This document shows positions 1 through 64,000 of a stretch of 64,000 bases of DNA, piece by piece (within the stretch, counting starts at the first letter, position 1; each line of letters opens with the position of its first letter). The DNA lies in contig OY970205.1 in assembly GCA_963708335.1 (NCBI GenBank), forward strand, positions 1,756,676-1,820,675. The letters run 5' to 3'. This DNA comes from an uncultured Acidobacteriaceae bacterium. Lineage in GTDB: Bacteria > Acidobacteriota > Terriglobia > Terriglobales > Acidobacteriaceae. The notes below the pieces were generated by a model. That model ran no database searches, was not told the origin of the DNA, and saw only the letters and a program-made list of their open reading frames with translations. The position numbers were made by a program, and so were the translations under genes.

Positions 1-2
1 TT

Positions 3-254
3 GTTATTAATGGACTCGAGATAAATCGCGATCGTTTAACAAATCCCTATGTAAGAAAACTCATCGAAAACCTCGCTATTGCTTTGCATCGTTCAGAGCG
101 TTGTGTGCTTCTAAACTCCGGCACGGATGTCGTAGAAAAAGCCATCGACAGAATTGCCAGTTCCATGCCCGCGTCAAACCCGGAAGCTCGTGAGAACTTT
201 CGGCGTTCTGCCATAAAACTGATAAATCGAGATTCTAGCGAAGCAGATTCCTAG
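3..254 (+). CDS. C-terminal end of an unidentified ORF entering from the left edge
   Basis: Frame 3 is open from the window edge to TAG 252-254 (...AIKLINRDSSEADS*). The stretch is visibly AT-richer than the rest of the window. No domain recognised. Confidence 0.3.
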   Translation, partial: VINGLEINRDRLTNPYVRKLIENLAIALHRSERCVLLNSGTDVVEKAIDRIASSMPASNPEARENFRRSAIKLINRDSSEADS

Positions 255-397
255 TCAGAGTTTTGCCTGCCATAAAACAGTGTAGGCAAAATTAGGGTCA
301 GATTTGGGTCAAATACCTGCCGAAAACCGGCCAAAACTGTACCCTTTGACGCAGAGCCAGGCTAAACGAATCAATGAGATAGCACTTCGTTAGCTTC

Positions 398-442
<45 letters not shown>

Positions 443-480
443 TATCTAGTTGGTCCAACCCGGAGACATGGGTTACAGAA

Positions 481-1719
481 TGTACCGGTCACATAGGTAA
501 CACTTTTGGGCCGAACGGATTTTCCAACGGTTCGATGACCCGAGTCTCCAAATCGAAGTATCCCAGATCATAATCCATAAAGCTGACCAGCCAGATATCG
601 TCGTGAACTTCTTTGATGCCGACGGCCTGTCCGGCAAAGACCTGGCTGAAATTGATTTTCTTGTTACCCAGACAGATGCGGCCGCAGCGGGTGACCACGA
701 TGGTCTTGTCGTGGAACGGATAGTCGATGTCGGGCAACCCGGTATCGCAACGGGGCGAAGGTTGATAGACCTCGGCCGGACATTGCATATCCAGAGCTTC
801 GTGGGGACGCTCATGGTTGAAGACCTGAATGAATTTATCAAAGCGCGCTTGCTGCTGCAGGAAGTTGGCGGCGGCCGGTTTGGTGGCTTCTTTCTTCAAG
901 GTGAGATGCATGCGTTCATGACGGCCATTCTGTTGAGGATGGCCAGGCTTGATGCGCTCAATGCCAATACCGAGGCGAAGCCACCAGACGGCGAGTTTGC
1001 TCAGGTTGAATAAAGCGTGCGCGGAAGCAAAGGGCACGCCGTTGTCACTGCGGATGTTGGCCGGCAAGCCACGCTCCTGGAAAAGTCGCTCAAACACCGT
1101 GAAAGCGTAGTCTTCTCGGGTGGAAGAAAGCGCTTCACAAGTAAGTAGAAAACGGCTGGCATGATCGGTGACGGTGAGCGGATAACAGTATTGGCGATTG
1201 CCCAGCAGGAACTCGCCTTTGTAATCGGTACACCAGAGCTCATTGGGACGCTGGCCTAGAGATAAGGGCGTACCTTGCGCACGACGACGCAGGCGACCGC
1301 GCTGCTGGACCAGGCCGTGGCGATCCAGCACGGCATGGATGGTACTTTTGGCGGGGAGGGGAATCTCGGAGAATCTACGGAGCAAACGCTCGCGAATTTT
1401 ACGAGCACCCCAGCTGGGGTGCTCGTGCTTGACGTTCAGAATGTAGTTCTCCACTTGGAACGGAAGTTGGTTGGCGTAGCGATAGGGACGGCGACTGCGG
1501 TCGGTGAGCCCGTGAATGCCGCATTCCTGGTAGCGATCGAAGATTTTATAGCCGGTCTTGCGGGAGATTCCGAACTCCCGGCAAAGTTCCGCCATTGGCT
1601 CGCCGGCTAGCCGGCGAGCCACGAATTTAAGTCTCTCGTCCATGACCGAACACTCCCTCCACGGCATCCACTTTCCTCCCCTGAGAAAAGGGGAAAGTGT
1701 AACCTATGTGTCCGGTACG
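481..1719 (-). mobile_element. IS481-family insertion sequence
   Basis: 23-nt imperfect terminal inverted repeats: TGTACCGGTCACATAGGTAACAC (481-503) matches the reverse complement of 1697-1719 at 20/23. They enclose a single DDE transposase ORF. Confidence 0.8.
489..1667 (-). CDS. IS481-family DDE transposase (HTH + rve integrase core)
   Basis: 392 aa. N-terminal HTH (ELCREFGISRKTGYKIF ... GLTDRSRRP). DDE-type core (WCTDYKG ... IRSDNGVPF ... QQNGRHERMH). Confidence 0.85.
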   Translation of the reverse strand: MPWRECSVMDERLKFVARRLAGEPMAELCREFGISRKTGYKIFDRYQECGIHGLTDRSRRPYRYANQLPFQVENYILNVKHEHPSWGARKIRERLLRRFSEIPLPAKSTIHAVLDRHGLVQQRGRLRRRAQGTPLSLGQRPNELWCTDYKGEFLLGNRQYCYPLTVTDHASRFLLTCEALSSTREDYAFTVFERLFQERGLPANIRSDNGVPFASAHALFNLSKLAVWWLRLGIGIERIKPGHPQQNGRHERMHLTLKKEATKPAAANFLQQQARFDKFIQVFNHERPHEALDMQCPAEVYQPSPRCDTGLPDIDYPFHDKTIVVTRCGRICLGNKKINFSQVFAGQAVGIKEVHDDIWLVSFMDYDLGYFDLETRVIEPLENPFGPKVLPM

Positions 1720-1925
1720 ATCTGTTACCTATGTCTCGGGTCGCTCAGTTGATTCGGTTGACTCAATTCTCGCGTCAACATATTCTCGATCGATTAGCAA
1801 AGACCTCTTGAGAGACCTCAGTGTGAGGACGAAAACTCGTCGTTGTGCTTCTGCAGTCCCCTCCGCATACACGTAGTGTGCGTCCGAATCAATCCGTGCT
1901 GACTTTGGCGAGCCCACTTCAGAGC

Positions 1926-2471
1926 CTATTTTGCGGGGACGACTTGCAGATTGTTGGTCACCGAAAAGATTCCGGGGACGCTGTTGGCGCGAAGGGTGAC
2001 CATGTTCTTGTCCGCTTCGCTGTCCACGACGCCCTCCAAGGTAACCTGACCGTTCTTCACGATGATGCGGATGGGCTTCTGCACGACGAGCGCGTATTTC
2101 TCTAGCGGAGGGTAGCCGTAAATGGCGCGGTAAAGAGCAAGGCGCAAACCATCGTCCATGGAGGACGGCGGTAGGACCTCGATCTTGTTTTCGACGCGCT
2201 CCACGCCTTCAATGCGTTTGACTGCATTCTCGGCGTCGGACTTGAGTGACGGCCGGACGACTTGGCCCATCAATGTTACAGTGCCTCCATCGACCTTGAA
2301 GGCGATGTAGTCGAAAACTCCGAACCAGGGAAGCATCAGCAATTCGTGGCGAACCTCTCGTGCAATCCGCTCCTGAGAGCGTGCATCGGCTTGCGCCGCC
2401 GCGTTCTGGTTGACTGCTACTGCGGTCAGTATGGCTAGACTGATGGCGAGTGCTAACAACCTGTGTTTCAT
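1926..2471 (-). CDS. secreted BON-domain (OsmY-like) protein, two BON repeats
   Basis: Signal peptide MKHRLLALAISLAILTAVA. Two BON-like units (FKVDGGTVTLMGQV...AENAVKRIEGVERVENKIEV; VKNGQVTLEGVV...VTNNLQV). Confidence 0.75.
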   Translation of the reverse strand: MKHRLLALAISLAILTAVAVNQNAAAQADARSQERIAREVRHELLMLPWFGVFDYIAFKVDGGTVTLMGQVVRPSLKSDAENAVKRIEGVERVENKIEVLPPSSMDDGLRLALYRAIYGYPPLEKYALVVQKPIRIIVKNGQVTLEGVVDSEADKNMVTLRANSVPGIFSVTNNLQVVPAK

Positions 2472-2602
2472 ATCGGCTCTCCTTGCCGGACAATCTCGCT
2501 AAGAACTTCTTTGTTTTCGACAAATGGCGGACGCAACGGGAAGTATCAATGTTCCTAACGGCTCTTGCTACTGCCCCTTGCCACCTGGCTAGACGTATGG
2601 CG

Positions 2603-2917
2603 TTATTGCTGTGGAACCTGCACCTGAATGATGTGCAGGTCACCTGTATCGGGATCAACAGCCACAATCACCGCCACGTGTTGATCTTCGTAATCCTGCA
2701 AAGCGGAGGGGTTGTTGACCCTGTACTTCTTGCTGTCCTCGTCGTTGGTAAAGGTCTTGCCGTCGGAGCTCACTTTGCCAGACATGTTCTTATTGTTCTT
2801 GGCATTGGCCTGGTTCTGCTGAGTTTGATTGTCATTCTGCTTGGTCGCGTCCTGAGCCACGGCCATGATTGGCAGGGACAGGGCGAGAACCGCCACGCTT
2901 ACCACTAAGGTCTTCAT
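2603..2917 (-). CDS. small secreted Asn/Gln-rich hypothetical protein
   Basis: Signal peptide MKTLVVSVAVLALSLPIMAVAQ. Lies directly upstream of, and co-directional with, the BON gene. Start at 2917 or 2926. Confidence 0.5.
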   Translation of the reverse strand: MKTLVVSVAVLALSLPIMAVAQDATKQNDNQTQQNQANAKNNKNMSGKVSSDGKTFTNDEDSKKYRVNNPSALQDYEDQHVAVIVAVDPDTGDLHIIQVQVPQQ

Positions 2918-3235
2918 GATAGGCACTCCTTTTTGCGCCCGGTTGGAATTAGCAACGCGAGCTCACCTTTAAGCGCCAGACTACTTTTGATAGGTGGTGA
3001 GCACAATTCCTCGCAGGAATGAGAGAGGATTGCGACTTTCGACGTAAGGATTTTCAGCGTCGGCTGGCTAGCCCTGCCAGTTGCCCCATTGCGGACGAGA
3101 CCGTGGCCGACAAAAGGCTGTTGAACGTCGCCGTCAAGAAAATTGTAATTGCCGGTCGCGGACGCTCCACCTGAACTGATCAGCCAATCGAATGTTCGGT
3201 CGATCGTCGCAGATCAGGCCGTGTCCGTTAGCTCA

Positions 3236-3267
3236 CCTACCTCTAAAGTCTTATAAGCCTTTCACGC
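3236..3267 (+). promoter_or_regulatory. shared upstream motif, copy A (CCTAC-N5-AAGTCTTATA-N2-CCTTT-N1-ACGC)
   Basis: About 60 nt upstream of the VWFA gene start. Near-identical to the minus-strand motif at 19621-19655 and related to 8399-8428. Confidence 0.35.
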
Positions 3268-3327
3268 TCACGAAGAATTGTTATTACTAGCGGCCCTGCC
3301 TACGATGATTTCCTGGAGACAGAGTCG

Positions 3328-4449
3328 ATGTGCCAGGGGTCTATGCGATTAAAACAAACCTGCCAATTGGCAATCGTGTTCTTTCTAATGCCGGTGGTTG
3401 TCGCAACGATCGCTCAAAGTGCGAGCAAGAAGGAAAATCAACCGAAAAACGGAGGACAAGTCCAGATTCCGAATCGGCCCACCTCTCCTTTATTCAGCAG
3501 CACCCAAGGCAAGGAGAAAACGGAGATCCGTTTCGACCCTGCGACTGGCATGGTCACGCTGAAGCTGTTGGTGCAGGATCCGAACGGATACTTCATTCCC
3601 AATCTTCGGCGCGACAATTTTGTTGTCTATGAAAACGGAGTCAGGCAGCAGAACGCGACGGTCGACATCGAGCACGCGCCCGTGACCTTGGCGGTACTCA
3701 TGGAATTCGGGGGGCGGGCTCCCGGGGTGAACCGCCAAATGGGCGACGAGGTGGCCAGAGCGGCGCAGGAGTTACTGGATGAACTCGGGCCGGACGATAA
3801 AGTGACGTTCTGGAAATATAGCGACCAGGTTCAAAAGCTGGCCGACGCAAATCAAAGCCGCGACGAGGTTAAGACTGAACTGATCACGATGGGGGCTCCG
3901 GCAGTCTCCGAGACTAACCTGTACGACGCGATCATAGCGACGGTAGCGGAAATGAGGCCAGTGAGGGGTCGAAAGGCAATCGTTCTGATCACTTCGGGTA
4001 TCGACACTTTCAGCAAAGCTCACTATGAGGACGCGCGGAAAGCCGCCGAGGAATCCGATGCGCCAATCTACGTTATTAGCCTGACTCAAGTACTTCGCCA
4101 GATTATGCACATGCAGGATCGCCCGCTCGTGAATGTAGATTGGGGCAAGCTGGAGCACCAGCTTCAGGAGATTGCTCGTATATCCGGTGGACGTGCTTAC
4201 ACTGCGTCGAACACGATCCAGTTGTCTCCGGTTTACGACGACGTGATGGAGAATCTCAAGCTTCGATATGTGATCACGTACAAGTCGTCCAACAATGTCG
4301 ATGCGAATTCCCCGCGGTCAGTTCGCGTTGAGCTAGTGGATCCACAAACCGGGGGGCCGCTTGTAATTCGGGACGCCAATGGCCGAATTGTTCGTGCCAG
4401 CGTGATTCTCCAGGAAAATTATGTGCCGAGCGCGGCAACCGGTCACTAA
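3328..4449 (+). CDS. VWFA-related acidobacterial-type von Willebrand factor A domain protein
   Basis: Signal/anchor region. N-terminal beta-sandwich-like segment (VTLKLLVQDPNGYFIPNLRRDNFVVYENGVRQ), then a VWA-like core (LAVLMEFGG ... AIVLITSGIDT). The layout is typical of TIGR03436 proteins. Confidence 0.65.
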   Translation: MCQGSMRLKQTCQLAIVFFLMPVVVATIAQSASKKENQPKNGGQVQIPNRPTSPLFSSTQGKEKTEIRFDPATGMVTLKLLVQDPNGYFIPNLRRDNFVVYENGVRQQNATVDIEHAPVTLAVLMEFGGRAPGVNRQMGDEVARAAQELLDELGPDDKVTFWKYSDQVQKLADANQSRDEVKTELITMGAPAVSETNLYDAIIATVAEMRPVRGRKAIVLITSGIDTFSKAHYEDARKAAEESDAPIYVISLTQVLRQIMHMQDRPLVNVDWGKLEHQLQEIARISGGRAYTASNTIQLSPVYDDVMENLKLRYVITYKSSNNVDANSPRSVRVELVDPQTGGPLVIRDANGRIVRASVILQENYVPSAATGH

Positions 4450-4673
4450 AACTAGTGTCAAAAGTGATGTGGTGGCTGTGCCCGGCGAGATCGATCTCCT
4501 TTACCTGTTTTTGTGCGCTGTCGAATGTCGCAATCGAGGCAGCACCGATGCGGTTTGGGATTTGTTGGGAGCGCTGACGTCCTCAGATGCGGCAACCCAA
4601 ACCGTAGCTCGCGTTCTCCTGAATAGTTGCTAACATCTGAGTAGTTACTCCGGTATTCTCCGCCGGCGCAGCC

Positions 4674-6143
4674 ATGACGGGTGCATACGATCCACTGCAG
4701 GTCGCGCTCTCGGTCCTCATTGCGGTGTCCGCTTCCTACGCAGCTCTCGATCTCGCCGGACGGGTGACCGCGGCGAGCGGTCGAGCACGACTGGCCTGGT
4801 TGATCGGCGGAAGCACGGCGATGGGCATTGGCATCTGGGCAATGCACTACATCGGGATGCTGGCCTTCCACTTGCCTATCCCGGTGCAATACGATTGGCC
4901 CACGGTTCTGGTGTCGCTCCTGGCTGGAGTGTTGTGTTCTGGTTTCGCGTTGCTGGTGGTGAGCCGAAAAAAGATGGGTGCCACCTATCTTTTCGCAGGT
5001 AGCGCCGTTCTGGGTTGCGGCATTGCAGCACTGCACTATATCGGCATGGCCGCGATGCGCTTGCCCGCCGAGTGCCGGTTCAACTTTGGTTTGGTGGTGC
5101 TCTCTATCGTACTGGCAATCTTATTTTCTTTTGCGGCGTTGTGGCTCGCTTTTTATTTTCGAGACGAGACCGAGGGCATGGTCTGGCGCAAGATTGGTAG
5201 CGCTGCGGTCATGGGCACTGCAATCTCGGCGATGCACTATACAGGTATGGCTGCGGCTAGATTTGCCCCCTCGGAATCGAACCCAGACTTGGCAAACGCA
5301 GTGAGCGTCTCTACTCTGGGAACCGCTGGGATTGGTGTCGTTGTCCTGATCCTTCTCGGAGTGTCCGTGTTAACGTGCGCGCTGGATCGCCGATTCTCCT
5401 CTCAGAGTCTGGAACTGGCTTTGGCGGAAGCCAAGGCGGAACTGGGACACCTGACCCGGGTCGCAACGCTGGGTGAATTGGCGGCTTCCATTGCCCATGA
5501 GATCAATCAGCCGCTGGGAGCAATTGTCAGTTATGGAAGTGCTGCTCTACGTTGGTTATCTACACAGCCGCCGAATCTCGATCAGACGCGCCAGGCCGTA
5601 TCCCGTGCGATTCAGGAAGCCAATCGCGCAAGTGAGGTGATTGCAAAGATTCGAGCTCTGCTAGCAAAAGCGCCGCCGGAGAAGACGCTGGTTGACATTA
5701 ATAAGGTCATTGTTCAGGCGTTGTCGTTGCTTCGTTCCGAGCTTAGGAAAAGTGATGTCAGGCTGCGCACGGAACTGGCGCCCGACCTTCCACCGGTGCC
5801 GAGTGATTCCGCGCAATTGCAGCAACTCGTGCTGAATCTGGTCATAAACGCGGTGGAGGCGATGAGCGCAATCACCGACCGCCCGCGCGAGTTAATCATC
5901 CGGTCGACCAAGGACCCGCATGGTGTGCGCGTGGAGGTGGAAGATTCAGGCAAAGGCATGGATCGTCAGCAAGCCGAACGCATTTTCGAACCTTTTTTTA
6001 CAACCAAGCCGGCTGGGATCGGAATGGGATTGGCCATCAGTCGCTCGATTGTTGAGGCGCATGGTGGACGGTTGTGGGTTACCTCCAAAGCTTCCCACGG
6101 AGCAATCTTTCAATTCACATTGTCGGTGGTGGCGAATGATTGA
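4674..6143 (+). CDS. MHYT-domain membrane sensor histidine kinase
   Basis: Three MHYT-type motifs (MHYIGM, LHYIGM, MHYTGM) in a multi-TM N-terminus. H-box ASIAHEINQPL. HATPase_c motifs (NLVINAVEAM, DSGKGM, GIGMGLAISRSIVEAHGG). Confidence 0.85.
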   Translation: MTGAYDPLQVALSVLIAVSASYAALDLAGRVTAASGRARLAWLIGGSTAMGIGIWAMHYIGMLAFHLPIPVQYDWPTVLVSLLAGVLCSGFALLVVSRKKMGATYLFAGSAVLGCGIAALHYIGMAAMRLPAECRFNFGLVVLSIVLAILFSFAALWLAFYFRDETEGMVWRKIGSAAVMGTAISAMHYTGMAAARFAPSESNPDLANAVSVSTLGTAGIGVVVLILLGVSVLTCALDRRFSSQSLELALAEAKAELGHLTRVATLGELAASIAHEINQPLGAIVSYGSAALRWLSTQPPNLDQTRQAVSRAIQEANRASEVIAKIRALLAKAPPEKTLVDINKVIVQALSLLRSELRKSDVRLRTELAPDLPPVPSDSAQLQQLVLNLVINAVEAMSAITDRPRELIIRSTKDPHGVRVEVEDSGKGMDRQQAERIFEPFFTTKPAGIGMGLAISRSIVEAHGGRLWVTSKASHGAIFQFTLSVVAND

Positions 6144-6768
6144 GCCCAAGCCCACGGTATTTGTCATCGATGACGATGCAGCGATTCGCGATGCGCTTCA
6201 GAGTCTGATTTCCTCGATGAAATTGCACGTCGAGCTCTTCGGCTCTGCTGCCGAGTTTTTGCAGCGAGAACGACCGGATGTGCCCAGCTGTCTTGTTCTC
6301 GATGTAAGGTTGCCAGGGATCAGCGGGCTCGACTTTCAGAGGAAGTTGACCGAAGTGAACCATTCCATTCCCGTGATCTTCATAACGGGCCACGGCGACA
6401 TTCCCATGTCGGTTCGCGCTATGAAGGCTGGAGCGGTCGAGTTTTTGACGAAACCATTCCGCGATCAGGATCTACTCGATGCCATACACGTTGCGTTGGA
6501 GAGGGATCGCGCCAGAAGACAACAGGAATCAGAAATGATAGTACTGCGGGAAAGGTTCGAATCTCTGACGCCGCGTGAGCAGGAAGTGTTGCCGCTGGTA
6601 GTCTCGGGGCGCCTGAACAAACAGATTGCCGCCGAACTGGGGACGAGTGAAATCACGGTGAAGGTACACCGTGCCAGCGTGATGAGAAAGATGCAAGCGG
6701 ACTCTCTGCCCGACCTCGTGAAAATGGCCGTTCGGCTAGGTCTCCTCACGAACCATTCGAAACTCTAG
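6136..6768 (+). CDS. FixJ/LuxR-family response regulator (REC + LuxR HTH)
   Basis: ATG at 6136 overlaps the kinase stop (ATGATTGA). REC motifs VFVIDDD ... LVLDVRLPG ... TKPF. LuxR HTH: LTPREQEVLPLVVSGRLNKQIAAELGTSEITVKVHR. The 5920 start in the ORF track is an upstream frame extension. Confidence 0.85.
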   Translation: MIEPKPTVFVIDDDAAIRDALQSLISSMKLHVELFGSAAEFLQRERPDVPSCLVLDVRLPGISGLDFQRKLTEVNHSIPVIFITGHGDIPMSVRAMKAGAVEFLTKPFRDQDLLDAIHVALERDRARRQQESEMIVLRERFESLTPREQEVLPLVVSGRLNKQIAAELGTSEITVKVHRASVMRKMQADSLPDLVKMAVRLGLLTNHSKL

Positions 6769-6921
6769 TTCCTTAATGGCCGTTCCCTATGCCTGAGTAT
6801 AGTGACGGCAGTCTCAAGGAATAGTTGCTCTCCTCTCTACGGTTATTCCACCCTTCCAAACGCACAATAGATTTGCCCGTTTCACGGCTGATAGCTTCGC
6901 GATTGAAGCCGTGAGGGTAAG

Positions 6922-7311
6922 TTGACAGACTTTGTTATTTCCGTGGTCGACGACGATGAATTTGGCCGGAAGGCTATTTGCAGGCTCCTGGTCGCGTTGG
7001 GTTTCCACGTCGAGTCCTGGGCAACGGCAGAAGACTATCTGAAGAGTCACTCGATGTGGCCCACTTCATGCCTGGTGCTGGACGTACAGCTTCGTGGCAT
7101 GAGTGGACTTGAGCTACAGCGCCAGTTGTTGGAGAAGCGTCACCGGATTCCGATCATTTTTGTCAGTGCTTCGGAGGATCGATGGATGCGAAAAGCGGCG
7201 CTTGCGGCTGGGGCAGTCGACTATCTTCAAAAGCCAGTTTCTGAGGAGGCGTTACTCAAAGGAATCCGTTCGGCCCTGAACCTCAGCGAATCGGAAGGAC
7301 CGGGCTCGTGA
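6922..7311 (+). CDS. stand-alone receiver-domain protein (single-domain response regulator)
   Basis: 129 aa, TTG start. ISVVDDDE ... LVLDVQLRGMSG ... QKPV. No output domain. Confidence 0.75.
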   Translation: MTDFVISVVDDDEFGRKAICRLLVALGFHVESWATAEDYLKSHSMWPTSCLVLDVQLRGMSGLELQRQLLEKRHRIPIIFVSASEDRWMRKAALAAGAVDYLQKPVSEEALLKGIRSALNLSESEGPGS

Positions 7312-7607
7312 CTACCCTGGAGCGGGAATTGCGGAACCTGGTTCCAACCACGAAAGATCCTCCGTGGCAAAAGCTGTGTCTTTCGGCGAGGTTGGAACTG
7401 CATCCCGGTCGACTCAACAAGAGACTCGAGAGTGCCCGCTCCGCAATTCAGCACCGCATGAACGCGTTAGGCGCCAGGTACGATGGTGCGCCGACGGCGG
7501 AACACCATGCCCTGGCCGATGCCATCGATCGATTGCGAATGCGCAAAGCCCAAGAGTCAGGCAAGCGAGGCCATTGGGGGAGGAGTTTGTCGATGTGCTT
7601 TACCTGA
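7308..7607 (+). CDS. hypothetical protein
   Basis: 99-aa ORF whose GTG overlaps the preceding stop (GTGA). No domain recognised. Confidence 0.3.
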   Translation: MTTLERELRNLVPTTKDPPWQKLCLSARLELHPGRLNKRLESARSAIQHRMNALGARYDGAPTAEHHALADAIDRLRMRKAQESGKRGHWGRSLSMCFT

Positions 7608-7760
7608 AACTGGTCGCGTTCCTGGGGGACCTGACGAATTGATTGTGATCTGACGATGTCGCGACCTTCACAGGGGGACTTGACGGTTCTTCCCTCAAAG
7701 AACCCGAAAGCCCTCTGCCTGAAGTTTGCGACGAGCCTCTGCCCCGATTGGGTCACCTCT

Positions 7761-8279
7761 TTACGCAGAGGGTGGAAAGTGCTCAAACATCTTCTCCACT
7801 GATTTATTGAGATCCTTCATGGCTTTGTCCGGCTTGTCAGGGAGGGTGTCGGTGGCTGATCCTCGCCAAATGAGTCTTTTGCTTCTGCTATCGAACATGT
7901 CGATGACCAGGGTCCCGACCTCATAGTTATCGACGTAAGTTGTCGACTCACCGAAGCCACCCCACCACCATCCCGGAAATGAATCGTAAAACGTTCGCAG
8001 TAACGGTCTTTCGTGGGTAGTGCCGATTGCCATAATCGTTACGTCTCCATCCGCCGGAACTTCCGTCCATCCTTTCTTTGCCAGCTCTCTGTTTACCGCC
8101 TCCTGAATGCGATCGTCCCAGAGAGGGTTCTGGGTCTCGACCTTGCCCCACGAGTAGGTCTTGTATTGCGAGAAATTTGCGTGGTGGTCATAGTCGGTCC
8201 TGATGTCGCGGGAAAATGCGGGGAAAGTTATGGCTAGCAGGACCGCTACAAGCAGCAAAAAACGGACTTGGACCTTCAT
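7761..8279 (-). CDS. DUF4136-like lipoprotein/secreted protein
   Basis: ATG at 8279 preceded by an AAGGAGAG RBS. Signal peptide MKVQVRFLLLVAVLLAITFPAFS. FSQYKTYSW ... Trp/Gly patch PGWWWGGFG ... GTLVIDMFD. Same layout as 51402-51980. Confidence 0.65.
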   Translation of the reverse strand: MKVQVRFLLLVAVLLAITFPAFSRDIRTDYDHHANFSQYKTYSWGKVETQNPLWDDRIQEAVNRELAKKGWTEVPADGDVTIMAIGTTHERPLLRTFYDSFPGWWWGGFGESTTYVDNYEVGTLVIDMFDSRSKRLIWRGSATDTLPDKPDKAMKDLNKSVEKMFEHFPPSA

Positions 8280-8398
8280 ATTCTCTCCTTCGTATTGATC
8301 TCTCTCGCACAGGATGTTAGCGATCAGACGTGCTGGTGCCAATTCCTCGGGAGGACGAACGGGGATTCCGAAACAACGCTAAGAGCCGAGTCAATCTC

Positions 8399-8428
8399 GC
8401 GTTAGAGATCTTTATAAGACTGTAGCGG
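8399..8428 (-). promoter_or_regulatory. shared upstream motif, copy B (GCTAC-AGTCTTATAA...TAACGC)
   Basis: On the minus strand about 120 nt upstream of the DUF4136 start. Shares the AGTCTTATA core and the TAACGC tail with copies A and C. Confidence 0.25.
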
Positions 8429-8702
8429 TAATAGTCGTTCGCATCTGCGGATTACCAGAAGATCTTCTCGCTTGCCAGTGGTCCCTTACAGCCAAAGTCC
8501 TACAGAGCCTTCGGACTAGCGGAGTAAGAGCCCCTACATGCCCTCTCCGAGGTCCGGTTCCGCCTCCTGACGAATTGTTTAAGGATCGCCCTGTCACTAC
8601 CATCGCGAATGAGAAAAGCACTTGTGCAGCGCCAAAGGCGCTGAAGCGACACGGTGCAAGACTTTTGAAGCTACGGATAAACAGATGTAAAGGAGAACCA
8701 GC

Positions 8703-9368
8703 ATGGCAACCGCAACACTCATACACACGGACGAAGAAATTCAGAAAGACGTGCTCGCTGAACTGAAGTGGGATGCTCAGGTCCAGCCCAACGAGATTGG
8801 TGTTTCCGTCAAGGACGGAGTGGTTATGCTCACCGGATGGGTGGATTCATTTCTTAAGAAATGGGCTGCCGAAGACGCCGCACACCGGGTTGCGGGCGTA
8901 AAGGCTGTGGCCAACGACATTGAAGTGAAACTGTTCAGCGAGCGCACGGACGCGGACATTGCCGAGGCTGCGATCCGTGCGCTGCAATGGGATGCCTCGG
9001 TGCCGGCGGACAAGATTCAGGTCACGGTCTCCAAAGGCTGGGTCACGCTGAAGGGCGAGGTGAATTGGAACTTCGAGAAACAGGATGCCGAACGCGTGGT
9101 GAGACGTCTGACCGGGGTGAAGGGGGTGAGCAATCTCATTACGGTGAAGCCGAGCACAACGCCGTCAGAACTGAAAAAGAGGATCGAGGATGCGCTGGTC
9201 CGCAACGCCAAGGTCGATGCCAACAAGATCACCGTTGAGGTCCAGGGCAGCAAGGCCATTCTGAAGGGAACCGTCCGCGCGTGGGTTGAGAAGGAAGAGG
9301 CGGAGCGGGTGGCGTGGCTGGCGCCGGGAGTCACCTCGGTGGAAAACCGGATTACGGTTGACGTTTAG
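8703..9368 (+). CDS. BON-domain protein (three BON repeats), no signal peptide
   Basis: Three repeats of the pattern V.V.V.(D/K)G.V.L.G.V......AE.....(G)V..V.N.I.V. Confidence 0.75.
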   Translation: MATATLIHTDEEIQKDVLAELKWDAQVQPNEIGVSVKDGVVMLTGWVDSFLKKWAAEDAAHRVAGVKAVANDIEVKLFSERTDADIAEAAIRALQWDASVPADKIQVTVSKGWVTLKGEVNWNFEKQDAERVVRRLTGVKGVSNLITVKPSTTPSELKKRIEDALVRNAKVDANKITVEVQGSKAILKGTVRAWVEKEEAERVAWLAPGVTSVENRITVDV

Positions 9369-9403
9369 CGAGGTTGAGACTTGCGAAGTTGGATCGGCGG
9401 TTC

Positions 9404-9425
9404 GGGGCGGAGACCGGTCCGCCCC
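9404..9425 (+). terminator. GC-rich hairpin downstream of the BON gene
   Basis: GGGGCGGA-GACCGG-TCCGCCCC, a perfect 8-bp stem 36 nt after the stop. No T-run. Confidence 0.35.
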
Positions 9426-9448
9426 AGTTGTGATCGAGTTTAGGAGCC

Positions 9449-10141
9449 ATGATGAAAAAACTGATACCACTCGTCGCGATGCTTGCTCTCGCGGGACCCT
9501 TGTGGGCAAGTGCAGCCAATACGAAAGTCGAAGACCGTCTGCAGAATGCCGCTGAGGTTTTGCAGGAGGTCATGAACGCGCCTGACAAAGGGATTCCGCT
9601 GGAAATTGTTGAACATGCCAAGTGCATTGCCGTGATTCCTCACCAGATCAAAGCGGGGTTCGTGGTGGCCGCGAAGTTCGGAAAAGGGGTAGCGACCTGC
9701 CGTATAGAAAGAGGATGGAGCGCGCCGGCCTTCTTCACGATTACAGGCGGCGGATGGGGCGCTCAGATTGGGATTGCGAGCATCGACAACGTCCTCATGA
9801 TCATGAACCAACCCGGGATGGATCATTTGCTCTCGGCAAAATTCCAAATTGGCGCGGACGCATCCGCCGCCGCGGGTCCGGTGGGACGACATGCCGCTGC
9901 GGGAACCGATTGGAAGATGGAGACCGAAATTCTGAGTTATGCACGAGCCAGGGGTGCCTTCGCCGGTGTGTCGCTCGATGGAGCAGTCGTGCATCCCGAT
10001 CAGGAAGCCACAAAAATCGTGTACGGCAAGTTGCTTCCGCCCCGAGAAATCCTGACGGGGAAAGTTCAACCTCCTGAAACTGTCCGCTCGTTTCTAGCGG
10101 CGGTGCGGGAAGTGGAGGAGAAAGCAAAGAAAGAGTCTTGA
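9449..10141 (+). CDS. secreted SYLF/Ysc84-like (DUF500) lipid-binding domain protein
   Basis: Signal peptide MMKKLIPLVAMLALAGPLWASA. AKCIAVIP ... GKGV ... WSAPAFF ... GGGWGAQIG ... GADASAAAGPVGR ... SYARARGAFAGVSLDGAV. Confidence 0.7.
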   Translation: MMKKLIPLVAMLALAGPLWASAANTKVEDRLQNAAEVLQEVMNAPDKGIPLEIVEHAKCIAVIPHQIKAGFVVAAKFGKGVATCRIERGWSAPAFFTITGGGWGAQIGIASIDNVLMIMNQPGMDHLLSAKFQIGADASAAAGPVGRHAAAGTDWKMETEILSYARARGAFAGVSLDGAVVHPDQEATKIVYGKLLPPREILTGKVQPPETVRSFLAAVREVEEKAKKES

Positions 10142-10178
10142 AAACTTCAGATCAGCGAAGAGAGGAAGGAGATCACAT

Positions 10179-10736
10179 ATGCAAACTTTGCGCAAAACGA
10201 CGACTGGAATGATCGTAGGAGCTCTGACTATATCGATGCTGTTCCTGTTTTCAATGCCACTATTGGCACAAAAGCAGGAAAACCCCCAGGTTACCCAACT
10301 CCTTGCGGACGCTCGCGACGAAGCAGCGCAATTGAGCCGCGATGCCGATGAGATGGAGTCCCTGATTCGAACGGATGTGAGCTGGCAAACGCATGCCGCG
10401 ATGTTGGAGACGGTGAAAGATCACGTCAACGAACTGGGACGCATCGCAACGCAACTCGAGCAAAAGCGCGACTCGGCATCGCAGTGGCAGCAGCAGGCAA
10501 TCGATCGCATGCTGCCGGTTCTCAAAGAGCTAGCCGCGAATACCAGCGCGGCCATCAACCATCTCAACGAGAACAAGGGCCGTCCGCTTGAGACCACATC
10601 GTACCCACAGTATTTGAAGGAGAACGCGGAGTCGGCTCACAATCTGGCGGATATGGTTTCTTCATTTGTGAAGTACGGAGAGTCCAGAGCAAGAGTGGAA
10701 AAGCTGGAACAGAAGCTCGAGATTGCCAGTCGATAA
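10179..10736 (+). CDS. secreted helical hypothetical protein
   Basis: Signal peptide followed by predicted all-helical, charged sequence. No domain recognised. Confidence 0.5.
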   Translation: MQTLRKTTTGMIVGALTISMLFLFSMPLLAQKQENPQVTQLLADARDEAAQLSRDADEMESLIRTDVSWQTHAAMLETVKDHVNELGRIATQLEQKRDSASQWQQQAIDRMLPVLKELAANTSAAINHLNENKGRPLETTSYPQYLKENAESAHNLADMVSSFVKYGESRARVEKLEQKLEIASR

Positions 10737-10767
10737 GATGCCGCGATGATCCTCCTGTGCCCGCATG

Positions 10768-10807
10768 GCCGGTTCGGCTTTTCGCGACAGGCTGAACCGG
10801 CTTTTTT
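10768..10807 (+). terminator. rho-independent terminator
   Basis: 11-bp stem GCCGGTTCGGC / GCTGAACCGGC (one G-U pair) followed by TTTTTT. Confidence 0.7.
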
Positions 10808-10893
10808 CAGGCGCAGGGCCGAGTGAAAGTAGGACCGCGACCGGGAACTGACGGATCCGGACACTCGGAAGAAGAATTAGGAGGAACGTTGCT

Positions 10894-11877
10894 ATGAAAG
10901 ATGTGATCAATATTTTGCTGGCTCCGGCGATCGCGATCCTGCTCGCCTTGTGCTTAACGTTGGCTTCTTGCAGTTCAGCCAAAAACTCCAGCGACAATTC
11001 GACGGTTAACGCGGCGACGCAGACTCAAAACCAGACGCAGTCTCCGCCTAACCTGCAGAAACAACGACAAGAAGCTGAGCAGCAGGCGCGACCTGAGATC
11101 GAACAAGAGCGCAAGCAAGCAGAGGACGAAGCATCAAAGAATCTCGATCAGGAAGCCATGGCTGCGATCGACGAAACTCAGAAAGCGATCGATGCCATCG
11201 CTGCAAACAAGACTGACCAGGCCATGGCGGCGATCGAGCGGGCCACCGGCAAGATCAACATCTTGCTGGCTCGCAATCCGGCCACGGCGCTCATCCCCGT
11301 CAGCCTTGAGGTCGAAGTCATTGACGCCGCGCCACACGATAGCATTGCCATTGCGGAGATTGCGAAAAATGCATCGAAGGCGGTGGATGACAAGAACTAC
11401 CCAGCTGCGCGCGTGTTGCTCTACGCTTTGACGAGCGAGATTCGCGTGCGCACCTACAACCTCCCGCTGGCGACGTATCCCGCTGCTTTGCAGGAGGCTG
11501 CACATCTGCTCGACCAGAAGGAGCCGCAGGAGGCCAGCAAAGTGCTATTGACCGCGCTTGACACTCTGATGGCCGTGGATCGAGTCACTCCTCTGCCGCT
11601 GGTTCTGGCTCGCGAAGCGATCGAGCAAGCCAAGGCAAAGAGCCAGACCGACAAGGCCATGGCACAAACGCTGGTGCAAACAGCAAAGAAGGAAACGGAG
11701 CGGGCCAAAGAACTCGGCTACGCAGGTCGGGATCCGGAATACGTAGCCTTGAACACCGACATCGCGAACCTGGAAAAACAGCTTAAGGGAAATGAAGATG
11801 CAACCTCCGTTTTCGCCAAGCTCGAGGACAGGCTGTCGGCGTTCCTGAAGCGGCAGTCGCAGCAAGAGCGGCGCTGA
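10894..11877 (+). CDS. YfdX-family lipoprotein
   Basis: Lipobox LTLASC. Long helical repeats with YfdX-like segments (AIDETQKAIDAIAANKTDQAMAAIERATGKINILLAR ... YPAARVLLYALTSEIRVRTYNLPLATYP). Confidence 0.6.
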   Translation: MKDVINILLAPAIAILLALCLTLASCSSAKNSSDNSTVNAATQTQNQTQSPPNLQKQRQEAEQQARPEIEQERKQAEDEASKNLDQEAMAAIDETQKAIDAIAANKTDQAMAAIERATGKINILLARNPATALIPVSLEVEVIDAAPHDSIAIAEIAKNASKAVDDKNYPAARVLLYALTSEIRVRTYNLPLATYPAALQEAAHLLDQKEPQEASKVLLTALDTLMAVDRVTPLPLVLAREAIEQAKAKSQTDKAMAQTLVQTAKKETERAKELGYAGRDPEYVALNTDIANLEKQLKGNEDATSVFAKLEDRLSAFLKRQSQQERR

Positions 11878-11913
11878 GGACTGCCGTGCGGGCGCGAACC
11901 GTCAAACCCGCAG

Positions 11914-11953
11914 GCCGGACTGGGCTTCGATAGCCAGCCGGCTTTTTGTTTTT
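11914..11953 (+). terminator. rho-independent terminator between convergent genes
   Basis: GCCGG(A)CTGG / CCAGCCGGC stem followed by TTTTTGTTTTT. Confidence 0.6.
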
Positions 11954-11983
11954 GTGATTGGGCGAACTCTCTTGGGCTGCTAC

Positions 11984-12472
11984 TCAGGCATCCTTCACAT
12001 TGGCAGGAGGGTAACGCCGCAATAGCGTAATCGAAAACACCAGGACCAGAACAAGCAGACTCAGCAAACCAAGTTCAATCATGGAAGCGCGGAAAACGCG
12101 CGCGTTGTCGCCCGTCCATGTCAACTCCTTTCCGAGGGTGGCCATTTCCAGGCTGATGACGAGAATACGTCGAATCGACGCGATCAGGCCGACGACGAGG
12201 AATGGCTCAGTGACTAGAACATGCGAGCGAATGGAGATGCGAACCGTATGCAGAATCTCGGCGAGCATCAGCACGATGAGAAGTTCGTTTAGCACCCGCA
12301 GTGTCTGCGTTGCCACCGTCCAATGAACTACGCTGTCGAGAAGCAGCTTGCATGCGCTGGCGAGGGCAGCGAGGATGGTTAGGGAAAGCAACACCGCCAG
12401 CACGGAATAGATTCCCATCTCAACAACGCCGAGAGAATCGTCAAAGCGCCGACGCACGGTGCTTTCTGCCAT
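11984..12472 (-). CDS. PsiE-like (phosphate-starvation-inducible E family) membrane protein
   Basis: 162 aa, 4 TM. NELLIVLMLAEILHTVR ... FLVVGLIASIRRILVISL resembles the PsiE core. Confidence 0.5.
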   Translation of the reverse strand: MAESTVRRRFDDSLGVVEMGIYSVLAVLLSLTILAALASACKLLLDSVVHWTVATQTLRVLNELLIVLMLAEILHTVRISIRSHVLVTEPFLVVGLIASIRRILVISLEMATLGKELTWTGDNARVFRASMIELGLLSLLVLVLVFSITLLRRYPPANVKDA

Positions 12473-12746
12473 GACATCAACCTCCGCCGCCTGAGTCGCC
12501 CATCGTCGGCGATGGAACCGCGTCTGTCAAGCAGGGGAACCCGGTTTGGCCGCGTGCATTGCGATGGACGGCCCGGTACTCCTAAAGTCGTACAGGTCTC
12601 TCTCACCCGGGCTGGAACCAGGACTAAGCCACCTTTCTCAATTCATGGTCGCTCCCTCGTTCAATTGTTATTCAAAGGCCTGGACGGTAGCCTCAGCCTT
12701 GAGATTGAACGCGGCATAGAGGCCGCAAGATCGAGTCTCTTTCGCC

Positions 12747-13247
12747 ATGAATAAACATACTGAAAACCCCAAAGGACCATTGCGGGGCTGGAAATGTAGC
12801 TCTTGCGGCGACCTCATCACCAGGATTGAGGATGGCTGGGTCGAATGGCTTGCGAGTGAAGATGAGCGCGGTGAACGGCTGAAGGGGCTAAGGCTAGTTC
12901 ATCGTTTATCGCGTTCCGCGGGATCGAATGGGCCGGGCTGCCGGTACGATAGCGTCCGGGAGTTCCGCAACGATCGCAGCATCGTGGAAGGTTTATCGCT
13001 CGAAAGATTTGTGGGATCGGATGGTTTGATGCTCCTCCTCTCTTTTCTGGCCTCAGGTGAAATGCCCCGCGGAGATGTACTCGAACTCGCAAAGCGTGTG
13101 CAGATCCCAGGATACGAACAGGCTCGGGACCTCTTCCCCGAAGCAATTGGCATGGGAGTACTTTCTCCAACGATCGGAAAGGGGTACTACATGCAATCTG
13201 AGATTCGAGAATTATTGAGTTGGGTTAACCGCGAAGCGAATTCTTAG
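12747..13247 (+). CDS. hypothetical protein
   Basis: 166-aa ORF with CSSC...C Cys residues near the N-terminus. No domain recognised. Followed by hairpin GATAAGAC-TTTT-GTCTTATC (13247-13266). Confidence 0.45.
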   Translation: MNKHTENPKGPLRGWKCSSCGDLITRIEDGWVEWLASEDERGERLKGLRLVHRLSRSAGSNGPGCRYDSVREFRNDRSIVEGLSLERFVGSDGLMLLLSFLASGEMPRGDVLELAKRVQIPGYEQARDLFPEAIGMGVLSPTIGKGYYMQSEIRELLSWVNREANS

Positions 13248-13428
13248 ATAAGACTTTTGTCTTATCAATTCCTCTTGCCTGAAGCGAATTTTCCAATAAG
13301 CGTTGTCGTCGAATTTTCATTTGCTCTACTGATGAATTGTTCTCGGTGCCGCATGTAGCTAGTCTCAGCAATAGAGGGCAATAGATCGAGTCAGCATTTC
13401 CACCGGCAACTCTCGGGAGGTTACTTAT

Positions 13429-15363
13429 ATGGGCAAGACTATTGGCATTGATCTTGGTACCACGAATTCGGTGGTGGCAACCATGGAGGGCGGTGAACCC
13501 AAAGTGATTCCCAATGAGGAAGGCGGGCGCACGACTCCGTCGGTCGTGGCGTTCACAAAAACCGGCCAGAGGCTGGTAGGGCAAGTGGCCAAGCGCCAGG
13601 CGATCACGAATCCTGAGAACACGATCTTCTCGATCAAGCGTTTCATGGGACGGCGCTATGACGAAGTGAAAGAAGAGCTGAAGATGGTGCCGTACAAAGT
13701 GGAGCCCGAGGGTGACCACGTCGTGATTGTGGCGCAGGGAAAGAAATATACGCCGCAGCAGATCTCGGCCATGATTCTGCAGAAGTTGAAGAAGGCGGCA
13801 GAGGACTATCTTGGACAACCGGTTCAGGATGCGGTAATCACGGTTCCAGCGTACTTCAACGACGCGCAACGCCAAGCCACCAAAGATGCCGGGAAGATCG
13901 CCGGGCTCGAGGTAAAACGCATCATCAATGAGCCGACGGCAGCGGCGCTCGCTTATGGTCTCGACAAGAAGAGAGACGAAACGATTGCAGTCTACGATTT
14001 TGGCGGCGGGACCTTCGATATTTCGATCTTGCGAGTTGGGGACGGCTTGATCGAAGTGGAAGCCACGAACGGCGATACCCACCTCGGCGGTGACAACCTG
14101 GACCAGCGCATCGTCGACTGGCTAATCGACGAATTCAAGAAAAACGAAGGTCTCGATCTGCGTGGCAGAGGCAACGAGATGGCGCTGCAGCGTCTTCGCG
14201 ACGCGGCGGAGCGAGCCAAGATCGAGCTTTCCACCACGATGGAAACCGAGATCAATCTGCCATTCATTACTGCAGATGCCAGCGGCCCGAAGCATCTCGT
14301 AACGAAACTCACGCGGGCGAAACTCGAGAGCATGGTTGAAGACCTCATCCAGCGCTCCGTGCCGCCATGCAAGCAGTGCATGAAAGATGCGGGCGTGGAT
14401 GCTGGCAAGATCGATGAAGCGGTGTTGGTCGGCGGACAAACTCGCATGCCGCGCATTCAGCGACTTGTCAAGGAGCTCTTTGGAAAAGAAGGCAACAAGG
14501 GAGTCAACCCGGATGAAGTAGTCGCAGTGGGTGCCGCGATCCAAGGCGGCGTGCTAGGCGGCGAGGTAAAAGATTTGCTGCTTCTGGATGTGACCCCGCT
14601 GACGCTGTCGATCGAAACACAGGGCGGTGTGGCGACGCCGATGATTCCGCGGAACACGACCATTCCGACCCGCAAGACTGAGACGTTCTCGACTGCAGCC
14701 GACAGCCAAACTGCGGTTGATGTTCACGTGCTGCAAGGGGAGCGTCCGATGGCGAACCAGAACCGCACATTGGGCAAGTTCCAGCTTACTGGCATTCCTC
14801 CGGCACCACGAGGCGTTCCGCAGATCGAAGTTACCTTCGACATCGATGCCAACGGCATCCTGAACGTGACCGCGAAAGACCTGGCGACGGGAAAGGATCA
14901 GACCATCAAAATTACATCGTCTTCCGGCCTATCGAAAGAAGAAGTCGAGCGCATGGCCAAGGAGGCAGAGGCACACTCGGCCGAGGACAAGTCGCGGCGT
15001 GAGCAGATCGAATCGAAGAACCAGCTGGACTCATTGGTCTACAGCGTCGAAAAAATGCTGCGAGAAAATGGCGGCAAAATCTCTGGCTCGGAACGCGGCG
15101 ATGTCGAGAACGCGATTGCCGATGCCAAGAAGGCCTTGGAGTCGAATGACAAGGCGAGCATGGACAATGCTCGCGAGCGTCTGACGCAGGCTTCGCACAA
15201 ACTGGCGGAACAAATGTACCGGTCTACGTCCGCGCAGTCACGAGGATCATCGGGAGATGGAGGCGCAGCGGGTACGGGCGCGGCTTCGTCATCGGGCGGG
15301 CAAAGCAAGAAGGATGAAGGTGTGGTCGATGCGGAATATGTAGATGTGGATACGAATCGCTAA
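13429..15363 (+). CDS. dnaK: molecular chaperone DnaK (Hsp70)
   Basis: 644 aa. [27 protein letters not shown], and a typical C-terminal lid and acidic tail. RBS GGGAGG upstream. No grpE or dnaJ adjacent. Confidence 0.97.
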
Positions 15364-15392
15364 AACGCCGTTTCTGGTGTGGGATCGCATGT

Positions 15393-15632
15393 ATGACCGT
15401 GATGGACATTACGTTTCACTATCTGGCGCCTGTGGGCCCACGACAGCTGCGGGCTATGTACAGCGTCCGGGAAGTGTACGGTATTCGCCGATTGAGCCTG
15501 GATGAAATCAGGCACTCGATTTTGGTGGAGTATGACGCCTCTCGCTTGCACCCCGAAGATGTACGGGCGCTGCTTCGAAGTGCAGGCTTGGATACGGACG
15601 CCGTGGCTGAAGGAGTTTTTCATGCTGGTTGA
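15393..15632 (+). CDS. small hypothetical protein
   Basis: 79 aa. Lies 30 nt after dnaK and overlaps the next ORF start by 11 nt. Confidence 0.4.
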   Translation: MTVMDITFHYLAPVGPRQLRAMYSVREVYGIRRLSLDEIRHSILVEYDASRLHPEDVRALLRSAGLDTDAVAEGVFHAG

Positions 15633-15891
15633 AGTGTGTGCTCATATCGAAGGAATCAACGAGATCAAACAGCCCGAGGTTCGGGTCTGCGAGCTGTGCG
15701 TGCAGACCGGATCGCCATGGGTGCACCTGCGAACTTGCCAGGAGTGCGGCGTCACACTTTGTTGTGATTCCTCGCCCAACCGCCACGCGACCAAACATGC
15801 TCATGCGAGCGGACATCCAGTCATTGCCTCCGCCGAACCAGGGGAGCGTTGGCTCTATTGCTACCCGGATGACGCGTTTGCACAGTACTAG
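15622..15891 (+). CDS. UBP-type zinc-finger (zf-UBP) domain protein
   Basis: About 89 aa from ATG 15622. Motifs C.H...C.LC...W.HLR.C..CG...CC.....H...H....GH plus WLYCY match the stand-alone bacterial zf-UBP pattern. Confidence 0.65.
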   Translation: MLVEVCAHIEGINEIKQPEVRVCELCVQTGSPWVHLRTCQECGVTLCCDSSPNRHATKHAHASGHPVIASAEPGERWLYCYPDDAFAQY

Positions 15892-16699
15892 CCGGCTGAG
15901 GACTCGTATCTTGAAAAGCGACGGAACCGGCGGTGCCAATCACGAGAGTTCAGGGAGTACGCGGAAAGCGCGGGGAGAAGTCCTGGGTCACAAAGAGGAA
16001 GAACTGCGCAAGCTGGCCTCTGAAGGGAAGAGGGATGAGTTCTTTCGAGAGATTACTCCGCTGCTGAAGCCGCTCCAGTCATACATCAAGCGTCGTCTTC
16101 GTGGTACTCGCCTGACCCAGCGAGCCAATCTCCCTGTACTCAGCAGCGTCGACATGCTCGACGACGTAGTGCTTGAGGCCTACGAGAAGTTCAATCGCAA
16201 GCCGAAACGTTTGACACTCGAACAGTGGCTCTACCGGCTGGCAAATGAAGAACTCGACCGCTATGTTTCGAAGCGAAGGCCGGCTGAAAAGCGTCGAAAG
16301 AGTTTAGAAGCCTTAACCCAGACTGAGTTGCGCACGCTGGAGGAGATGCCGATCACGGCTGATGCCGACGGGGAAGTCTGGTTTCCCGAGGAATTGGACG
16401 ATAGCGAATATCAGGCGCTCGAATTTTTGCCGCCGGCCTTTGACGATACTCCTGAGCAACAGCTCGAGAGAAGAGAACAGATCCTCGAGATCATCAGGAC
16501 TCTCGCCACACTTTCCGAGCGCGAGCAAACGGTGTTCGAACTCTACGTTGTCGAAGGTTTCTCAAAAGGAGCTGTGGCCAGAATCTCTGGCGTGCCAACG
16601 GACGAGGTTCCGCGCATCGCGGAAAGGGTCAAAGAGCGTATTCGGCAAGCGATCGCGGCGAATCAAGAATCGAAGGAAAGAAGCGAAAAGGCCTCTTGA
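15869..16699 (+). CDS. sigma-70 family (ECF-like) RNA polymerase sigma factor
   Basis: Region 2-like DDVVLEAYEKFNR...WLYRLANEELDRYVSKRR. Acidic linker. Region 4 LSEREQTVFELYVVEGFSKGAVARISGVPTDEV. Start uncertain (ATG 15869 or TTG 15911). Confidence 0.6.
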   Translation: MTRLHSTSRLRTRILKSDGTGGANHESSGSTRKARGEVLGHKEEELRKLASEGKRDEFFREITPLLKPLQSYIKRRLRGTRLTQRANLPVLSSVDMLDDVVLEAYEKFNRKPKRLTLEQWLYRLANEELDRYVSKRRPAEKRRKSLEALTQTELRTLEEMPITADADGEVWFPEELDDSEYQALEFLPPAFDDTPEQQLERREQILEIIRTLATLSEREQTVFELYVVEGFSKGAVARISGVPTDEVPRIAERVKERIRQAIAANQESKERSEKAS

Positions 16700-16717
16700 T
16701 CAAGAACGGCTGAGCAG

Positions 16718-17977
16718 CTACCCATTCATCACGTAGCGATGGACGAACGTCACTGCCATTGCTCCCTCGCCAACCGCTGATGCGCAACGTTTGACTGAGC
16801 CGTGGCGCACATCACCAGCTGCGAATACTCCCGGAATGTTGGTTTCCAGGTAATAAGGATCCCGATCGAGCGTCCAGTTGTCAGGACGCCGGCCGTTCTT
16901 CAGCAGGTCCGGCCCGGTGACCAGGTAGCCGCCGTCATCACGAACCATGCCGACTTCCTCCGCCCACTGAGTATGAGGAAAGCCGCCGAGGCAAAGAAAC
17001 AGCCAATTGGTTTTTGCATCCGATCGCTTGCCCGTTTCTTTGTTTCGTAAAGTGATCGATTGCAGAGAAGAATCGCCATGGAGAGCGACCACCTCAGTGA
17101 GCAACAGCACCTCAACTTTTGGCGATGATTGAATCCGATCAATCAGATACTGAGACACAGACTTCTTCAGTGAGCTGTCGCGCACGACCATTGTTGCTTT
17201 TCCGGCGTAGCGGGAGAAGTGCATGGCGGCCTGCGCCCCTGAGTTGCCGCCCCCGACAATGAAAACGTGATCGGTTGCGAGGCAGAGCGACGCCTCGCTC
17301 GCGCCTGCACCGTAGTAAACGCCGGCGCCGCGGAAACGATCTTCATTAGGAAGATTGAGTTTGCGGTACTCGACGCCGGTCGCGCAAATTGAAGCTCGCG
17401 CAATAATTTTGGTTCCGTCTGCCAGGTAGCCGATTCCTCTTCCTGGCTTGAACTCGCCGCGGACGCCTTCCCGAAGCAAAAGAATCTCCGCACCAAAGTG
17501 ACAGGCCTGTTCCCGTGCGCGCAGAGCAAGGTCGGCTCCGCTGATGCCTCCGGGAAAGCCGAGATAGTTCTCGATCTTCGGACTCGTGCTCGCTTGTCCT
17601 CCGACCGCAAAGCGTTCGACCACAACTGTCTTCAGACCCTCTGAAGCGCCGTAAACGGCGGCGCTAAGACCGGCGGGCCCCGCTCCATATATCGCCAAAT
17701 CGTACTCTGATCGCGAGGGATTGAGGAACAATCCCAGCTTCTCGCTGATCTGCCGAACCGTCGGGCACTCGAGCCGGGTACCGTCGAGAAAGACGCAGAG
17801 TGGCAATCGTTTTGCATCGTACCCGCCGGCGTACGCTCGTAACGCGTCCGGCTGGTCGGGGCTGACCTCAATCCATTGGAAAGGTACGTCGCAACGATGT
17901 AGAAAATCGCGGATTGCGAATGCCTCTGCAGATCCGCGAGTTCCAAACAGCAAGACCTTTGAGTCCGATTGCTTCAC
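16718..17977 (-). CDS. thioredoxin-reductase-like FAD/NAD(P) oxidoreductase with N-terminal glutaredoxin-like domain
   Basis: DLAIYGAGPAGLSAAVY (FAD). FIVGGGNSGAQAA (NAD(P)). GVFAAGDV. The usual CxxC position reads GASEASLC. Confidence 0.7.
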   Translation of the reverse strand: MKQSDSKVLLFGTRGSAEAFAIRDFLHRCDVPFQWIEVSPDQPDALRAYAGGYDAKRLPLCVFLDGTRLECPTVRQISEKLGLFLNPSRSEYDLAIYGAGPAGLSAAVYGASEGLKTVVVERFAVGGQASTSPKIENYLGFPGGISGADLALRAREQACHFGAEILLLREGVRGEFKPGRGIGYLADGTKIIARASICATGVEYRKLNLPNEDRFRGAGVYYGAGASEASLCLATDHVFIVGGGNSGAQAAMHFSRYAGKATMVVRDSSLKKSVSQYLIDRIQSSPKVEVLLLTEVVALHGDSSLQSITLRNKETGKRSDAKTNWLFLCLGGFPHTQWAEEVGMVRDDGGYLVTGPDLLKNGRRPDNWTLDRDPYYLETNIPGVFAAGDVRHGSVKRCASAVGEGAMAVTFVHRYVMNG

Positions 17978-18098
17978 GGTTCGTTTTCGCTGTGGGCGTT
18001 AGGTTTGCGCACTTCGCTCGTTGTTCAATGTTGCCTGCTAACGAATGCTGGCCGCCCATACCTCGAGCAGCCAGCATCTTTCCGCAATTCTGTTCCGA

Positions 18099-18761
18099 TC
18101 ACGCTGCCTTTTGCGTAGTTTGTCCAGCAGTCTGTGACTTAGCGGGCTGGGACTCAGACTTAGACTGAGATGCGCCCGTTTCAATGGGTATCTGACGGGC
18201 ATTGCTCTGCGGTTGCGGAGCTGGAACACTGATTTTCAGAACTCCGTTCTGAAATTCGGCGCGCGCCTGGTCAGTCTTAGCGCCCTCCGGCAAAGCAATC
18301 GCCCGATAGAAATGTCCATAACGGCGTTCCGTTCTTTGAATGCCACCTTCTTTCTCCTCCTGTACAAACTGTCGTTCGCCTTGGATGACGACGGCATCAT
18401 CCGTGATCTCGACGGTGACATCCTCGTCTGACAGGCCCGGCAGTTCAGCTGACACGACAAAGTTACCGTCTCGGTGTCCCACTTCAACCGGCGGTATCCA
18501 CAGAGGGCTGGCACCATCGGTCCGGCTGATGGAATTCGGCCCTGGTTGAGCGAACGCCCGGTTTATTTCTTGCTGCAGCCTTCTCAGTACGGTAAAGGGA
18601 GAGTCGTCGAAAAAACCAAGAGGATCAAGCAACAGCGACGGAACTGAAGGGAGAATATTTTGTCGCGCCAGAGAAGTCTGTTGGCTGTTCCGCTCTTGCC
18701 GCGAAGTTGTCTGCGAAGAGGATGGTTGCTTAGTTTGTTCTGCTGTTTGTGCTGACATCAT
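18099..18761 (-). CDS. Hsp20/alpha-crystallin family small heat-shock protein
   Basis: Core PPVEVGHRDGNFVVSAELPGLSDEDVTVEITDDAVVIQGER...RRYGHFYRAIALPEG...AEFQNGVLKISVP. Gln/Ser/Thr-rich tails. Confidence 0.85.
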   Translation of the reverse strand: MMSAQTAEQTKQPSSSQTTSRQERNSQQTSLARQNILPSVPSLLLDPLGFFDDSPFTVLRRLQQEINRAFAQPGPNSISRTDGASPLWIPPVEVGHRDGNFVVSAELPGLSDEDVTVEITDDAVVIQGERQFVQEEKEGGIQRTERRYGHFYRAIALPEGAKTDQARAEFQNGVLKISVPAPQPQSNARQIPIETGASQSKSESQPAKSQTAGQTTQKAA

Positions 18762-18810
18762 CTGCCTCCATATATGGCGATTCTTAATCGCTGGCTAGAA
18801 TTGCGTGCGC

Positions 18811-19416
18811 TCAACTCCGCACGAAGCCGGACCGCTCGACTGGTCGTTTCTCGTGTTTGTCATTGAGCCGGTGAGATTGCGGCAATTTACGCAGGCGGGT
18901 AACTCCCTGCGCAAACATGATTGAGGACCAACCTCGCAGAATCATTGAAGTGCCGACGGAGAAGCCAAAGACCCATAGCCCCAGCCGCGGTGAATTCGTC
19001 CAGAAGACCGCGGCGAAGAGGAGTGAAACGATTCCTTCGAACGCCGCCCAGATCCAAGCGGGGAATTTGAACCAGAAAGCTGAAATTGTTCGGAACAGTC
19101 CGACAACCGTAAAGTACGATGCGAACAAAAGCATCCACGCGGTTCCACCTGCCGATGGATGCGTTGCAATGAGCAGGCCGATTGGAACGCCCGCAACGCA
19201 CGGCATCAGGTGCAGAAGAAATCCACCCCAGCTGCGTTTGTGAAAGGCATGAACGGCCTCCATTAGCCCACTCACGACAAGGAGCCAGCCGAATAGCATC
19301 GGCGAGGCCCCGGTCGAATCGGCGGCCCTGAGGGTGCCCAGAGCGACTGTTCCCAATAGGATCAGCGCGATGCCCAGCCGCATGGACCAGACTTCTCTGC
19401 GACGGAATCGTTCCAT
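18811..19416 (-). CDS. HdeD-like (DUF308) acid-resistance membrane protein
   Basis: 6 TM. GWLLVVSGLMEAVHAF...WGGFLLHL. Paralogous by eye to 27224-27808. Start at 19416 or 19383; the 19473 start is less likely. Confidence 0.65.
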   Translation of the reverse strand: MERFRRREVWSMRLGIALILLGTVALGTLRAADSTGASPMLFGWLLVVSGLMEAVHAFHKRSWGGFLLHLMPCVAGVPIGLLIATHPSAGGTAWMLLFASYFTVVGLFRTISAFWFKFPAWIWAAFEGIVSLLFAAVFWTNSPRLGLWVFGFSVGTSMILRGWSSIMFAQGVTRLRKLPQSHRLNDKHEKRPVERSGFVRS

Positions 19417-19620
19417 CTCGCAGGCCTCTGTCCATGCATCGGAGGCCCTTCCTTGCTCTCGGTGTTCGATCACACGAATTCTCCGCTTTCACTCTCTGCA
19501 CGTAGATTGATCAATGTTCTGCCGAACCTTAGACGATGCTAGCGATGGGAGATGCGAGCGGCAATTGCTAAGGAGGTGGAATTGCTCTTCAGAAATGAGC
19601 GCTAGACGAGAGTCCGTCTA

Positions 19621-19655
19621 GCGTTACAAAGGACTATAAGACTTAAGACGTAGGC
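19621..19655 (-). promoter_or_regulatory. shared upstream motif, copy C (CCTAC-N5-AAGTCTTATA-N2-CCTTT-N3-ACGC)
   Basis: Minus-strand sequence CCTACGTCTTAAGTCTTATAGTCCTTTGTAACGC, upstream of the HdeD-Hsp20 genes. Confidence 0.35.
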
Positions 19656-19718
19656 AGACCGCAGTTCGGACACGACCCTTGCGATCTGCGCTGGATGCGC
19701 CCTGAACGGGCATCCCAC

Positions 19719-20015
19719 TCAAGCCGTGGTTCGCGCTTGGTGGCGAAACACGTAAAGGTACTTATCGTCGGAACTGGTGGCCAAGGGCACGTTGTTTTTC
19801 TGAGCGGCACGGTGCACAGCCGCCCGCAGATCGGCCTTCTTTACTCCAACCTTCAAGAACTCAACTTTCAGCGCACTGTACTGGTCGAGTTTTTCCAGAT
19901 CGCTCAGGATCTGGGAGACCATCTTGTAATGCTTACCCATTCGCCGGTTGGCTGCCGCGGCCAGAGGAATGGCCGCAAAATGAAGTCGCGGAGGAGGAAT
20001 CTTCTTGTCTTTCAC
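19719..20015 (-). CDS. hypothetical protein
   Basis: 98-aa ORF divergent from the kinase gene. No domain recognised. Confidence 0.4.
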   Translation of the reverse strand: MKDKKIPPPRLHFAAIPLAAAANRRMGKHYKMVSQILSDLEKLDQYSALKVEFLKVGVKKADLRAAVHRAAQKNNVPLATSSDDKYLYVFRHQARTTA

Positions 20016-20302
20016 ACGCGCTCCTTTTACATACGCTGCGAACTGCAGCGTCGCATACCGTACTAAGACGAACTACAAATGAACATATTATCGCATTTGC
20101 ATTTTGTGGAACGTATCGCAGCGTATCGTTCCAGAGTGGAATATATTGTTAGCGTAAAGCTACTCATAACGCTACACACTAACACGCGCCATCCTTGAAC
20201 TGGGGTCCGTTGCTGCAAAGTAGCTGAACATTCACGATCGGTGGACTTTTGGGCCCACTTGCGCCTCCCGTGCGCTCGTAGCTCGATTGCTGGAGGACTG
20301 CG

Positions 20303-21940
20303 ATGGAATTCCTCAGAACTCTGTTTTCTGCCAATGATTTCATGCCCCATGGATTTTGCTATTCGTGGAATACCGGCCTTGTCTGGCTGCATGTCATCTC
20401 CGATTCTTTGATCGCGCTGTCCTACCTCTCAATTCCGGTGACGCTGGTTTATTTCATCCGCAAACGGCGAGATCTGCCATTTAACTGGATGTTCGTCGCC
20501 TTTGGAATATTCATTCTGGCATGTGGAGCTACCCACGCCATGGAAGTGTGGACGCTATGGCACGCCACTTACTGGCTCTCCGGCGCGGTCAAAGCTATAA
20601 CTGCTGTAGCTTCGCTCACCACTGCGGTCCTCCTGGTCAAGCTAGTTCCGCAAGCGCAGGCACTGCCGAGTCCAGAGGAGTTGAGGCGTGAGATCGCCGA
20701 GCGCTCGCGGGCTCAAGCCGAGCTCGCCCAAGCGAAAAACAACCTGGAACAGCGTGTAGAGGAACGAACTGCGGAGATCGCTGCGACGAATCAGATACTC
20801 ACTCTAGAGATTCGCAGGCGTGCGCAGACCGAAGACGAACTGCGTGCAAGTGAGGAGCGATTTCGTTTGCTCATTGAAGGGGTCCGCGATTATGCCATTT
20901 TTTCACTGACTCCGACGGGATACATCACGAGTTGGAATGCTGGTGCTGAACATATCAAGGGCTACCAAGCGGCTGAGATTATAGGCCGGCACTTCTCCCT
21001 TTTTTACACGCAAGAAGATCTTGAACGTGGCGAGCCACAGATGCAGTTGCTGACAGCAGCGGACGAAGGTCGCTCTGAAGACGAGGGCTGGCGGGTTCGG
21101 AAAGACGGATCGCGCTTTTGGGCGAACGCGATCATCACGCCATTGCGCGACCGGAAAGGAAAGCTGATTGGCTTCTCGAAGATAACTCGTGATCTCAGCG
21201 AACGAAAACAAGCCGAGAACGCCGCGCAGGAAGCCAGGTCGGAACTGGCTCGCATGGCACGCGTCACGGCGGCAGGAGAATTGACCGCGTCCATCGCGCA
21301 CGAGATCAAACAGCCACTTGCAGCCATCGTCAACAATGCAAATGCCTGCAATCGGATGCTGGCGAAGCCGTCGCCGGACATCGAGGAATTGCGCGAGGCT
21401 ATCGCCGACATCGCACAATCCGGGATGAGGGCAAGCGAAATCGTCTCCCACATCCGCGCGTTTTTCAATAAGACAAGTCAGGACAAAGCCCAAATCGATC
21501 TGAATCAAATCATCCACGAAGTTCTTTCGCTTACCGTTGCAGAGGCAGAGAGGAATCGCGTTTCGGTCCAAACTGAATTGGGAGGCGAATTACCCCCAGT
21601 CCTGGGCGTCCGGGTTGAACTGCAGCAGGTTGTCCTGAACCTGGTGATGAATGGTATTGAGTCAATGACCTCCGTAAAAGGAGAGCGAAAATTGCACATC
21701 AGCTCTCAACAACAAGAACCGGGGAAATTACTGGTCACCGTTCAGGACTCTGGCGGGGGCCTCGACCCTCAACATGCCGTTCATATTTTCGATAGCTTCT
21801 TTACAACCAAACCTGAAGGAATGGGCATGGGACTGCCGATCAGCCGATCAATCGTGGAGGCTCACGGCGGCCAATTGAGGCTTGTCCCGTTGTCGCGGCA
21901 AGGAGCCACCTTCCAGTTCACACTTCCGGCGTGCGCCTAA
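20303..21940 (+). CDS. sensor histidine kinase with ethylene-binding-domain-like 3-TM module, coiled coil and PAS domain
   Basis: N-terminus ISDSLIALSYLSIPVTLVYFIRK...FNWMFVAFGIFILACGATHAMEVWT aligns by eye to the plant ETR1 ethylene-binding domain, including the Cys and His copper ligands. PAS (ERFRLLIEGVRDYAIFSL...GYITSWNAGAE). H-box ASIAHEIKQPL. HATPase_c. Confidence 0.8.
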   Translation: MEFLRTLFSANDFMPHGFCYSWNTGLVWLHVISDSLIALSYLSIPVTLVYFIRKRRDLPFNWMFVAFGIFILACGATHAMEVWTLWHATYWLSGAVKAITAVASLTTAVLLVKLVPQAQALPSPEELRREIAERSRAQAELAQAKNNLEQRVEERTAEIAATNQILTLEIRRRAQTEDELRASEERFRLLIEGVRDYAIFSLTPTGYITSWNAGAEHIKGYQAAEIIGRHFSLFYTQEDLERGEPQMQLLTAADEGRSEDEGWRVRKDGSRFWANAIITPLRDRKGKLIGFSKITRDLSERKQAENAAQEARSELARMARVTAAGELTASIAHEIKQPLAAIVNNANACNRMLAKPSPDIEELREAIADIAQSGMRASEIVSHIRAFFNKTSQDKAQIDLNQIIHEVLSLTVAEAERNRVSVQTELGGELPPVLGVRVELQQVVLNLVMNGIESMTSVKGERKLHISSQQQEPGKLLVTVQDSGGGLDPQHAVHIFDSFFTTKPEGMGMGLPISRSIVEAHGGQLRLVPLSRQGATFQFTLPACA

Positions 21941-21961
21941 CGCCGGCATTTGCGGTCCAGC

Positions 21962-22588
21962 ATGAACGAAACTCCGCCCATTGTCTTTGTGGTCGACGAC
22001 GAGTCAGCCGTTGGGGTCTCCATTAAGAGATTGTTGCATTCCGTCGGCCTCGAAGCTCGGCACTTTACTTCGGCGAGCGAGTTTTTGCGCGCGAAACGTC
22101 CCGATGCACCGGGTTGTATCGTCCTCGATGTCCGCCTGCCCGACCTGAGCGGTCTTGATCTCCAGCAAGAGCTGGCGAAGGCAAACGTGGATCTTCCAGT
22201 GATCTTTGTCACCGGTCACGCCGATATTCCCATGACCGTCCGCGCCATGAAGGCGGGTGCCGTGGAATTTCTCACCAAACCTTTCCGCGAGCAGGAACTA
22301 CTGGAAGCGGTGCAGCGCGCCATCAGCAGACACCGCCAGACCCGAGATCAACGCGCTTCGATGAAAGTGCTGCAGAGCCGCTATGAGTTGTTGACGCCTC
22401 GCGAGCGCGAGGTGTTTCCCCTGGTCGTCAGCGGCTTACTCAACAAACAAGTCGCCGCCGAACTTAACGCCAGCGAGAAGACGATCAAAGTCCACCGCGG
22501 CCAGCTCATGCAAAAGATGGAAGCCCATTCCCTTTCTGACCTCATCCGAATGGCCGAACAGCTGGGAGTTCTTTCCCCCAGGTCCTAG
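21962..22588 (+). CDS. FixJ/LuxR-family response regulator
   Basis: REC (VFVVDDE ... IVLDVRLPD ... TKPF) plus LuxR HTH (LTPREREVFPLVVSGLLNKQVAAELNASEKTIKVHR). Paralogue of 6136-6768. Confidence 0.85.
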   Translation: MNETPPIVFVVDDESAVGVSIKRLLHSVGLEARHFTSASEFLRAKRPDAPGCIVLDVRLPDLSGLDLQQELAKANVDLPVIFVTGHADIPMTVRAMKAGAVEFLTKPFREQELLEAVQRAISRHRQTRDQRASMKVLQSRYELLTPREREVFPLVVSGLLNKQVAAELNASEKTIKVHRGQLMQKMEAHSLSDLIRMAEQLGVLSPRS

Positions 22589-22655
22589 TCACATAGGACC
22601 AAGGGCCAATAGACGAAATTAACTTCCGCGTCTAGTCTCAGATTGTAAGGGGGAG

Positions 22656-23132
22656 ATGAGTATGAGTTCACTAACTTTTAGCGCCGCAGAGATCGAAAAC
22701 GGGCCTCCTCCGCTACCCGATGTGATCCACTCGGATCCGGAGGGACGCGGAAAAGCAAAAGACAGTGCGACTCGGATAGCGATCGTGGACGACGATCCAT
22801 GGGTGCGAAGATCGCTGGACAGGTTGATGAGGTCTGCAGGTTTCAAAACAGCGTGCTTTGGCTCAGCAGAGGAATTCCTCGAGTCCGCCGATGATTTCCC
22901 CGGCTGCATGATTCTCGATCTGAAGCTTCCTGGGATGAGCGGACTGGAACTTCAACGTCGCCTGGTGGACACGGATAGAAAAATACCGATTGTTTTCGTG
23001 TCAGCACACGAAGACAGGGCTTCGAAAAGTCAGGCCTTGGAGGCAGGAGCCACGGCCTTTCTGAATAAGCCCTTCGGTGATGAGACCTTGCTCGAGGTTG
23101 TGGACTCGGCATTGAGACCGGGAAGATCGTGA
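22656..23132 (+). CDS. stand-alone receiver-domain protein
   Basis: IAIVDDDP ... MILDLKLPGMSG ... NKPF. Paralogue of 6922-7311, with about 35 extra N-terminal residues. Confidence 0.75.
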   Translation: MSMSSLTFSAAEIENGPPPLPDVIHSDPEGRGKAKDSATRIAIVDDDPWVRRSLDRLMRSAGFKTACFGSAEEFLESADDFPGCMILDLKLPGMSGLELQRRLVDTDRKIPIVFVSAHEDRASKSQALEAGATAFLNKPFGDETLLEVVDSALRPGRS

Positions 23133-23281
23133 GTATATGCAGTTCAACGGTGCGTAATCTGACGTGATCGCAAAAGGGACAGCTGACAGCTCCCAGCGTC
23201 AGCATCCAGCGAAACACCGAGATCGTCAGAACGCACTACAACGTAAACGCGAAAACGGGGCGACTGGAGGCTGCAGTGGCT

Positions 23282-24121
23282 ATGGTTAAAAAGATCGTTG
23301 AGCGACGACCCAGAAGCGGTCGGCCTTCGCTAGGAGTAACCACATCCCCCAAGAATTCTGTTGGGGCCAATATCCACGAGATTCTGCTCAGAGATCCATC
23401 GCGTGAGTTGGCGAACTCCAGGAAGGACTCGGCGAATTCTGACGGCCTGGAAAAGCTTTCGATCGAGACTCGCCCGGCCGTCGGCCGTTGTTTCAAAGTG
23501 TTGGTCGCAGATGATCACCCGGTTGTACGCTCCGGGCTGGCGTGGCTTCTCGGTAATCGGAGTGACATGCAGATCATTGGCGAGGCCAAGGACGGGCGCG
23601 AAGCAGTCGAACAATTTTCCGCGCGACATCCCGACATCGCGTTGTTGGATCTCCGCATGCCCGTGATGGACGGGATCCAGGCCGTAGCTCAGATTTGTGA
23701 GAAAGATCCCTCCGCCCGTCTTGTCATTCTCACTACCTTTCAGAGCGAAGAGGACATTTATCGCGCGCTTCGGGCTGGCGCTCAGGGATATCTGATCAAG
23801 GATGCGCCGGTCGAAGAGTTGGTCGGCTGTATCCACTCCGTATGCCAAGGCAGGTCTTGGATTCCACCCTCGGTGGGCGCCAAGTTGGCCAAGCGGGTTA
23901 CGGATCGGGAACTGACCCGGCGCGAGATGGAAATTATGCAGGCAATCGTTCGTGGCAAAAGTAATAAAGAGATCGGATGTTTATTTGACATCAGCGAGGC
24001 CACGGTCAAAGTGCATGTCACACATATTCTGGAGAAGTTGAAGGTCACCGGAAGGACGGAAGCCATTAACGTGGCGGTAAGAAGGGGATTGGTGGAGATC
24101 GACTCGGCGCTGGTCGCATGA
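23282..24121 (+). CDS. NarL/LuxR-family response regulator with N-terminal extension
   Basis: REC (VLVADDHPVVRSGL ... LLDLRMPVMDG) plus LuxR HTH (LTRREMEIMQAIVRGKSNKEIGCLFDISEATVKVHVTHILEKL). About 70 aa precede the REC domain. Start uncertain. Confidence 0.8.
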   Translation: MVKKIVERRPRSGRPSLGVTTSPKNSVGANIHEILLRDPSRELANSRKDSANSDGLEKLSIETRPAVGRCFKVLVADDHPVVRSGLAWLLGNRSDMQIIGEAKDGREAVEQFSARHPDIALLDLRMPVMDGIQAVAQICEKDPSARLVILTTFQSEEDIYRALRAGAQGYLIKDAPVEELVGCIHSVCQGRSWIPPSVGAKLAKRVTDRELTRREMEIMQAIVRGKSNKEIGCLFDISEATVKVHVTHILEKLKVTGRTEAINVAVRRGLVEIDSALVA

Positions 24122-24141
24122 ATGATTAAGGGAGCAATGCC

Positions 24142-25308
24142 ATGAAAGCAGAGAATGTATTTGACATGCCTCGTCCTTTGAGTGTCGCCGACGGCCAACC
24201 CTTTTCAAAGGAAGATTACGTTGCCGAGGCGGCCATCCTTGAGATGCCCCAATCGCCCGCTGCCATCCGGCGATCGGCATTTCTCGAGCTGATTCTGCGG
24301 CAGATTCCAGATGGTGTAATCGTGTCTGACCGACAGGGAACCATCATCTTTGCCAACCCCGCCGCAAAGCAACTCGCGCAGTTTGATCCGGAAGGACAGC
24401 CACTTGATCTGGCGCAGAGCATTTGGGGAGAACTGTTCGACGGCGCCGGAGCTCACATAGCCGCCGAGGACTGGCCGCTGATGAGAGCTCTGCGAGGGGA
24501 GCGGACGAACGGTAAAGAATGCCGCCTGATCAATCTAGGAGGGGAATGCAGCGAAATTGTCTTCAATGCGCGCCCCGTCCAGGACGTGTCCGGCCAGGTT
24601 GTCGGAGCCATCGCAACACTTACGGATATTACCCATCAGAAACGTGCTGAATGGCAACTCCGCGAAGAATTACTGGAAAAGCAGCGTACCAACATGGCCG
24701 CGGATATTCACGACACGGTATCACAGAGTCTGGCGGCGATCGTGCTCCAACTGAGGGCGGTGGAGATGGAAATGCCCAGAAGTCCGGAGCTGGCGCAAAG
24801 ACATTTGCGCAGCGCACAAGATGTTGCCCAAGACAGTTTGCGTGAGACCCGGCGTTCCATTTGGACGCTGTCTCAAGAATCGCTTCAAGGACAAGATCTG
24901 GCCCAAGCGCTATCGCTGTTGGCTCAGCAGTTCTTCAGCGCGACACCGGTCAAATTGAAACTCTCGCTGCAGCAGGAGCCGCACTCCTTGTCGCCCGACG
25001 CCCGCCGCGAGCTCATAAGGATTGGCAGGGAGGCGTTAGCCAACGTGTTGAAGCACGCAAAGGCAACGAAAGTTCGCCTCGCGTTGCTTTACACCAATCG
25101 AGAGGTTCGCTTGCATGTGGACGATAACGGGCGTGGATTCGCGACCCCCGGTGGTCCGCACGCTGCCGGCGGCTATGGTTTGACGAGCATGTCCCGGCGC
25201 GCCGAGAGCCTGGGCGGAAAGATCGATGTCCGCAGTTACCCGGGCCGGGGGACACGCGTTGTCGCACGTGTGCCCTTGGATTCTCGCGTTTTGCGAAGGT
25301 CGGCATAG
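24142..25308 (+). CDS. cytoplasmic PAS + HisKA_3-type sensor histidine kinase (NarX/DegS class)
   Basis: PAS-like segment (ILRQIPDGVIVSDRQGTIIFANPAA). H-box AADIHDTVSQSL. HATPase_c (DDNGRGF ... GYGLTSMSRRAESLGG). Confidence 0.8.
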   Translation: MKAENVFDMPRPLSVADGQPFSKEDYVAEAAILEMPQSPAAIRRSAFLELILRQIPDGVIVSDRQGTIIFANPAAKQLAQFDPEGQPLDLAQSIWGELFDGAGAHIAAEDWPLMRALRGERTNGKECRLINLGGECSEIVFNARPVQDVSGQVVGAIATLTDITHQKRAEWQLREELLEKQRTNMAADIHDTVSQSLAAIVLQLRAVEMEMPRSPELAQRHLRSAQDVAQDSLRETRRSIWTLSQESLQGQDLAQALSLLAQQFFSATPVKLKLSLQQEPHSLSPDARRELIRIGREALANVLKHAKATKVRLALLYTNREVRLHVDDNGRGFATPGGPHAAGGYGLTSMSRRAESLGGKIDVRSYPGRGTRVVARVPLDSRVLRRSA

Positions 25309-25603
25309 CGCGCCGGCAGGAAGGTTTCAATGGGTACAACGCGAAGCATCCAGCAGGAGTCGTATACGCGAGTCGGACTCATGCCTAAGCGGAGGCTACG
25401 TACCTGCTCTGAAAGTCAAATGATGCCCATGTGCGATTGTGCGGTGAGGGGGCATTGCATACGATGAGCTTTTCCTGGAGCTAAGACCTCTGTCCTTCGG
25501 CCAGAGTTCAGGCTCAAGGTCAACCGCCACTAACTCGCAGTTGTTAAGAGCAACTCAGAGCTTCTCAACTGCGAATGGAAAGAAAGGAAGTCGGAGGTGC
25601 GTT

Positions 25604-25825
25604 ATGAGTCCCGCCAGCCTGAGACTCATCGGCAACGTCAGCGACATCTGTCGGCCCGTGTATAGCAGCGACAACCAGGAGCAGGTGACCGTGTTTGTGG
25701 AGGGCGCGGAGCCGTTGTACGCCGAGATCCGCATTCCCAACAAGCAGGGGTGGAGACTTGGCCAAAAAGTAGTGGTCATGATCGCGCCGGTTTCGACGGA
25801 CGATGGCCGGGACTCATCAACCTAA
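25604..25825 (+). CDS. small hypothetical protein
   Basis: 73 aa from ATG 25604 with a GGAGGTG RBS. Sits 56 nt upstream of the eRF1-like gene. Confidence 0.4.
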   Translation: MSPASLRLIGNVSDICRPVYSSDNQEQVTVFVEGAEPLYAEIRIPNKQGWRLGQKVVVMIAPVSTDDGRDSST

Positions 25826-25881
25826 TTCTGTGTACTCCCATACCCGGGCCCCCGATCTAGGCGCTAAGAGGTGGCGCAGAT

Positions 25882-27150
25882 ATGAGCGACCAGCAGGCGC
25901 TCCAAGAGCGCGAGAAACAAATCGCGACTCTGCGCGAGCTAAGGAAAAGGAGGCACGAAGAGCGGGCTGAGCGGCCACCCAGGCTGCTGAGGGGGCTCGA
26001 CGCGCCTGCCGTAATCTCGAAAGAAGAGATCAAGGGCCTTCTCAAGGCGGAATATCAGAATCTTGTGGTGAGTCTTTATCTGCAGCTGGGTCCCGACAAG
26101 GTAGCGCCCATACAAAAAGCTCTGGCAAGGTCCTTTCACTCGCTACAGACTCGCGAACTGGAGCGACGGAAAGACTTGATCGAAGCAATTCCCAAAGCAC
26201 AAAAGGAAATGCTCACGCACGACTTGCAGGAAATTGAAGAACTTCTCGCGCAATATTATGTTCCGCACGATTCCCACACGCTTATCATTTTCAAGTCTGC
26301 AGGGGAACTAAACCGTGTCATTCAACTCCCGGTTCACGCGACCGACAGGTTAACGATTGATCCCGACCCCTACATTGTTCCGCTGGAGATGATTCTGGAG
26401 GAGAATGAGCGCGTCCTCTTCCTCGAAATCGAGAAGCAGGAAAGCCGATTTCAGATTTACCACTTTGGACAGCGCCAGGAACAAGACAGGATTCAGTCCT
26501 TTGTGCCCTCGGATCGCGTGGACGATTCGATTCCTGGTCGCGCGCAGCGGCATCGCCTGACGCACCTCGAGCGACATTTGAAGGCGACTGCCCAACAGGC
26601 ATATCACCTTTATAACGATTCGTCCTTCGACGTCCTGGTTCTAATGGGCGAGGAGCGAGTCATGCACCTGCTGGAAGAGTTCCTTCACGCGACTGTCAAG
26701 GCACAGATTATCGGCCGCATCTATGGCTCACCTGATGCGGATCTTCGCGACCGGAAGAGCCTGATCGAAAACGCGCTTCGCGACCACAAAGCTGATCGGG
26801 AGATCAAAGCGATTGCGGACCTGAAAGAACACAATCCCGCTGAGATTGCACGCAGCCTCGGAAGCGTTGTCAAAGCCTGCAACCTGTTCCTTGTCCGCAA
26901 GTTGATCGTTAGTGTGGGTTTGCATCACCAAGGTTTCATCTGCAAGGAACATCACTATCTTTCCCTTGAGCCCAACGACTGTCCTTTCTGCCGAAAGAAA
27001 CTGGTTTCTGTCGAGAACCTGGTCGACGAGATGATCGAGATAGCGCGGCTTCACGCGGTCGAGGTCACCATTGTCAGCTATCATTGGGAGCTCTTAACCG
27101 AGTATGAAGGGATTGCTGCGGTCGTATACGCTCCGTTAACCGCCACCTGA
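25882..27150 (+). CDS. eRF1/Vms1-fold (baeRF-type) protein with C-terminal zinc-ribbon-like insert
   Basis: 422 aa. The loop SIPGRAQRHRLTHLERHLK looks like the GxxQ-R.R catalytic-loop region of bacterial eRF1-like proteins. C-terminal ICKEHH...CPFCRKKL. The call rests on remembered family features only. Confidence 0.4.
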   Translation: MSDQQALQEREKQIATLRELRKRRHEERAERPPRLLRGLDAPAVISKEEIKGLLKAEYQNLVVSLYLQLGPDKVAPIQKALARSFHSLQTRELERRKDLIEAIPKAQKEMLTHDLQEIEELLAQYYVPHDSHTLIIFKSAGELNRVIQLPVHATDRLTIDPDPYIVPLEMILEENERVLFLEIEKQESRFQIYHFGQRQEQDRIQSFVPSDRVDDSIPGRAQRHRLTHLERHLKATAQQAYHLYNDSSFDVLVLMGEERVMHLLEEFLHATVKAQIIGRIYGSPDADLRDRKSLIENALRDHKADREIKAIADLKEHNPAEIARSLGSVVKACNLFLVRKLIVSVGLHHQGFICKEHHYLSLEPNDCPFCRKKLVSVENLVDEMIEIARLHAVEVTIVSYHWELLTEYEGIAAVVYAPLTAT

Positions 27151-27177
27151 TATGTCACCATCGTACTTAAGGGAAAA

Positions 27178-27209
27178 GGCCCAGACCGAGTTTCCGCTCG
27201 GTCTGGGCC
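27178..27209. terminator. bidirectional hairpin between convergent genes
   Basis: Perfect 13-bp stem GGCCCAGACCGAG / CTCGGTCTGGGCC with a 6-nt loop. Confidence 0.6.
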
Positions 27210-27223
27210 TTCCAGCAGACTCT

Positions 27224-27808
27224 TTACGCTGCCTGTCTGAGTTGAGAGTGAGAGGGTACCGGCAAACTATGAATGGCGAAGGCCAACATTACATAGGACC
27301 AGCCGCGGAAGATTAAGGAAATCCCCACGGCAACGCCCATGAACCAAAGGCCGGACCACGGCCACTGCACCCAAAGCAACATACCAAGCAGCAGCGTGAC
27401 CGCGCCGTCGAATACTGCCCACCCCCAATTTGGAAACTTCAGCCGGATGGCAGCAATCACTCGGAAGATTCCGATTACGGTGAAGAAGGAAGCAAAAAGC
27501 AGTGTCCATGCGAGTGCGCCGGCCACCGGGTGTGTGACGATCATCAGTCCGATGAAAATCCCCAGGATGCCGGCCATCAGGTGAAGGAAGATTCCTCCCC
27601 ACTTGCGCATGCGAAACGCGTGGATCGCTTCTATCACACCGCTTAGCACGATGAGCCAGCCCAGTACGAGCACCGTCCCAACGGTCGCGGCGGGTGCGAT
27701 GATGAGCGCGATCGTTCCCAGAAGGAGCATCAAGATTCCCAATACCAGAAACCATCCCCATCGATGGCGAAGACCCTCAAGTTCCATAAGCAACGGAGTC
27801 GTGATCAT
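27224..27808 (-). CDS. HdeD-like (DUF308) acid-resistance membrane protein
   Basis: 194 aa, 6 TM. GWLIVLSGVIEAIHAF..WGGIFLHL ... FRVIAAIRLKFPNWGW. Paralogue of 18811-19416. Confidence 0.7.
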   Translation of the reverse strand: MITTPLLMELEGLRHRWGWFLVLGILMLLLGTIALIIAPAATVGTVLVLGWLIVLSGVIEAIHAFRMRKWGGIFLHLMAGILGIFIGLMIVTHPVAGALAWTLLFASFFTVIGIFRVIAAIRLKFPNWGWAVFDGAVTLLLGMLLWVQWPWSGLWFMGVAVGISLIFRGWSYVMLAFAIHSLPVPSHSQLRQAA

Positions 27809-28072
27809 AAATTCCCTCGCGAAATCAGTGATCTCTCATGATGCTATTGAACCGCAGAGGGTGGAACAATTCCTCGTAAGCATGACCGCCGATTCCGAGG
27901 TGCTGCCTAGGTTCAGGGCGGCCACGAGTGAGAGGCGGGCATACGACTTTCGCACTAGTACCACGAAGCGCCGGTGATGCTTCCTCGGAAAATAAGGAGG
28001 ACGCCCACGTCCTCAACACCAGCACAGCAAAACTGCAGCATTATAAAAAGAGGAAGGCAGTGGCCCGCGGTT

Positions 28073-28951
28073 CTATCGGCGGTGGATCTCTATCGGACGT
28101 GGAAGTCCCAAGCGCGCCGCCCGTCGTTCCATTGGACTACGCACGATCAACCTGTGGGCTTCGATGCGGTTTGCGCGCTCCCAATGATGCAAATCGGGAT
28201 AAGGATGCACATAAACAGCGCGATTGGCCCAGATGCGTCGCCAAGGCGCGTTGTGAATGAACAGCACGTGAGCGCCCCAGTCAAAGCGGCACACTCCCCA
28301 ACCCCACGGACTGAAAGCCCCTGTAATGACGGCGCCGAAACCAAAACTGATCGCAGCGCCGACGACAATTCCCGGCCGAGGCGGATAGAAAACCACGAGC
28401 GGGTCGTAGACAGGCACGCAGATGAAAGTCGGATCCACCGGCTCGATCTCAATATAGGGATCGGCGGTCACGATGATTTTGTCGTTGCTGCGCAAATAGC
28501 CGTAATCCTTCGCCTTTTGACGCATGCGCTGGATTGCGTCCATCACGTCTTGTTGCTGCGTGAGAAAGGCTTCACCCAGTTCTTCCGTCCATTTCATGTC
28601 CGAAGCCATCATCTCCAGGACAGACGGAAAAGGAAGAAGCGCTTGCACGCTCGGATCCCACCAGAGGTGGTCGTCGGCGATTGCCCGGGCGAGTTCGTCG
28701 CCGGTCAGGTAGTGGTGTTCGTCGGCCCATTTGGCGGCTTCGGGAATCTGATCGGGAAAAGTTGAGGCGGCGAGAACCTGCGCTAGGAGCGAGTCGGGAT
28801 AAAGTGCGATCCGAGCCACCAATTTATCCAGTTGCTCCGGCGAGCGGTACGGTGGTTCCTGGGCCAGCACTGGGGTGGCTGACCATCCGAATAGGAGCGT
28901 CACGGCTAGAGCGGCGGCGGTGATCTTCCCATTACGTTCAGAATGTCGCAT
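28073..28951 (-). CDS. secreted DUF3300-family protein
   Basis: ATG 28951 with an AAGGAG RBS. Signal peptide. LDKLVARIALYPDSLLAQVLAASTFPDQIPEAAKW ... WDPSVQALLPFPSVLEMM ... LGEAFLTQQQDVMDAIQRMR. Confidence 0.7.
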   Translation of the reverse strand: MRHSERNGKITAAALAVTLLFGWSATPVLAQEPPYRSPEQLDKLVARIALYPDSLLAQVLAASTFPDQIPEAAKWADEHHYLTGDELARAIADDHLWWDPSVQALLPFPSVLEMMASDMKWTEELGEAFLTQQQDVMDAIQRMRQKAKDYGYLRSNDKIIVTADPYIEIEPVDPTFICVPVYDPLVVFYPPRPGIVVGAAISFGFGAVITGAFSPWGWGVCRFDWGAHVLFIHNAPWRRIWANRAVYVHPYPDLHHWERANRIEAHRLIVRSPMERRAARLGLPRPIEIHRR

Positions 28952-29410
28952 TCCCTTTCTCCTTTTGACTTGGGGTTCTACGTTAGAAACGCCTGACCTC
29001 CACGGAACGACGCCGACACGAATCGTATTGAATCGACAACGCCAGAACAATCCCGCAAGCGGATGATTGCCGATGACACCAGGATATGTAGAAATGATTC
29101 CACCGTGAGGTAGATGGAGTCCTACGATGTTAGGAGTAGAGCCAGCGACTGATCTTCCGGGCCCTGTAGATGAGTTCATGTATCCAGAACGGAAATACCT
29201 TGGCTGAGGCCGGGAGGAGGATGATCCCGTTTAGCTGGAGCAATCTTGATCTCGCGACACCACTCCAGTTTAGGTATTCTCGCGTTCTCGTTCGGAACTT
29301 GCTGTCGAAGTCTGATAAGTTTTTTCGGCACAATTGAGGCGAGAAAAAGAGTGGCTTTCTGGCTCCTGAGCGACGCCCAATGAAGCACTTAGATTCTGTC
29401 CTGCTCTTGG

Positions 29411-29456
29411 TTCGGGATCATGGGGTCGGAGAGTTCAAATCCTCTCTCCCCGACCA
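29411..29456 (+). repeat. tRNA-Pro(CGG) 3'-half fragment, direct-repeat copy 2 (att-like)
   Basis: TTCGGGATCATGGGGTCGGAGAGTTCAAATCCTCTCTCCCCGACCA. It differs from copy 1 by two substitutions and one extra A. No 5' half lies upstream. Confidence 0.7.
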
Positions 29457-29472
29457 TTTAATCCCAAGCAGC

Positions 29473-29897
29473 TCATTGAATTAGCGTCGCGCCAATTTGT
29501 CGATTTCCATAATTTGGGTACCGTTTGGGTCCAGTTAGCAAATCTTCGACCTTCTGGACCGCCTCTTTTGCTCCCGCTGGCAGCGAGTGCAAATAGATTC
29601 CTCGTGTTACTTCCGGTGAGGAGAGATTGCACCGGACCGAGCGGAGTGCCTACGTCGCGTTCGAATGGCGTAGAGAGTGCCAGCCGATGGTTCGAGTCGA
29701 TCTTCTTTCTCTTCTAATTGCCGATTCGTTTCCAGAGACACGGATGAACTACTTCTCGGTTTCACAATAAGTTCTGAGCATGTGGTCGCTCTTGCAGTTC
29801 GGTGTGATCGCCTTGCGAGGGCGCTGGCATTCAAGAATTCATGAGCAGGTATGGCAACGTAGGGAATTTGAGCAAAGCGAACGAGAAGTGCCGACAT
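29473..29897 (-). pseudogene. decayed tyrosine recombinase (phage-type integrase) remnant
   Basis: One minus-strand frame reads ...GWHSLRHSNAT*ALRSVRCNLSSPEVTRGIYLHSLPAGAKEAVQKVEDLL. This holds the H.LRH box and the Y-containing C-terminus, interrupted by an in-frame TAG. An upstream segment in another frame (ARATTCSELIVKPRSSSSVSLE) resembles the box I Arg and Lys region. The remnant ends 17 nt from the tRNA fragment. Confidence 0.5.
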
Positions 29898-30181
29898 CCG
29901 TAATTTAATTTCTACGCCGCTTTCGTGATGGAGCCCCCCAGCCTTCTTGCGGAATCCGTCTTCCTCCTTGGCGACACAACGTTTTAGCGCATCAGTCAGT
30001 TATGGCCGGAGCCGATCCGGCGGGATGATGCAACACGGTGACCCCACCTCCGAACGAAGACCCACAGTGCACCAATTTTTGCGTCAGGAGTGTACCTCCG
30101 GTAACTAGTGCGCACGGTCACTGACAGCTAGACTGCCAACAATCTATCAGTGTATTTACGTGCCGGCTTCTCGCGAGGAAC

Positions 30182-32215
30182 GTGGTGCGCGACCAGATAG
30201 AACCTAAAACAGGAAACCGATCCACGCCAACGTATGCCACCAGGGGGCTTCAGAGATTTTGGTTGCGTGCGGCGTATCCTGCTGGGTTTGCCGTTCTCTT
30301 CTTGCTGAGTCTTGCGTCGGTGCCGACCGCCTCGGCCCAGATTTCTCCCGGGCCATTGTCGCGGCCGCACCAGTCTCTCAACGGCGCCACCAACTGCGCC
30401 AGTTGCCACAAATTCGGGGGGCAGGCGGCCCTCAAGTGCCTGGCTTGCCATACCGAGATCGCAACTCGGCTCTCCACCCACAAAGGCTTGCATGCCACTT
30501 ACAACATTCCCGCCGGTTCCAGTCAGGAATGCGCGCGCTGCCACTCTGAGCATAATGGAGAGGACTTCCCGCTGATCAAGTGGGATGTCAAGACCTTCAA
30601 TCACAGGGAGACTGGGTACACCCTCGAAGGCAAGCACACCGGCTTGACGTGTAACAAGTGCCACAATGCTTCCCATATCTCTGCCGCCGACCGTCCTGCC
30701 ATCAAAATCAAGGATCTGAGCCGAACTTATCTCGGCCTCTCGACCGCATGTGGCAGCTGTCACGAGGATGCCCACAAAGGCAGGCTGGGTCCGACCTGTC
30801 AGCAGTGCCACAATTTCGAAGACTGGAAGAAAATCAGCATTGCACAGTTCGATCACTCGAAAACACGCTACCCACTCACGGGGCTGCATGCCCAGGTGCA
30901 ATGCGCCAAGTGCCACACCAACGGACCGGATGGCAAGCCGCAATACACCGGGATTCCATTCAACCAGTGCTCCGACTGCCACAAAGACCCCCATCGCGGC
31001 AGCTTCGCCGCGCAAACCTGCCAGTCTTGCCATAACACGAGCGGATGGAAAAAGGTCTCCGCTCAATCGCTGAATGAGCGCTTTGATCACTCCAAGACAA
31101 AGTTCCCCCTGGAGGGCAAGCATGCCAGCGTCGATTGCACCCAATGCCACGCTAATGGCGATTTCAAGAAGCCCCTCGTGTTCCAGAAGTGCATGGATTG
31201 CCACAAACCCGATCCTCACAGCGGCCAGTTTGCGAAGCGTCCCGACGGCGGAGAATGTGCCTCTTGCCACTCGGTGAACGGCTGGAAGCCCTCCACGTTC
31301 ACCGTGAAAGAGCATGCTCTGAGCACGTATCCATTGCAGGGCGGTCATGCGCGCCTGCAGTGCGCCCAGTGCCACATTCCCAAAGGAAAAGAGACGCTCT
31401 TCAGGATCAAGTTCGAGCGCTGCACCGACTGTCACGCCGACAAACATGCCGGGCAGTTTGCCGCGGCACCATACTTCAATGCGTGCGATCGCTGCCACAA
31501 TCTGGAGGGATACAGGCCATCCACCTTCAGCCTGGCCAAGCACAAGCAGACGCGCTTCGTGCTTACCGGCGGCCACATTGCGGTGCCATGCTCCGATTGC
31601 CACAAGGAATCGACCCAGTTCCAGCCCAAGCCGGCTGTGATCTACCACTGGGGCAATCTAAGTTGCACAAGTTGCCACAACGATCCGCACAAGGGGCAAT
31701 TCAAAGACCGCATGCCGCAAGTGCGGGCGGATGGTATGGCGGCTGGGTGTGAAGCCTGCCACACCACCAAGTCATGGAAGGAACTCTCCGGGTTTGATCA
31801 TTCCAAGACGAAGTTCGCTCTGCTTGGGGCCCACCGCGCCACGGCCTGCATCGACTGTCACAAGCCGCCCAACCTCGAGATGAAGATAACGAACGTTGAT
31901 TTCAAGGCCGCACCGACTCAGTGCGAAGACTGCCATCAGGACATTCACGGAAAGCAGTTCGCCGTAGCGGATATTACGCGATGTGCGGATTGTCACAGCC
32001 CCGCAAAGTGGAAGCCTTCCTTGTTCGATCACGACAAACGGACGACCTTCCCCTTGCGTGGAGCTCACCAGAATGTGCGCTGCACGGAGTGTCACAAGCT
32101 GACCAGGGTGGTTGCCGCCAAGTCCGTCCTGTTCTATAAACCGACGCCCAAGGATTGCGCCGCCTGCCACGGGCCGACGAATCCCCTGCCGAAAGCGAAG
32201 CCATCAGGGTTTTGA
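30182..32215 (+). CDS. secreted multihaem cytochrome c, 23 CxxCH motifs (paired-CxxCH / c3-c7-like modules)
   Basis: 677 aa, GTG start, signal-like FAVLFLLSLASVPTASAQ. I counted 23 CxxCH motifs. Recurrent unit F(D/N)H..T.(Y/F)PL.G.H....C..CH. Confidence 0.9.
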   Translation: MVRDQIEPKTGNRSTPTYATRGLQRFWLRAAYPAGFAVLFLLSLASVPTASAQISPGPLSRPHQSLNGATNCASCHKFGGQAALKCLACHTEIATRLSTHKGLHATYNIPAGSSQECARCHSEHNGEDFPLIKWDVKTFNHRETGYTLEGKHTGLTCNKCHNASHISAADRPAIKIKDLSRTYLGLSTACGSCHEDAHKGRLGPTCQQCHNFEDWKKISIAQFDHSKTRYPLTGLHAQVQCAKCHTNGPDGKPQYTGIPFNQCSDCHKDPHRGSFAAQTCQSCHNTSGWKKVSAQSLNERFDHSKTKFPLEGKHASVDCTQCHANGDFKKPLVFQKCMDCHKPDPHSGQFAKRPDGGECASCHSVNGWKPSTFTVKEHALSTYPLQGGHARLQCAQCHIPKGKETLFRIKFERCTDCHADKHAGQFAAAPYFNACDRCHNLEGYRPSTFSLAKHKQTRFVLTGGHIAVPCSDCHKESTQFQPKPAVIYHWGNLSCTSCHNDPHKGQFKDRMPQVRADGMAAGCEACHTTKSWKELSGFDHSKTKFALLGAHRATACIDCHKPPNLEMKITNVDFKAAPTQCEDCHQDIHGKQFAVADITRCADCHSPAKWKPSLFDHDKRTTFPLRGAHQNVRCTECHKLTRVVAAKSVLFYKPTPKDCAACHGPTNPLPKAKPSGF

Positions 32216-32592
32216 TGGAGGCATCGCTTTTTTCCAATCACTGCCGAATCATTGCGTGCCCTTTCGGAAAACTAAAGTACTAGAACTTCTGGATTTCGAA
32301 ACGCAGTATTCCGAAAACAGGGACAGCACGGCCTTCTGTCAGAGGTTAATTTCTCAACACGTGCTACGAAACGGAAAAAGTGCCCAGGCAACTCGTAGTT
32401 CTTACATTGGCTCTTACCAGGCAATGCGCGCGAGAGAAATCGGACGATGAACTAGTCGACGCTTAAATAGGTACATGGGTAACTTTCGACGGGGCGTCCA
32501 AGTGGTTAGCATCAATGGAAAGGCAATTGCTTTACACGTCGTACTCTTCTACCGTTTTTTTTGTTGTAGTGACCACGTAAGGGGCTGGTCAA

Positions 32593-34548
32593 ATGGGGGC
32601 ATCACGGGGCGCCTACAAATCAATTGTGGTGCTGGCCTTGGCATTTTTCGGAATGCGGGGGCTTGCGCAGGTTTCCGAGGGGACGCATAGTCCTCACGAA
32701 AACCTGAACATTCCCTGTCAGAATTGCCACACGGCGAACGCGTGGAAGCCGATTCGCGCGGTTCCTGAATTCGATCACAATCAAACGAAGTATCCGTTGC
32801 GCGGCATGCACCAAGCGGTGACGTGCGTCCAATGCCACGTCAAGCCCGTGTTCACGAACGTCGGACAGCGCTGTCAGGACTGCCACGCCGATATTCACCG
32901 GCGTCAGCTCGGGGCGAGTTGCGAACAATGCCACACCGTTCGGGGCTGGCAAGTCACGGTGCAGGCTATCCAACAGCATAACAATCGGTTTCCGCTGACG
33001 GGAGCGCACGCCGCAGTGGACTGCGACTCCTGTCATAAGGGCGCAGCCACCAGCCAGTTTCAATCGATGTCGACGGCGTGTTACTCCTGCCACGCGGCAG
33101 ATTTCAAGGGGACCTCCAACCCGAGCCACGTCTCGGGCGGGTTCTCCACGACGTGCAGCCTCTGCCACGGGACGGACACCTGGCTGAACGCGACTTTCGA
33201 CCATTCGTCGGTTGGATTTCCTCTGAGCGGGGGCCATGCCGTACCGCCGCGCATGTGCGCCGATTGCCACATCAACAATAATTACAACTTGTCCAGCACG
33301 GCTTGCGTGAGCTGCCACCTCAAGGACTATCAGGGAACCACCAATCCGAATCACGTGGCCGCTAGTTTTTCGCAGACTTGCAATCAATGCCACAACACCA
33401 CATCGTGGTCGAACGCGTCGTTTAACCACAACGCGACCAACTTTCCGCTGACGGGCATGCACACGGTGCCTCCGCGGCAGTGCATCGATTGCCACGTCAA
33501 CAATAATTACAACCTCACGAGCACAGCGTGCGTCACCTGCCATTTGAAGGATTACCAGGGAACGACGAATCCCAATCACGTGACGTCGAACTTCCCGCAA
33601 GGCTGCGATCAGTGCCACAACACGAGCTCATGGCTGAATGCGACTTTTAACCACAACAGCACCGGACTTCCGCTAACCGGCATGCACACGGTGCCGCCAC
33701 GGCAATGCACCGATTGCCACGTCAACAATAATTACAACCTCACGAGCACGGCGTGCGTCACATGCCATTTGAAGGACTATCAGGGAACGAACAATCCCAG
33801 CCACGTGGCGTCGAACTTCCCGCAGACCTGCGATCAGTGCCACAACACGAGTTCATGGCTGAATGCGACCTTCAATCACAACAGCACCGGATTTCCTCTG
33901 ACCGGCTCGCACACGGTGCCACCCCGGCAGTGCACGGATTGCCACGTCAACAACAACTACAACCTGACCAGCACAGCGTGCGTGACGTGCCACCAAAATG
34001 ATTACAACGGCACGACCAACCCCGCGCACGCGGCCGCGGGATTCCCCACGACTTGCGAATTGTGCCACGACACCACGGTCTGGACCGACTCGACCTTCAA
34101 CCACAACAACACCGCCTTCCCCCTGACCGGTTCACATTTGGTGCCTCCGCGGGTTTGCGCTGACTGTCACGTCAACAACAACTACACGACGCTGCCTACG
34201 ACTTGCATCGGCTGCCACCAGACCGACTACAACAACACCACCAACCCGGGCCACTCTGCGCAACCGCAGTTCTTCCCCACGACCTGCCAGAATTGCCACA
34301 ACACAACCGCATGGACGGGCGCGACCTTTAACCATACGCAGTACACGCAATTTCCAACCAGCCATGGCAACGCGGGTGGCGTGTGTTCGACGTGTCATAT
34401 CAACTCCAACAACTACGCGATTTTCCAGTGCACGGGCTGCCATGGCGGCAATAACGCAAACAACTTCCATCACGACAACGTTTCTGGATATGTCTACAAC
34501 AGCATCAACTGCTACCAATGCCATCAGAGCGGTCATGGCGGGGGTTAA
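32593..34548 (+). CDS. secreted multihaem cytochrome c, 25 CxxCH motifs, internally repetitive
   Basis: 651 aa, signal peptide IVVLALAFFGMRGLAQV. I counted 25 CxxCH motifs. Built from about six trihaem modules of 75-78 aa. Asn/Thr-rich. Confidence 0.9.
   Translation: MGASRGAYKSIVVLALAFFGMRGLAQVSEGTHSPHENLNIPCQNCHTANAWKPIRAVPEFDHNQTKYPLRGMHQAVTCVQCHVKPVFTNVGQRCQDCHADIHRRQLGASCEQCHTVRGWQVTVQAIQQHNNRFPLTGAHAAVDCDSCHKGAATSQFQSMSTACYSCHAADFKGTSNPSHVSGGFSTTCSLCHGTDTWLNATFDHSSVGFPLSGGHAVPPRMCADCHINNNYNLSSTACVSCHLKDYQGTTNPNHVAASFSQTCNQCHNTTSWSNASFNHNATNFPLTGMHTVPPRQCIDCHVNNNYNLTSTACVTCHLKDYQGTTNPNHVTSNFPQGCDQCHNTSSWLNATFNHNSTGLPLTGMHTVPPRQCTDCHVNNNYNLTSTACVTCHLKDYQGTNNPSHVASNFPQTCDQCHNTSSWLNATFNHNSTGFPLTGSHTVPPRQCTDCHVNNNYNLTSTACVTCHQNDYNGTTNPAHAAAGFPTTCELCHDTTVWTDSTFNHNNTAFPLTGSHLVPPRVCADCHVNNNYTTLPTTCIGCHQTDYNNTTNPGHSAQPQFFPTTCQNCHNTTAWTGATFNHTQYTQFPTSHGNAGGVCSTCHINSNNYAIFQCTGCHGGNNANNFHHDNVSGYVYNSINCYQCHQSGHGGG
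33256..34155 (+). repeat. in-frame tandem repeat, 4 x 225 bp (trihaem module)
   Basis: The first Cys codon of each module falls at 33256, 33481, 33706 and 33931 (and 34156), exactly 225 bp apart. Units 2 and 3 are roughly nine-tenths identical at the DNA level by eye. Diverged units flank the array (33022-33255, 34156-~34390). Confidence 0.85.
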
Positions 34549-34613
34549 AGTCGGGCCTTCCAGAGACGCGGGGGCGACAGCCGGTCAGGTAGACCAGCGA
34601 GAGTCAACAACAC

Positions 34614-37124
34614 ATGAAGGCAGTGCACAAACATCTTGGAATCGCGACGCTGTTGGTGTCGTGTGCCGCGGCACAGGCGGGCATCACGACATTACAGAGC
34701 GTAAATACAGTGCGCGATGGCGAGAACTTGCGCGTCGAGATTACTCTCAGCGCTCCAACCAAGCCGGCACATGACACTGCCATTCATCCCGACCGCATCC
34801 TGCTTGATCTTCCTGACACCGCCAACGATACCGGAACCAAGAACGTCGCGGTCAATGCGAACGGAGTGCGCCGCGTACGAATCGGCCGGCACAGCGACAC
34901 TCCTCTCGTCACGCGAGTGGTGATTGACCTGGATAGTCCTCATCCTTACACCGTCACCGCGGATGGGAAGCGCATTCTCGTGACTATCGCGCCCGCAGAA
35001 AATTCGCGAGCCGCACGGGGAGCGCCCGTAGCCGCCACAACGGGCGCCCTCATTGGGGTCTTCCGCAGGCGGCACGATTCCAAGCCGGTCAGCGATACAG
35101 CTACAGATATTCCACAAACCCCTGCTCCGCCGCAAGCGGTGGCTGGACCTGCATTCGAACCGCCATCGGAAACGCCGTCGACAGCGGCGGCCCCGACCCC
35201 GCCTGCTCCTGCCCTTCCCACCTTCGCGGCTGGGGCTTCGCCGGAAGTTGCCACGAAGTCGGATGCTTCCACGATCGAGATTGGGAGCAGTGCGAACTCA
35301 GGTGTAACCGCAACCGTGCCAAAGCCGGCCTCAACGTCCGCGTCGAACTCCGTAGCCACTGAGGCGGCCGCCGAGCCAGGTAGCCCCAAGAGTGAGCCGG
35401 CCGCGTCTGTGTTGTCGCTGGCGCCGTCAGCCGTGGCAACCGCATCACCCGCCCCAACGGAAACGTCGACAGTGATCGGCCGCGTCGACGATCCGAACTT
35501 GCGCACGGTCTTCAAGGTGAAATATCTGGCCGACGGCGTAGCGTATCTCGATGGCGGGAAGGCGCAGGGCCTGGCCGAAGGCATGAAGTTAGAGATCGTC
35601 GACACGAACGTACCGGCGAAGCAGGGAGACAGCGCAAACGCTGGCGACCCGCGCGTGGTCGCGGAACTGGAAGTAACCGCGGTTGCGGAGATGTCAGCTG
35701 TCACTGACATTCACGCACCCAAGCGCCAAGTCAGAGTCGGCGACCTTGCCTACCTTTCCAGCAATGATGCGGAAGCCATGGTTCAGCAACGGACGCTCAG
35801 CGCGACCCGTCAATACCCGGCGGTTATCTCCTTTACCGAAAGCGATGAACTCGATGAGGAAGCGCGTCAGGAAGTCCCGCGACCTCCGCTTCCCTCGGTC
35901 AATCGTGCGCGCGGGCGCATTGGCTTCGACACCATCGAAACCTTCAGCCACGGAACCAGCAATGTGACCAGCTCTGACGTGGGCATGGTCTTTCGCGGCG
36001 ACATCACGCGGATCGGCGGCACTTACTGGAATCTCAGCGGCTACTGGCGCGGTGAACTCACCAAAGCATCGGCGGCGTCCCAGCAGACACTGCAGAACCT
36101 GCTGAACCGCACCTATCACCTGAACCTGACGTACGACAATCCCAACTCCACGCTGGTCGCAGGATTTGGCCGTCTGTATTTGCCCTGGGCTCCGAGCCTC
36201 GACACGATTGATGGCGGGTATTTTGGCACGAGACTTTCGAAGGGTGTTGTCCTGGGAATCTTCGGGGGTTCTACGCCCGATCCTTCCTCGTGGGATTACA
36301 GTCCCAACCGAGTGATTGGGGGATCGTTCGTCAACTTCGAAGGCGGAGAGTTCAACGGATTCCATTACAGCAGCACCAGCGGAGTCGGCGTCAGCATGGT
36401 GAACTGGCAGGTCGACCGCCCATTCATCTTTTTTGAGGATTCTTTGTCCTATAAGCGCACCATCGCCCTCTACGAATCAGCGCAACTCGACAATCCGAAG
36501 GGAAATTCCGCTACTCCTTCGCCAGGCTCCGGACTCGGCCGCAACTTCCTGACCTTGCGCATCGACCCGCATCCGCGCGTGGAACTCGACTTCAACTACA
36601 ACTATTTCCGCGATATTCCTACCTTTGATCCAACTCTTATCGGAACTGGGCTGCTCGACAAATACCTGTTCCAGGGCTTCAGTGCCGGAGGACGGCTGGA
36701 CGTGTGGAAGCAGCTTTGGCTGTCCACGAACATCGGCCAAAGCAACGGAACCGGCGACTCCAAAACCAGCCTGAATCAAATGTATGGCATCACCTTTGGC
36801 CGCATTCCAAAATTGAACCTGCGCGCCGACGTCCACTACGCGAAGTTCAACAGTTCATTCGGCGACGGTTCCTATGAATCGTTCGCACTCTCCCGGCAAG
36901 TGAGCGACCGGCTTCGTGTTGAGGTCTTGCTGGGGCAGCAGAAGTTTGCTTCCGCCATCACCACGAATACGCGCAGCCGCTTCGTCACCGGCACGGTCGA
37001 GACTACACTCGGGCCCCACTACTACCTGCAAACAAATTTCACCACGAATCGCGGCGACATGAGCTACGACCAGATGATGTTCTCGATTGGCTACCGGTTC
37101 GATTCGAAGAGGAGAGGAGAATGA
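34614..37124 (+). CDS. outer-membrane protein: signal peptide + AMIN domain + Pro/Ala/Ser-rich linker + large C-terminal beta-barrel-like domain
   Basis: 836 aa. AMIN-like N-terminus (ITTLQSVNTVRDGENLRVEITLS...RILLDLPDT...VRRVRIGRH...TRVVIDLD...ILVTIAP). Low-complexity region at about residues 150-300. The C-terminal half has alternating aromatic/Gly/Asn pattern ending ...MMFSIGYRF plus 8 aa. Confidence 0.6.
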   Translation: MKAVHKHLGIATLLVSCAAAQAGITTLQSVNTVRDGENLRVEITLSAPTKPAHDTAIHPDRILLDLPDTANDTGTKNVAVNANGVRRVRIGRHSDTPLVTRVVIDLDSPHPYTVTADGKRILVTIAPAENSRAARGAPVAATTGALIGVFRRRHDSKPVSDTATDIPQTPAPPQAVAGPAFEPPSETPSTAAAPTPPAPALPTFAAGASPEVATKSDASTIEIGSSANSGVTATVPKPASTSASNSVATEAAAEPGSPKSEPAASVLSLAPSAVATASPAPTETSTVIGRVDDPNLRTVFKVKYLADGVAYLDGGKAQGLAEGMKLEIVDTNVPAKQGDSANAGDPRVVAELEVTAVAEMSAVTDIHAPKRQVRVGDLAYLSSNDAEAMVQQRTLSATRQYPAVISFTESDELDEEARQEVPRPPLPSVNRARGRIGFDTIETFSHGTSNVTSSDVGMVFRGDITRIGGTYWNLSGYWRGELTKASAASQQTLQNLLNRTYHLNLTYDNPNSTLVAGFGRLYLPWAPSLDTIDGGYFGTRLSKGVVLGIFGGSTPDPSSWDYSPNRVIGGSFVNFEGGEFNGFHYSSTSGVGVSMVNWQVDRPFIFFEDSLSYKRTIALYESAQLDNPKGNSATPSPGSGLGRNFLTLRIDPHPRVELDFNYNYFRDIPTFDPTLIGTGLLDKYLFQGFSAGGRLDVWKQLWLSTNIGQSNGTGDSKTSLNQMYGITFGRIPKLNLRADVHYAKFNSSFGDGSYESFALSRQVSDRLRVEVLLGQQKFASAITTNTRSRFVTGTVETTLGPHYYLQTNFTTNRGDMSYDQMMFSIGYRFDSKRRGE

Positions 37125-37948
37125 TCCATTCAGTTCAACCCCTCCGGAAAGGAATGCGCCTGGCACTGGTTCTTCTCGCCTGTGCTACATCTGCCCTGTG
37201 CTTAGCCGGCGCCAGTTCCGCGTCTCCAGAAGAACAGAAGTTGAACAGCCTCTTGGGACGCACGGCCGAGCAGACGGCAGTATTCCTCGATCAATTCGCA
37301 GACGTAAAGTGCACCGAGCAAGTACGCCAGGAGAAACTGGGCAAGGACAGCAAAGTGGAACTTAAGGAAGACTCCACTTATGACTACCTAGTCATCCTGA
37401 CGAATGCCGGGGGCGAACTGAATCTCTCGGAATCACGGATCCCCGTTCGTGAGGCGAAGCGGGACCGGCGCAATACTCCTATGCTGCTAAGCAACGGCTT
37501 CGCAACCCTGTTCCTTATTTTCCATCCTTATTATTCGGCTGCCTTCAAGTTCACCCTCGCCGGCGAGGAAGTCATTGGAGGCCTGACTCTGGAAAAAGTC
37601 CGCTTCGAGCACATCACAGGCATGAAATCGCCGGCGGCGCTTGCCCTGCGCGGAAGGGAGTATCCTCTTGAACTTTCAGGGATGGCGTGGGTCGACGCGC
37701 AGACTGGTTCAATCGCCAAAATCGAGGCCGGCATCGCAGACTCGCTCGCCGATGTCGGGATGAAATCGCTGGACTCCGAGATCGATTTTGCGCCGGTATC
37801 GTTCGCTGGGTCGAAGACAGCCTACTGGTTTCCGATCCAGGCGCGCGTAGAGGTCGAAACTCCCAGGCAGCACTGGCGTAACTTGCACCAATTTACCGCA
37901 TACAAGAGATTCTCAGTAACTACGGAAGAGCAGGTCACCACGAAATGA
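37121..37948 (+). CDS. secreted hypothetical protein
   Basis: The start overlaps the upstream stop (ATGA). Signal peptide MRLALVLLACATSALCLAGA. No domain recognised. Confidence 0.55.
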   Translation: MIHSVQPLRKGMRLALVLLACATSALCLAGASSASPEEQKLNSLLGRTAEQTAVFLDQFADVKCTEQVRQEKLGKDSKVELKEDSTYDYLVILTNAGGELNLSESRIPVREAKRDRRNTPMLLSNGFATLFLIFHPYYSAAFKFTLAGEEVIGGLTLEKVRFEHITGMKSPAALALRGREYPLELSGMAWVDAQTGSIAKIEAGIADSLADVGMKSLDSEIDFAPVSFAGSKTAYWFPIQARVEVETPRQHWRNLHQFTAYKRFSVTTEEQVTTK

Positions 37949-38898
37949 GCGCGAACGCCACCGCCACCGCACGTATAGTCGCCGGCGCCAAAACCGGCCC
38001 GGACTCCGAGCGCGGGCATAAGCTCCGCCTCCGCGCCTTGTACATGCTTGCTTTTGCCACGAACCTCGCGATCTTTATCTACGGCTTCGACTACTACAAA
38101 CTGTCGGCCATCGATCGTCCCTTTTCACCGAAGCATCACATGCTCCGCCCCAGCGGCCCGATTGGGCTGTATCTGGGATTCATGGGCGTAGCTTTGTTCG
38201 CTGGCATCTTCCTCTATCCGCTCCGCAAGCACTGGGCGTGGCTGGGGACGAAAGGCAGCACCCGGCATTGGCTCGATATTCATGTGCTGATGGGGCTGAC
38301 CGCGCCGTTCATCATTGCGTTTCACTCCACCCTGAAGTTCAAAGGCATTGCGGGAATGGCTTTCTGGATCATGTTCGCGGTGTCAGCCAGCGGAGTTGTA
38401 GGACGCTATCTCTATGCGCAAATTCCGCGCAAGATGAGCACCGCCGAACTGTCAATGCGGGAAGTCCAGGAGTTGCAAGAAACATTGTCGCAGCAGCTTG
38501 CGGCACAAAACCTTCTTCCTGCGGCCGACTTGCGCGCATTGCTGCGGATGCCGGATGCGAAGATGGTGACGCGCCTTCCCATCGTCGTCGCTTTGGTCTA
38601 TATGATGATTCTCGATGTGGTCCGCGTTTTCCGCGTCGCGCGGTTGCGTCGTCATGCACTCAGTTTCGGCGGGTACATGCAAACCTTGGCGGGATTCCTG
38701 CCTACACGCAATCGTGAGATCGAGAAAGCCATTCATGCGGCGGCGGAAGAAGCCGCGCTTTCCAAGAGAATCCTGTTCCTCTCGCGCTCGCAGAAAGTTT
38801 TTCACCTCTGGCACGTCGTGCATAAGCCGTTCAGCTACGCCTTCGCCGTGCTGGCGCTATTGCACATCGCACTGCAATTTGTTCTGGGATATTTCTGA
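37945..38898 (+). CDS. integral membrane protein with two His-x13-His helix pairs (candidate dihaem b-type electron carrier)
   Basis: The start overlaps the upstream stop (ATGA). About 6 TM. HVLMGLTAPFIIAFH and HKPFSYAFAVLALLH each place two His 14 residues apart inside predicted helices. Confidence 0.5.
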   Translation: MSANATATARIVAGAKTGPDSERGHKLRLRALYMLAFATNLAIFIYGFDYYKLSAIDRPFSPKHHMLRPSGPIGLYLGFMGVALFAGIFLYPLRKHWAWLGTKGSTRHWLDIHVLMGLTAPFIIAFHSTLKFKGIAGMAFWIMFAVSASGVVGRYLYAQIPRKMSTAELSMREVQELQETLSQQLAAQNLLPAADLRALLRMPDAKMVTRLPIVVALVYMMILDVVRVFRVARLRRHALSFGGYMQTLAGFLPTRNREIEKAIHAAAEEAALSKRILFLSRSQKVFHLWHVVHKPFSYAFAVLALLHIALQFVLGYF

Positions 38899-38907
38899 TT
38901 CGACTCC

Positions 38908-40299
38908 ATGGAAACCCTTATCACTTACGGCGTCGGCGGCCTCATTTGCCTCTTCTTTTTAGTCGGCTATCTGAAGCGTCTGAAGAAGGCCGAAGCCCGC
39001 GCCCGCGAGGCCGCCGAAAAAGGCAAGCTCTTTTCCGAAGGACCGAAGGCCCAGCATCCTCATATCGATTCGAACTATTGCATCGGCTGCGGAACCTGCA
39101 CTAGCGTCTGCCCCGAAGGTGACGTACTGGCGATGATTGCGGGCAAGGCGGTCATTGTGAATGGCCACAAGTGCATCGGTCATGGCCTGTGCGCGGATGC
39201 GTGCCCCGTCGGCGCGATCACGATGGTGATGGCCAGCCCGAGCATGGCCGCCGACATGCCCCATCTCACGCCGGAGTACGAGACCACCATCCCGAACCTT
39301 TTTATTGTCGGCGAACTCGGCGGGCTGGCTCTGATCAAGAACGCCGTGAATCAGGGACGCGACTGCGTTGACACGATTGCCGCGCGCCTCAAGACAAGAT
39401 CTGCCCAGGCCATCCCTGGCGTTTACGACGTCTTAATCGTTGGCGCGGGGCCGGCCGGCATCAGCGCGTCGCTGCGCGCCATAGAAAGCAAACTCAATTA
39501 CATCACGCTCGAGCGCGACGAAGTTGGCGGCACGGTCGCCAAGTATCCGCGACAAAAACTCGTGATGACGAGCCCCGTCGAATTTCCCATGTACGGCAAG
39601 TTCAAGAAGTTGCAGCTTTCCAAAGAACACCTGCTGGCCTTCTGGGACATGATTCTGAACCGCGCTGATTTCAATGTGTCGACCGGCGAGAAGGTTGAGG
39701 ACATCACGAAGGACGACAAGGGCATCTTCACGGTCATCTCCGCGACCAATCAGTATCGTGCGCGGTCGGTCATTCTCGGGCTTGGCCGGGCCGGAGAGCC
39801 ACGCAAGCTCGGCGTTAAAGGCGAGCAACTGCCCAAAGTGATGTACCGCTTGATCGAGGCAGATCACTACATCAACAAAAAGATTCTTGTCGTCGGGGGC
39901 GGCGACAGCGCGGTCGAAGCCGCTCTCGGACTCGCCAACCAGACCGGAAACCAGGTGACGCTCTCGTACCGCAGCGAGCGCTTTAGCCGCATCAAGGAAC
40001 GGAATGCCAATCGCGTCGAAGAGTGCATGCGCTCAGGAAAAGTCCGTGTGTTGTTTAATTCCAATCCGGTTGAATTCAAACCCGAATCAGTATCGATCGA
40101 CGTGAACGGCGCCAGACAAGAAATTCCCAATGATTTTGTCTGGATCTTCGCGGGAGGAAATCCACCCACAGCCTTCCTTAAAAAGATCGGCATAGGTTTC
40201 GGAGCTCGCGACCTGACCCTCGAGGCCAGCAGAGAAGCGAAGCAGGCCAATGAAGACCGCAAGCAATTCGCCCAGGCACATGCTGCGCCGGCTCGCTGA
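38908..40299 (+). CDS. membrane-anchored 2x[4Fe-4S] ferredoxin-domain + FAD/NAD(P)-binding oxidoreductase
   Basis: N-terminal TM helix followed by Lys/Arg-rich sequence. CIGCGTCTSVCP and CIGHGLCADACP. DVLIVGAGPAGISA (FAD). ILVVGGGDSAVEAA (NAD(P)). Confidence 0.75.
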   Translation: METLITYGVGGLICLFFLVGYLKRLKKAEARAREAAEKGKLFSEGPKAQHPHIDSNYCIGCGTCTSVCPEGDVLAMIAGKAVIVNGHKCIGHGLCADACPVGAITMVMASPSMAADMPHLTPEYETTIPNLFIVGELGGLALIKNAVNQGRDCVDTIAARLKTRSAQAIPGVYDVLIVGAGPAGISASLRAIESKLNYITLERDEVGGTVAKYPRQKLVMTSPVEFPMYGKFKKLQLSKEHLLAFWDMILNRADFNVSTGEKVEDITKDDKGIFTVISATNQYRARSVILGLGRAGEPRKLGVKGEQLPKVMYRLIEADHYINKKILVVGGGDSAVEAALGLANQTGNQVTLSYRSERFSRIKERNANRVEECMRSGKVRVLFNSNPVEFKPESVSIDVNGARQEIPNDFVWIFAGGNPPTAFLKKIGIGFGARDLTLEASREAKQANEDRKQFAQAHAAPAR

Positions 40300-40754
40300 C
40301 TCCTGCCTCGTTCGGCCACACCGTCGGACTGGCCCTTCGCAGACAAGTCAATGCCTCTGTTCGACAGGTCACTCTCGCACGACTAGGTTCCTCGCAGGCC
40401 GACGTCGTTCCACGTTCGAAGCTCCAGCTCCCCGCGCTTTTCGTCGCTCAGAAACTTTGAGAGTGCAAAGGTGACCGCGAGGACGATCGGTCCGATGAAC
40501 GGTGAAGAATGAATGCTCGCAACCTCGGTCTACACTGCGGAGTTTCGGCATTCGAGATCACCTTATCCAAAAAGGCGTGCATCATGCTGACTGCGACTCC
40601 GCCGACTTTCCCAAGGACGCGGCGAGGATTTCTCAAAGGCATACGCTTGCACGCTGCGCACTCTTAGAAAACGGATCGCAGAATGGGCTAGACGATGCGG
40701 AGCGATGTCTCCCGTACAACCCCAGAAGGACGAAGAAGGCAGAGCGAAACAAGA

Positions 40755-41501
40755 CTAGTTCTCCGCATAGACCGGCCCGGCCTGGCGAGAGGGTGGATCG
40801 GCGACAGCGCGGATATAGGAAATCAGCGCCTGTACATCAGACTTGCTGAGCGTGTTTCCCCAGGCCGGCATGAGGGCCGATTTGTTGAGGGCCGGACCTC
40901 CATAGCTGATGATCGCGGTGAGGTCGGCGTCGCTGATTTTGTTCAGCGTATCTCCTTCGGTGAAGGGGTGAGGCTTGACCTCGAGGTTGTCATAGTTGGA
41001 GACGCGCTCGACCGTAGACTCGGGATTGTGGCAGCGTTCGCAGTATTGATCGTTGAGTCGGCGTCCGAGGGTTTGCTGATAGCCGAGTGCGATCTCTTCT
41101 ATCTTTAATTCCACCTTTCTGTGGGACTTGTCGATCGTCGAGGCGACGAGTTGGTAACGGCCCGCCATGCCTCCGAGAGATACATTGGTCGTGACTTGGC
41201 CGCTGGAGTCGGTAAGCCCGCTGGCGGGATCGAACGTTACCCCGGGGATCGCTGCGAATTCGACTAGAGCTCCGGATACGGCAGCTCCCTGCTCGTCGTT
41301 TACCTGGACTACGACTGGTTGCGGCAACCAGGCGCCGGTCTGCGCGAACTGTTTTCCGCCGCTGGATTCGATGATCGCGGCGCCGAAAGCCGTGGGCTTG
41401 GGCAGAGGTGCGGACTCGGTCTTACGCGAACAGGAAATAGCCAGCGATGTTGCCAGCACCGCGACAACGAAGGTACCGATTGTATGGAAGTGGCGCGTCA
41501 T
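40755..41501 (-). CDS. lipoprotein with Ig-like domain and C-terminal monohaem cytochrome c domain
   Basis: Lipobox-like LAISC. Single CERCH with a distal Met region (ALMPAWG). The start overlaps the upstream stop (ATGA). Confidence 0.7.
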   Translation of the reverse strand: MTRHFHTIGTFVVAVLATSLAISCSRKTESAPLPKPTAFGAAIIESSGGKQFAQTGAWLPQPVVVQVNDEQGAAVSGALVEFAAIPGVTFDPASGLTDSSGQVTTNVSLGGMAGRYQLVASTIDKSHRKVELKIEEIALGYQQTLGRRLNDQYCERCHNPESTVERVSNYDNLEVKPHPFTEGDTLNKISDADLTAIISYGGPALNKSALMPAWGNTLSKSDVQALISYIRAVADPPSRQAGPVYAEN

Positions 41502-43543
41502 TTCTTGGCGACCTCCGGTTTGGCTCCGCCTTTTTGCGAGATCAGAAATGCGGTCAGAGCGCGCGCATCGTCGTCAGTCATGGCGCGGTTCGGCTCCACG
41601 GTACCCGGGCGCAGAGCCTGCGGATTTTTCATCCACTGGTAGATCCAGGCGGCGGTAAGGCGCGAGCCAACCTGCGTCAGCGTGGGGCCGATGTAGCCCT
41701 TGTCTGTCTTGGTGTCGAGGATGTGGCATCCCTGGCAGGAATACTTGCCATAGAACAGTTGCTTCCCGAGTTCCACCTCGCCTTGGGAGTAGCCGCTCAA
41801 CGGCATGGAGTCGCGATCAACTGACGGATTCTGATACACGGTCATGATGTAGTCGGTGAGTTCGTTGATTTCGGAATCGGTCAGGTTGAAGCGTGGCATG
41901 CGGCGAATCAGCGCCGGACGCAGCGTTCCTGGATTCTTGAAAAACTGCACCAGCCACTCGCGCTGGACGGAACTGCCTTCCCAGGTCAGGTCCGGCGCCA
42001 TGTCGCCACCGCGCCCGTTGATGCGATGGCAACTGAAGCAGGCTAAGTCAGACATCAGTTTCCCGGCTTTGCCGGCAGGCTGGTAATCCGACTCGGGGAC
42101 TGCGGCAACAGCCAGGGATGCTGGCAAAGTAGTCGAACGCTCGTTCAGAGCCAGCAACGCTGTGGTCAGTGCATCGATCTGCGTCGGCGTGAAGCTGTAT
42201 TGCGGCATTCGCAGGTTCGGCGAAAATGCCCGTGGTTCTTTGATTTTGCCCGCAAGGTAATCGGGAAGGGTGTGCGGCATCCCGGGCAGAAAAATGAGCT
42301 GGGTAATCGACTTGCTGCCAATGCGGCTGAGTTCCGGAGCGAAGTTTTCCGGCTTCTTGATTCCGGCGATTTCGTGGCAGGAGGCGCAGCCATAGTCCGA
42401 TACGAGGCGCTTGCCGTGCGCGATCTGCTCGGGAGTAGCCGCATCCAAGTGAACGTTGGCAAGGAGATCGGAATCCGCCTTCGCGAGAAGGAATCCGGAT
42501 AAGGTCGCGACCTGCGGATCGTTGAAGCGATAGTGCGGCATCGCCGTGCCGGGATCGTATACGCGCGGATTTTTCAGCCAGCCTTGCAGCCACTCCGGCT
42601 TCACTTTGCTGCCAATGCGCGTCAGTTCCGGACCAACATCACCACCAACCACGTTCCCCGCCGCATTCTGCACAGCGTGGCACGAGGCGCAAAAGGATTC
42701 ACCATAAAGGCTGGGGCCGGCAGTAGGATCAGCGGCGGGCTTGCCGGAGAGACTGGCAGAGTCTCCCGGCACGGCCGTGCTATTGGCGACCAGGAAAGCG
42801 GAGATGTCGCGCGCATCGTCGTCACTCAACTTGAAATTCGGCATCGTGGCGCTGACCGCATAGGCTCGCGGATCTTTCAGCCACGCGTAAATCCACTCTC
42901 GCGTGGTCTTGTCGGCAATGTGCGAAAGAGAGGGCGCATCGTCACTGGCTTTGAGCGTGCTGCCATCGGGCAGTTTCACCGTATGACAGTTGACACAACC
43001 GTAGCGAGAGAGCAGGTTGCGTCCCTGATTGAGAACAGGAGTTCCTGGCAACGGACCGCGGTGGCATTCCCCACAGGAAGACTCGATGTATTTGGCCGGA
43101 AGAATGGGCTGCTCCCAGGCGAGCGTACTGTTATGCGCTTCAGATACGGTAGTCGCAGCGCCCTGCCCGCGATGACACACGGTGCAGCCGAACTGGTCGA
43201 GCTTGTGCGGAATCACGGGATGAGTGCGGAAGGGTTGGGTAGAAACATCGGTAAGACTGGGTTCCTTCAGTCCGACGTGGCAACTGGTGCAGCGGTCCAC
43301 GACTCCAAGTTCTGGAAGCCAGATCTGCTGAATCCCTGGCTTGAAGTGCCTCTGCAGGGTGTTGGCCTCGCTGCGGTTGCGAATCGTCTTCAGATACCCG
43401 TGCTGATAGTGGCGCCACTCGCTGAAAAAGTTCTTCGCGGGAGCGATCGCCAGCGATGCGAGAAAAATGACGCTGATCACACCGAAGGCGCGCACGCTGT
43501 CGCCGAATAACTTATGCCATATCGATGTGAATTTCTGTCTCAT
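41498..43543 (-). CDS. membrane-anchored octahaem cytochrome c (4 N-terminal haems + 4 class-I-like domains)
   Basis: TM helix FGVISVIFLASLAIAP. 8 CxxCH (CTSCH, CTVCH, CGECH, CVNCH, CASCH x2, CFSCH, CQGCH). ATG 43543 is preferred over GTG 43606, which would overlap the upstream gene by 44 nt. Confidence 0.8.
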   Translation of the reverse strand: MRQKFTSIWHKLFGDSVRAFGVISVIFLASLAIAPAKNFFSEWRHYQHGYLKTIRNRSEANTLQRHFKPGIQQIWLPELGVVDRCTSCHVGLKEPSLTDVSTQPFRTHPVIPHKLDQFGCTVCHRGQGAATTVSEAHNSTLAWEQPILPAKYIESSCGECHRGPLPGTPVLNQGRNLLSRYGCVNCHTVKLPDGSTLKASDDAPSLSHIADKTTREWIYAWLKDPRAYAVSATMPNFKLSDDDARDISAFLVANSTAVPGDSASLSGKPAADPTAGPSLYGESFCASCHAVQNAAGNVVGGDVGPELTRIGSKVKPEWLQGWLKNPRVYDPGTAMPHYRFNDPQVATLSGFLLAKADSDLLANVHLDAATPEQIAHGKRLVSDYGCASCHEIAGIKKPENFAPELSRIGSKSITQLIFLPGMPHTLPDYLAGKIKEPRAFSPNLRMPQYSFTPTQIDALTTALLALNERSTTLPASLAVAAVPESDYQPAGKAGKLMSDLACFSCHRINGRGGDMAPDLTWEGSSVQREWLVQFFKNPGTLRPALIRRMPRFNLTDSEINELTDYIMTVYQNPSVDRDSMPLSGYSQGEVELGKQLFYGKYSCQGCHILDTKTDKGYIGPTLTQVGSRLTAAWIYQWMKNPQALRPGTVEPNRAMTDDDARALTAFLISQKGGAKPEVAKK

Positions 43544-43562
43544 GTCTGCTGCATCCTTGTCC

Positions 43563-44270
43563 TTAAGACCCCTGCCACGGCCATATCCACGACCAACCCG
43601 GACCACGGAAAAATGTGCCGATGGCAGTAAGCACGATGAGTTCGAATAAAAACCAGGTCATCACCCAATACGAAAGCGGTCGCGCGACCAGATACCGCCG
43701 GAAGCCTGAAATCGATTGGGGAGAGCTATACGCTGCAACAAGCATCACCGCGCCCATGATCACAGTCGGAACTAGGGCCGCGTAGACTTTGAAAAAAAGC
43801 AGGAATAGTGAAAGAAGAATCGCCACGCCATAGAAAATGCGCAGGCGGCGCTGGCGGTCTTTCAGGAATAGTCCATCGGCCTCGATATTGACTTTGAAGT
43901 AAGGAATGACAATCAACGCCATGACGACAAGTCCGGGCGCAAGCACGCCCGCAACCACCGGCGGAAAATAATGCAGCATCTCCTGCAGGCCGAGAAAGTA
44001 CCACGGCGCTTTTGCGGGATTCGGCGTGTGCGAAGGGTCAGCCAGGCCTTCGAGCGGAGCGTTAAAGATCAGCGCAATCCAAACCAGGGCGACGGCCAGC
44101 GTCATCACCGCAACCGCCGCGCGGAATAGCACCTCGGGAAAAGTCTGGACCTGGTCTTCGGTCTCGGCCTTCACCTGCGCCGAGGTGCGCCGCGTGACGA
44201 AGACAATCCGTCGCGGAGATTTCTTCGCGTTCGAGTCGATGCCGGCGATGAAGTCCTTGGACTCTGCCAT
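43563..44270 (-). CDS. cytochrome b C-terminal (subunit IV-like) membrane protein
   Basis: PNPAKAPWYFLGLQEMLHYFP (PEWY-type Qo-site motif region). Multiple TM helices. The start overlaps the cytochrome b stop (TAATG). Confidence 0.7.
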   Translation of the reverse strand: MAESKDFIAGIDSNAKKSPRRIVFVTRRTSAQVKAETEDQVQTFPEVLFRAAVAVMTLAVALVWIALIFNAPLEGLADPSHTPNPAKAPWYFLGLQEMLHYFPPVVAGVLAPGLVVMALIVIPYFKVNIEADGLFLKDRQRRLRIFYGVAILLSLFLLFFKVYAALVPTVIMGAVMLVAAYSSPQSISGFRRYLVARPLSYWVMTWFLFELIVLTAIGTFFRGPGWSWIWPWQGS

Positions 44271-45058
44271 TACTGCGCTCCCTTCTCATTTCGTGCGGCA
44301 GCTTCGGCTCGCACGACGGCAGGTTCGCTCGCATGCGAGTACAGTCCACCATCTTTGCGAATCCGCCAGAAATGGATGGCGACGAAGAACAATGCAGCGA
44401 GCGGAAGGATCATGCAGTGCAGCACGTAGAAACGCAGCAGCGCGTTGGCGTTGACCGCGTTTCCACCCAGCAGGAGAAAGTGGATCTTTTCGCCCATCAC
44501 TGGAACCGCCGATGCAATGTTCGATCCCACCGTAATTGCCCAATACGCCAGTTGATCCCAGGGAAGCAGGTAGCCGGTGTAGCTGAGCAGCAGAGTAATG
44601 AGAAGCAGGACAACTCCGATCACCCAATTGAATTCGCGAGGCGGCCGGTATGCGCCGCGGTAGAACACCTTGAACATGTGCGCGAACACCAGAAACACCA
44701 TGGCGTGCGCGGACCAGCGATGCAGGTTGCGTAGAAATAATCCAGAGGAGACTACGAACTGCAGGTCTTTCGTGTCGGCGTAAGCCTGCGGTACCGACGG
44801 GTGATAGTAGAACATCAGCGGAATCCCGGTCGCGACCAGGATGAGAAATGTGCCGAGCGTCAGCGTGCCCAGATACCAGGTCGCGCTGAAACTCAGCATG
44901 CGCGTGCGCACCTTGGTGGAAAACAGATGCAGGAACACATTCTGCTGAATGGCCAGGGAGCGCTTTAGAGTGCTCGAACCGACGCCGCTGCGGAAGATCG
45001 AGCGCCACACTCGTGTTTCGCGCAGATCGTTGAAGTATTGGTCTGCTGTTTTCGCCAT
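44270..45058 (-). CDS. cytochrome b (b6-type N-terminal four-helix haem domain)
   Basis: [15 protein letters not shown] (His-x13-His) and [16 protein letters not shown] (His-x14-His). WFRSIH-like N-terminus. LPWDQLAYW. Confidence 0.85.
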
Positions 45059-45060
45059 GC

Positions 45061-45558
45061 TTAAACCCTCACGAACTGCATAGGCGGGATGTCGGTGGAA
45101 CGGTCCACCAGCAAGTCTCCGTCGTCATTGAGCCACATGCGCTTCCACGGCAGCGGCTTGGGCGCGGGACCCTCGATTTTGTCGCCTGGTTTGTGATTGC
45201 CCTGCTGCTGAACGTAGAACTTGCTGCCGTGACAGGGGCACGCGATGATGCCCAATTCCGGCTTCCACGCTGTCAGGCAACCTAAATGCGTACACACCGC
45301 GCTGAGCGAGAAATACCCCTCCTGCGAGTGAATAATGAAAATGCCGGTGTTCGCATCAAGCGTGACGGAGTCAAGCGGATAGCGGTCGGGCTTTCCGGCG
45401 TTCACCACCGGAGACGGCTCAAAAAGTACATTCGGCTCGAGGTATTGATACGCGAACGCCGCCGTGCCGGCGGCGGCAATGCTTAACGAGCCGAGCCCGA
45501 GTTTCAGAAAGAATTGACGGCGGTTGACATCGTCAGTCGGTTTTGGTTCCTCTGCCAT
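45061..45558 (-). CDS. Rieske [2Fe-2S] protein with Tat signal
   Basis: [13 protein letters not shown] twin-Arg leader. CTHLGC ... CPCHGS. Confidence 0.9.
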
Positions 45559-45570
45559 ATTGCCTCGCGC

Positions 45571-47526
45571 CTACTTCTGCAATCCCGCGCCGATGGATGC
45601 CACCGAAATCAATCCGGTCGGCTCCGCCGGGATCAGGTTGTATGACTCCATAGTGATGGTGCCCACGGGACAGCGCATGGCGCACAGTCCGCAGCGAATG
45701 CACCGGGTCTCGTCCTTCAGCATGGCCGCGCCCGTAACCACTCCCAGTTCGTCGGCTTTAATTTCATCGAACTCCACGCCGAATAATTCCTGATTGTCGC
45801 GGATGTGCTGCACAGTCTCTGGCTCGAACGAAATCCGATCGAGCGAAACCAGTTCCAGACATTTTTCCGGGCAGACATCTACGCATCCACCGCACAGAAT
45901 GCACATGCTGCCGTCTTCCGGAACGCCTTCAAAAATTGTGTTGACCCAGCAGCGCAGGCAGCGCTGTGCCTCAGCCACGGCGCTGGCCGCGTCATACCCG
46001 ATTTCAACTTCGGTAACGCCTGTGCGCCGCTCGAGCGGAAGCATGGGAACCGGTTGACGGTTGAGGTCGAGGTAGCCGAGTGGCATGGAATGCCGTTTGA
46101 GTAGTTCGACTTCGATTACCGGTTCCGGATGCTTCCCTCCGCGGAGGTATTCATCGATGCCCACCGCCGCACGCTTGCCGTCGCCGACGCTGTCAATAAT
46201 CAGGCGCGGTCCAAACACACAATCGCCTCCGGCGAAAATTCCCGGCGCGGACGTCATCAAAGTCTGGGGATTCACGGCGATAAGACCGCGCGGAGAGAGT
46301 TCCACCTTGTCTTCCGGCGTGAAGAAATCCAACCGCGGCGCCTGCCCGATCGCCATGATGATCGTGTCGCACTCGATCTGCGTCTCGCTGTTTTCGTAAA
46401 ACGCCGGATTGAAGCGCTTGTTCTGGTCAAAGACCCACTTGGTCTTGAGAGTTTCGAGAGCTGTGACCTTGCCGTCTTTGCCCAAAATCCTCTTCGGCCC
46501 TTGCCCCGGAAGCATCTTGATGCCCTCTTCTTCGGCCTCGACGATCTCTTCGAGGGCGGCGGGCATTTCATCGCGCCGCTCCAGGCAGACCAGGTTCACC
46601 TCGCGCGCTCCCATGCGCAAAGCCGAGAGCGAGATGTCAACCATTTCCCTCGTAGCCACGGCGGAGACATTGTCCGCGGAGGGCTCCAATTCCTCCACGC
46701 CGCCGGCATGTTGCCTGACCACTTCGCGTGCCGCCGAGCGCGCCACATCCATGGCAACGTTGCCACCGCCGATCACGATGACTTTTTTCCCGATGGTGAA
46801 TTTGTAGCCCAGGTTCACGTTCAGCAGAAAATCGATGCCCTTGTGAACGCCGTCCAGATCGACTCCGGGAATGCTGAGATCGCGGCTGCGATGAGCGCCC
46901 ACCGCAACCAGTACCGCATCGAATCCCTCGTGTCGCAGATCCGAGATGCTGAAGTCCCGTCCGGCGGCATGATTCAACTTGAGGGTGATGTCCCCGGTTT
47001 CGAGAATCTCGCGGACTTGCGCCTCCACTACGTCGCGCGGCAGGCGATATTCCGGAATCCCCAGATAAAGCATTCCTCCGGCAACCGGAGCTGCTTCGAA
47101 GATCGTCACCGCGTAACCCATCAAGGCGAGATCATGAGCCGCCGAAAGTCCAACCGGGCCACCGCCCACTACCGCAACTTTGTAAGGAAGTTTCTTCTGC
47201 GTGCGTCCTTCATTGACGTTGATGGGACGCTTCGACTCGGGGCCGTACTGCTCGGTAAGAAAGCGTTTCAGCGCTCGGATCGAGATGGGACGGTCGATTT
47301 CGCCGCGGCGGCAGGCGGTCTCACAGGGATGCGCACACACGCGTCCGCAGATACTAGCCAGCGGATTCGGATCACGTGCCAGGCGATAGGCTTCTTCGAA
47401 GCGTCCCTCCGCAATCAGGCCCACGTACCGCCCGGCGTTGGTGTGAGCCGGGCAGGCCATCATGCAGGGAAAGTTTGTGTGCAGCCAGTCCCCGTCAACC
47501 TTCTTGTCTTTGAATCGCTTCAGCAT
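45571..47526 (-). CDS. GltD-like (glutamate synthase small-subunit-type) NAD(P)H/FAD oxidoreductase with N-terminal Fe-S Cys clusters and C-terminal 2x[4Fe-4S] ferredoxin domain
   Basis: FPCMMACPAH ... CGRVCAHPCETAC. VAVVGGGPVGLSAAHDL. VIVIGGGNVAMDVA. CILCGGCVDVCP and CIRCGLCAMRCP. ATG 47526 is preferred over the 47637 start. Confidence 0.8.
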   Translation of the reverse strand: MLKRFKDKKVDGDWLHTNFPCMMACPAHTNAGRYVGLIAEGRFEEAYRLARDPNPLASICGRVCAHPCETACRRGEIDRPISIRALKRFLTEQYGPESKRPINVNEGRTQKKLPYKVAVVGGGPVGLSAAHDLALMGYAVTIFEAAPVAGGMLYLGIPEYRLPRDVVEAQVREILETGDITLKLNHAAGRDFSISDLRHEGFDAVLVAVGAHRSRDLSIPGVDLDGVHKGIDFLLNVNLGYKFTIGKKVIVIGGGNVAMDVARSAAREVVRQHAGGVEELEPSADNVSAVATREMVDISLSALRMGAREVNLVCLERRDEMPAALEEIVEAEEEGIKMLPGQGPKRILGKDGKVTALETLKTKWVFDQNKRFNPAFYENSETQIECDTIIMAIGQAPRLDFFTPEDKVELSPRGLIAVNPQTLMTSAPGIFAGGDCVFGPRLIIDSVGDGKRAAVGIDEYLRGGKHPEPVIEVELLKRHSMPLGYLDLNRQPVPMLPLERRTGVTEVEIGYDAASAVAEAQRCLRCWVNTIFEGVPEDGSMCILCGGCVDVCPEKCLELVSLDRISFEPETVQHIRDNQELFGVEFDEIKADELGVVTGAAMLKDETRCIRCGLCAMRCPVGTITMESYNLIPAEPTGLISVASIGAGLQK

Positions 47527-47653
47527 GCACGGCGTTTCCAATCTCGAAACAGCGGCTGAACGTCCACCTCGGTTTGCAGTACAAGAGCGATACGGATTCG
47601 AGGAGCAGTGCCCCAAGCGCAACTGCTCCCCTGTCACCCCGGACGAGATGCAG

Positions 47654-48235
47654 TTACTTCGTCAGGGTGAAATCCGCTTTCCCGCCGCCGGCTACGGTGA
47701 CGGGCTTCGACTGGTTCTTCGCCCCTTCGTGCCAGACGGTCAGCGTGTAACTTCCGTCGGGAACGTCTTTGATCTTGTAGTTGCCGCTGTCGTCGGTCTC
47801 GGCAAAATAAGGAGTTGGACTGACAATCAGATATCCCGCCATGTCTGGGTGCACATTGCACAGCAGCGGCACAACTCCCGGTTTGTCGAAGGTAAAAGGA
47901 CGCTTTTCACCCTTGGGCCACGTGCCCAGGTTGTGTCCGGCTTTCTTGTCGTTGCCGATCGCCGTCCAAAAAACATTGTGTTGCACCGTGTCGCTATTGA
48001 GGAACTCAACCGTCGTACCCTGTTGCACGACCATGATGTGCGGCACAAACATCAGCCCCTTTTGATCGATCACCGGATGATCTTTGGGTGCGGGAAAAGT
48101 TTTGCCCGCGATCGTGTCCACGTAAACCACGGAGCGGCCCTTCATTCCCGCAACCTTGCCCTCGATGTCGCCGGCGAAAGCCGCGCTGCACAACCCAACG
48201 ATCAAAGCCATCATTACCAATATCTTGCCTTTCAT
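47654..48235 (-). CDS. secreted cupredoxin-like (type-1 copper) protein with C-terminal CarboxypepD_reg-like domain
   Basis: Signal peptide. FVPHIMVVQQGTTVEFLNSDTVQHNV ... LLCNVHPDMAGYLIV. This gives a His ... Cys-x2-His-x2-Met ligand pattern as in amicyanin. The C-terminal GNYKIKDVPDGSYTLTVW is CarboxypepD_reg-like. Confidence 0.65.
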   Translation of the reverse strand: MKGKILVMMALIVGLCSAAFAGDIEGKVAGMKGRSVVYVDTIAGKTFPAPKDHPVIDQKGLMFVPHIMVVQQGTTVEFLNSDTVQHNVFWTAIGNDKKAGHNLGTWPKGEKRPFTFDKPGVVPLLCNVHPDMAGYLIVSPTPYFAETDDSGNYKIKDVPDGSYTLTVWHEGAKNQSKPVTVAGGGKADFTLTK

Positions 48236-48309
48236 TGCGTTATCTCCTTATGAGTTGTCACCAACCGTTGCTGCGTGTGTGTCAGGACATGTTTGTCAGA
48301 ACATGTGTG

Positions 48310-49695
48310 TCAAAAAATGATCTTTGCATCCAGGTAGAAGGTGTTGTTCGAGCTCGCATTGCGGCCAGAACCGTCGTAGTTGTTTTGGGCTCCATTGAAG
48401 CGTGTGTATCCGGTGTATTGCGCAGCGAGCAGCAGATTCTGCCACGGCCAATAGGTAAAGTTCGCAATATAGCCGCTGCCCCTCGGGTCGCCATTGAAGT
48501 TGCCGGTCACTGCGACATTGGGCGAATACAGAGTCGTGTCGGAAGTGCCGGTCGTGCTGAACCACCCGAATGTTCCGGTGTAGCGGTTGCCATAGTGGTA
48601 TTCGGCGTTGGCCATCACAGTGTTCAAATGATGCGCTCCCAACCCCGCCAATTGCGGATTGCCATTGAAGCTCGCTAACAAGTCGGAATTTTCGCGGATG
48701 TACGTGGCTCGAAAAGACAGCACATCCTTTCTGAACAGTGTCCGATCGATCTGAGTGTCAACTCCCCAATCCGTGTACGAATCCTGCCAGGGGAAACTAG
48801 ACCCGTCGGCTTGCGTAATTGCGTTGGGAGTGGATCGCAGGTGCATTCCATAGGTGCCAACTTCATACTGTGTCTTGGCCGTTAGCTGCTGCCATGCCGC
48901 GCGCCAGTACGGCGCAACGCCGCGAATGTTGGTTCCCCCCCCGGGATTCGGTTGAGGGCTCCCCACGTGCTGGGAACGATAAATCGCGGCATCAAAATAA
49001 AGATGGTTGTTCCACATGGCGTACGCGCCTACACCTCCCACATCCTGCGCCAATCCGCCATTGATGATGGGAGAGGCGTTCGGCGTGGGCGCGAAATCGC
49101 TGGCGACCCAGGGATAGCCCCAGGCCGGGGTGCTGTTCCAAAGGTCCTCGACGGTGGGATTGTTGTTGAAATCCAGACCGTAGACCAATTCCTTGCCGCC
49201 CAGCTTCGTCGTGTTCGCGTAGCGGACATCGGTGTTGTCCATGCTGAAGTGGTCATCCTGCGTGTCGTATGTGACCTGAACGAAACTTCCCACATGGCTG
49301 GTCCAGGCACCTGAAAGGAACAGCGAGATATCCTGGGGAAACTCGACATTGCCGTTCTGGGTCGTCGGCTCCGGCGACTTGATAGAGGTGAAGGAAGCGT
49401 CCAGCATCACTGAAAGCGGCAATGAACCCAAAAGCTCCAGCGCAGCCGTCTTTTTGCTTCCATCAGCCTTGATGACTTTTGTGTCATCCGCCTTGTCCAC
49501 GTAGCCCATCAGCTTGAACCTTCGTCCGGCAGGATTGAGTTCCGGAGGAGTGTAGTGACAGCCGCTGCAGGCTAATCCCGTCTGCCGGGCATAGCTGGGA
49601 ACCGCCTCCACCTTAGGTGGATTCAGGGCGACAACAAACAGCAATGCCAGGATCGAAGCGGACATGACCAGAACAATCGCGACTTTTTTCATCAT
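48310..49695 (-). CDS. fused monohaem cytochrome c / outer-membrane beta-barrel protein (Cyc2-like architecture)
   Basis: Signal peptide. Single CSGCH near the N-terminus (YARQTGLACSGCHYTPPELNPAGRRF). About 400 aa of barrel-like sequence ending ...FYLDAKIIF. Confidence 0.6.
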   Translation of the reverse strand: MMKKVAIVLVMSASILALLFVVALNPPKVEAVPSYARQTGLACSGCHYTPPELNPAGRRFKLMGYVDKADDTKVIKADGSKKTAALELLGSLPLSVMLDASFTSIKSPEPTTQNGNVEFPQDISLFLSGAWTSHVGSFVQVTYDTQDDHFSMDNTDVRYANTTKLGGKELVYGLDFNNNPTVEDLWNSTPAWGYPWVASDFAPTPNASPIINGGLAQDVGGVGAYAMWNNHLYFDAAIYRSQHVGSPQPNPGGGTNIRGVAPYWRAAWQQLTAKTQYEVGTYGMHLRSTPNAITQADGSSFPWQDSYTDWGVDTQIDRTLFRKDVLSFRATYIRENSDLLASFNGNPQLAGLGAHHLNTVMANAEYHYGNRYTGTFGWFSTTGTSDTTLYSPNVAVTGNFNGDPRGSGYIANFTYWPWQNLLLAAQYTGYTRFNGAQNNYDGSGRNASSNNTFYLDAKIIF

Positions 49696-49908
49696 GAATC
49701 TCCTGTTTATTTGCTGACTCTCTGTTCTTCGGGAGAAATGTCAGGAGTCTGCACCGCGTGCCGTTCACGATTCATCGAGCAAACATAGCCATGCGAAAGC
49801 GCATTCGAATCGCCTCCCACGTATAGATTTCGAGAGTTTGGAAAACCCTAGTCTTGATCCAAGCTGAGCGTGATAATACCGGCAGTTGTAGACGTCTCGC
49901 GAGGTGTT

Positions 49909-49939
49909 GAATCACATCCGAATGTGATTTGCATCACAC
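49909..49939. promoter_or_regulatory. composite CRP/FNR-family-like operator, copy 1
   Basis: GAATCACATCCGAATGTGATTTGCATCACAC contains TCACA-N6-TGTGA overlapping a perfect TGTGA-N6-TCACA. Lies 214-244 nt upstream of the 49695 start. Confidence 0.4.
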
Positions 49940-50061
49940 TTCGGGTCGTGACGGCGGAGTGGCTCGGATCACCGCATTCGTCATAAAGATCTAGTTTTGG
50001 GGCCTCTTGAGTTCATCTGGACTGGATGCTGCCCAACTGCCACAGAAATCGAAGTGGCGGA

Positions 50062-50092
50062 GAATCACACCGGAATGTGATTAAGCTCACGC
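50062..50092. promoter_or_regulatory. composite CRP/FNR-family-like operator, copy 2
   Basis: GAATCACACCGGAATGTGATTAAGCTCACGC, identical to copy 1 at 24/31 positions, with TGTGA-N6-TCACG. Lies 153 bp from copy 1. Confidence 0.4.
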
Positions 50093-50522
50093 TGCTGGGT
50101 CAGTCATGAGGTTCGGGGGCATTGCTGCAGTTTCCACCTAATTGATTCCTGATAAACGGAACGCCATTTTACCGGGCTGCAAATACTGAAGTCATAGCAC
50201 CCGATGCTTTCCATGCGAGGGAAGCCCGCTTGCCTCGCCCGACTATCTTCCCATCCCCGTCCAACGCTTCCGCTTCGACCGGCCAAGCGTAATACATTGG
50301 AGCCACGCCGCGGTTCTCCATGCGCACGGTGAGTGTGGCCGAGCCATCTGTGTTTCGAACTATTCCATCGCTCGCAGAAGAGTATATAGCCCAACATTCG
50401 CTCGGCATTCAGGGCATTCATTCGCTGTTTGGCGGCGAGCGGTGCAGCAAAGAGATTTGAGTCGAGCAGCCAAGTCGCGTGCGTCGTAATAATCGCGGCA
50501 GTCGCGTCTTGCCCTGGCGGTA

Positions 50523-51332
50523 TCAGGCTGCGTGTTTCGGAATCGTCACGCTCTGTTGCAGAGTGAAGTCCAGCAAGGTCTCGCTTGGGATCTTAACCTG
50601 GTCACCCTTGGTGATAATTTCCGAGCCGGCCCCCACTCCTGCTCCTGTCCCCGCGCCGATGGCCGCTCCTTTCCCGCCACCTGCAAGTGCACCAATGATG
50701 CCTCCAATGGCGGCTCCCCCAACGGTTCTTTTCGCAGTGCTCTCCCCCTTGGACTTGCCTGCGGTTTCGTATTCTCCAGTGACTAAGGGCAGAGTTTGAC
50801 CATTGACGACGATTCCCGTCAGCTGGAGTTTCAATTGCGACCTGCCCGCGAAAGTTCCGGTCTCTTTGGACTCATCCAGCCGGCCATAAACGTCTGCGCC
50901 CTTCGGAACCACCATATTGCCGTCTACCCACAGAGGTTGTTCGAGCGAAGCCTGAAAGCGATCTCCCACTCGATTTTTCGTGGAGTCAATCGCATCGATG
51001 GTGCGAACCGAAATCCGCGTACCGGCAGGAATCGTCACAGAAGGCACAGATTTCGCGACTTCCTCTTCTCCTATCGCGGAAGGCGCAGGCTGCTTCGAGG
51101 GAACAGAGGGCGAGGTACCCTGCGCATCGGAATCGAATCGGAGCGAGTGGATATCGGCGACGCCATAGCTTTGCGCCGACGATCCTACCTGAAAGTTGAT
51201 GCTCGTCTGCGTCCCACCCATGAACTTACCCTTGATCAGGCTTCCATTTTTCAATTCCAAAGAATCGGCCCTGGCAGAAACCGCTGTCACGCACACAGCG
51301 ACAACCACTCCACAGATCTGTTTAGCATCCAT
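50523..51332 (-). CDS. secreted hypothetical protein with C-terminal glycine-zipper segment
   Basis: Signal peptide. GGAAIGGIIGALAGGGKGAAIGAGTGAGVGAG near the C-terminus. Confidence 0.55.
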   Translation of the reverse strand: MDAKQICGVVVAVCVTAVSARADSLELKNGSLIKGKFMGGTQTSINFQVGSSAQSYGVADIHSLRFDSDAQGTSPSVPSKQPAPSAIGEEEVAKSVPSVTIPAGTRISVRTIDAIDSTKNRVGDRFQASLEQPLWVDGNMVVPKGADVYGRLDESKETGTFAGRSQLKLQLTGIVVNGQTLPLVTGEYETAGKSKGESTAKRTVGGAAIGGIIGALAGGGKGAAIGAGTGAGVGAGSEIITKGDQVKIPSETLLDFTLQQSVTIPKHAA

Positions 51333-51401
51333 TATGAGTTCTCCTGCATATTCATTGTGCTACGTTGCCCGTTTGCCGCCGTGAGGCGGATATCAGAGCG
51401 T

Positions 51402-51980
51402 CTATTTGCCGCGTCCCGGAGGGAAATCCTTCAGCAGTTTTTGCGCTCCCTTATTGAGCCTTTGCTGGTTTTTCTCCTGTTTTTTGCTAGGTTCTATCGC
51501 ATGTTGGGCAGCACCTATCCAGACGAGCTTCTTTACAGCGGGGTCATACATACCAACGACGAAAGTCCCGATGTAATTGCTTGAAGTACTGGCCGAAAAT
51601 GAATCGAGACCGCCCCCCCACGGACCCCAACCACCCCAGCCGCCCAAGCCGTTCGCGAAGCCATTTATCTGCTTCTCCTGATCGATCGCCAGCTGATACC
51701 CAAGGAGTAAATCGGCTTTACTGCCGTCCTCTGCCTTGGTGAAGCCCTTGGCCGCCATCTGCGAATCGATGGCCTGCTTGACCTGTGCGTCCAGGATCTG
51801 GTCGGGCTGGCCACCTACCGCCGGTATGCCCTGTACGTCGCTGACCCATGCATAGGTGTGGAATTTTGAAAAATCAGTTCCCGGCATGTAGTTGGTTCTC
51901 AACTCCTGCGCGTATGTCACGGCACACGCGATGAGCGCGAGGATCAATGCAGGAACAAATTTTGCACGGCGCGGAAACAT
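51402..51980 (-). CDS. DUF4136-like lipoprotein/secreted protein
   Basis: ATG 51980. Signal peptide FVPALILALIACAVTYAQ. FSKFHTYAW ... GGWGGWGPWGGG ... GTFVVGMYD. Paralogous layout to 7761-8279. Confidence 0.65.
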   Translation of the reverse strand: MFPRRAKFVPALILALIACAVTYAQELRTNYMPGTDFSKFHTYAWVSDVQGIPAVGGQPDQILDAQVKQAIDSQMAAKGFTKAEDGSKADLLLGYQLAIDQEKQINGFANGLGGWGGWGPWGGGLDSFSASTSSNYIGTFVVGMYDPAVKKLVWIGAAQHAIEPSKKQEKNQQRLNKGAQKLLKDFPPGRGK

Positions 51981-52042
51981 AATTGCCTTTGTAAATTTCA
52001 ATGCACTCTCCTTATTCTCGTGTTCTTTGTGCTGCGTCCTCT

Positions 52043-54553
52043 TTACGCTTTCTCTGGGATTGGACACGGCTTTACATTCCAGATTTCTTTCGCGTATTGA
52101 GCGATCGTGCGGTCGCTGGAAAACCTCCCCGACGCCGCTACATTCAAAATGGCCTTGCGCGCCCACTCGTTAGGATCGGCATACAACGCGCACAGCCGAT
52201 CGTCTGCCTCGAGGTACGACTTCAGGTCCGCCAGGTGCATGTAGTGATCGCCTTGCGTCAGCAACATTTCGCGCAAGGGCTCGAAGACGCCCGCCTCATA
52301 TCGGCTGAAATAATCCGAGAAGATCAAGTCCAGTGCTTGACGGGTCTCCGATTCGTGTTCGTAATGCCAGTGCGGGTTGTACCATCCTCGACTGCCGATC
52401 ACTTGCTCCGCCGTCAGCCCGAAGAGGAAAAAGTTTTCTTCGCCTGCCTCCGCGGCCATCTCAATGGTCGCGCCGTCGCGTGTACCGATTGTCAATGCGC
52501 CGTTCATCATGAATTTCATGTTGCTTGTGCCGCTGGCTTCGTAGCCCGCCGTCGAGATCTGGTTCGAAACGTCACTAGCGGGGATCAGATGCTCCGCAAG
52601 CGAAACGCAATACTCGGGCAGGAATATGACTTTCAACCGTCCGCGCACTGCGGGGTCGCTGTCGATGGTCGCAGCCAGGTTGTTAATGAATTTGATAATC
52701 ACTTTGGCGAGCCAATATGCAGGCGCAGCCTTGCCTGCGAAAAGAAACGTCCGTGGGGGCATGTCGAGCCCGGGGTCTTGCCGGAGCCGGTTATAGAGCA
52801 CTACGATCCTGAGTGCATTCAGGAACTGGCGCTTGTACTCGTGGATGCGCTTAACTTGGCAGTCGAAGATAGACTCCGGATCAAGCATCTGCCCCGTCGA
52901 CCAGAGAAGCCAATCGCAGAATTGTCGCTTGGCATCTCGTTTGGCCTTGCGGAAGTCATCGCGGAAGCCACTGTCTTCGGTGAATGCTCTAAGGTTGCCT
53001 AATTCGTTTAAATCACCGATCCAGCCGTCTCCAATGGCATCAGCGATGAGTCCGGAAAGCCCGGGATTGCATAACTGCAACCAGCGCCGGGGTGTCACTC
53101 CGTTGGTCTTGTTGTTGAAACGTTCAGGAAAGATCTCTGCGAGGTCTCTCAGTGTCGTCTGGCGCAACAGGTTCGAGTGAATCTCTGCCACTCCGTTGGT
53201 ACTGTGGGAGCCGACGACCGCCAGGTTGGCCATGCGTACCTTCTTGTCGGGACCATCCTCCACAATGCTCACGCGCTCAATCCGCTTTGTATCGCCTGGG
53301 AACCGCCCACGAACATCGCCCAGAAAGCGGCGATTGATCTCGTTGATGATCTCGAGGTGCCTGGGCAGCATTTCTTCAAACCAGCTGACGGGCCACTTTT
53401 CGAGGGCTTCGGGCAGCAATGTGTGATTCGTATACGCCAGCGTCTTCTGCGTAATGCGCCAAGCCTCGTCCCATCCGAGTCGCACCTGGTCCACCAGAAT
53501 TCGCATGAGTTCTGGAACCGATAGAGCCGGGTGCGTGTCATTCATCTGAATTGCCACTTTGTCGGCAAACAGGCTCCAATCCGAGTTGGAGCGTTGAAAG
53601 CGGCGCACCACATCTGCCAGTGAGCAGGCAACCAGGAAGTACTCCTGCATCAAGCGCAGCGCCTGTCCCATCACTCTGGAATCGTCGGGATAAAGGACGC
53701 GGGTCAGGGTTTCGGCCGAGAGGGTCTGAGTGAACGCTTCTACGAAATCGCCGTGCGAGAACTCTTCAAAGTTGAAGTAGTCGGGCGCAGCTGCGGCCCA
53801 GAGGCGCAGCGTATTGATCGTGGAACCGCCATATCCAATTACGGGGCGATCAAATGGGATACCAATCAGAGTCGACGGACGGCCAGGCACGGGGCGTAGG
53901 CTGCCACCGCTGAGCTCGAATGAGCAGCCCAGGTTGACTTCCACCTTCTCGTTCGGGCGGGCGATCTCCCAGGGGTCGGGAGAACGGAGCCAGTTGTCCG
54001 GCATTTCCCGCTGCCATCCATTTTGGATGGATTGTTTGAATATGCCGTATTCATATCGCAGTCCGTACCCCATGGCGGGTAGCTGCAGCGTGGCGGCGGA
54101 TTCAACGAAGCATGCCGCCAAACGTCCAAGACCGCCGTTGCCCAGGCCTGCATCGGGCTCCTGTTCTAAGATCTCGAGCAGGTTGAGTTTCTTGTCTACG
54201 ACGAACTGGTCTGTGAGTGGAGCGAGCAGAAGATTTGTGACATTATTTGCCAGCGAGCGGCCGATAAGGAACTCCATCGAGAGGTAGTAAAGCCGCTTAG
54301 GATTTCGTTCTTGGTAAGTCTTCTCTGTTAAGAGCCATCGCTGGGAGAGAACGTCGCGCACCGACCGGGCAAGGGCCTCGAAGCGGTCGCGCGCCGTCGC
54401 CGCCGCCAGGTCGACGCCGTTATCGAACAGCAAGTGCGTTTCATATAGTGCTTCATCCGTTCCGGAGAACTGCACTGGACCACATCCGTACTGACTGATG
54501 AGTCTCTCGGTCTCTGGCAACGCCTGCGGCTTTGCTGCGGCGTTAATATTCAT
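52043..54553 (-). CDS. glgP: glycogen/alpha-glucan phosphorylase
   Basis: 836 aa. YYLSMEFLIGRSL, GLGNGGLGRLAAC, and the PLP site EASGTSNMKFMMNGALTIGTRDGA. Confidence 0.95.
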   Translation of the reverse strand: MNINAAAKPQALPETERLISQYGCGPVQFSGTDEALYETHLLFDNGVDLAAATARDRFEALARSVRDVLSQRWLLTEKTYQERNPKRLYYLSMEFLIGRSLANNVTNLLLAPLTDQFVVDKKLNLLEILEQEPDAGLGNGGLGRLAACFVESAATLQLPAMGYGLRYEYGIFKQSIQNGWQREMPDNWLRSPDPWEIARPNEKVEVNLGCSFELSGGSLRPVPGRPSTLIGIPFDRPVIGYGGSTINTLRLWAAAAPDYFNFEEFSHGDFVEAFTQTLSAETLTRVLYPDDSRVMGQALRLMQEYFLVACSLADVVRRFQRSNSDWSLFADKVAIQMNDTHPALSVPELMRILVDQVRLGWDEAWRITQKTLAYTNHTLLPEALEKWPVSWFEEMLPRHLEIINEINRRFLGDVRGRFPGDTKRIERVSIVEDGPDKKVRMANLAVVGSHSTNGVAEIHSNLLRQTTLRDLAEIFPERFNNKTNGVTPRRWLQLCNPGLSGLIADAIGDGWIGDLNELGNLRAFTEDSGFRDDFRKAKRDAKRQFCDWLLWSTGQMLDPESIFDCQVKRIHEYKRQFLNALRIVVLYNRLRQDPGLDMPPRTFLFAGKAAPAYWLAKVIIKFINNLAATIDSDPAVRGRLKVIFLPEYCVSLAEHLIPASDVSNQISTAGYEASGTSNMKFMMNGALTIGTRDGATIEMAAEAGEENFFLFGLTAEQVIGSRGWYNPHWHYEHESETRQALDLIFSDYFSRYEAGVFEPLREMLLTQGDHYMHLADLKSYLEADDRLCALYADPNEWARKAILNVAASGRFSSDRTIAQYAKEIWNVKPCPIPEKA

Positions 54554-54668
54554 GCTCCCATTCCTCCAACGATTTTCTGGATTCCCGAACTCTAATCAAC
54601 TTCCAGCGTGACGCGCATGAGTTCACACTCCTGCGAATATGCGAGCAGTTACGGAACGATGCCTCGCT

Positions 54669-57110
54669 TCATTTCTTGCCGTAAGGCCACTTCCAGCCGC
54701 TGATCTCGGGGCTGTCAATTCCATGCTCGTAAGCATGACGCCGGCATGCAATCTGACAATCCCGGAATACCTCTTTGGCGTGCGCGCCGATTCGTTGCAG
54801 TTTCGGGATGCGATCAATGGCGTCGATGGCGAGACTGAATCGGTCTGTCTGGTTATTGATTGCCAGCTCCATCGGTGTGTTGATGTTCCCCTTTTCCTTG
54901 TAACCCCGTACGTGCAGGTTCCGATGGTTCGTGCGGCGGTAGGCGAGACGATGAATCAACCAGGGATAACCATGGAAGTTGAAGATGATCGGCTTGTCGG
55001 TCGTAAAGAGAGAATCGAAGTCGGCATCCGTTAAACCATGCGGATGCTCTGAGTTCGGTTGCAGCTTGAATAGGTCAACGACATTGACGAAACGGATCTT
55101 GAGATCAGGGAAACGTTCCCTGAGCAGCACAGTTGCGGCCAGCGCTTCCTGGGTTGGGATGTCCCCGGCTGCAGCAAATACAACATCCGGTTCCTGACCG
55201 TCATCATTGCTGGCCCAGTTCCAGATACCAATGCCTTTTGTGCAGTGGGTAATCGCGGCGTCGATGTCTAAGTACTGCACATGCTTCTGCTTGTCCGAGA
55301 CGATTACGTTGATGTAGTTTTCAGAACGCAGGCAGTGATCCGCGACTGAGAGCAAGCAATTGACATCTGGAGGAAGATAGATGCGAGTAACTTCTGCGCT
55401 CTTGTTCAGCACTACGTCGAGGAAACCAGGATCCTGGTGCGTGAAGCCGTTATGATCCTGTCGCCAGACGGTTGACGTAATGAGGAGATTCAGTGATGCG
55501 ATCTTGCGGCGCCAAGATAAATGATTACAGATTGACAACCATTTGGCATGCTGATTGAACATCGAGTCGATCACGTGCACAAAAGCTTCATAAGACGATA
55601 GAAAGCCGTTGCGGCCCGTCAGCAGGTAGCCCTCGAGCATGCCCTCCATCGTGTGCTCGCTCAACATTTCGACAACGCGTCCGTCAGGTGCCAGTTCTGT
55701 TCCATCACGGTCTTCTGGGAGAGTTTCAGCGATCCAGAATTTCTTCGAGACCTCATAAATCGCATCAAGCTTGTTGGACGTGTTCTCGTCTGGCGCGAAA
55801 ACCCGGAAACTCTGCATATTCGACTTCATGACATCGCGCAGGAAGCGTCCTAGTGGCGGGACGTTCTCGACTTCGGTATTTCCCGGGCGGTCGATCTTAA
55901 CGGCATAATTGCGGAACTCTGGCAAGCGCAATTTCTTCCGGAGCTCTGCATTCGCGTGCGGGCTGGCGCTCATGCGGCGCTGCCCTTTCGGAGCAAATGC
56001 GGCAATCTCCGGTCGCACCCTTCCTTTCTCGTCGAAGAGTTCTTCCGGCTTGAACGAGCGCAACCAGGTCTCGAGGAGGCGCAGGTGTTCTGGGTTAGTC
56101 TTCACGTCAGTTAGAGGAACTTGATGCGCACGCCAGAACGCTTCAATGTGATGCCCGTCTATCAGGGCCGGTGCGCTCCATCCCTTTGGCGACCGTAATA
56201 CCACCATCGGCCAGCGTGGCCGGGTCGCGACGCCGCTCTCACGACACTCTTGCTGATGCGCGTGAATCTCGGCAATGCATCGCTCCAGCGTCGCGGCCAT
56301 CGCCTGATGCATGCTGTCGGGCTCAGACCCCTCGACGAAATATGGATTCCAGCCATACCCGCGTAACAGATCCTCCAATTCTTCGTGAGTGATCCGCGCG
56401 AGCAAGGTCGGGTTGTTGATCTTGTATCCATTGAGGTGAAGGATTGGCAGCACGGCCCCATCGCGAATTGGATTCAGAAACTTGCTGATGTGCCATGAGG
56501 TCGCGAGCGGGCCCGTTTCGGCCTCGCCGTCGCCCACCACTGCGGCCACGATTAGCTCGGGATTATCGAACGCGGCTCCGCAAGCGTGCGAGAGGACATA
56601 TCCCAATTCTCCGCCTTCGTGAATGGAACCCGGCGTTTCTGGAGTACAGTGGCTGCCAATACCGCCGGGGAATGAGAACTGCTTGAAGAACTCTCGCAGG
56701 CCTTTCTCATCTTGGCTTTTCTCGGGGTAGATTTCGCTGTACGTGCCTTCCAGATAGATAGGCGCTAACACTCCCGGCGCGCCGTGTCCTGGGCCTGCGA
56801 GAAAAATCATCTCGAGGTCGTCTCTCTTTATAAGGCGACTTAGATGGGTGTAGAGGAAGGCGAGGCCTGGGCTTGAGCCCCAATGGCCGAGCAATCGGCT
56901 CTTGATATGTTCTGATTTCAGGGGTTCCCGCAGCAGGGGATTTGCCTGGAGGTAGATCATTCCTAAAGCCAGGTATTTGCATGCGCGCCAGTAAGCGTCG
57001 ATCCTGCTCAGTTGATCTGGGCTGAGCGGTGCGCCCGCGACGGTTGACCTTGCTTTGCCTTCAGCGCTCAGAGATCCGGCTAATTCTTCAATTCCAGCTA
57101 GAGATGCCAT
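54669..57110 (-). CDS. xfp: xylulose-5-phosphate/fructose-6-phosphate phosphoketolase
   Basis: 813 aa. [42 protein letters not shown]. Confidence 0.93.
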
Positions 57111-57218
57111 TTTTTAATTTCCTCACTCCGCCTTGTGCAACCCGAGATTTTGGGCTTCATCGAACGCTTGCCTTTGTTGGGGCCAAACATCCATCCACAA
57201 ACTCATCTCATGCTGCTT

Positions 57219-57392
57219 TCAGTTAACACTTTGAAGACTCCAGCATTGCTCCCCGCCTCTACGTTGCAACTCGCGTTGGATCTGTTCGATTTCTGTAGCC
57301 TCGCTGGCACTGATAGCAACTTCTCCAGCGAGAATGATGTACAGCATGTCAATCAGTGTGTCAGTCGGAACATTCATCAGTTCTCCGAGCAT
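57219..57392 (-). CDS. small hypothetical protein
   Basis: 57 aa from ATG 57392 with an AAGGGAG RBS. The longer 133-aa track ORF has an implausible Cys/Arg/Trp-rich N-terminus. Confidence 0.25.
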   Translation of the reverse strand: MLGELMNVPTDTLIDMLYIILAGEVAISASEATEIEQIQRELQRRGGEQCWSLQSVN

Positions 57393-57619
57393 GCTCTGCT
57401 CCCTTAAAACAATTTGAAGATCGCATTTCGTATTCGCAATCCGCCTGCCACAAGTGGTTCGCTGTAAGTGGATGAAAATGCCTGTTTGCCAACGGGATCG
57501 GTATCTGACGCCCCACACATCGGATGACCTGCCAAGGGCACTGACCGAGTTTGGGCAGCACCACTTTCCTAGCCGCTTGGCCCCCACTCGTGCGATACAC
57601 ATCGATGAGTGTTGATTCA

Positions 57620-58804
57620 TTACGGCTTTTCAGCGGGCGTTTGCTGAATCTGAATGGTGGAGATCCGGTCCGCATTCGTCGTATCGACCGAAACGATTCC
57701 AAAATTCCCGTTCGAGTCGCGCGCTCGAATGGTTACTGTGGACTGTTTTCCAGAAACTTCGGGAACGATCTTCCCGGCGACGAGTATAGTCAGCCGCAGA
57801 CCCGCGCCGGGATCGCCGGGATTGATCTGTTCGACTTTTTGTTGCGTTGTTCGCTCAGCAGCGGAACTCGAGCTCCCGGTACTGGTTTTGCGCTCAACGA
57901 AGTGCAGTCTACCGTCCCGCGCCATTCCCGGGACGTCGATGGAATAGGTCTCCACGACGCTGCGCTGTTCTCCGGAAGTGCTCTCGGACTCCTGGCTTAC
58001 CACACGAGAGATTTGACCTAACTTTCCTTCCGCATCGGGCCGAAATACTCGCTCCTCGATCTTGCGGTCTTTGGCTTCTTGCGTCGGAATATTTTGCCGT
58101 ATCTCGCTCAGTTGCCACTTTCCGTTAATGTCGGGAAGCCACGTAGTTTTTTCAGTTTCCACTGCACCGTTTGCGGCTCGCTTGCGGAGTTCGTGCGTCT
58201 TGAAAGCTGGAGCCAAGCCGCCATTGAGGTTTGTGAGCATCACCGTCGTGTCCGTTTCTTCCAGATCCTTACCGATCCTTTTCGTGTCCACGATTTCGCG
58301 TTGTACTGGTTGAAGGTTTCCATTGACATCGGGATTGGAGGTCACGCGTACTACATTCGATTGATCGCCTGGCAGGATGTGTTTCTCTTCTTCCGTTACC
58401 TGCACCAGGGCTTTCCTTCCATTTACATCTCGACCGAACGTGCGCATGGTGGTTCTTACGGTGGCAGCATCGACGGTCAGGGTCTCCCTTTCGATATCCT
58501 GGTAAGGTTCGAAATGTCCATCGGTCCCGCCGATCTCGACCGATCGCTTGTCTAGCGTGCGGTCGCCATTCTGGCTATGACTTTCGACGATGCGCACGGG
58601 AATACGTTCAGGAATTTGATTGTCGCTCTTTAGCTCCGTTGTGGACTGCCACGGATTGGGCAGTTCCTGGGTTGTTTGGGAACCAGACATTTGAGCAGAG
58701 ACGCTCGCACCAAAACAAAAATATGTGCCAAGTGTCAGGACTAAGACGTAGCCTAAATAAGAAACAACGAGCGCATGCAGCACAGAGGTAGTCGTTGTTG
58801 ACAT
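57620..58804 (-). CDS. secreted/anchored repetitive hypothetical protein
   Basis: ATG 58804. Hydrophobic N-terminal segment. Recurring D.NG(K/N/R).....V-type units. No domain recognised. Confidence 0.5.
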   Translation of the reverse strand: MSTTTTSVLHALVVSYLGYVLVLTLGTYFCFGASVSAQMSGSQTTQELPNPWQSTTELKSDNQIPERIPVRIVESHSQNGDRTLDKRSVEIGGTDGHFEPYQDIERETLTVDAATVRTTMRTFGRDVNGRKALVQVTEEEKHILPGDQSNVVRVTSNPDVNGNLQPVQREIVDTKRIGKDLEETDTTVMLTNLNGGLAPAFKTHELRKRAANGAVETEKTTWLPDINGKWQLSEIRQNIPTQEAKDRKIEERVFRPDAEGKLGQISRVVSQESESTSGEQRSVVETYSIDVPGMARDGRLHFVERKTSTGSSSSAAERTTQQKVEQINPGDPGAGLRLTILVAGKIVPEVSGKQSTVTIRARDSNGNFGIVSVDTTNADRISTIQIQQTPAEKP

Positions 58805-59108
58805 GCTTTTCAGTCGGGCCGCCACCGCATCTGCGGCCGTCGGTGTCCATTTGTATCGGTGACTACCACCCATCGCATGAACACACGATGAAATTCCGGC
58901 TTCTCGTGAGTCAACGGACTTAACGTTACAGAGCGCACTGTCTTCTCCTTTCTCCCTCGCATCCTCATTCCTGCTTCAATTCTGCGGAGACGTCCGCAGA
59001 GATGCTTGCAGTGGCGACGTTCCACCCAATGGTTCTGAATCGATCAGAGATGCAGATGATGCATTGGCCATGCTCAGCACTTCTTTCTGCGACCTGTGAT
59101 CATTCGAG

Positions 59109-60149
59109 TTAGTGCTTACCCCTGCTTGTGAACCTGCTCAAGATAAACTCCTGAGCCAACCCACCAAAAACATGCAAGCCCATTCCGACTCCAAAGTTTC
59201 CGAATACATGCCGAGCATTGCGCTCGGAACTTGGGTAGTACGCGAGGGAAATAGAAGAAGAAATCAGGCTGCCGCCCCAAGTAGAATAGTTTGGCTGCCA
59301 CGCTCCGTTGTCTCCCTTGCAGATAAATGCAGCTAACATGGCGTGAAGCGTCCGGGACTTTGTACCGCTGCCTTGGTAAAAATAACGGGGGTCTTGATGC
59401 AGCAGTGATGGCAGAATCGCATTGCCAATCAAGCCTTCTGTAACGCCGTCTGCGAGGCCCGTCCCTAACCGGTCTCCATATCCTCTTGCATTTCGGGGGT
59501 AATTACGAAGACCGCCGGCCTGCTCCACTCCTGCCCATGCAGCGGTGCGGGCGAAGAAGACTGGATGGGTGAGATCTTTGTAGGCTAGTTGAAACTTCAT
59601 CTTTGTGGTAAGAGGCTCCGGATGCGGTTCATAAGTCACATAAAAATTAGGAATAAAGCCTAAAACGCGCTGCTGTTCTTCAGCTTTGAGCTGTTGGGCA
59701 GCTACCTCCTTCTCCGAGTAACTCACGGTAACGGCCCGCTGCACAGCCAGAATGCGAAGTTTGACCTCGGGAAGAGTCTTATCCTGGCCGGGTTCAACTG
59801 TGATGGAAGAACTCCAGTCTGCAAATCCTTCAGCTGTGACAGTGACCTGACAGGAGATTTCCGCCGGGGCTTGGTCGAACACAAAGGCTCCATCGTCCTT
59901 TGTTACGGCCGTGAGACGATCGCCTGCCGGCCCTTGGAGGACCACTGTGGCGCCGGCGATCGGATCGTCGGTCGTATCCACCACGGTACCGAGGATCCTT
60001 CCTGTTTTTGCACTTGCCGGTTCAAACGACTGCGCCGACATGGGGACTACAAGGATCACTCCACCCAGGATGGTCAGCACCAACATCTGTGCCCGTTTCC
60101 GGAGCGTGGCCAACGATCGCTCAGGTGAAACATACGTTTTGTTTTGCAT
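59109..60149 (-). CDS. CarboxypepD_reg-like domain protein with uncharacterised C-terminal domain
   Basis: ATG 60149. Signal/anchor. GRILGTVVDTTDDPIAGATVVLQG...TKDDGAFVF. Confidence 0.6.
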   Translation of the reverse strand: MQNKTYVSPERSLATLRKRAQMLVLTILGGVILVVPMSAQSFEPASAKTGRILGTVVDTTDDPIAGATVVLQGPAGDRLTAVTKDDGAFVFDQAPAEISCQVTVTAEGFADWSSSITVEPGQDKTLPEVKLRILAVQRAVTVSYSEKEVAAQQLKAEEQQRVLGFIPNFYVTYEPHPEPLTTKMKFQLAYKDLTHPVFFARTAAWAGVEQAGGLRNYPRNARGYGDRLGTGLADGVTEGLIGNAILPSLLHQDPRYFYQGSGTKSRTLHAMLAAFICKGDNGAWQPNYSTWGGSLISSSISLAYYPSSERNARHVFGNFGVGMGLHVFGGLAQEFILSRFTSRGKH

Positions 60150-60160
60150 TGTAGATATTC

Positions 60161-61120
60161 CTAGCTCGTGGAAAGATTGAAGTTGATCGTGATCCGGGAG
60201 TCCACTTCCACCGGTTCTCCGTCTATTACGTAAGGCTTGTAACGCCATTGCTTCACCGCATCGATTGCGGCTTGCGCAAGTATTGGTAGACCGCTCTCGA
60301 TCCGCACATCCTTCACCGTGCCATCCGTACCGATCACGGCCATCAGCACCACTGTTCCTTCAATGCGCGCCCGGCCAGCCTCCGGCGGATACTGCGGCGG
60401 AACGTCGTGAATCAGGTTCGTCTCCGCCACCCGAGAGGCGATACGCATTCTCTTAGCGGGCAGGGGATCGGGTGATTTCGCAAGAATCGGAACGCTTCGG
60501 GCGCTGGTCGGCATTTCGGCCAACACTCCACCGGAGACTCCCCCGACCATTCCACCGGGAAGTCCGCCCACCACTCCGCCGATAGTGCCTACCGGCGGTG
60601 TCGGCGCCTCTTCCAACTTGCGCACCGGGCTGAGAATGGCCGTGCTTGTGGGCGTGTATGAAGATGTGGGCTTGGGCGCTTGGAACTTCGCGGGATTCCC
60701 ACCCGCAGCCGGCGGCGGCTGCAGATACAACATCGTCAGCGTTTCCCTCTTGGGAAGTGGATCCGTGTGAAGCAGCGGAACGATAATTGCCGCCAGCACG
60801 ATGACCGTCAAGAAAACCAACGATCCCATTACTGACCAGGGATTTCGCGGTCGTGATTCGATTACATAAAAAATGTTATCGATGTCGTTTCGTTGCTGGG
60901 GAGGGCGAAGCTCTCTTTCCTCATCCGCTGGAAATGCTGGAAACCGCGAATCGATTCGCGCCTCGTACCTCTCGCGGGAGGGGTATGCAATGCGATTGAC
61001 TAAGTCCGTAGGATGGTCACAAGTTGCCATAGCGCATTTGGTAAAAGCATTTTGGGTACCAAGTGCAACTTCTTGTGGAACAAGTAGATGGACGGCGAGA
61101 TTCGAATTGCGTGTGACCAC
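60161..61120 (-). CDS. TonB-family energy-transducer-like protein
   Basis: TM helix, Pro-rich spacer, and C-terminal TonB_C (PPQYPPEAGRARIEGTVVLMAVIGTDGTVKDVRIESG...AAIDAVKQWRYKPY). Start uncertain. Confidence 0.75.
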   Translation of the reverse strand: MVTRNSNLAVHLLVPQEVALGTQNAFTKCAMATCDHPTDLVNRIAYPSRERYEARIDSRFPAFPADEERELRPPQQRNDIDNIFYVIESRPRNPWSVMGSLVFLTVIVLAAIIVPLLHTDPLPKRETLTMLYLQPPPAAGGNPAKFQAPKPTSSYTPTSTAILSPVRKLEEAPTPPVGTIGGVVGGLPGGMVGGVSGGVLAEMPTSARSVPILAKSPDPLPAKRMRIASRVAETNLIHDVPPQYPPEAGRARIEGTVVLMAVIGTDGTVKDVRIESGLPILAQAAIDAVKQWRYKPYVIDGEPVEVDSRITINFNLSTS

Positions 61121-61478
61121 ATGAGGGCATCTGCCTTCAAAAGGTCATAATGAGAAACAGGTTCGGACATTGGACTGATATGCAACTTGATGGCGTCGTA
61201 TATCGAAGTCAAAACATCAAGGGTCGACAGCCGTGGATCACTTGCACCCTCGGTCAGTGCGCTATTTTTCCTTTGATACGGTGCTCCCGATTGTGTTCGG
61301 GAAAAGGAAACGGACGCCGGCGAGTTTCTTTGCGGGTTCTATTCGCCTGGATCGGTGAAGGATCTCATCCGCGCCGACGAAGGTAAGATGGCGGGAACGC
61401 CCGGCGGGCTGTTCATGCGAATTGGACTGCCGTACTGAAGGAGCGCTGAGCCACGAATCAGCGGAGATCGATGTTTTG

Positions 61479-62270
61479 TTAAAACTCTTCGGCGATTGTA
61501 CCTACTGCTTCGCTAGGCGGCGAGGTCAGTGTTCCTCCGCCAGCCTGCGTAATTTGGTAATCGCGATACGCAATGCTTAGAACCGCCGTTCCGAAAACTC
61601 GCACCTTCGTTTCGCTCTCGTTCGATTCCGGCAGCCAGAAGTCACCGATTTTCCGATAGCTGCGCTTGAACTCAGTCTTGACGGTCCACCAGGAAGGGTT
61701 GACGGCTGGCTCGCCCTCGACTCGAGTTATCGCAAAATCTTTTGCATTCACCCATATTCGGCCCCGAAACAGAAACTTGTTCTTGCTTCGCGGCTGTGCA
61801 TGGAGCACGTAGAATTCGTCCGTATCAGTCTTCTCGTAGTCAGAAACTTGAAATATATAATTTTCAGGTGTGATCGCCGAACGCTGCTGATTTTCATCCC
61901 GCATCGACTCCTGTTCCGCCTCCAGGAGTTTCTTGAACACACGGTCCCGCACCGTGCCAGAGCCACTCTCTGAGATGATCGTGAACTCTTTTGAATTGGG
62001 TGCCTGGTAGTCAGTGCGTACCACCATGTCCGCCTTCTTGTGTGACAGACAGTGGCACTCCAAATGATAACTGCGAACACTGGAATAGCTTTCCAGCGCT
62101 TTGGCACGCACTTCGTTCATCTCTACGACACGTCCCATCACCTCATCAGCGGTCAGTAGTGCGGCTACATTTGCCTGCTGTGCAACTGCTGGGACGCTGA
62201 TCATCAACAAAGCGAAGGCGCGCACAAACCAGCGCCCATCAGATTTCCTCGCGTGGTAAAGCGGAGTCAT
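61479..62270 (-). CDS. LolA-like outer-membrane lipoprotein-sorting-type protein
   Basis: Signal peptide. FLFRGRIWVNAKDFAITRVEGEP...FWLPESNESETKVRVFGTAVLSIAYRDYQI resembles the LolA_like family. The start overlaps the upstream stop. Confidence 0.45.
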   Translation of the reverse strand: MTPLYHARKSDGRWFVRAFALLMISVPAVAQQANVAALLTADEVMGRVVEMNEVRAKALESYSSVRSYHLECHCLSHKKADMVVRTDYQAPNSKEFTIISESGSGTVRDRVFKKLLEAEQESMRDENQQRSAITPENYIFQVSDYEKTDTDEFYVLHAQPRSKNKFLFRGRIWVNAKDFAITRVEGEPAVNPSWWTVKTEFKRSYRKIGDFWLPESNESETKVRVFGTAVLSIAYRDYQITQAGGGTLTSPPSEAVGTIAEEF

Positions 62271-64000
62271 CGTAAGAGTCTCCTAGTGAGATCTAAGAAT
62301 CCAAACCTGCTCGTGTTTGTGGATGCGGTCTCTTGAGCATCGTTATTGAACCGAGTTGGCGCGCCCCGAAACCGAGCCAGAGTCGAGTTCTTCTGCGCAG
62401 TTTCTGGTTCTGGTAAGGACGGGTCGAAAAGATAAATGCTGCTCGCGAAAACCGGTCCCACGCGGATGTCTCTGTGAGACATGCCAGAACTTTTCAAAAC
62501 ATCGAAGTAGCGTTGCGTCTCAAAAAAGCGGCGAGATGGCTCGAGAATAACCAGATCTCCGTTCCGGGGCGCATAATCGGCATCGTAAAGCGGCACAATT
62601 TGAATGTCGGTGCGTCCGCAGGTCTTAAGGTAATAAGCCATGCTCATTGGTCTTGCGGTCGCCACCCTGGTAACGCCGGGGTCGAACCGACACACCTGCT
62701 GCGCCACCTCCCGCGTGTCGAACTCCGACACCTCATCGGGTGCAAAATAGCGTGTGACGTTCCGTGTGCCTCCGCCGATTGAATTCAGGTAGAAGGAGTA
62801 GTACGGCGCCCAAGCCTGAAGCTCGGCAAGGGGCCATCCAATCAAAATGACTGCGGCCGTTCCCACGAAGGCTGGTGACCAAGCTTTTCCTTTCACGCGT
62901 TTCCAAATCTCTTGCACCGCATATCCGCCGGCCAGGTAAACAAAAGGGAGCATCGGAAGTGAATAGCGAATCCACTTTGCTCCGCTTAGAGATAGCCCAA
63001 CGAACTGAACCATTCCAAACGACAGGAAAAAGCACGACGCGAGTGTGCGGCGATCTCGCAAGAGCAGCGCGCTCCCAATTATAACGGCCGCCAGAATTGG
63101 AATTGGTGTCTTTACCAGCACCAGCCAGACATAGTAGAACCACGGAACTCCGGCCAGCAGGCGCCCGGGAAAATTCATGTACAGTGCACCGTCGAAATCA
63201 TAGCCGCTGTGCCGCACGCCATCGTGATGAAGCCAATGCAGAATCGCGGTGAAGTTGGCCGGAGACAGAACCACCGGGTTCACCAGGATGAAGGTAATGA
63301 AGAGTACGAGGAAGAATCGTTTGTAGCTGAATCGCGATGGCTCCACCGTAAGTCCATTCTTGCCCGCAAGACGCCAGGTAAGAGCGTTCAGGCCAAGAAG
63401 GTGAAGAATGTATTGCGAGCCCAAAGCCAGACCAAAGCCGATGGCACTCAGGTCGTACCATCGCCGTGCACTCTGGCCCGTATCTGCTTGTTGGGCGCGA
63501 CAATAGAAGTAAAAGGCCAGCAGAGTGAAGAAAGTGAGCGGCGTTTCCTCCTTCGTGAGTCGATTTAACGCGATTGGCAGTGGCGCAACCGCCCAGAAAA
63601 AACTCGCTGCAAAAGATCCCACAAGCCCCATCATTCGGCGGCATAAAAGAAAAAGAACTGCGGCTGCGGCTGCGCCGAACAGCACGTTGGGCATACGTAA
63701 CCAGCCCTCCGGCTTCAGCGAAGGCCAGCCATGCGCCGAGGCGACCCGGCTCCAGCGTTCCCCCACCGTCAGGCTCGCCCAAGCAAGCACTTTTGGCAAC
63801 ATCGGATGCTCGCTATTCACCCCGACAAAGTGCCCGTGTCGATACTCTTGAACGGCCGCCCATTTCGCCGACTCGTCCTCGGACAGGCTGTTGAAGTCGA
63901 CCCGGTAGACGCGAACTGCGAATGCCAGGACCGTCAGCAGAAGTACAATGGCCAGCTCCCGATACCGTCCAAGGAAACGATATTGGATCTCACTCAGCAC
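62267..64000 (-). CDS. GT39/ArnT-like membrane glycosyltransferase (N-terminus at or beyond the window edge)
   Basis: Polytopic. The early loop FNSLSEDESAKWAAVQEY...NSEHPMLPKVL is typical of PMT_2/ArnT-type enzymes, followed by a large C-terminal soluble domain. The frame is open to the last base of the window. Confidence 0.6.
   Translation of the reverse strand: MLSEIQYRFLGRYRELAIVLLLTVLAFAVRVYRVDFNSLSEDESAKWAAVQEYRHGHFVGVNSEHPMLPKVLAWASLTVGERWSRVASAHGWPSLKPEGWLRMPNVLFGAAAAAVLFLLCRRMMGLVGSFAASFFWAVAPLPIALNRLTKEETPLTFFTLLAFYFYCRAQQADTGQSARRWYDLSAIGFGLALGSQYILHLLGLNALTWRLAGKNGLTVEPSRFSYKRFFLVLFITFILVNPVVLSPANFTAILHWLHHDGVRHSGYDFDGALYMNFPGRLLAGVPWFYYVWLVLVKTPIPILAAVIIGSALLLRDRRTLASCFFLSFGMVQFVGLSLSGAKWIRYSLPMLPFVYLAGGYAVQEIWKRVKGKAWSPAFVGTAAVILIGWPLAELQAWAPYYSFYLNSIGGGTRNVTRYFAPDEVSEFDTREVAQQVCRFDPGVTRVATARPMSMAYYLKTCGRTDIQIVPLYDADYAPRNGDLVILEPSRRFFETQRYFDVLKSSGMSHRDIRVGPVFASSIYLFDPSLPEPETAQKNSTLARFRGAPTRFNNDAQETASTNTSRFGFLDLTRRLLR

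Follow-up and report, generated by a model that had tools for sequence, protein, structure and literature searches.

Known electron conduits

The closest described counterparts of the locus analyzed here are the PCC3 gene clusters (He et al. 2017, Front Microbiol, PMC5566968), which have been described only in Alpha-, Beta- and Gammaproteobacteria. PCC3 consists of a porin, a periplasmic cytochrome of about 21 haems, a repeat-rich extracellular cytochrome, and an IMP of about 300 amino acids with five transmembrane (TM) helices. The IMP is recognized by an SGxxG motif on TM4 and two Wx3Hx13H motifs on TM3 and TM5, and the resemblance of its Hx13H pairs to FRD-NOX proteins has already been pointed out (PMC5566968). 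An example is Slit_1446-1449 of Sideroxydans lithotrophicus ES-1. The published clusters have no demonstrated function, and the one in ES-1 shows no Fe(II) induction.

Better known conduits, such as MtrCAB of Shewanella and the OmaB-OmbB-OmcB Pcc of Geobacter, likewise encode a periplasmic cytochrome, a barrel and an outer cytochrome together. The Tmc and Hmc complexes of sulfate reducers combine a cytoplasmic Fe-S protein, a membrane cytochrome b and a periplasmic multihaem cytochrome c into a quinone-independent path.

A six-gene cluster with the PCC3 core

We identified six genes, all on the + strand, at positions 30182-40299 of the window, a 64,000-nucleotide stretch of genomic DNA from an uncultured soil Acidobacteriaceae bacterium. 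In order they encode two multihaem cytochromes (cytA and cytB, separated by 378 bp), an outer-membrane protein (OMP), an exported protein (sec), an inner-membrane protein (mem) and an Fe-S flavoprotein (FeS). All six ORFs lie exactly where a first-pass annotation had placed them. The 23 and 25 CxxCH motifs it reported were counted in the translations of 30182-32215 and 32593-34548, and its ATGA overlaps (37121-37124 and 37945-37948) and 9-nt gap (TTCGACTCC, between 38898 and 38908) can be read straight from the sequence.

The order cytA-cytB-OMP-sec-mem-FeS is conserved, at identities down to 40-65%, in about 80 Acidobacteriota species genomes, essentially all of those with enough flanking sequence, which bears out the proposal that the two cytochrome genes and the four-gene operon form one set. 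The genes flanking the cluster are unrelated and variable among the Acidobacteriota loci. The operon at 40755-49695 is indeed convergent to the cluster, but this neighbourhood is not syntenic in any relative. None of its eight proteins adjoins the cluster in 79 relatives, and the "roughly 20-kb island" that the two were said to form must be abandoned.

Nor is the architecture undescribed, as first thought, since PCC3 has the same four core parts. The mem signature is identical to that of the PCC3/PCC4 IMP, a likeness drawn from the published description rather than from direct homology (PMC5566968). The periplasmic cytochrome carries 21-27 haems in PCC3 and 23 here; the extracellular-type cytochrome carries 10-35+ haems and low-complexity repeats in PCC3, and 25 haems and seven 75-aa repeats here; and the haem density of 26-29 aa per haem falls within the published 22-39 (PMC5566968). 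At loci outside the Acidobacteriota, the order mem-cytA-cytB-barrel is that of ES-1 (IMP-cyt_p-cyt_e-porin). The differences are that our clusters occur in Acidobacteriota, Gemmatimonadota, Marinimicrobia and Bacteroidota; that published porins are said to have up to 42 strands, compared with about 20 here; that in Acidobacteriota the barrel also carries an AMIN domain and linker and the cluster includes a 275-aa exported protein; and that no flavoprotein partner has been reported for PCC3, whose IMP was put forward as quinone-active. The new element is thus the membrane-anchored ferredoxin and thioredoxin-reductase-like flavoprotein, and most else matches the 2017 prediction.

Five of the genes (mem, the flavoprotein gene, cytA, cytB and the OMP core) are found together in Gemmatimonadota, Marinimicrobia, an unassigned 71-kb contig and plasmid pEMTOL02 of Emticicia (Bacteroidota). 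Cross-phylum identities are 26-35% for mem, 45-53% for the flavoprotein, 37-39% for cytA, 33-44% for cytB and 22-27% for the OMP core. All four partners of mem (flavoprotein, cytA, cytB and barrel) are present at all 21 further loci where 7 kb or more of sequence follows mem. The flavoprotein gene may precede mem, follow it or come behind the barrel gene, and in all three places it keeps its membership in the cluster. That the genes remain together while their order is shuffled speaks for a functional link between them. The flavoprotein gene does not directly follow mem at 18 of 66 loci, some of them on contigs too short to show whether it is present.

The inner-membrane module

The mem gene (37945..38898, + strand) encodes a 317-aa inner-membrane protein. 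The reported pairs H113-x13-H127 and H293-x13-H307 are present as part of W109-x3-H113-x13-H127 on TM3 and W289-x3-H293-x13-H307 on TM5; SGxxG is found on TM4 (S149-G150-x-x-G153). These motif residues are invariant in 42 relatives of 26-66% identity. The protein is polytopic as annotated, with five TM helices in a confident AF2 model (pLDDT 90.9), but the description lacked a cytoplasmic helical insert of about 120 residues (~160-278). Weak Pfam matches among the 42 relatives are to DUF4405 (24), Ferric_reduct (10) and Ni_hydr_CYTB (8). No solved homologue was found by fold or sequence (Foldseek of the whole protein against the PDB, best E=0.53), and no quinone-site motif was identified. Given the four invariant histidines, one pair at x13 spacing on TM3 and another on TM5, and the weak family matches, mem is a candidate dihaem cytochrome b.

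The flavoprotein gene (38908..40299, + strand) encodes 463 amino acids comprising an N-terminal TM helix, a ferredoxin-like domain and an FAD/NAD(P)H domain (Pyr_redox_3, 2.6e-44; Fer4 families, ~1e-10). The Fe-S domain that had been annotated as 2x[4Fe-4S] is present, but not in canonical form, as the motifs CxxCxxCxxxCP and CxxHxxCxxxCP supply seven cysteines and one histidine. The histidine-containing motif is retained in 139 of 141 orthologues. Behind the membrane anchor, which all orthologues have, comes a Lys/Arg-rich stretch; neither a Tat nor a Sec signal was found. The dinucleotide-binding motifs are GxGxxG and GGGDSA. Residues 173-438 align end to end with TrxR-type ferredoxin-NADP+ reductases and YpdA/Bdr, although the membrane anchor and the fused Cys7-His ferredoxin domain set the protein apart from these. 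Among PDB entries the best matches are to YpdA/Bdr (1.5e-26), followed by thioredoxin reductases and TrxR-type ferredoxin-NADP reductases; the end-to-end alignments are with 7a7b (1.5e-26) and with 3ab1, 3lzw and 2zbw (1e-11 to 1e-15). The protein has the thioredoxin-reductase fold without the redox-active CxxC, and reaches neither the YpdA nor the TrxR family cut-off (164.9 bits against 339.9 for NCBIfam YpdA). Judging from the anchor, the motifs and the NADPH-dependent relatives of the TrxR fold, the flavoprotein domain is probably cytoplasmic and NAD(P)H-linked. Orthologues are found in every complete cluster (45-53% identical), and within Acidobacteria the protein is second only to mem in conservation (77-88% identity).

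The flavoprotein points to a NOX-like feed from NAD(P)H to a dihaem b rather than the quinone link of PCC3. This reading of the module, already put forward in the first-pass annotation, fits the domain content, the topology, the invariant histidine pairs and the retention of the flavoprotein gene. NOX, FRE, STEAP and MsrQ share with the proposed module an NAD(P)H-flavin-two bis-His b haem arrangement in which the haems are stacked across the membrane, Hx13H pairs on two helices, and the weak Ferric_reduct, DUF4405 and cyt b561 similarity of mem. However, these proteins have six TM helices where mem has five, use a fused FNR-fold dehydrogenase where the cluster encodes its TrxR-fold flavin module as a polypeptide of its own with an intervening ferredoxin domain, and pass electrons to O2, Fe3+ or MsrP rather than to a multihaem cytochrome chain. 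Tmc and Hmc have the same kinds of parts for a transmembrane path, but their cytoplasmic subunit is HdrD-like (CCG domains) rather than an NAD(P)H flavoprotein, they have no outer-membrane component, and electrons flow inward from periplasmic H2 or formate. The NCBIfam HmcA model gives 17-29 bits with the cluster proteins, against a cut-off of 400.

The cytochromes, the outer-membrane protein and sec

CytA (30182..32215, + strand) is a secreted cytochrome c of 677 aa built of c7/c3-type modules, with 23 haems at 29.4 aa per haem. It matches Cytochrome_C7 (4.7e-30), Cytochrom_c3_2 and MtrC/MtrF domain II/IV in Pfam. The true start may lie downstream of the annotated GTG, and QISPG, past an ASA cleavage site, is the probable N-terminus of the mature protein. 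Orthologues at loci L088-L091 (37-39% identity) have the same N-terminus. CytA is a candidate periplasm-spanning wire, equivalent to the PCC3 'periplasmic MHC'.

In a natural fusion (P0172), a cytA homologue (46% identity) contributes its first ~250 residues, which are joined to TM2-TM5 of mem (37% identity). The fusion gene occurs on 8 contigs from at least 4 separate sample assemblies. It suggests that cytA and mem are in contact and agrees with the predicted topology of mem. No flavoprotein or barrel gene lies within 10 kb of the fusion loci, so mem can also work with another partner.

CytB (32593..34548, + strand) is a secreted cytochrome c of 651 aa with 25 haems (26.0 aa per haem). Its motifs recur at spacings of 34/16/25 in seven 75-aa trihaem repeats, Thr, Asn and Ser make up 31% of the protein, and it matches c7 and nanowire_3heme profiles in Pfam and NCBIfam. 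Neither cytochrome contains CxxxCH or CxxxxCH variants in its translation. Orthologues of cytB in other phyla are 33-44% identical. The sequence has no lipobox, and no surface export route was identified. We consider cytB a candidate outer or extracellular wire, equivalent to the PCC3 'extracellular MHC'.

The OMP (34614..37124, + strand) is an 836-aa protein with a signal peptide, the expected AMIN domain (Pfam, residues 31-124, E=1.4e-13), a linker of about 170 aa rich in Pro, Ala, Ser and Thr, a small conserved periplasmic domain (~297-360), and a predicted beta-barrel (~470-829) that ends in GYRF before a 7-residue tail. AF2 predicts about 20 antiparallel strands in the C-terminal ~330 residues, in a model that is weak overall (pLDDT 48; AMIN 70-83, strands 55-78). 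Foldseek matches the barrel part to outer-membrane barrels (probability 1.0, TM<=0.48), and an aromatic beta-signal ends 18 of 22 orthologues. Taken together, the strand pattern, fold matches and C-terminal signal suggest an outer-membrane barrel. Its only PDB sequence matches are to the AMIN domains of PilQ, and the suggested comparison with MtrB/PioB/OmbB-type barrels gave no sequence relation. Residues 301-829, which form the core, have homologues of 513-548 aa encoded in the clusters of other phyla (E=1e-31 to 1e-10).

The start of sec (37121..37948, + strand) overlaps the stop of the OMP gene (ATGA). As annotated, the 275-aa product is predicted to be secreted, with an SPI-type signal peptide, and we regard it as accessory. 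It matches no Pfam or NCBIfam family, and a lipobox is present in only 2 of 79 sequences. It is encoded at all acidobacterial loci and at L142, and is absent from the clusters of other phyla.

No significant sequence similarity to MtrCAB or Pcc was detected; the cluster proteins do not match the MtrB_PioB Pfam family, and the NCBIfam DmsE/MtrA and OmcA/MtrC models give 28-37 bits against cut-offs of 192-209. Those systems use decahaems where this one has 23- and 25-haem c7-repeat cytochromes, cytB is not a lipoprotein, and the feed is not CymA-, ImcH- or CbcL-like.

Proposed electron path and alternatives

On balance, we lean towards reading the six genes as a single PCC3-type envelope-spanning electron-transfer machine with a cytoplasmic input module not recognized before. 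NAD(P)H would be oxidized at the FAD of the anchored flavoprotein, and single electrons would pass through its two Fe-S clusters, with the His-ligated or 3Fe one as the probable exit. They would then cross from the cytoplasm-side b haem of mem (H113/H293) to the periplasm-side b haem (H127/H307). The N-terminal end of cytA may dock on the periplasmic face of mem, with cytA carrying electrons across the periplasm and cytB extending the chain through or beyond the ~20-strand barrel, which in Acidobacteriota the AMIN domain would tie to peptidoglycan. Outside the cell, the electrons would probably be taken up by Fe(III)/Mn(IV) minerals or by humic or particulate organic quinones. Net outward flow would be exergonic, and the membrane potential would assist it. 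The system would then serve to reoxidize NAD(P)H by letting electrons out, and not as a proton-pumping respiratory chain. Against this reading, electron export from NAD(P)H conserves no energy, some carriers, Emticicia for one, are described as aerobes, the two cytochrome genes lie 378 bp apart, the OMP model is weak, and cytB lacks a lipobox.

To our knowledge, all characterized Gram-negative EET systems draw on the quinone pool, and mem could instead be a quinol dehydrogenase or quinone reductase that provides the real metabolic link, leaving the flavoprotein an auxiliary, regulatory or repair role such as keeping haems or cytochromes reduced. He et al. 2017 (PMC5566968) put this forward for an IMP with the same signature; the ES-1 cluster was described as four genes without a flavoprotein, and the cytochrome::mem fusion has no neighbouring flavoprotein gene. 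However, the flavoprotein gene is kept in all 21 complete clusters across phyla whatever the gene order, its product has the conservation and universal anchor described above, and mem lacks an identified quinone-site motif and has a cytoplasmic insert without a role in a pure quinol oxidase. We therefore regard a purely quinone-linked conduit as rather unlikely. Given the fusion loci and the variable placement of the flavoprotein gene, mem may exchange electrons with quinones too, as He et al. proposed.

A function outside respiratory EET is improbable. The cluster could serve as a NOX-like outlet delivering electrons to O2 or other oxidants at the surface, or as an assimilatory Fe(III)-solubilizing reductase with its haems as an electron buffer; the path through flavin to two b haems and the weak Ferric_reduct matches would suit NOX, FRE or STEAP chemistry, and the cluster occurs in lineages of oxic habitats and on the plasmid of Emticicia, which is described as an aerobe. 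Yet 48 c-type haems and a dedicated barrel are costly where NOX or FRE enzymes use two haems, the architecture is of the porin-cytochrome conduit type, and there are no iron-uptake genes in the cluster.

Electron uptake is the most doubtful reading. Here a partner cell, reduced humics or extracellular Fe(II) would be the donor, and electrons would pass inward along cytB, cytA and mem to reduce NAD(P)+ for biosynthesis. PCC3 was first found in Fe(II) oxidizers and modelled as an inward conduit (PMC5566968), and multihaem chains are reversible in principle. However, electrons entering from the positive exterior would oppose the membrane potential on their way to the negative interior, the climb to about -320 mV for NAD(P)+ would lack an encoded coupling ion pump, the carriers found are mostly heterotrophic lineages, and PCC3 of ES-1 is not induced by Fe(II). 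The "reverse" direction that had also been offered thus appears energetically disfavoured.

Conservation of the cluster in Acidobacteriota

The cluster consists of six genes on the forward strand: cytA (30182-32215) and cytB (32593-34548), which encode secreted cytochromes; OMP (34614-37124), encoding an 836-aa outer-membrane protein; sec (37121-37948), encoding a secreted protein; mem (37945-38898), encoding an inner-membrane protein; and a gene for a membrane-anchored Fe-S flavoprotein (38908-40299). All six ORFs reported in the first-pass annotation are confirmed at these coordinates, and translation bears out the CxxCH counts of 23 in the 677-aa cytA product and 25 in the 651-aa cytB product. 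The ATGA start/stop overlaps at 37121-37124 and 37945-37948 and the nine-nucleotide spacer 5' of 38908 are likewise seen in the sequence. Searches of Pfam and NCBIfam identify c7/c3-type multihaem domains in both cytochromes, and a ferredoxin domain together with Pyr_redox_3 (E=2.6e-44) in the 463-aa flavoprotein. The AMIN domain described at the OMP N-terminus is present (Pfam E=1.4e-13). Judged by the names attached to near-identical proteins, the source is a Terriglobia acidobacterium of the Candidatus Sulfotelmatobacter type. For the 317-aa mem protein of the window the sole signal in these collections is a sub-threshold match to DUF4405, and the 275-aa sec protein has no family match in either. 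The cytA-cytB spacer (32216-32592) is 378 bp of non-coding sequence; the counterpart genes overlap in one distant cluster (L088). A promoter and terminator scan returned no more sites than shuffled sequence, the cytA-cytB gap included, and an Rfam search of 29000-41000 yielded no RNA family.

The best 80 loci from a contig scan with one genome per species, nearly all labelled Acidobacteriota and all with clusters of the acidobacterial type, were compared by tblastn with the window proteins. The order cytA-cytB-OMP-sec-mem-flavoprotein and the common strand are kept in essentially every locus with sufficient flank, and the order persists to 40-65% identity in one Bryobacterales genome and two further divergent genomes. 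The six-gene neighbourhood is therefore co-linear in relatives and forms one conserved unit. The same comparison does not sustain the proposal that it forms a roughly 20-kb electron-transfer island with the convergent Rieske/cytochrome b operon at 40755-49695. None of the eight proteins of that operon occurs in any of the 79 relatives, and they were found only in L001, a contig from the same strain; an upstream DUF3300 protein has the same distribution. Because the convergent operon is absent from relatives and the flanks are variable, the larger island is a coincidence of the window genome. No additional downstream gene recurs in more than 17 of 60 loci, the commonest being a SpoU methylase and a Ser/Thr kinase.

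Some acidobacterial metagenome-assembled genomes carry two or three copies of the cluster (L013 and L034 in CAWGKF; L018, L035 and L039 in CAVPNR). At L034 a close cytA orthologue was not detected upstream of cytB, the best match there being 29% identical. L001 (ENA contig_111093) is the only other contig examined with an identical mem. It is full of apparent frameshifts, with the cytochrome and OMP genes broken into many short ORFs, and looks like the product of an error-prone long-read assembly rather than of pseudogenisation.

The cytochromes and the outer-membrane protein

Each cytochrome carries an SPI-type signal peptide, and neither has a lipobox that is conserved. The cytA protein has 29.4 aa per haem, and we infer that it is periplasmic. 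The cytB protein (26.0 aa per haem) contains seven 75-aa trihaem repeats with a motif spacing of 34/16/25, and Thr, Asn and Ser make up 31% of its residues. The lipobox-like LLAC and LVSC sequences of the window sec and OMP proteins are not conserved in relatives, and we rejected the assignment of these two proteins as lipoproteins.

The OMP C-terminus is a predicted barrel bearing an outer-membrane protein beta-signal. The AF2 model, weak as a whole (pLDDT 48; 70-83 in the AMIN domain), places about 20 antiparallel strands in residues 470-829 (pLDDT 55-78), with no more than moderate confidence. The classical signal, a C-terminal ...YRF or W, is found in 18 of 22 diverse orthologues, and in the remaining orthologues and the window protein a short basic tail is added at the C-terminus. 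Foldseek pairs the model with generic barrels of the outer membrane (OmpC/F, PapC, LptD); the probability is 1.0, TM is no higher than 0.48, and MtrB is not among the best 50. Even a profile of the OMP core finds no Pfam barrel family and no barrel sequence in the PDB; its one signal, a FlgT_C-like match to a small N-terminal domain in 4 of 10 members, is weak and falls short of significance (best E=1e-3).

Tested against secretins of the PilQ/GspD kind, OMP resembles PilQ in the AMIN domain alone (residues 7-142) and has no Secretin match in Pfam, and because this domain is the sole similarity to PilQ the protein is not a secretin. Comparison with MtrB/PioB-type barrels, suggested in the first-pass annotation, gives no match: MtrB_PioB is not found at E<=0.01, nor at E<=1 for the barrel core, and the OMP-core profile does not retrieve MtrB from the PDB. 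Together with a score of 36.9 against a cut-off of 192.2 bits for the DmsE family of decahaem cytochromes (DmsE/MtrA), the lack of an MtrB_PioB match led us to reject membership in the MtrAB/PioAB/MtoAB group.

A candidate dihaem inner-membrane protein

The AF2 model of mem (pLDDT 90.9) consists of five transmembrane helices (residues 19-51, 72-93, 106-127, 134-158 and 279-314) with a helical cytoplasmic insert at about 160-278. Across 42 sequences sharing 26-66% identity, the invariant residues include H113, H127, H290, H293, H307, S149, G150, G153 and W289, and W109 is conserved in at least 90%. The positive-inside charge distribution, the short loop at 128-133 and a natural fusion to cytA, described below, together place H113 and H293 towards the cytoplasm and H127 and H307 towards the periplasm. 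These features make mem a candidate for a dihaem b protein spanning the membrane. Family members match DUF4405 (24 of 42), Ferric_reduct (10 of 42) and cytochrome b561 (8 of 42) weakly. The best of the ferric reductase domain matches (PF01794) has E=2.6e-4, and the window protein itself has none; the ferric reductase domains of NOX, FRE, STEAP and MsrQ have six transmembrane helices, with His pairs on the third and fifth, whereas the mem model has five. A whole-protein Foldseek search of the model against the PDB found no match below E=0.5, and the mem profile found only spurious coiled-coil matches among PDB sequences and no solved relative.

The fusion protein P0172 (502 aa) joins approximately 250 residues that are 46% identical to the cytA N-terminus to a segment 37% identical to mem residues 71-316. 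Its gene (10001-11509 in L082-L085) was found on eight contigs from at least four separate sample assemblies. The first transmembrane helix is replaced, and the cytochrome portion enters at the periplasmic start of the second. The position of this join agrees with the predicted topology, and the fusion suggests that the periplasmic face of mem partners with the N-terminus of cytA. A separate gene for a 446-aa multihaem cytochrome lies 5' of the fusion gene, and neither a flavoprotein nor a barrel gene occurs within 10 kb. The mem domain can therefore also operate in another context.

The Fe-S flavoprotein

At its N-terminus the flavoprotein has a transmembrane helix, after which comes a stretch rich in Lys and Arg; its sequence contains no export signal. 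The ferredoxin domain (residues 56-100) contains the motifs CxxCxxCxxxCP and CxxHxxCxxxCP and is followed by a domain of the thioredoxin reductase fold with GxGxxG and GGGDSA motifs; there is no CxxC outside the ferredoxin domain. The second motif, with His in place of the second Cys, makes the earlier description as a 2x[4Fe-4S] domain imprecise. It is found in 139 of 141 orthologues (L002-L171), and in 50 non-acidobacterial orthologues the first motif has also lost its second Cys and reads Cxx[S/T]xxCxxxCP. Taken together, the His motif and the loss of Cys from the first motif indicate that the Fe-S cluster chemistry is conserved but non-canonical. Judging from these motifs, one or both clusters may be of the 3Fe type, or of the 4Fe type with a His ligand.

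The nearest structures are YpdA/Bdr, thioredoxin reductases and ferredoxin-NADP+ reductases of the thioredoxin reductase type. Scores fall below every curated family cut-off (164.9 against 339.9 bits for YpdA and 81 against 343 for thioredoxin reductase). We rejected identity with YpdA or thioredoxin reductase on the basis of these scores and the missing CxxC, the fold class alone being common.

Distribution beyond Acidobacteriota

The mem family is large, comprising over 3,900 clusters at 90% identity among 8,000 candidates scored, and 2,178 clusters at 50% identity (E<=1e-3). Gene order was read around three distant members at 26-35% identity, of which one is named Gemmatimonadetes, another Marinimicrobia, and the third carries no taxon. 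In each locus mem is followed by the Fe-S flavoprotein, then a cytochrome with 17-20 haems, one with 22-36 haems and, last, an unannotated protein of 513-548 aa. By BLASTP these loci contain orthologues of the flavoprotein (45-48% identity), of cytA (38-39%, with the N-terminus QISPGKL...H..LEG in common) and of cytB (33-41%). The unannotated proteins align with OMP residues 301-829 at 22-24% identity (E=1e-31 to 1e-10). Because the alignment begins only at residue 301, and the AMIN domain and linker are missing from the distant orthologues, this extension seems to belong to the acidobacterial version. The sec gene is also limited to acidobacterial-type clusters, leaving a five-gene core.

A search of a plasmid collection identified a cultured Bacteroidota carrier of this core, Emticicia oligotrophica DSM 17448, on the 100-kb plasmid pEMTOL02 (L091, NC_018749.1, 78197-89995). 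A fused ccsA cytochrome c biogenesis gene lies directly 5' of the cluster. Next, in this order, come mem, the gene annotated as "NAD(P)-binding domain-containing protein", a pair annotated as "cytochrome c3 family" and the gene for a hypothetical protein of 538 aa. The arrangement is suggestive of a self-contained module that is mobile between lineages by horizontal transfer.

When metagenome contigs were scanned with a narrower mem alignment, at least 80 further loci were obtained. Twenty-one loci, the Gemmatimonadota, Marinimicrobia, taxon-less and Emticicia loci included, extend 7 kb or more downstream of mem, and every one of them contains cytA, cytB, the barrel gene and the flavoprotein gene. 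The flavoprotein gene directly follows mem in 48 of the 66 loci long enough to judge. Elsewhere it lies upstream of mem (L096 and L107) or after the barrel gene (L113, L125, L139 and L162). That membership is kept despite rearrangement is good evidence for functional linkage of the cluster genes.

Some distant loci contain additional, lineage-specific genes. In the Marinimicrobia locus L089 the mem and flavoprotein genes are separated by one for a monohaem Haem_bd (PF14376) protein of 163 aa (9867-10358), and there is also an additional 271-aa, eight-haem cytochrome. In L088 a 183-aa TPR protein (11278-11829) follows the flavoprotein gene.

Relationship to PCC3 porin-cytochrome clusters

The porin-cytochrome gene cluster type PCC3 was defined in Proteobacteria (He et al. 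2017, PMC5566968). Its two multihaem cytochromes are an extracellular one, with a median of 34 haems and repeats enriched in small residues, and a periplasmic one with a median of 21. They are accompanied by a porin and by an inner-membrane protein (IMP) of roughly 300 aa with five transmembrane helices, SGxxG on the fourth and Wx3Hx13H on the third and fifth. That study noted resemblances of the IMP to cytochrome b and to the NOX/FRE FRD domain, and put it forward as quinone-active. In later work on PCC3 the periplasmic subunit has 21-27 haems and the extracellular subunit 10-35. In S. lithotrophicus ES-1 the order is IMP, periplasmic cytochrome, extracellular cytochrome, porin, and neither ES-1 cluster was induced by Fe(II).

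The window cluster has all of the features by which PCC3 is described in the published accounts to which we matched it, including the exact IMP motif signature. The mem protein has 317 aa, five transmembrane helices, S149-G150-x-x-G153 on the fourth, and W109/H113/H127 and W289/H293/H307. The 23 CxxCH motifs, low number of residues per haem and signal peptide of cytA correspond to the periplasmic cytochrome. With its 25 CxxCH motifs in seven 75-aa repeats, cytB resembles the extracellular-type repeat cytochrome, and may lie at the cell surface. The barrel is represented by OMP, with about 20 predicted strands.

The system is thus not entirely undescribed, as had been suggested, since the PCC3 architecture was published in 2017 (PMC5566968). 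We found no mention in the published literature of an Fe-S flavoprotein partner of such clusters. This partner is the new part; the PCC3-type architecture is already known, though functionally uncharacterised. Two other published groups of clusters were rejected as matches. The Verrucomicrobia porin-multihaem cytochrome clusters (He et al. 2017, mSphere) have eight-haem cytochromes. Those of a 2026 preprint on extracellular electron transfer (EET) in peat Acidobacteriota (Fiorito et al. 2026) differ from the present cluster, EET1 being porin-NHL-cytochrome and EET2 MtrC-DmsE-porin, with 8-13-haem proteins.

Proposed electron path

The comparative evidence gives good support to one part of the original interpretation, a conserved six-gene conduit (five genes in the core) with a NOX-like inner-membrane module; the claim of complete novelty and the link to the convergent operon are not supported. 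In such a conduit electrons would pass from NAD(P)H to FAD, through the two Fe-S clusters to the inner and then the outer haem b of mem, and on to cytA. From cytA they would reach cytB and the barrel, and finally an extracellular acceptor.

Reverse flow, from an extracellular donor to NAD(P)+, is disfavoured because it would be uphill with respect to both the membrane potential and the redox potential, and the cluster encodes no coupling pump. From bioenergetics, electrons moving outward leave the negative cytoplasm with the membrane potential and run downhill from about -320 mV, and we infer that an outward path is the best-supported reading. NAD(P)H would be reoxidised at the expense of membrane potential, with energy not conserved. 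A possible role for such a system is redox balancing under O2 limitation.

The main rival explanation is that mem is quinone-linked and the flavoprotein auxiliary. The P0172 fusion loci without a flavoprotein favour this explanation, as does the description of PCC3 in S. lithotrophicus ES-1 as four genes. The retention of the flavoprotein gene at varying positions in the cluster speaks against it. Quinone-independent EET, in which NAD(P)H feeds the Fe-S flavoprotein, a five-helix protein with two b haems and, inside an outer-membrane barrel, two cytochromes each with over 20 haems, is a tentative proposal, a real possibility that falls somewhat short of probable.

To our knowledge, every well-studied EET pathway of diderm bacteria draws its electrons from the quinone pool. 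A conduit fed directly by NAD(P)H would, if real, differ from these in its bioenergetics, serving as an outlet that the membrane potential helps to drive and that regenerates NAD(P)+ without a respiratory chain. PCC3 clusters, still uncharacterised, would then be reinterpreted, and the proposal offers a testable hypothesis for genes that have been without a function since 2017. The carriers include dominant soil and peat Acidobacteriota, as well as Marinimicrobia, Gemmatimonadota and Bacteroidota. Terriglobia dominate acidic soils and peat; in these settings methane formation is believed to be suppressed when organic matter and humics are reduced. The plasmid copy in E. oligotrophica DSM 17448 provides an experimental handle in a cultured strain.

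Other features of the window

Unusually, the convergent operon, on the reverse strand, pairs a Rieske/cytochrome b complex with a dedicated NAD(P)-linked flavoprotein. It encodes a 461-aa monohaem protein (48310-49695), a cupredoxin (47654-48235), a 688-aa GltD-like NAD(P)H Fe-S flavoprotein (45571-47637), the Rieske protein (45061-45558), a split cytochrome b (44270-45058 and 43563-44270), a 702-aa cytochrome with eight CxxCH motifs and FixO-like/class-I domains (41498-43606), and a monohaem protein with a Big_1 domain (40755-41501). The arrangement recalls the Rieske/cytochrome b complexes of anammox bacteria.

Elsewhere in the window, at 20303-25308, lies the gene for a histidine kinase whose N-terminal domain is ETR1_N (ethylene-receptor-like; E=6.4e-42), together with genes for two response regulators of the LuxR type, for a stand-alone receiver and for a second PAS kinase. 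The 422-aa protein encoded at 25882-27150 contains a bacterial archaeo-eukaryotic release-factor-like domain (baeRF family 10, E=6.5e-14).

Follow-up and report, generated by a model that had tools for sequence, protein, structure and literature searches.

A membrane protein and an anchored Fe-S flavoprotein as a possible NAD(P)H-linked inner-membrane module of a PCC3-type porin-cytochrome conduit in Acidobacteriaceae

Two adjacent genes in the window, the whole 64,000-nucleotide stretch of Acidobacteriaceae DNA analysed here, may encode the inner-membrane part of a porin-cytochrome conduit of the PCC3 type, through which electrons would pass from NAD(P)H to the outside of the cell. We give this reading, made from sequence, about an even chance. 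Both ORFs are genuine, lie on the forward strand and are separated by 9 nt: 37945-38898 codes for a 317-residue inner-membrane protein (IMP) and 38908-40299 for a 463-residue membrane-anchored Fe-S flavoprotein. A sequence-only reading of this DNA had described them as a split NOX-like module. That the genes form a coupled unit is borne out across genomes, where they appear as a tight, phylum-spanning pair beside multihaem cytochromes (MHCs). The NOX-like label holds for the bis-His geometry and topology of the IMP and fails for the dehydrogenase, which is of the TrxR/YpdA type with a ferredoxin domain, not of the FNR type.

The IMP is a PCC3-type protein with five transmembrane (TM) helices in an N-in/C-out arrangement: TM1 (38029-38091), TM2 (38158-38223), TM3 (38260-38328), TM4 (38344-38421) and TM5 (38809-38886), with a cytoplasmic helical insert of 125 residues (38422-38808) between the last two. 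All five are hydrophobic family-wide, and the helices of an AF2 model (pLDDT 90.9, pTM 0.84) agree with them. The earlier count of about six has to be lowered to the five of the family: the extra stretch, residues 211-229, is hydrophobic in this clade only (KD 2.27; over the family, the most hydrophobic 19 residues in a row within 195-245 have a median of 0.93), and its flanks are strongly basic and of the cytoplasmic type. Loops 94-108 and 230-288 have mean K+R counts of 5.8 and 11.1. TM3 and TM5 are both oriented in-to-out, as in NOX/FRD.

Each of these two helices carries the same motif, W109-x3-H113-x13-H127 on TM3 (38269..38325) and W289-x3-H293-x13-H307 on TM5 (38809..38865), while TM4 carries SGxxG (S149-G150-x-x-G153, 38389..38403; S149-G150-V-V-G153 here). 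A pair of His 14 residues apart on each of two helices had been noticed before, and we find exactly this, H-x13-H twice, within the hydrophobic helices HVLMGLTAPFIIAFH (H113...H127) and HKPFSYAFAVLALLH (H293...H307). Together the pairs are proposed to provide the axial ligands of a cytoplasmic-side and a periplasmic-side haem. Checked for conservation, all four His prove invariant in 54/54 homologues of 26-66% identity and lie within TM helices. Since they take up four of only 11 invariant columns in so diverse a set (mean column identity 35%), they are, judged by conservation, not chance occurrences. SGxxG and W289 are likewise kept in all 54 homologues, H290 in 53 and W109 in 52.

Sub-threshold Pfam matches of the 54 family members are confined almost wholly to four two-haem-b families, DUF4405 (30/54), Ferric_reduct (14), Ni_hydr_CYTB (10) and PepSY_TM (2), all of which are b-haem membrane families. 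The Ferric_reduct matches remain weak (best E 1.5e-4, below 28 bits), and the 317-residue protein itself has no Pfam match to Ferric_reduct (PF01794); at the curated threshold its membership there is ruled out. DUF4405 (PF14358), the best sub-threshold match of the family, reaches 21.5 bits over residues 287-310 of the last helix only, under the gathering cut-off of 26.7, and so is no member by Pfam's threshold either. The Foldseek comparison suggested by the first reading met no known fold: the confident IMP model matched no solved structure in the PDB (best E 0.92), NOX and STEAP included, nor did the family profile match any PDB sequence. Alignment with E. coli MsrQ by hhalign was non-significant (E 0.1, probability 0.6%) and placed the W-x3-H...H of TM5 opposite MsrQ 142-165. 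Given the invariant His, SGxxG and W-x3-H residues, the topology, the confidence of the AF2 model and the weak b-haem Pfam matches, the IMP, which shares the bis-His geometry and topology of such proteins, is probably a two-haem cytochrome b.

Haem b binding by DUF4405 and FezC has been shown experimentally (Huang et al. 2024, PMC11334425). Like the DUF4405/PepSY_TM (FoxB-like) cytochromes, the IMP is a small membrane protein in which four central His are among the most conserved residues (PMC11334425). The contexts differ: DUF4405/PepSY_TM proteins go with flavinylation (ApbE) or siderophore reduction, the IMP with a porin-cytochrome cluster and an Fe-S flavoprotein.

The rest of this cluster lies directly upstream on the forward strand. 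MHC1 (30182..32215), a 677-residue cytochrome c with a signal peptide and 23 CxxCH motifs, is grouped by orthology with the cassette's 'periplasmic' cytochrome of ~20-23 haems, and phmmer matches it to the first MHC of distant loci at E 1e-108 to 1e-147. MHC2 (32593..34548), with 651 residues and 25 CxxCH motifs, is Thr/Asn/Ser-rich with internal repeats and is likewise orthologous to the cassette's second cytochrome, which has 22-40 haems; its matches to the second MHC of distant loci have E values of 5e-98 to 2e-232. The PCC3 model makes this second cytochrome 'extracellular', and MHC2 fits the description of PCC3 extracellular MHCs (PMC5566968). Next comes an 836-residue outer-membrane protein (34614..37124). 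Its signal peptide is followed by a PilQ-like AMIN domain (residues 31-124), a linker rich in Pro, Ala, Ser and Thr, and a putative C-terminal beta-barrel of ~540 residues ending in ...GYRF(+7). It is homologous to three proteins of 513, 527 and 544 aa (E 7e-12 to 2e-21) that occupy the barrel position in distant loci, have no Pfam match and terminate in YRF/YRW, an OMP beta-signal. Finally p275 (37121..37948), an exported protein of 275 residues and possibly a lipoprotein (LLAC), is joined to the IMP ORF by an ATGA overlap. No family and no structure matched it in our family and structure searches; present in 79/81 Terriglobia loci and absent from distant ones, it is a Terriglobia-specific cassette member.

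What defines a PCC3 cluster is an IMP accompanied by a porin, by a periplasmic MHC with ~21-27 haems and by another large, repeat-rich MHC; here we find a large barrel protein together with cytochromes of 23 and 25 haems. To our knowledge, PCC3 itself has had no biochemical characterisation so far. Matched by motif description and gene context, the 317-residue IMP fits every motif published for PCC3/PCC4 IMPs: ~300 aa, five TM helices, SGxxG on TM4 and Wx3Hx13H on TM3 and TM5 (He et al. 2017, Front Microbiol 8:1584, PMC5566968). The same authors likened these proteins to NOX/ferric-reductase domains and proposed two b-haems, so the resemblance of the family to NOX/FRD has been known since 2017 (PMC5566968). 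Published PCC3 clusters are proteobacterial and consist of four genes, without a flavoprotein or any cytoplasmic partner, and our literature search found no description of a flavoprotein partner for a PCC3-type IMP. The present cassette differs in having the membrane-anchored Fe-S flavoprotein as a fixed fifth component and in its hosts, which are Acidobacteriota, FCB-group phyla and Gemmatimonadota; those of Terriglobia add the AMIN domain on the barrel protein and the extra p275.

IMP and flavoprotein genes are adjacent in 81/81 Terriglobia loci and in 8/10 distant ones, in the latter with gaps or overlaps of 1-5 nt and in either gene order. The distant loci include Marinimicrobia, Gemmatimonadota, Krumholzibacteriia and a plasmid of a cultured Emticicia, and the coupling is kept across at least five phyla. 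The pair is always accompanied by a barrel protein and two cytochromes, one of ~20-23 haems and one of 22-40; both MHCs and the barrel protein occur in 74-76 of the 81 Terriglobia loci, the remainder being cut by contig ends. These three are orthologous across phyla as well, which brings the orthologous components to five. In a natural fusion (P0172 type, 18 contigs), the N-terminal third of an MHC1-like cytochrome is joined to periplasmic loop 1/TM2 of an IMP domain, which fixes the topology of the IMP and links its periplasmic haem side to MHC1.

The flavoprotein gives Pfam matches to Fer4 and Pyr_redox_3; its structure model is of low confidence (pLDDT 49.6). Its N-terminal TM helix (38908-38976), the K/R-rich stretch next to it and the FAD (GAGPAG) and NAD(P) (GGGDSA) folds were all correctly recognised at the outset, and as predicted from sequence the protein is cytoplasmic and membrane-anchored. 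Two CxxCxxCxxxCP motifs had also been reported. The first stands (C58-x2-C61-x2-C64-x3-C68-P69, 39079..39114), though at the place of its second Cys distant orthologues have C, S or T (S or T in 4/9 cross-phylum sequences); the second is CxxHxxCxxxCP instead (C89-x2-H92-x2-C95-x3-C99-P, 39172..39207). Its pattern C-x-G-H-G-x-C-x3-C-P, His92 included, is invariant in 74 orthologues and in 9/9 cross-phylum sequences and would hold a His-ligated [4Fe-4S] or a [3Fe-4S] cluster. A standard 2x[4Fe-4S] bacterial ferredoxin domain, with two CxxCxxCxxxCP motifs, is thereby ruled out, although Fer4 models still match. In complex II (SdhB-SdhC), the cluster beside the membrane anchor is bound by Cx5Cx3CP (3Fe-4S), the Cys spacing of motif 2.

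Behind the ferredoxin domain lies EYETTIPNLFIVGELGGLALIKNAVNQGR (39274..39360), a segment conserved across phyla and similar to the FAD 'GD' motif, which is C-terminal in TrxR-type enzymes and here stands ahead of GxGxxG. Against the C-terminal GD motif of a 419-residue TrxR-like protein of the window, it gives a local alignment of z = 3.9, and the Pfam matches of the flavoprotein end at model positions 279/305 and 251/291. This order of GD segment and GxGxxG suggests a circular permutation. The first part of the FAD-binding Rossmann fold (39424..39519) contains GAGPAG, where Ala183 aligns to the Cys of GGGPCG in Bdr (PDB 7a7b). In the NAD(P)-binding Rossmann fold (GGGDSA ... LSYR-x3-F-x-R, 39880..39990), Y354 and R355 are invariant. 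By analogy with the HRR of TrxR and the YRG of Bdr, which shares this YR-type motif, an Arg-rich site without acidic residue suggests NADPH as the substrate.

As in NOX and MsrQ of the ferric-reductase-domain (FRD) superfamily, the bis-His pairs on TM3 and TM5 would stack the cofactors across the membrane, while a flavoenzyme in the cytoplasm donates electrons from NAD(P)H and a redox protein in the periplasm accepts them. According to the account in PMC12525009 (citing Juillan-Binard et al. 2017), MsrQ and Fre form a two-component NOX-like system, in which the dehydrogenase is a separate polypeptide, as here. In contrast to the six TM helices of the superfamily, the IMP has five, with no TM6 and with the insert between TM4 and TM5; both of its helices have H-x13-H, and significant sequence or Foldseek matches to the superfamily are lacking. 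The dehydrogenase belongs to the TrxR/YpdA type, includes a ferredoxin domain and brings its own TM anchor; it stands in for the FNR-type domain of NOX or the soluble flavin reductase Fre, and the proposed acceptor is a multihaem wire in place of O2 (NOX) or MsrP (MsrQ). A NOX proper is ruled out by the separate Pyr_redox_3/YpdA and Fer4 dehydrogenase and the lack of a fused FNR-type domain.

We now propose a path for the electrons. Held by its TM helix on the cytoplasmic face, the flavoprotein would oxidise NAD(P)H, probably NADPH, at its FAD and hand the electrons on one by one via two clusters of the ferredoxin type, of which the last has the invariant His or is of the 3Fe type. In complex with it, the IMP would accept them at the cytoplasmic-side b haem (H113/H293) and carry them across the membrane to the periplasmic-side b haem (H127/H307). 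From there they may reach the 23-haem cytochrome, then the 25-haem cytochrome threaded through or lying on the outer-membrane barrel, and finally acceptors outside the cell, for instance Fe(III), Mn(IV) or humics. In complexes of the Tmc, Hmc and DsrMK type from sulfate reducers, too, electrons cross the membrane by way of a multihaem cytochrome in the periplasm, a b-haem protein in the membrane and an Fe-S protein in the cytoplasm. These complexes, like SdhB-SdhC, differ in having unrelated membrane subunit families and no NAD(P)H flavoprotein, and electrons in Tmc/Hmc are thought to flow inward. We infer an outward direction here because the electron would then follow the membrane field and run downhill from a start at -320 mV.

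The flavoprotein is not universal among relatives of the IMP: the P0388 locus, the P0172 fusion locus and the four-gene proteobacterial PCC3 clusters are without it. For this reason an IMP-type protein must be able to use another donor, possibly quinol. A possible, if rather unlikely, alternative follows the same line: the IMP as a quinone-coupled cytochrome b (a quinol:cytochrome c oxidoreductase, like CbcL, CymA or NarI-type proteins), with the flavoprotein feeding or poising the bound quinone as a docked NAD(P)H:quinone reductase. Quinones would then not be bypassed. A quinone-active cytochrome b was indeed proposed for PCC3/PCC4 IMPs (He et al. 2017, PMC5566968), family members function without the flavoprotein, some match weakly to the quinone-reactive Ni_hydr_CYTB family, and MsrQ, a related kind of protein, is described in the MsrQ-Fre account with a bound ubiquinone. 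However, we found no quinone-site motif in the IMP. Moreover, an anchored Fe-S exit domain beside the cytoplasmic-side haem makes the simpler electron path, and the flavoprotein is in tight translational coupling with the IMP across at least five phyla. We therefore prefer a transfer that would be independent of quinones.

The conduit might also run inward, taking up electrons outside the cell from Fe(II), minerals or reduced humics and leading them through the cytochromes and b haems to the flavoprotein, which would reduce NAD(P)+. It was in Fe(II) oxidisers that PCC3 was first found, and for them it is discussed and proposed to carry electrons in this direction, which counts against an outward reading, and one copy's IMP gene is upregulated in iron-oxidising Sideroxydans CL21 cells. 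We nevertheless find it improbable for the present pair. By standard potentials, reducing NAD(P)+ (-320 mV) with electrons of Fe(II)/Fe(OH)3 or humics would be strongly uphill, the electrons would move against the membrane potential, and neither protein has any sign of proton coupling or bifurcation. Terriglobia, Emticicia, Marinimicrobia and Gemmatimonadota are not known as lithotrophic iron oxidisers, and the clusters of iron oxidisers lack the flavoprotein.

Database names of the flavoprotein ('putative YpdA family bacillithiol system oxidoreductase', 'thioredoxin reductase') would make it a bacillithiol- or thioredoxin-type disulfide reductase acting on a soluble substrate, its place beside the IMP being incidental. 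Its top matches are in keeping with them (PDB, YpdA/Bdr, E 1.5e-26; NCBIfam, TIGR04018, E 2e-48), and it shares the two-Rossmann FAD/NAD(P)H fold of YpdA/Bdr (7a7b, 7a76) and of TrxR-type ferredoxin-NADP reductases (3ab1, 3lzw). We regard this as very improbable. Against a YpdA/Bdr bacillithiol disulfide reductase proper stand the TIGR04018 score (164.9 bits, cut-off 339.9) and the replaced Bdr Cys, position 183 being Ala or Gly in 74/74 orthologues; a scan for CxxC found none beyond the Fe-S motifs, hence no redox-active Cys pair. The TM anchor, the two-cluster ferredoxin domain and the apparently relocated GD segment have no counterpart in YpdA/Bdr, and adjacency to the IMP gene in close and distant loci speaks against an incidental place. 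Equally improbable is a true bacterial NOX analogue reducing O2 to periplasmic superoxide at the outer haem: bacterial NOX enzymes exist and NOX has the same TM3/TM5 bis-His layout, but about 45-60 c-type haems and a barrel protein accompany the pair throughout, anoxic peat or sediment is where many of the hosts originate, and the IMP family stays under the Pfam threshold for Ferric_reduct.

Since an outward route from NAD(P)H would build no proton-motive force, it would serve redox balancing or reductive metal acquisition, not energy conservation. If this reading is true, the two proteins form the cytoplasmic entry of an electron wire that ends at the cell surface.

The membrane protein and the flavoprotein are encoded by the last two of six closely packed genes in one plus-strand run (30182-40299). 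Two multihaem cytochromes come first, MHC1 of 677 aa with 23 CxxCH motifs (30182-32215) and MHC2 of 651 aa with 25 (32593-34548), followed by an 836-aa barrel protein (34614-37124), the 275-aa protein p275 (37121-37948), the 317-aa inner-membrane protein (IMP; 37945-38898) and the 463-aa flavoprotein (38908-40299). The IMP gene overlaps its upstream neighbour by ATGA and is separated from the flavoprotein gene by 9 nt; the latter two ORFs share a frame, with a stop codon between them. Promoter and terminator scans gave scores below chance.

MHC2 contains about six near-identical repeats (...FPLTGMHTVPPRQC-x-DCHVNNNYNLTSTACVTCHLKDYQGT-x-NP-x-HV...); their richness in Asn, Thr and Ser matches the description of extracellular cytochromes from PCC3, a type of porin-cytochrome cluster. 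In Terriglobia, the N-terminal part of the barrel protein (34614-35500) holds a PilQ-like AMIN domain (residues 31-124) and a Pro/Ala/Ser/Thr-rich linker of about 160 residues, both absent from homologues of other phyla (513-555 aa). p275 is exported and possibly lipidated (LLAC), with neither a family nor a structure match. It is kept in 79 of 81 Terriglobia cassettes and absent from cassettes elsewhere. Cassettes of other lineages contain a TPR protein or a Haem_bd (PF14376) protein instead. Further away, the window carries an IS481-type transposase near its start (489-1667), a histidine kinase with an ethylene-receptor-like ETR1_N domain (20303-21940, E 6e-42) and adjacent genes for glycogen phosphorylase and phosphoketolase (52043-57110).

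As described by He et al. (2017, PMC5566968), PCC3 combines a porin, an extracellular multihaem cytochrome (median 34 haems, many small residues and repeats), a periplasmic one (median 21 haems) as well as a conserved protein of the inner membrane, about 300 aa long, with five TM helices, SGxxG on TM4 and Wx3Hx13H on TM3 and TM5. The window's IMP has every one of these inner-membrane features, and its neighbours are likewise a 23-haem cytochrome, a 25-haem cytochrome with Thr/Asn/Ser-rich repeats and a barrel protein. The same authors compared the PCC3 inner-membrane protein with the ferric-reductase/NOX domain and cytochrome b, and proposed that it holds two b haems and is, tentatively, quinone-reactive (PMC5566968); the NOX-like reading of the IMP thus predates this analysis. 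In later studies of Gallionellaceae, PCC3 counts as four genes, with neither a cytoplasmic partner nor a tested function (PMC10734462, PMC12442390). The cassette studied here differs in having the flavoprotein as a partner.

The IMP is called 'hypothetical protein' in every source that gives it a name, its nearest named relatives being from 'Candidatus Sulfotelmatobacter' and other Terriglobia. At E ≤ 1e-3 its family comprises 2178 cluster representatives (clustering at 50% identity), of which 1179 remain at E ≤ 1e-10. The sequence-only reading had pointed to two His pairs; these are H113/H127 and H293/H307, each spaced H-x13-H, and all four residues are the same in every one of 54 aligned full-length members (26-66% identical to the query; columns average 35% identity). 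Just 11 columns in total show such invariance; besides the four His they include S149, G150 and G153 on TM4 and W289, with W109 and H290 nearly so. About six TM helices had been counted initially, but the family has five: segment 211-229 is hydrophobic in the window's clade (KD 2.27), against a family median of 0.93 for the most hydrophobic 19-residue window of 195-245. This segment would be cytoplasmic or interfacial because it lies between Lys/Arg-rich segments, its flanks averaging 6.6 and 11.1 Lys+Arg. Charge distribution indicates an N-in/C-out topology in which TM3 and TM5 are both oriented cytoplasm-to-periplasm; H113 and H293 would thus lie towards the cytoplasmic face, H127 and H307 towards the periplasmic one. 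As predicted from sequence, this would be the layout required for two stacked bis-His haems, and we consider it likely that the IMP binds two haems b.

AlphaFold2 with the 54-member alignment produced a confident all-helical model (pLDDT 90.9, pTM 0.84). A Foldseek search of the PDB with this model retrieved no solved structure, with nothing below E 0.9, a null that is probably limited by the all-helical 3Di signal and a 125-aa insert; PDB sequences searched with the family profile and with the single sequence likewise gave nothing relevant. The query itself scores 21.5 bits on DUF4405 (cut-off 26.7). Across the 54 members, sub-threshold Pfam matches are almost confined to four b-haem membrane families, namely DUF4405 (30 members), Ferric_reduct (14), Ni_hydr_CYTB (10) and PepSY_TM (2); haem b binding has been shown for DUF4405 (PMC11334425). 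When the family was aligned by hhalign with single sequences of E. coli MsrQ, YodB (cytochrome b561) and the window's cytochrome b6, none was significant. The best local alignment, itself non-significant, sets W-x3-H...H of TM5 on MsrQ 142-165, a stretch containing H151, one of the residues mutated (as H151A) in the MsrQ study.

A natural fusion bears on the topology. In the family member P0172, residues 8-264 match the window's 23-haem cytochrome over its signal peptide and first third at 46% identity, and residues 268-502 match IMP residues 71-316 at 37%. The junction falls in loop 1 of the IMP, directly before TM2, so that TM2-TM5 form the fused part. Loop 1 would have to be periplasmic, because a c-type cytochrome fused there must be, and the fusion thus confirms the N-in/C-out topology predicted from sequence. 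P0172 was found on 8 contigs, and two more members of its cluster on 10 further ones (18 in all). Its locus (L094/L095, fusion at 8001-9509) comes from two independent soil metagenome assemblies and has a 446-aa cytochrome upstream, with neither flavoprotein nor barrel nearby; the fusion resembles a single-chain family variant in the style of CbcL. The 742-aa P0137, which joins the barrel C-terminus, p275 and the IMP, is by contrast no real fusion; it is a frameshift read-through artefact from assemblies like ENA ERZ25039517 contig_111093. That contig, the only public one read that carries the identical IMP, is a frameshift-rich assembly of the window's locus with the cytochrome and barrel genes in fragments.

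The flavoprotein has the N-terminal TM helix and the Lys/Arg-rich stretch ascribed to it earlier, and no Tat motif was found in its N-terminus. A ferredoxin domain is joined to Pyr_redox_3 (E 2.6e-44). Of the two CxxCxxCxxxCP motifs claimed, the first stands, while the second reads C89-x2-H92-x2-C95-x3-C99-P. This second motif (39172-39207) is kept as C-x-G-H-G-x-C-x3-C-P in 9 of 9 cross-phylum orthologues (38-45% identity), four of which have Ser or Thr as the second Cys of motif 1, a position that is C, S or T across phyla. In the 74 orthologues extracted from fetched loci, invariance of motif 1 was imposed by ORF selection; that of His92 was not. By analogy, motif 2 may bind either a His-ligated [4Fe-4S] or a [3Fe-4S] cluster. 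The electron exit cluster of [NiFe]-hydrogenases is a His-ligated [4Fe-4S], and in SdhB/FrdB a [3Fe-4S] with Cx5Cx3CP, a Cys spacing equal to that of motif 2, adjoins the membrane anchor. Both cluster types would suit electron hand-off to a membrane haem.

The solved structures nearest to the flavoprotein are the YpdA/Bdr bacillithiol disulfide reductases (7a7b, E 1.5e-26), with thioredoxin reductases and TrxR-type ferredoxin-NADP reductases coming next. The protein is no Bdr itself: its TIGR04018 score is 164.9 bits (cut-off 339.9), and Ala183 aligns with the Bdr Cys of GGGPCG, where 74 of 74 orthologues have Ala or Gly. No CxxC occurs outside the Fe-S cluster motifs. At the NAD(P) site, GGGDSA ... 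LSYR-x3-F-x-R, both Y354 and R355 are invariant, and the likeness of this site to those for NADPH in TrxR and Bdr makes a preference for NADPH probable. Between the ferredoxin domain and the FAD GxGxxG lies a segment conserved across phyla, FETN-x-PG-x-FI-x-GELGG-xx-LI-x-NA (39274-39360), which is similar to the FAD 'GD' motif found at the C-terminus of TrxR-type enzymes (z = 3.9 in a local alignment). The protein stops at the point at which this motif would normally come next; together, the upstream segment and the missing C-terminal one suggest a probable circular permutation of the FAD domain. Variants of 611-617 aa are C-terminal duplications rather than fusions. An AlphaFold2 model built with 36 close homologues was not usable (pLDDT 49.6).

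The two genes are closely tied across genomes. Among Terriglobia (81 loci, IMP at 54-100% identity), the flavoprotein gene directly follows the IMP gene in every case, and p275, barrel and cytochromes lie upstream wherever the contig suffices. The locus search with a 14-sequence IMP alignment returned Terriglobia only, and a further homologous-protein search yielded nothing below 77% identity. At ten inspected distant loci (IMP at 25-35% identity) the pair is adjacent in eight, in both gene orders, with gaps of 1-5 nt or an overlap in several. These eight, from Marinimicrobia (GCA_018693345), Gemmatimonadota, Krumholzibacteriia, the Emticicia plasmid pEMTOL02 and further contigs, have after the pair a 17-23-haem cytochrome, a 22-40-haem cytochrome and a 513-555-aa protein with no Pfam match. 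By phmmer, these five components of the distant loci are orthologous to the window's genes, the barrel partly excepted: three of the four complete ones tested match, the protein of locus L088 has no match, and the barrel of locus L082 was outside the test. The four complete barrel proteins end in YRF/YRW, an outer-membrane beta-signal. Extras are lineage-specific: p275 and AMIN in Terriglobia, a TPR protein at two loci, a Haem_bd protein in Marinimicrobia.

In Emticicia oligotrophica DSM 17448 the cassette lies on pEMTOL02 (NC_018749.1, 81299-89995), which implies horizontal mobility; a plasmid search for proteobacterial PCC3 matched Emticicia only. The strain is a cultured, aerobic member of the Bacteroidota and the plasmid is 100 kb long; the wider locus (78197-90781) holds the whole cassette, with genes for ccsA, the IMP, the flavoprotein, 23-haem and 40-haem cytochromes, a 538-aa barrel and a GW-domain protein.

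A minus-strand operon (40755-48235) converges on the window's cassette, a neighbour seen in only 2 of the 81 loci and thus not conserved. It encodes a cupredoxin-like protein (47654-48235), a 688-aa GltD-like Fe-S/FAD NAD(P)H oxidoreductase with a C-terminal 2xFer4 (45571-47637), a Rieske protein, cytochrome b6, a subunit-IV-like protein, a 702-aa protein with five class-I cytochrome c domains and c7-like haems, and a Big_1 + cytochrome c protein. Such a combination, in which a Rieske/cytochrome b complex is accompanied by an NAD(P)-linked flavoprotein of its own, recalls the unusual bc complexes of anammox bacteria.

We now propose the simplest electron path consistent with the anatomy of these proteins. 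Electrons from NAD(P)H would pass to the FAD of the flavoprotein and cluster 1, then to the His-ligated or 3Fe cluster, held at the cytoplasmic face by the TM anchor, and on through the inner (H113/H293) and outer (H127/H307) haem b. The outer haem would reduce the N-terminal haems of the 23-haem cytochrome, from which the 25-haem cytochrome and barrel would lead to an external acceptor. We infer the outward direction because it starts at about -320 mV and has the membrane potential in its favour; flow in the opposite sense, from Fe(II) or humics to NAD(P)+, is disfavoured, being uphill in potential and against the membrane potential, and no feature able to couple it to protons or bifurcation was seen in the pair. 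On the outward route the proton of NAD(P)H would stay inside while negative charge leaves, so that proton-motive force would be dissipated, not built, as it also is by NOX. Likely uses would be reoxidation of pyridine nucleotides, reductive iron mobilisation and humics reduction; such roles outside respiration agree with the probable preference for NADPH and with the occurrence of the cassette in Emticicia, an aerobic oligotroph.

The main rival holds that the IMP is quinone-coupled, as He et al. suggested. IMP relatives without the flavoprotein must draw electrons from another source, and its gene is missing at two distant loci, those of P0388 (another family member) and of the P0172 fusion. 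The flavoprotein may also act via a bound quinone. Two further readings were rejected as very unlikely: a thiol-reductase role, in view of the lost Bdr Cys, the lack of CxxC, the added TM anchor and ferredoxin domain and the steady pairing of the genes, and a ROS-producing NOX, in view of the pair's constant link to about 45-60 c-type haems and a barrel protein, the origin of many hosts in anoxic peat or sediment and Ferric_reduct scores below the Pfam threshold. The split NOX-like module first proposed is partly supported; the bis-His layout stands, and the flavoprotein is nearest to YpdA/Bdr and TrxR.

Taken jointly, NADPH flavoprotein, two-haem cytochrome b, two cytochrome wires and barrel would form a five-component, quinone-independent electron export machine, a reading we hold tentatively and at somewhat less than even confidence. 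Its flavoprotein would have a His-ligated or 3Fe exit cluster and its cytochrome b a new fold, the wires being a periplasmic one of about 23 haems and a surface one of 25-40 haems. The IMP family, its NOX/FRD-like His pattern and the PCC3 cluster type are already published, and the two-component NOX-like principle is known from MsrQ-Fre. In the literature searched we found no description of the fixed partnership with a membrane-anchored Fe-S flavoprotein, of the traits of the latter (CxxHxxCxxxCP, loss of the Bdr Cys, probable circular permutation) or of the spread of the five-gene form beyond Proteobacteria.

To our knowledge, all characterised extracellular electron transfer in Gram-negatives exits the inner membrane via quinol dehydrogenases (CymA, ImcH, CbcL, CbcBA). 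With a conserved NAD(P)H-linked Fe-S flavoprotein as partner, the inner-membrane step of the widespread PCC3 clusters gains a hypothesis that is concrete and testable. If true, this would be the first transmembrane NAD(P)H oxidoreductase of NOX style in bacteria that serves extracellular acceptors as its dedicated role. It would carry the NOX/MsrQ principle, in which electrons go from cytoplasmic pyridine nucleotide via stacked b haems to the outside, over to the reduction of minerals and humics. The machine would be plasmid-mobile and widespread in soil Acidobacteriota, Marinimicrobia, Gemmatimonadota and Bacteroidota; the hosts belong in part to phyla that are among the most abundant in soil and ocean. 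With the cassette on a plasmid of an aerobic Bacteroidota strain in culture, a tractable host is available for experiments on the question. Heterotrophs could then unload reducing equivalents on minerals or humics independently of the respiratory chain, with a bearing on redox balance and iron mobilisation in fermentative or oligotrophic heterotrophs and on carbon turnover in peat.

What the first reader, a model, noticed from the sequence alone, without database searches (positions are those of the whole stretch)
40755..49695. Eight-gene operon joins a Cyc2-like cytochrome-porin and a cupredoxin to a Rieske/cytochrome b complex carrying its own NAD(P)H-type Fe-S flavoprotein
Seen: eight co-directional, tightly packed genes. 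Junctions are ATGA at 41498-41501, TAATG at 44268-44272, and gaps of 2-127 nt. In transcription order they are:
- a signal peptide + single CSGCH + barrel-like protein;
- a type-1-copper-like protein (HNV...CNVHPDM);
- a GltD-like FAD/NAD(P) protein with extra Fe-S motifs;
- a Tat-Rieske protein;
- a split b6-type cytochrome b;
- a membrane-anchored 8-haem cytochrome;
- a monohaem lipoprotein cytochrome.

Known: cytochrome-porin (Cyc2), cupredoxin and a bc complex form the outer-membrane-to-quinone and uphill-to-NAD route of Fe(II) oxidisers such as Acidithiobacillus. Rieske/cyt b complexes with an added GltD-like subunit have been pointed out in anammox genomes and proposed, not shown, to reduce NAD(P)+.

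Inferred: one transcription unit packages an outer-membrane electron entry or exit point, periplasmic carriers and a quinone- and NAD(P)-linked membrane complex. I know of no description of such a compact extracellular-electron/NAD(P)H pathway in Acidobacteriota. The direction of electron flow cannot be read from the sequence.
Basis: partly seen in the sequence, partly recalled or inferred. Interest (0 to 1): 0.85.

Follow-up and report, generated by a model that had tools for sequence, protein, structure and literature searches.

The report
Iron-porin cytochrome wired to NAD(P)-linked Rieske complex
A soil acidobacterium (Candidatus Sulfotelmatobacter-like) carries a widely conserved gene cluster that joins an outer-membrane Cyc2-type iron cytochrome-porin and a blue-copper protein to an anammox-type Rieske/cytochrome b complex with its own NAD(P)-binding iron-sulfur flavoprotein, which suggests an unstudied route between extracellular iron, the quinone pool and NAD(P)H in very abundant soil bacteria.

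Summary
Eight co-directional minus-strand genes lie at 40755-49695 with the stated junctions. g1 meets every published sequence and fold criterion for a Cyc2 fused cytochrome-porin: signal peptide, AVPSYARQT-x3-CSGCH-x3-PEL, 461 aa, and a confident 16-strand barrel. g2 is a type-1 copper cupredoxin whose four ligands are invariant in 55 homologues. g3-g7 form a Rieske/b6/subunit-IV/octahaem complex. Its Rieske protein matches best the two Kuenenia Rieske proteins from NAD(P)-reductase-bearing complexes. Its flavoprotein matches best NfnABC (9bov/9bp5). The linkage is not chance. Where flank was available, flavoprotein-centred metagenome loci had the Rieske-to-monohaem genes downstream (45/45), the cupredoxin upstream (73/73) and a Cyc2-type gene upstream (49/51), in two non-orthologous forms. 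Other genomes have a permuted order with Cyc2 last. A Binatia genome carries a version without the cupredoxin. The parts are known kinds; their union is not described in the papers I could search. Electron direction is not settled. I favour menaquinol oxidation with export to soluble Fe(III) and an NAD(P)-linked low-potential branch. A conserved hairpin after g2 means a single transcript is unproven. Verdict: new variant of a known kind; interest 0.65.

The parts
49911..50081 (.). Two perfect 18-bp palindromes ATCACA-N6-TGTGAT (49911-49928 and 50064-50081), 232 and 385 nt upstream of the g1 start. Candidate operator sites.
   Evidence: 3 window matches at up to 1 mismatch (these two are exact) against 0.1 expected. 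TCACA-N6-TGTGA with up to 1 mismatch lies within 600 nt upstream of the operon in 19 of 31 same-order loci; the background is 0.03 per 600 nt.
48310..49695 (-). g1: Cyc2-type fused monohaem cytochrome-porin (461 aa).
   Evidence: AVPSYARQT-GLA-CSGCH-YTP-PEL fits the Cyc2 consensus given in PMC8406198. AF2 model has pLDDT 91.8 and 16 long strands. Foldseek top hits are 16-strand porins, including OprP and OprO. The family spans 2479 clusters at 50% identity.
47654..48235 (-). g2: secreted type-1 copper cupredoxin fused to a CarboxypepD_reg-like beta-sandwich (193 aa).
   Evidence: PF00127 scores 28.3 bits against a cutoff of 21.2. His86, Cys126, His129 and Met132 are invariant in 55 homologues encoded next to Cyc2-type genes. 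Nearest solved relatives are the cupredoxin domain of a NirK, amicyanin and plastocyanin.
47594..47639 (-). GC-rich hairpin 14 nt after the g2 stop codon, in the 127-nt g2-g3 gap. Possibly a leaky terminator or an mRNA-stabilising element.
   Evidence: dG is -24 kcal/mol here. A comparable hairpin (-16 to -37 kcal/mol) occurs in 27 of 27 loci with a gap of at least 80 nt, and 13 of them have a T-rich tail. The whole 127-nt gap is not unusually stable (z = -0.23).
45571..47526 (-). g3: cytoplasmic NfnB/GltD-like FAD/NAD(P) protein with two N-terminal [4Fe-4S] sites and a C-terminal 2x[4Fe-4S] ferredoxin domain (651 aa).
   Evidence: Pfam Fer4_20, Pyr_redox_2 and Fer4. NF009410 scores 462 bits, below its cutoff of 516. 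Best PDB matches are 9bov/9bp5 at 1.6e-92, then NfnB and GltD. No TM segment. It always lies directly upstream of the Rieske gene.
45061..45558 (-). g4: Tat-exported Rieske [2Fe-2S] protein (165 aa).
   Evidence: PF00355. Best PDB hits are 9rk4 (Kuste4569, 7.4e-21) and 9rk3 (Kustd1480, 6.3e-15), ahead of b6f Rieske proteins. Box II reads CPCHGSKF, the Ser/Phe pair seen in Kustd1480.
44270..45058 (-). g5: four-helix cytochrome b6-type subunit with an N-terminal extension carrying conserved His44 (262 aa).
   Evidence: PF00033 at 3.6e-45. Best PDB matches are cytochromes b6 at 3.7e-47. NCBIfam ExtP scores 259 bits, below its cutoff of 290. His44 is conserved in the g5 orthologues whose N-terminus was recovered, including 52-62%-identical ones (one, L046, is cut by a contig end), and is absent from the alternative bc-type complexes. 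There is no Cys at the haem-cn CxGG position.
43563..44270 (-). g6: subunit-IV-like membrane subunit with about four hydrophobic segments (235 aa).
   Evidence: PF00032 scores 22.9 bits against a cutoff of 20.7. The ExtQ match is weak. Hydrophobic segments.
41498..43543 (-). g7: membrane-anchored octahaem cytochrome c (681 aa). Four closely spaced N-terminal CXXCH are followed by four class-I cytochrome c domains.
   Evidence: Eight CXXCH and one N-terminal TM segment. Pfam Cytochrom_C x5, Cytochrome_CBB3 and C7/c3-like hits. No close solved structure.
40755..41501 (-). g8: probable lipoprotein with a Big_1 Ig-like domain and a monohaem class-I cytochrome c (248 aa).
   Evidence: LAISC lipobox-like motif and one CXXCH. 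PF13442 and PF02369.

Best explanation
The cluster encodes one electron path across the whole cell envelope of a Terriglobia (Candidatus Sulfotelmatobacter-like) acidobacterium.

Composition, shown by sequence, fold and synteny:
- a Cyc2-type outer-membrane porin with one haem (g1);
- periplasmic high-potential carriers: a type-1 copper cupredoxin (g2) and a lipoprotein monohaem cytochrome (g8);
- an inner-membrane Rieske/cytochrome b6/subunit-IV complex whose cytochrome c subunit is an anchored octahaem protein (g4-g7);
- a cytoplasmic NfnB/GltD-like FAD, NAD(P) and 4x[4Fe-4S] protein (g3).

Inferred by homology with the Kuenenia complexes: g3 docks on the cytoplasmic face of cytochrome b6. 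An extra b haem held by His44 of the b6 dimer may bridge the two.

Mechanism I favour (inference, not shown). Menaquinol is oxidised at the Qo site. One electron runs downhill through the predicted high-potential Rieske cluster, the c haems and the cupredoxin or monohaem cytochrome to the Cyc2 haem. From there it reaches a soluble high-potential oxidant outside the cell, most plausibly Fe(III) or organically complexed Fe(III) in acidic soil or peat. The second electron takes the low-potential b-haem route. That route is coupled to NAD(P) through the Fe-S flavoprotein. It either reduces NAD(P)+ (bifurcation, as proposed for anammox), or NAD(P)H feeds electrons into the b haems and the Qi site.

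Because every carrier is reversible, the same hardware could run inward when Fe(II) is the donor.
For: Parts.
- g1 meets the Cyc2 motif, length and 16-strand barrel criteria.
- The g2 copper ligands are invariant.
- The g3 flavoprotein's best solved match, 9bov/9bp5, is an entry named as a structural homologue of Kuste4570.
- His44 of g5 is conserved only in this type of complex (a variant lacking the flavoprotein gene, L022, retains it). It corresponds in position to His43 of Kuste4571, which is modelled as the ligand of an extra haem b.

Linkage.
- In g3-centred loci, 45/45 have g4-g8, 73/73 have g2, and 49/51 have a Cyc2-type gene. The Cyc2 gene comes as two non-orthologous forms in the same position.
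- In 11 genomes Cyc2 has moved to the 3' end but stays in the cluster.
- 11 further genomes pair Cyc2 with a different, minimal Rieske/cytochrome bc operon.
- A Binatia MAG has Cyc2 + cytochrome c + flavoprotein + Rieske/cytochrome b + multihaem cytochrome.

Direction.
- None of the operons inspected encodes a terminal oxidase, so the Rieske/b complex is the only membrane partner of Cyc2.
- The Rieske box II Ser/Phe pair is the one found in Kustd1480, measured at +335 mV.
- Outward flow through bc1, carriers and Cyc2 to Fe(III) is the published model for anaerobic A. ferrooxidans.
- A g1 relative sits on a plasmid of Acidiphilium cryptum JF-5. That strain is an acidophilic Fe(III) reducer, which is my own knowledge and was not checked here.
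Against: - All three biochemically characterised Cyc2 proteins oxidise Fe(II). Sequence alone cannot give direction.
- Keffer et al. stress that the function of divergent Cyc2 clusters is uncertain.
- The FeGenie HMMs were not run, and no bona fide Cyc2 sequence was available for direct comparison.
- Nothing here shows that g3 binds the membrane complex. One natural variant, L022, lacks the gene.
- g5 lacks the CxGG haem-cn cysteine that Dibrova et al. report for the planctomycete-type subfamilies.
- A heterotroph has no obvious need to make NAD(P)H from menaquinol.
- The Rieske potential is inferred from two residues only.
- The hairpin after g2 may uncouple expression of g1-g2 from that of g3-g8.
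Confidence: 0.5

Rival explanations
1. Inward flow: an Fe(II)-oxidation module. Soluble Fe(II) is oxidised by Cyc2. Electrons pass to the cupredoxin and c-type cytochromes. A fraction is pushed uphill through the Rieske/b complex running in reverse, driven by proton-motive force, to menaquinone and NAD(P)+. This would be the functional equivalent of the Acidithiobacillus rus + petI system packed into one cluster. The bulk of the electrons would go to a terminal oxidase encoded elsewhere.
For: - Every Cyc2 tested biochemically is an Fe(II) oxidase.
- The A. ferrooxidans pathway uses Cyc2, a cupredoxin and a bc1 complex for uphill flow. Table 1 of PMC10654088 lists SdrA, an 'accessory NADH complex subunit', among the A. 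ferrooxidans Fe(II)-oxidation proteins; that its gene lies in the petI operon with bc1 is my own knowledge, not checked here.
- FeGenie surveys already score Acidobacteriota MAGs as putative Fe oxidisers.
- Proteobacterial relatives of g1 sit next to HiPIP and c-type cytochromes, which is typical Fe(II)-oxidiser wiring.
Against: - No oxidase gene is found in the operon variants inspected (window, L045, L079) or among the window ORFs annotated.
- A reversed Qo reaction consumes a low-potential electron rather than producing one. The flavoprotein would then oxidise NAD(P)H, not make it. This is an inference from the Q-cycle mechanism.
- A high-potential Rieske cluster working against menaquinone (about -70 mV) makes the uphill step about 370 mV (for the values).
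Confidence: 0.3
2. Cupredoxin hub. The Rieske/b6 complex simply uses the cupredoxin as its soluble acceptor, as plastocyanin serves b6f. Cyc2 is a side entry or vent for the same periplasmic pool. The cluster would then be an aerobic or microaerobic respiratory module, with iron only an auxiliary donor or acceptor.
For: - g2 belongs to the plastocyanin/amicyanin family, and g5 is most similar to b6.
- 15 genomes pair the Cyc2 gene with a cupredoxin of this family, without any Rieske/b genes nearby.
Against: - The hub model does not explain why Cyc2 stays in the cluster through gene-order permutation and non-orthologous replacement.
- It also does not explain why minimal operons contain only Cyc2 + cytochrome c + Rieske/bc.
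Confidence: 0.12
3. The flavoprotein is not a subunit. It is an independent cytoplasmic NAD(P)H:Fe-S oxidoreductase, for example GltD- or NfnB-like, that is merely co-transcribed. Alternatively, g1 is an ordinary porin with a vestigial haem site, so the 'pathway' is an annotation illusion.
For: - g3 scores below the cutoffs of all NCBIfam models.
- Some sources annotate close homologues as 'formate dehydrogenase beta subunit' or 'glutamate synthase beta subunit-like'.
- L022 lacks g3, and L134 and L153 lack Cyc2.
Against: - g3 lies 12 nt upstream of the Rieske gene here and directly precedes it in every relative examined, down to 44% identity and in another phylum.
- No glutamate synthase large subunit, NfnA or formate dehydrogenase catalytic gene is adjacent in the window.
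- The Cys-x-x-Cys-His and flanking motif residues of g1 are invariant across 74 diverse family members.
Confidence: 0.06

Closest known systems
Kuenenia stuttgartiensis Rieske/cytochrome b complexes Kuste4569-4574 and Kustd1480-1485 (Kartal et al. 2013; PMC12954380)
   Same: - A b6-type four-helix cytochrome b plus a subunit-IV-like protein.
- A hexa- or octahaem cytochrome c in place of cytochrome f.
- An NAD(P)/FAD/Fe-S oxidoreductase encoded in the operon.
- The window's Rieske protein is most similar to these two Rieske proteins.
- The flavoprotein shares the same closest solved homologue, 9bp5.
- An N-terminal His in b6 sits where the extra b haem is modelled.
- The Rieske box II residues, Ser/Phe, are the high-potential type.
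   Different: - No HAO-like octahaem partner and no anammoxosome.
- No CxGG haem-cn cysteine in b6.
- The cluster adds a Cyc2 porin-cytochrome, a cupredoxin and a Big_1 monohaem lipoprotein. These name an extracellular partner for the high-potential branch.
- The host is a soil acidobacterium that presumably uses menaquinone (own knowledge).
- Direct sequence comparison was possible only for the Rieske subunit.
Cyc2 fused cytochrome-porins (A. ferrooxidans Cyc2, Mariprofundus Cyc2PV-1, Leptospirillum Cyt572; Keffer et al. 2021, PMC8406198)
   Same: - Signal peptide, a single CXXCH near the N-terminus and the flanking AXPXFAR[Q/K][T/Y] and PXL motifs.
- About 450 aa and a 16-strand OprO/OprP-like barrel.
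- Neighbours are periplasmic high-potential carriers.
   Different: - Tyr replaces Phe in the motif.
- Cluster assignment (1, 2 or 3) was not determined.
- No activity data.
- It is linked to a b6-type Rieske complex, not to an oxidase operon as in the rus operon.
- Public records annotate it only as 'hypothetical protein'.
Acidithiobacillus ferrooxidans rus + petI/petII system
   Same: - The same logic of outer-membrane Cyc2, a periplasmic cupredoxin and c-type cytochromes, and a Rieske/cytochrome b complex.
- It is documented or proposed to run both inward (Fe(II) to NAD+) and outward (quinol to Fe(III)).
   Different: - There the genes are split over separate operons that include an aa3 oxidase.
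- The cupredoxin there is rusticyanin, and the complex is a ubiquinol bc1.
- NAD+ is reached through complex I, not through a dedicated flavoprotein.
Geobacter sulfurreducens ext cluster (ExtHIJKL conduit with ExtOPQS b-type cytochrome complex; NCBIfam NF040968-NF040971)
   Same: - The NCBIfam models define an ext ('selenite/tellurite reduction') operon with a b6-like cytochrome b complex and c-type cytochromes; that the same cluster also encodes the ExtHIJKL outer-membrane conduit is my own knowledge, not checked here.
- g5, g6 and g7 give their best or near-best NCBIfam hits to ExtP, ExtQ and ExtS.
   Different: - Scores are below cutoff for ExtP (259 against 290) and ExtQ (52 against 150). 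The ExtS match covers only part of g7.
- The Ext cluster has no Rieske protein, Cyc2, cupredoxin or NAD(P) flavoprotein.

Membership tests
Cyc2 fused cytochrome-porin (criteria of Keffer et al. 2021 / FeGenie) | N-terminal signal peptide | tested here: met
   Hydrophobic segment at residues 5-23 followed by ...PPKVEA|VPS. AF2 predicts a helix at residues 2-24. No dedicated signal-peptide predictor was available.
Cyc2 fused cytochrome-porin (criteria of Keffer et al. 2021 / FeGenie) | A single CXXCH, with AXPXFAR[Q/K][T/Y] upstream and PXL four residues downstream | tested here: met
   AVPSYARQT-GLA-CSGCH-YTP-PEL, with Tyr for Phe. Q38, C43, C46, H47 and L53 are invariant in 74 diverse family members.
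Cyc2 fused cytochrome-porin (criteria of Keffer et al. 2021 / FeGenie) | Length of at least 365-400 aa with a 16-strand beta-barrel porin similar to OprO/OprP | tested here: met
   461 aa. AF2 gives pLDDT 91.8, pTM 0.88 and 16 long strands. Foldseek returns 16-strand porins, with OprP 2o4v at TMq 0.50 and OprO 4rjw at 0.49.
Cyc2 fused cytochrome-porin (criteria of Keffer et al. 2021 / FeGenie) | Score above cutoff with a FeGenie Cyc2 cluster HMM | not testable with these tools
   The FeGenie HMMs are not in any library offered, and Pfam and NCBIfam have no Cyc2 model. Indirect support: g1 relatives at 30-39% identity occur in Burkholderiales and Acidiphilium, groups that PMC10654088 links to AfCyc2 in its similarity network.
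Cyc2 fused cytochrome-porin (criteria of Keffer et al. 2021 / FeGenie) | Fe(II) oxidation (or Fe(III) reduction) activity and outer-membrane location | not testable with these tools
   Requires biochemistry.
Anammox-type Rieske/cytochrome b complex with NAD(P) oxidoreductase | Split b6-type cytochrome b plus a subunit-IV-like protein | tested here: met
   For g5, PF00033 and the best PDB matches are cytochromes b6. For g6, PF00032.
Anammox-type Rieske/cytochrome b complex with NAD(P) oxidoreductase | Rieske subunit of the Kuste4569/Kustd1480 type | tested here: met
   The best two PDB hits are 9rk4 (7.4e-21) and 9rk3 (6.3e-15).
Anammox-type Rieske/cytochrome b complex with NAD(P) oxidoreductase | A multihaem (hexa- or octahaem) cytochrome c replaces cytochrome f or c1 | tested here: met
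   g7 has eight CXXCH and an N-terminal anchor. Its homology to Kuste4573 or Kustd1485 could not be tested because no sequence was available.
Anammox-type Rieske/cytochrome b complex with NAD(P) oxidoreductase | An NAD(P)/FAD/multi-[4Fe-4S] oxidoreductase is encoded inside the operon | tested here: met
   g3 domains. Best PDB match is 9bov/9bp5, an entry named as a structural homologue of Kuste4570. Synteny is conserved.
Anammox-type Rieske/cytochrome b complex with NAD(P) oxidoreductase | Conserved CxGG (haem cn) motif in cytochrome b, reported for subfamilies G and L | tested here: not met
   g5 reads TWYLGT at that position, and none of the orthologues has a Cys there. The criterion comes from PMC5600118.
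Anammox-type Rieske/cytochrome b complex with NAD(P) oxidoreductase | Physical association of the flavoprotein with the membrane complex, and NAD(P)H production | not testable with these tools
   Proposed but not demonstrated even for Kuenenia. No multimer modelling was available here.
Geobacter ExtOPQS b-type cytochrome complex | Scores above the NCBIfam equivalog cutoffs | tested here: not met
   ExtP 259 against 290, and ExtQ 52 against 150. ExtS 101 against 100, but over only part of g7.

The most novel reading that the evidence does not exclude
Abundant soil and peat Acidobacteriota operate an electron-bifurcating Rieske/cytochrome b complex. Its exergonic branch ends at an outer-membrane Cyc2 and reduces extracellular soluble Fe(III). 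Its endergonic branch reduces NAD(P)+ through the attached Fe-S flavoprotein. This would be the first case in which the long-hypothesised NAD(P)H-producing Rieske/b complex has a genetically specified high-potential partner. It would also mean that Cyc2, now used as a marker for Fe(II) oxidation, marks Fe(III) respiration in these bacteria.
Probability: 0.2. Interest if true: 0.85.

Novelty: new variant of a known kind. Interest (0 to 1): 0.65.

Why it matters
**Iron-cycle inference.** Terriglobia are among the most abundant soil bacteria. Cyc2 is widely used, for example in FeGenie, to infer Fe(II) oxidation from metagenomes. Here the Cyc2 gene is hard-wired to a quinol-oxidising complex rather than to an oxidase. 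That finding argues for caution in such inferences. It also points to an unrecognised iron-redox capacity in acid soils and peat.

**Scale.**
- The g1 family has more than 6000 clusters at 90% identity.
- More than 586 species-level genomes match one motif pattern.
- More than 517 metagenome contigs carry the flavoprotein.

**The anammox question.** The cluster gives a second, phylogenetically distant and far more widespread setting for the NAD(P)-linked Rieske/b complexes. Their function in anammox bacteria is still only proposed. In this setting the high-potential partner is encoded in the same cluster. Natural variants also exist: some lack the flavoprotein, some lack Cyc2, and some have a permuted gene order. 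Together these make the bifurcation hypothesis more directly testable.

Tried and rejected
- **Pfam and NCBIfam on g1:** no hits. Membership had to rest on the published motif and on the fold.
- **Source names for g1 relatives:** only 'hypothetical protein', apart from one fusion protein labelled 'cytochrome b561'.
- **Keffer et al. supplements:** no usable Cyc2 sequences and no Acidobacteria labels. Direct alignment to AfCyc2, Cyc2PV-1 or Cyt572 was therefore not possible, and the cluster (1, 2 or 3) is unassigned.
- **Sigma-54 promoter upstream of g1:** tried because sigma-54 regulators flank relatives L044 and L079. No conserved -24/-12 element was found.
- **Consensus sigma-70 and terminator scan:** uninformative, with counts near shuffle expectation.
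- **RNAalifold on the g2-g3 hairpin:** failed because MAFFT misaligned the variable loops. Per-sequence folding was used instead. The whole gap is not unusually stable.
- **Synteny of the multihaem cluster at 30182-40299 with the operon:** not conserved in any of the 80 g1-centred loci. I treat it as a neighbour, not a part.
- **Literature searches** for this operon in Terriglobia, Acidobacteriota or Sulfotelmatobacter: no description found. One search was too broad to be useful.
- **Geobacter Ext membership:** considered and rejected on scores.

Full report
**Observation**

Eight ORFs lie head to tail on the minus strand between 40755 and 49695.
- The gaps are 74, 127, 12, 2 and 19 nt.
- The cluster is bounded by an ~830-nt non-coding stretch upstream (49696-50522) and by a convergent gene downstream (38908-40299, + strand).
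- GC content is unremarkable, at 0.54-0.59.

Pfam and NCBIfam confirm seven of the eight identifications:
- g2: cupredoxin plus a CarboxypepD_reg domain.
- g3: Fer4_20 + Pyr_redox_2 + a C-terminal 2x[4Fe-4S] domain.
- g4: Rieske protein with an RRQFF Tat motif.
- g5: cytochrome b6 type.
- g6: subunit-IV type.
- g7: a cytochrome with eight CXXCH and one anchor helix.
- g8: a Big_1 + monohaem protein with a lipobox-like LAISC.
- g1 has no hit in either library.

**Is g1 a Cyc2?**

Keffer et al. (PMC8406198) define Cyc2 by five features:
- a signal peptide;
- a single CXXCH;
- an AXPXFAR[Q/K][T/Y] motif upstream of it;
- a PXL motif four residues downstream;
- a length above about 365-400 aa, with a 16-strand porin resembling OprO/OprP.

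They note that identity between Cyc2 clusters is only 17-30%. Membership therefore rests on the motif plus the barrel.

g1 reads AVPSYARQT-GLA-CSGCH-YTP-PEL. An exhaustive HMMER search found 2479 clusters at 50% identity with E <= 1e-3. In an alignment of 74 diverse members, Q38, C43, C46, H47, L53, G57 and F60 are invariant. AlphaFold2 on that alignment gave pLDDT 91.8 and pTM 0.88, with 16 long strands. Foldseek against the PDB returned 16-strand general porins. OprP (2o4v, TMq 0.50) and OprO (4rjw, 0.49) had the highest query-normalised TM-scores.

All testable criteria are therefore met. Two things could not be done. The FeGenie HMM score could not be computed, and no bona fide Cyc2 sequence was available for direct alignment.

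Relatives at 30-39% identity occur on replicons of Ralstonia, Caballeronia, Paraburkholderia and Acidiphilium cryptum JF-5. There they lie next to c-type cytochromes and a HiPIP. These are the taxa that PMC10654088 connects to AfCyc2. Public records call all close relatives 'hypothetical protein'. Several of those records are labelled Candidatus Sulfotelmatobacter, which belongs to Terriglobia.

**The cupredoxin**

His86, Cys126, His129 and Met132 (HNV...C-x2-H-x2-M) are invariant in 55 homologues found next to Cyc2-type genes. That set includes homologues only 30-37% identical. The nearest solved relatives are the cupredoxin domain of a NirK, amicyanin and plastocyanin.

**The Rieske/b complex is of the anammox type**

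- The best PDB matches of g4 are 9rk4 (7.4e-21) and 9rk3 (6.3e-15), ahead of cyanobacterial b6f Rieske proteins at about 5e-12.
- PMC12954380 identifies 9rk4 as Kuste4569 and 9rk3 as Kustd1480. These are the Rieske subunits of the two Kuenenia complexes that carry a putative NAD(P) oxidoreductase. Their measured potentials are +303 and +335 mV.
- g4 has the Ser/Phe pair of Kustd1480 in box II (CPCHGSKF).
- The best PDB match of g3 is 9bov/9bp5 (1.6e-92), followed by NfnB and GltD. 9bp5 is one of the two entries that paper names as structural homologues of Kuste4570.
- The same paper models an extra b haem at the b6 dimer interface, ligated by His43 of Kuste4571.
- g5 has His44 in an N-terminal extension. 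That His is conserved in the orthologues of this complex type whose N-terminus was recovered, including 52-62%-identical ones from L028, L052 and a Binatia MAG. It is absent from the alternative bc-type cytochromes b found next to other Cyc2 genes.
- One difference: g5 lacks the CxGG cysteine for haem cn. Dibrova et al. report that cysteine for the planctomycete-type subfamilies.
- Dibrova et al. also state that short cytochromes b co-occur with NAD(P)/Fe-S oxidoreductases 'in many other cases'. The Rieske/b-flavoprotein union is therefore not new.

**Linkage**

A genome scan with the g1 family pattern matched at least 586 species-level genomes. The best 80 are nearly all labelled Acidobacteriota. 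tblastn of all eight proteins against these 80 loci gave the following:

| Class of locus | Number |
|---|---|
| Same order, g1 to g8 | 29 |
| Permuted order, g2-g8 followed by g1 | 11 |
| g3 missing but otherwise intact (L022) | 1 |
| Contig ends just after g1-g2 (L021) | 1 |
| g1 followed by a different, minimal operon | 11 |
| g1 paired only with a distant cupredoxin | 15 (16 with L036, cut at a contig end) |
| Binatia variant (L079) | 1 |
| None of these neighbours, some on short contigs | 10 |

- The minimal operon consists of a monohaem cytochrome c, a Rieske protein and a cytochrome b-c fusion.
- The Binatia MAG has a sensor kinase and a sigma-54 regulator, then Cyc2, a BamE-like protein, a cytochrome c, the flavoprotein, a Rieske protein, a fused cytochrome b, a multihaem cytochrome and a cytochrome c.

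An independent sample centred on g3 used 80 metagenome contigs with at least 85% identity. Results are counted over the loci with enough flank:
- g4-g8 lie downstream in 45 of 45 loci.
- g2 lies upstream in 73 of 73 loci.
- A Cyc2-type gene lies upstream of g2 in 49 of 51 loci.
- In 39 of these it is the g1 type. In 10 it is a 539-aa paralogue with its own AIPAFSRQY...CATCH...PKL motif, which was first seen in L081.

Cyc2 is retained through gene-order permutation and through non-orthologous replacement. That is strong evidence for a functional tie between Cyc2, the cupredoxin and the complex.

**Regulation and transcription**

Two perfect ATCACA-N6-TGTGAT palindromes lie 232 and 385 nt upstream of g1. 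The motif recurs upstream of the cluster in 19 of 31 same-order loci, against a background of 0.03 per 600 nt. No conserved sigma-54 promoter was found.

A GC-rich hairpin begins 14 nt after the g2 stop codon (47594-47639, -24 kcal/mol). A comparable hairpin is present in all 27 loci with a long g2-g3 gap, and 13 of them have a T-rich tail. The eight genes may therefore be expressed as g1-g2 plus a read-through g3-g8 transcript. 'One transcription unit' is unproven.

**Mechanism**

*Shown:* the parts list and its conserved co-location.

*Inferred by homology:* g3 docks on the cytoplasmic face and exchanges electrons with the b haems.

*Direction is not readable from sequence.* I favour forward operation, for four reasons.
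- None of the operons inspected contains an oxidase, so the Rieske/b complex is Cyc2's only membrane partner.
- A Ser/Phe Rieske protein working against menaquinone reproduces the energetic scheme that makes NAD(P)+ reduction feasible in the anammox proposal. Menaquinone in Terriglobia is my own knowledge, at about -70 mV.
- A reversed Qo reaction would consume, not produce, low-potential electrons. This follows from the Q-cycle mechanism.
- Outward flow from bc1 through the carriers to Cyc2 and Fe(III) is the accepted model for anaerobic A. ferrooxidans.

Against this, all characterised Cyc2 proteins oxidise Fe(II). A heterotroph also has little need for quinol-driven NAD(P)H. So NAD(P)H might instead be an electron donor entering through the b haems and the Qi site. 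I put about 0.5 on outward flow, 0.3 on inward or uphill Fe(II) oxidation, and the rest on a cupredoxin-hub model or on non-association.

**Novelty**

- Cyc2 genes in Acidobacteriota MAGs have been counted by FeGenie-type surveys.
- PMC10654088 notes Acidobacteria homologues near Leptospirillum Cyc572.
- NAD(P)-linked Rieske/b complexes are known from anammox bacteria and are noted elsewhere.
- I found no paper that describes their union with Cyc2 and a cupredoxin, or its wide conservation in Terriglobia. The library searched is limited to open-access papers.

I rate this a new variant of a known kind, with interest 0.65.

Noticed in passing
window 30182-40299 (+ strand): A second putative electron-export cluster lies convergent with the operon. 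It encodes a 677-aa cytochrome with 23 CXXCH, a 651-aa cytochrome with 25 CXXCH (MtrC/c7-like domains), an 836-aa AMIN-domain protein, a 275-aa secreted protein, a 317-aa polytopic membrane protein (weak DUF4405 hit), and a membrane-anchored 2x[4Fe-4S] + FAD/NAD(P) reductase (YpdA/TrxB-like). None of its six genes was detected in any of the 80 g1-centred loci.
   Followed up: partly
window 49911-49928 and 50064-50081: Two perfect ATCACA-N6-TGTGAT palindromes lie upstream of g1. The half-sites are in the opposite order to a CRP site. The motif is conserved upstream of the cluster in 19 of 31 same-order relatives. The binding factor is unknown.
   Followed up: partly
window 47594-47639 (- strand): A conserved GC-rich hairpin follows the cupredoxin stop codon. 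It is present in 27 of 27 relatives with a long g2-g3 gap, and about half of those have a T-rich tail. It may be a leaky terminator that sets a higher Cyc2/cupredoxin to complex ratio.
   Followed up: partly
L022:10001-17000; L134; L153: Natural variants exist. L022 has Cyc2, the cupredoxin and the Rieske/b/octahaem/monohaem genes but no flavoprotein gene. L134 and L153 have the flavoprotein complex and the cupredoxin but no detectable Cyc2 gene nearby. These are useful comparators for function.
   Followed up: partly
L081:7620-9239 and loci L085, L088, L095, L139, L147, L154, L157, L160-L162: A 539-aa Cyc2-type paralogue (AIPAFSRQYGTSCATCHVDFPKL) occupies the first position of otherwise orthologous clusters. 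It gives only partial, roughly 30-43%-identical matches to g1. This is a non-orthologous replacement.
   Followed up: partly
L163 (Acidiphilium cryptum JF-5 plasmid pACRY03) and L164 (Caballeronia sp. SBC1 plasmid): Relatives of g1 at 31-36% identity are plasmid-borne in Proteobacteria. They lie next to a c-type cytochrome (Acidiphilium) or a HiPIP plus a c-type cytochrome (Caballeronia), and transposases are nearby.
   Followed up: partly
window 489-1667 (- strand): An IS481-family transposase (rve, LZ_Tnp_IS481) lies near the window start. Several PAS and MHYT histidine kinases lie at 4674-6143, 20303-21940 and 24142-25308.
   Followed up: no
window 52043-57110 (- strand): Glycogen phosphorylase (836 aa; identified from the sequence itself — no family search was run on it — and from a PF00343 gene in the matching position of L081) and phosphoketolase (XFP, 813 aa) lie upstream of the cluster. 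These flanking genes are not conserved next to the operon, even in the closest genome (L001).
   Followed up: no
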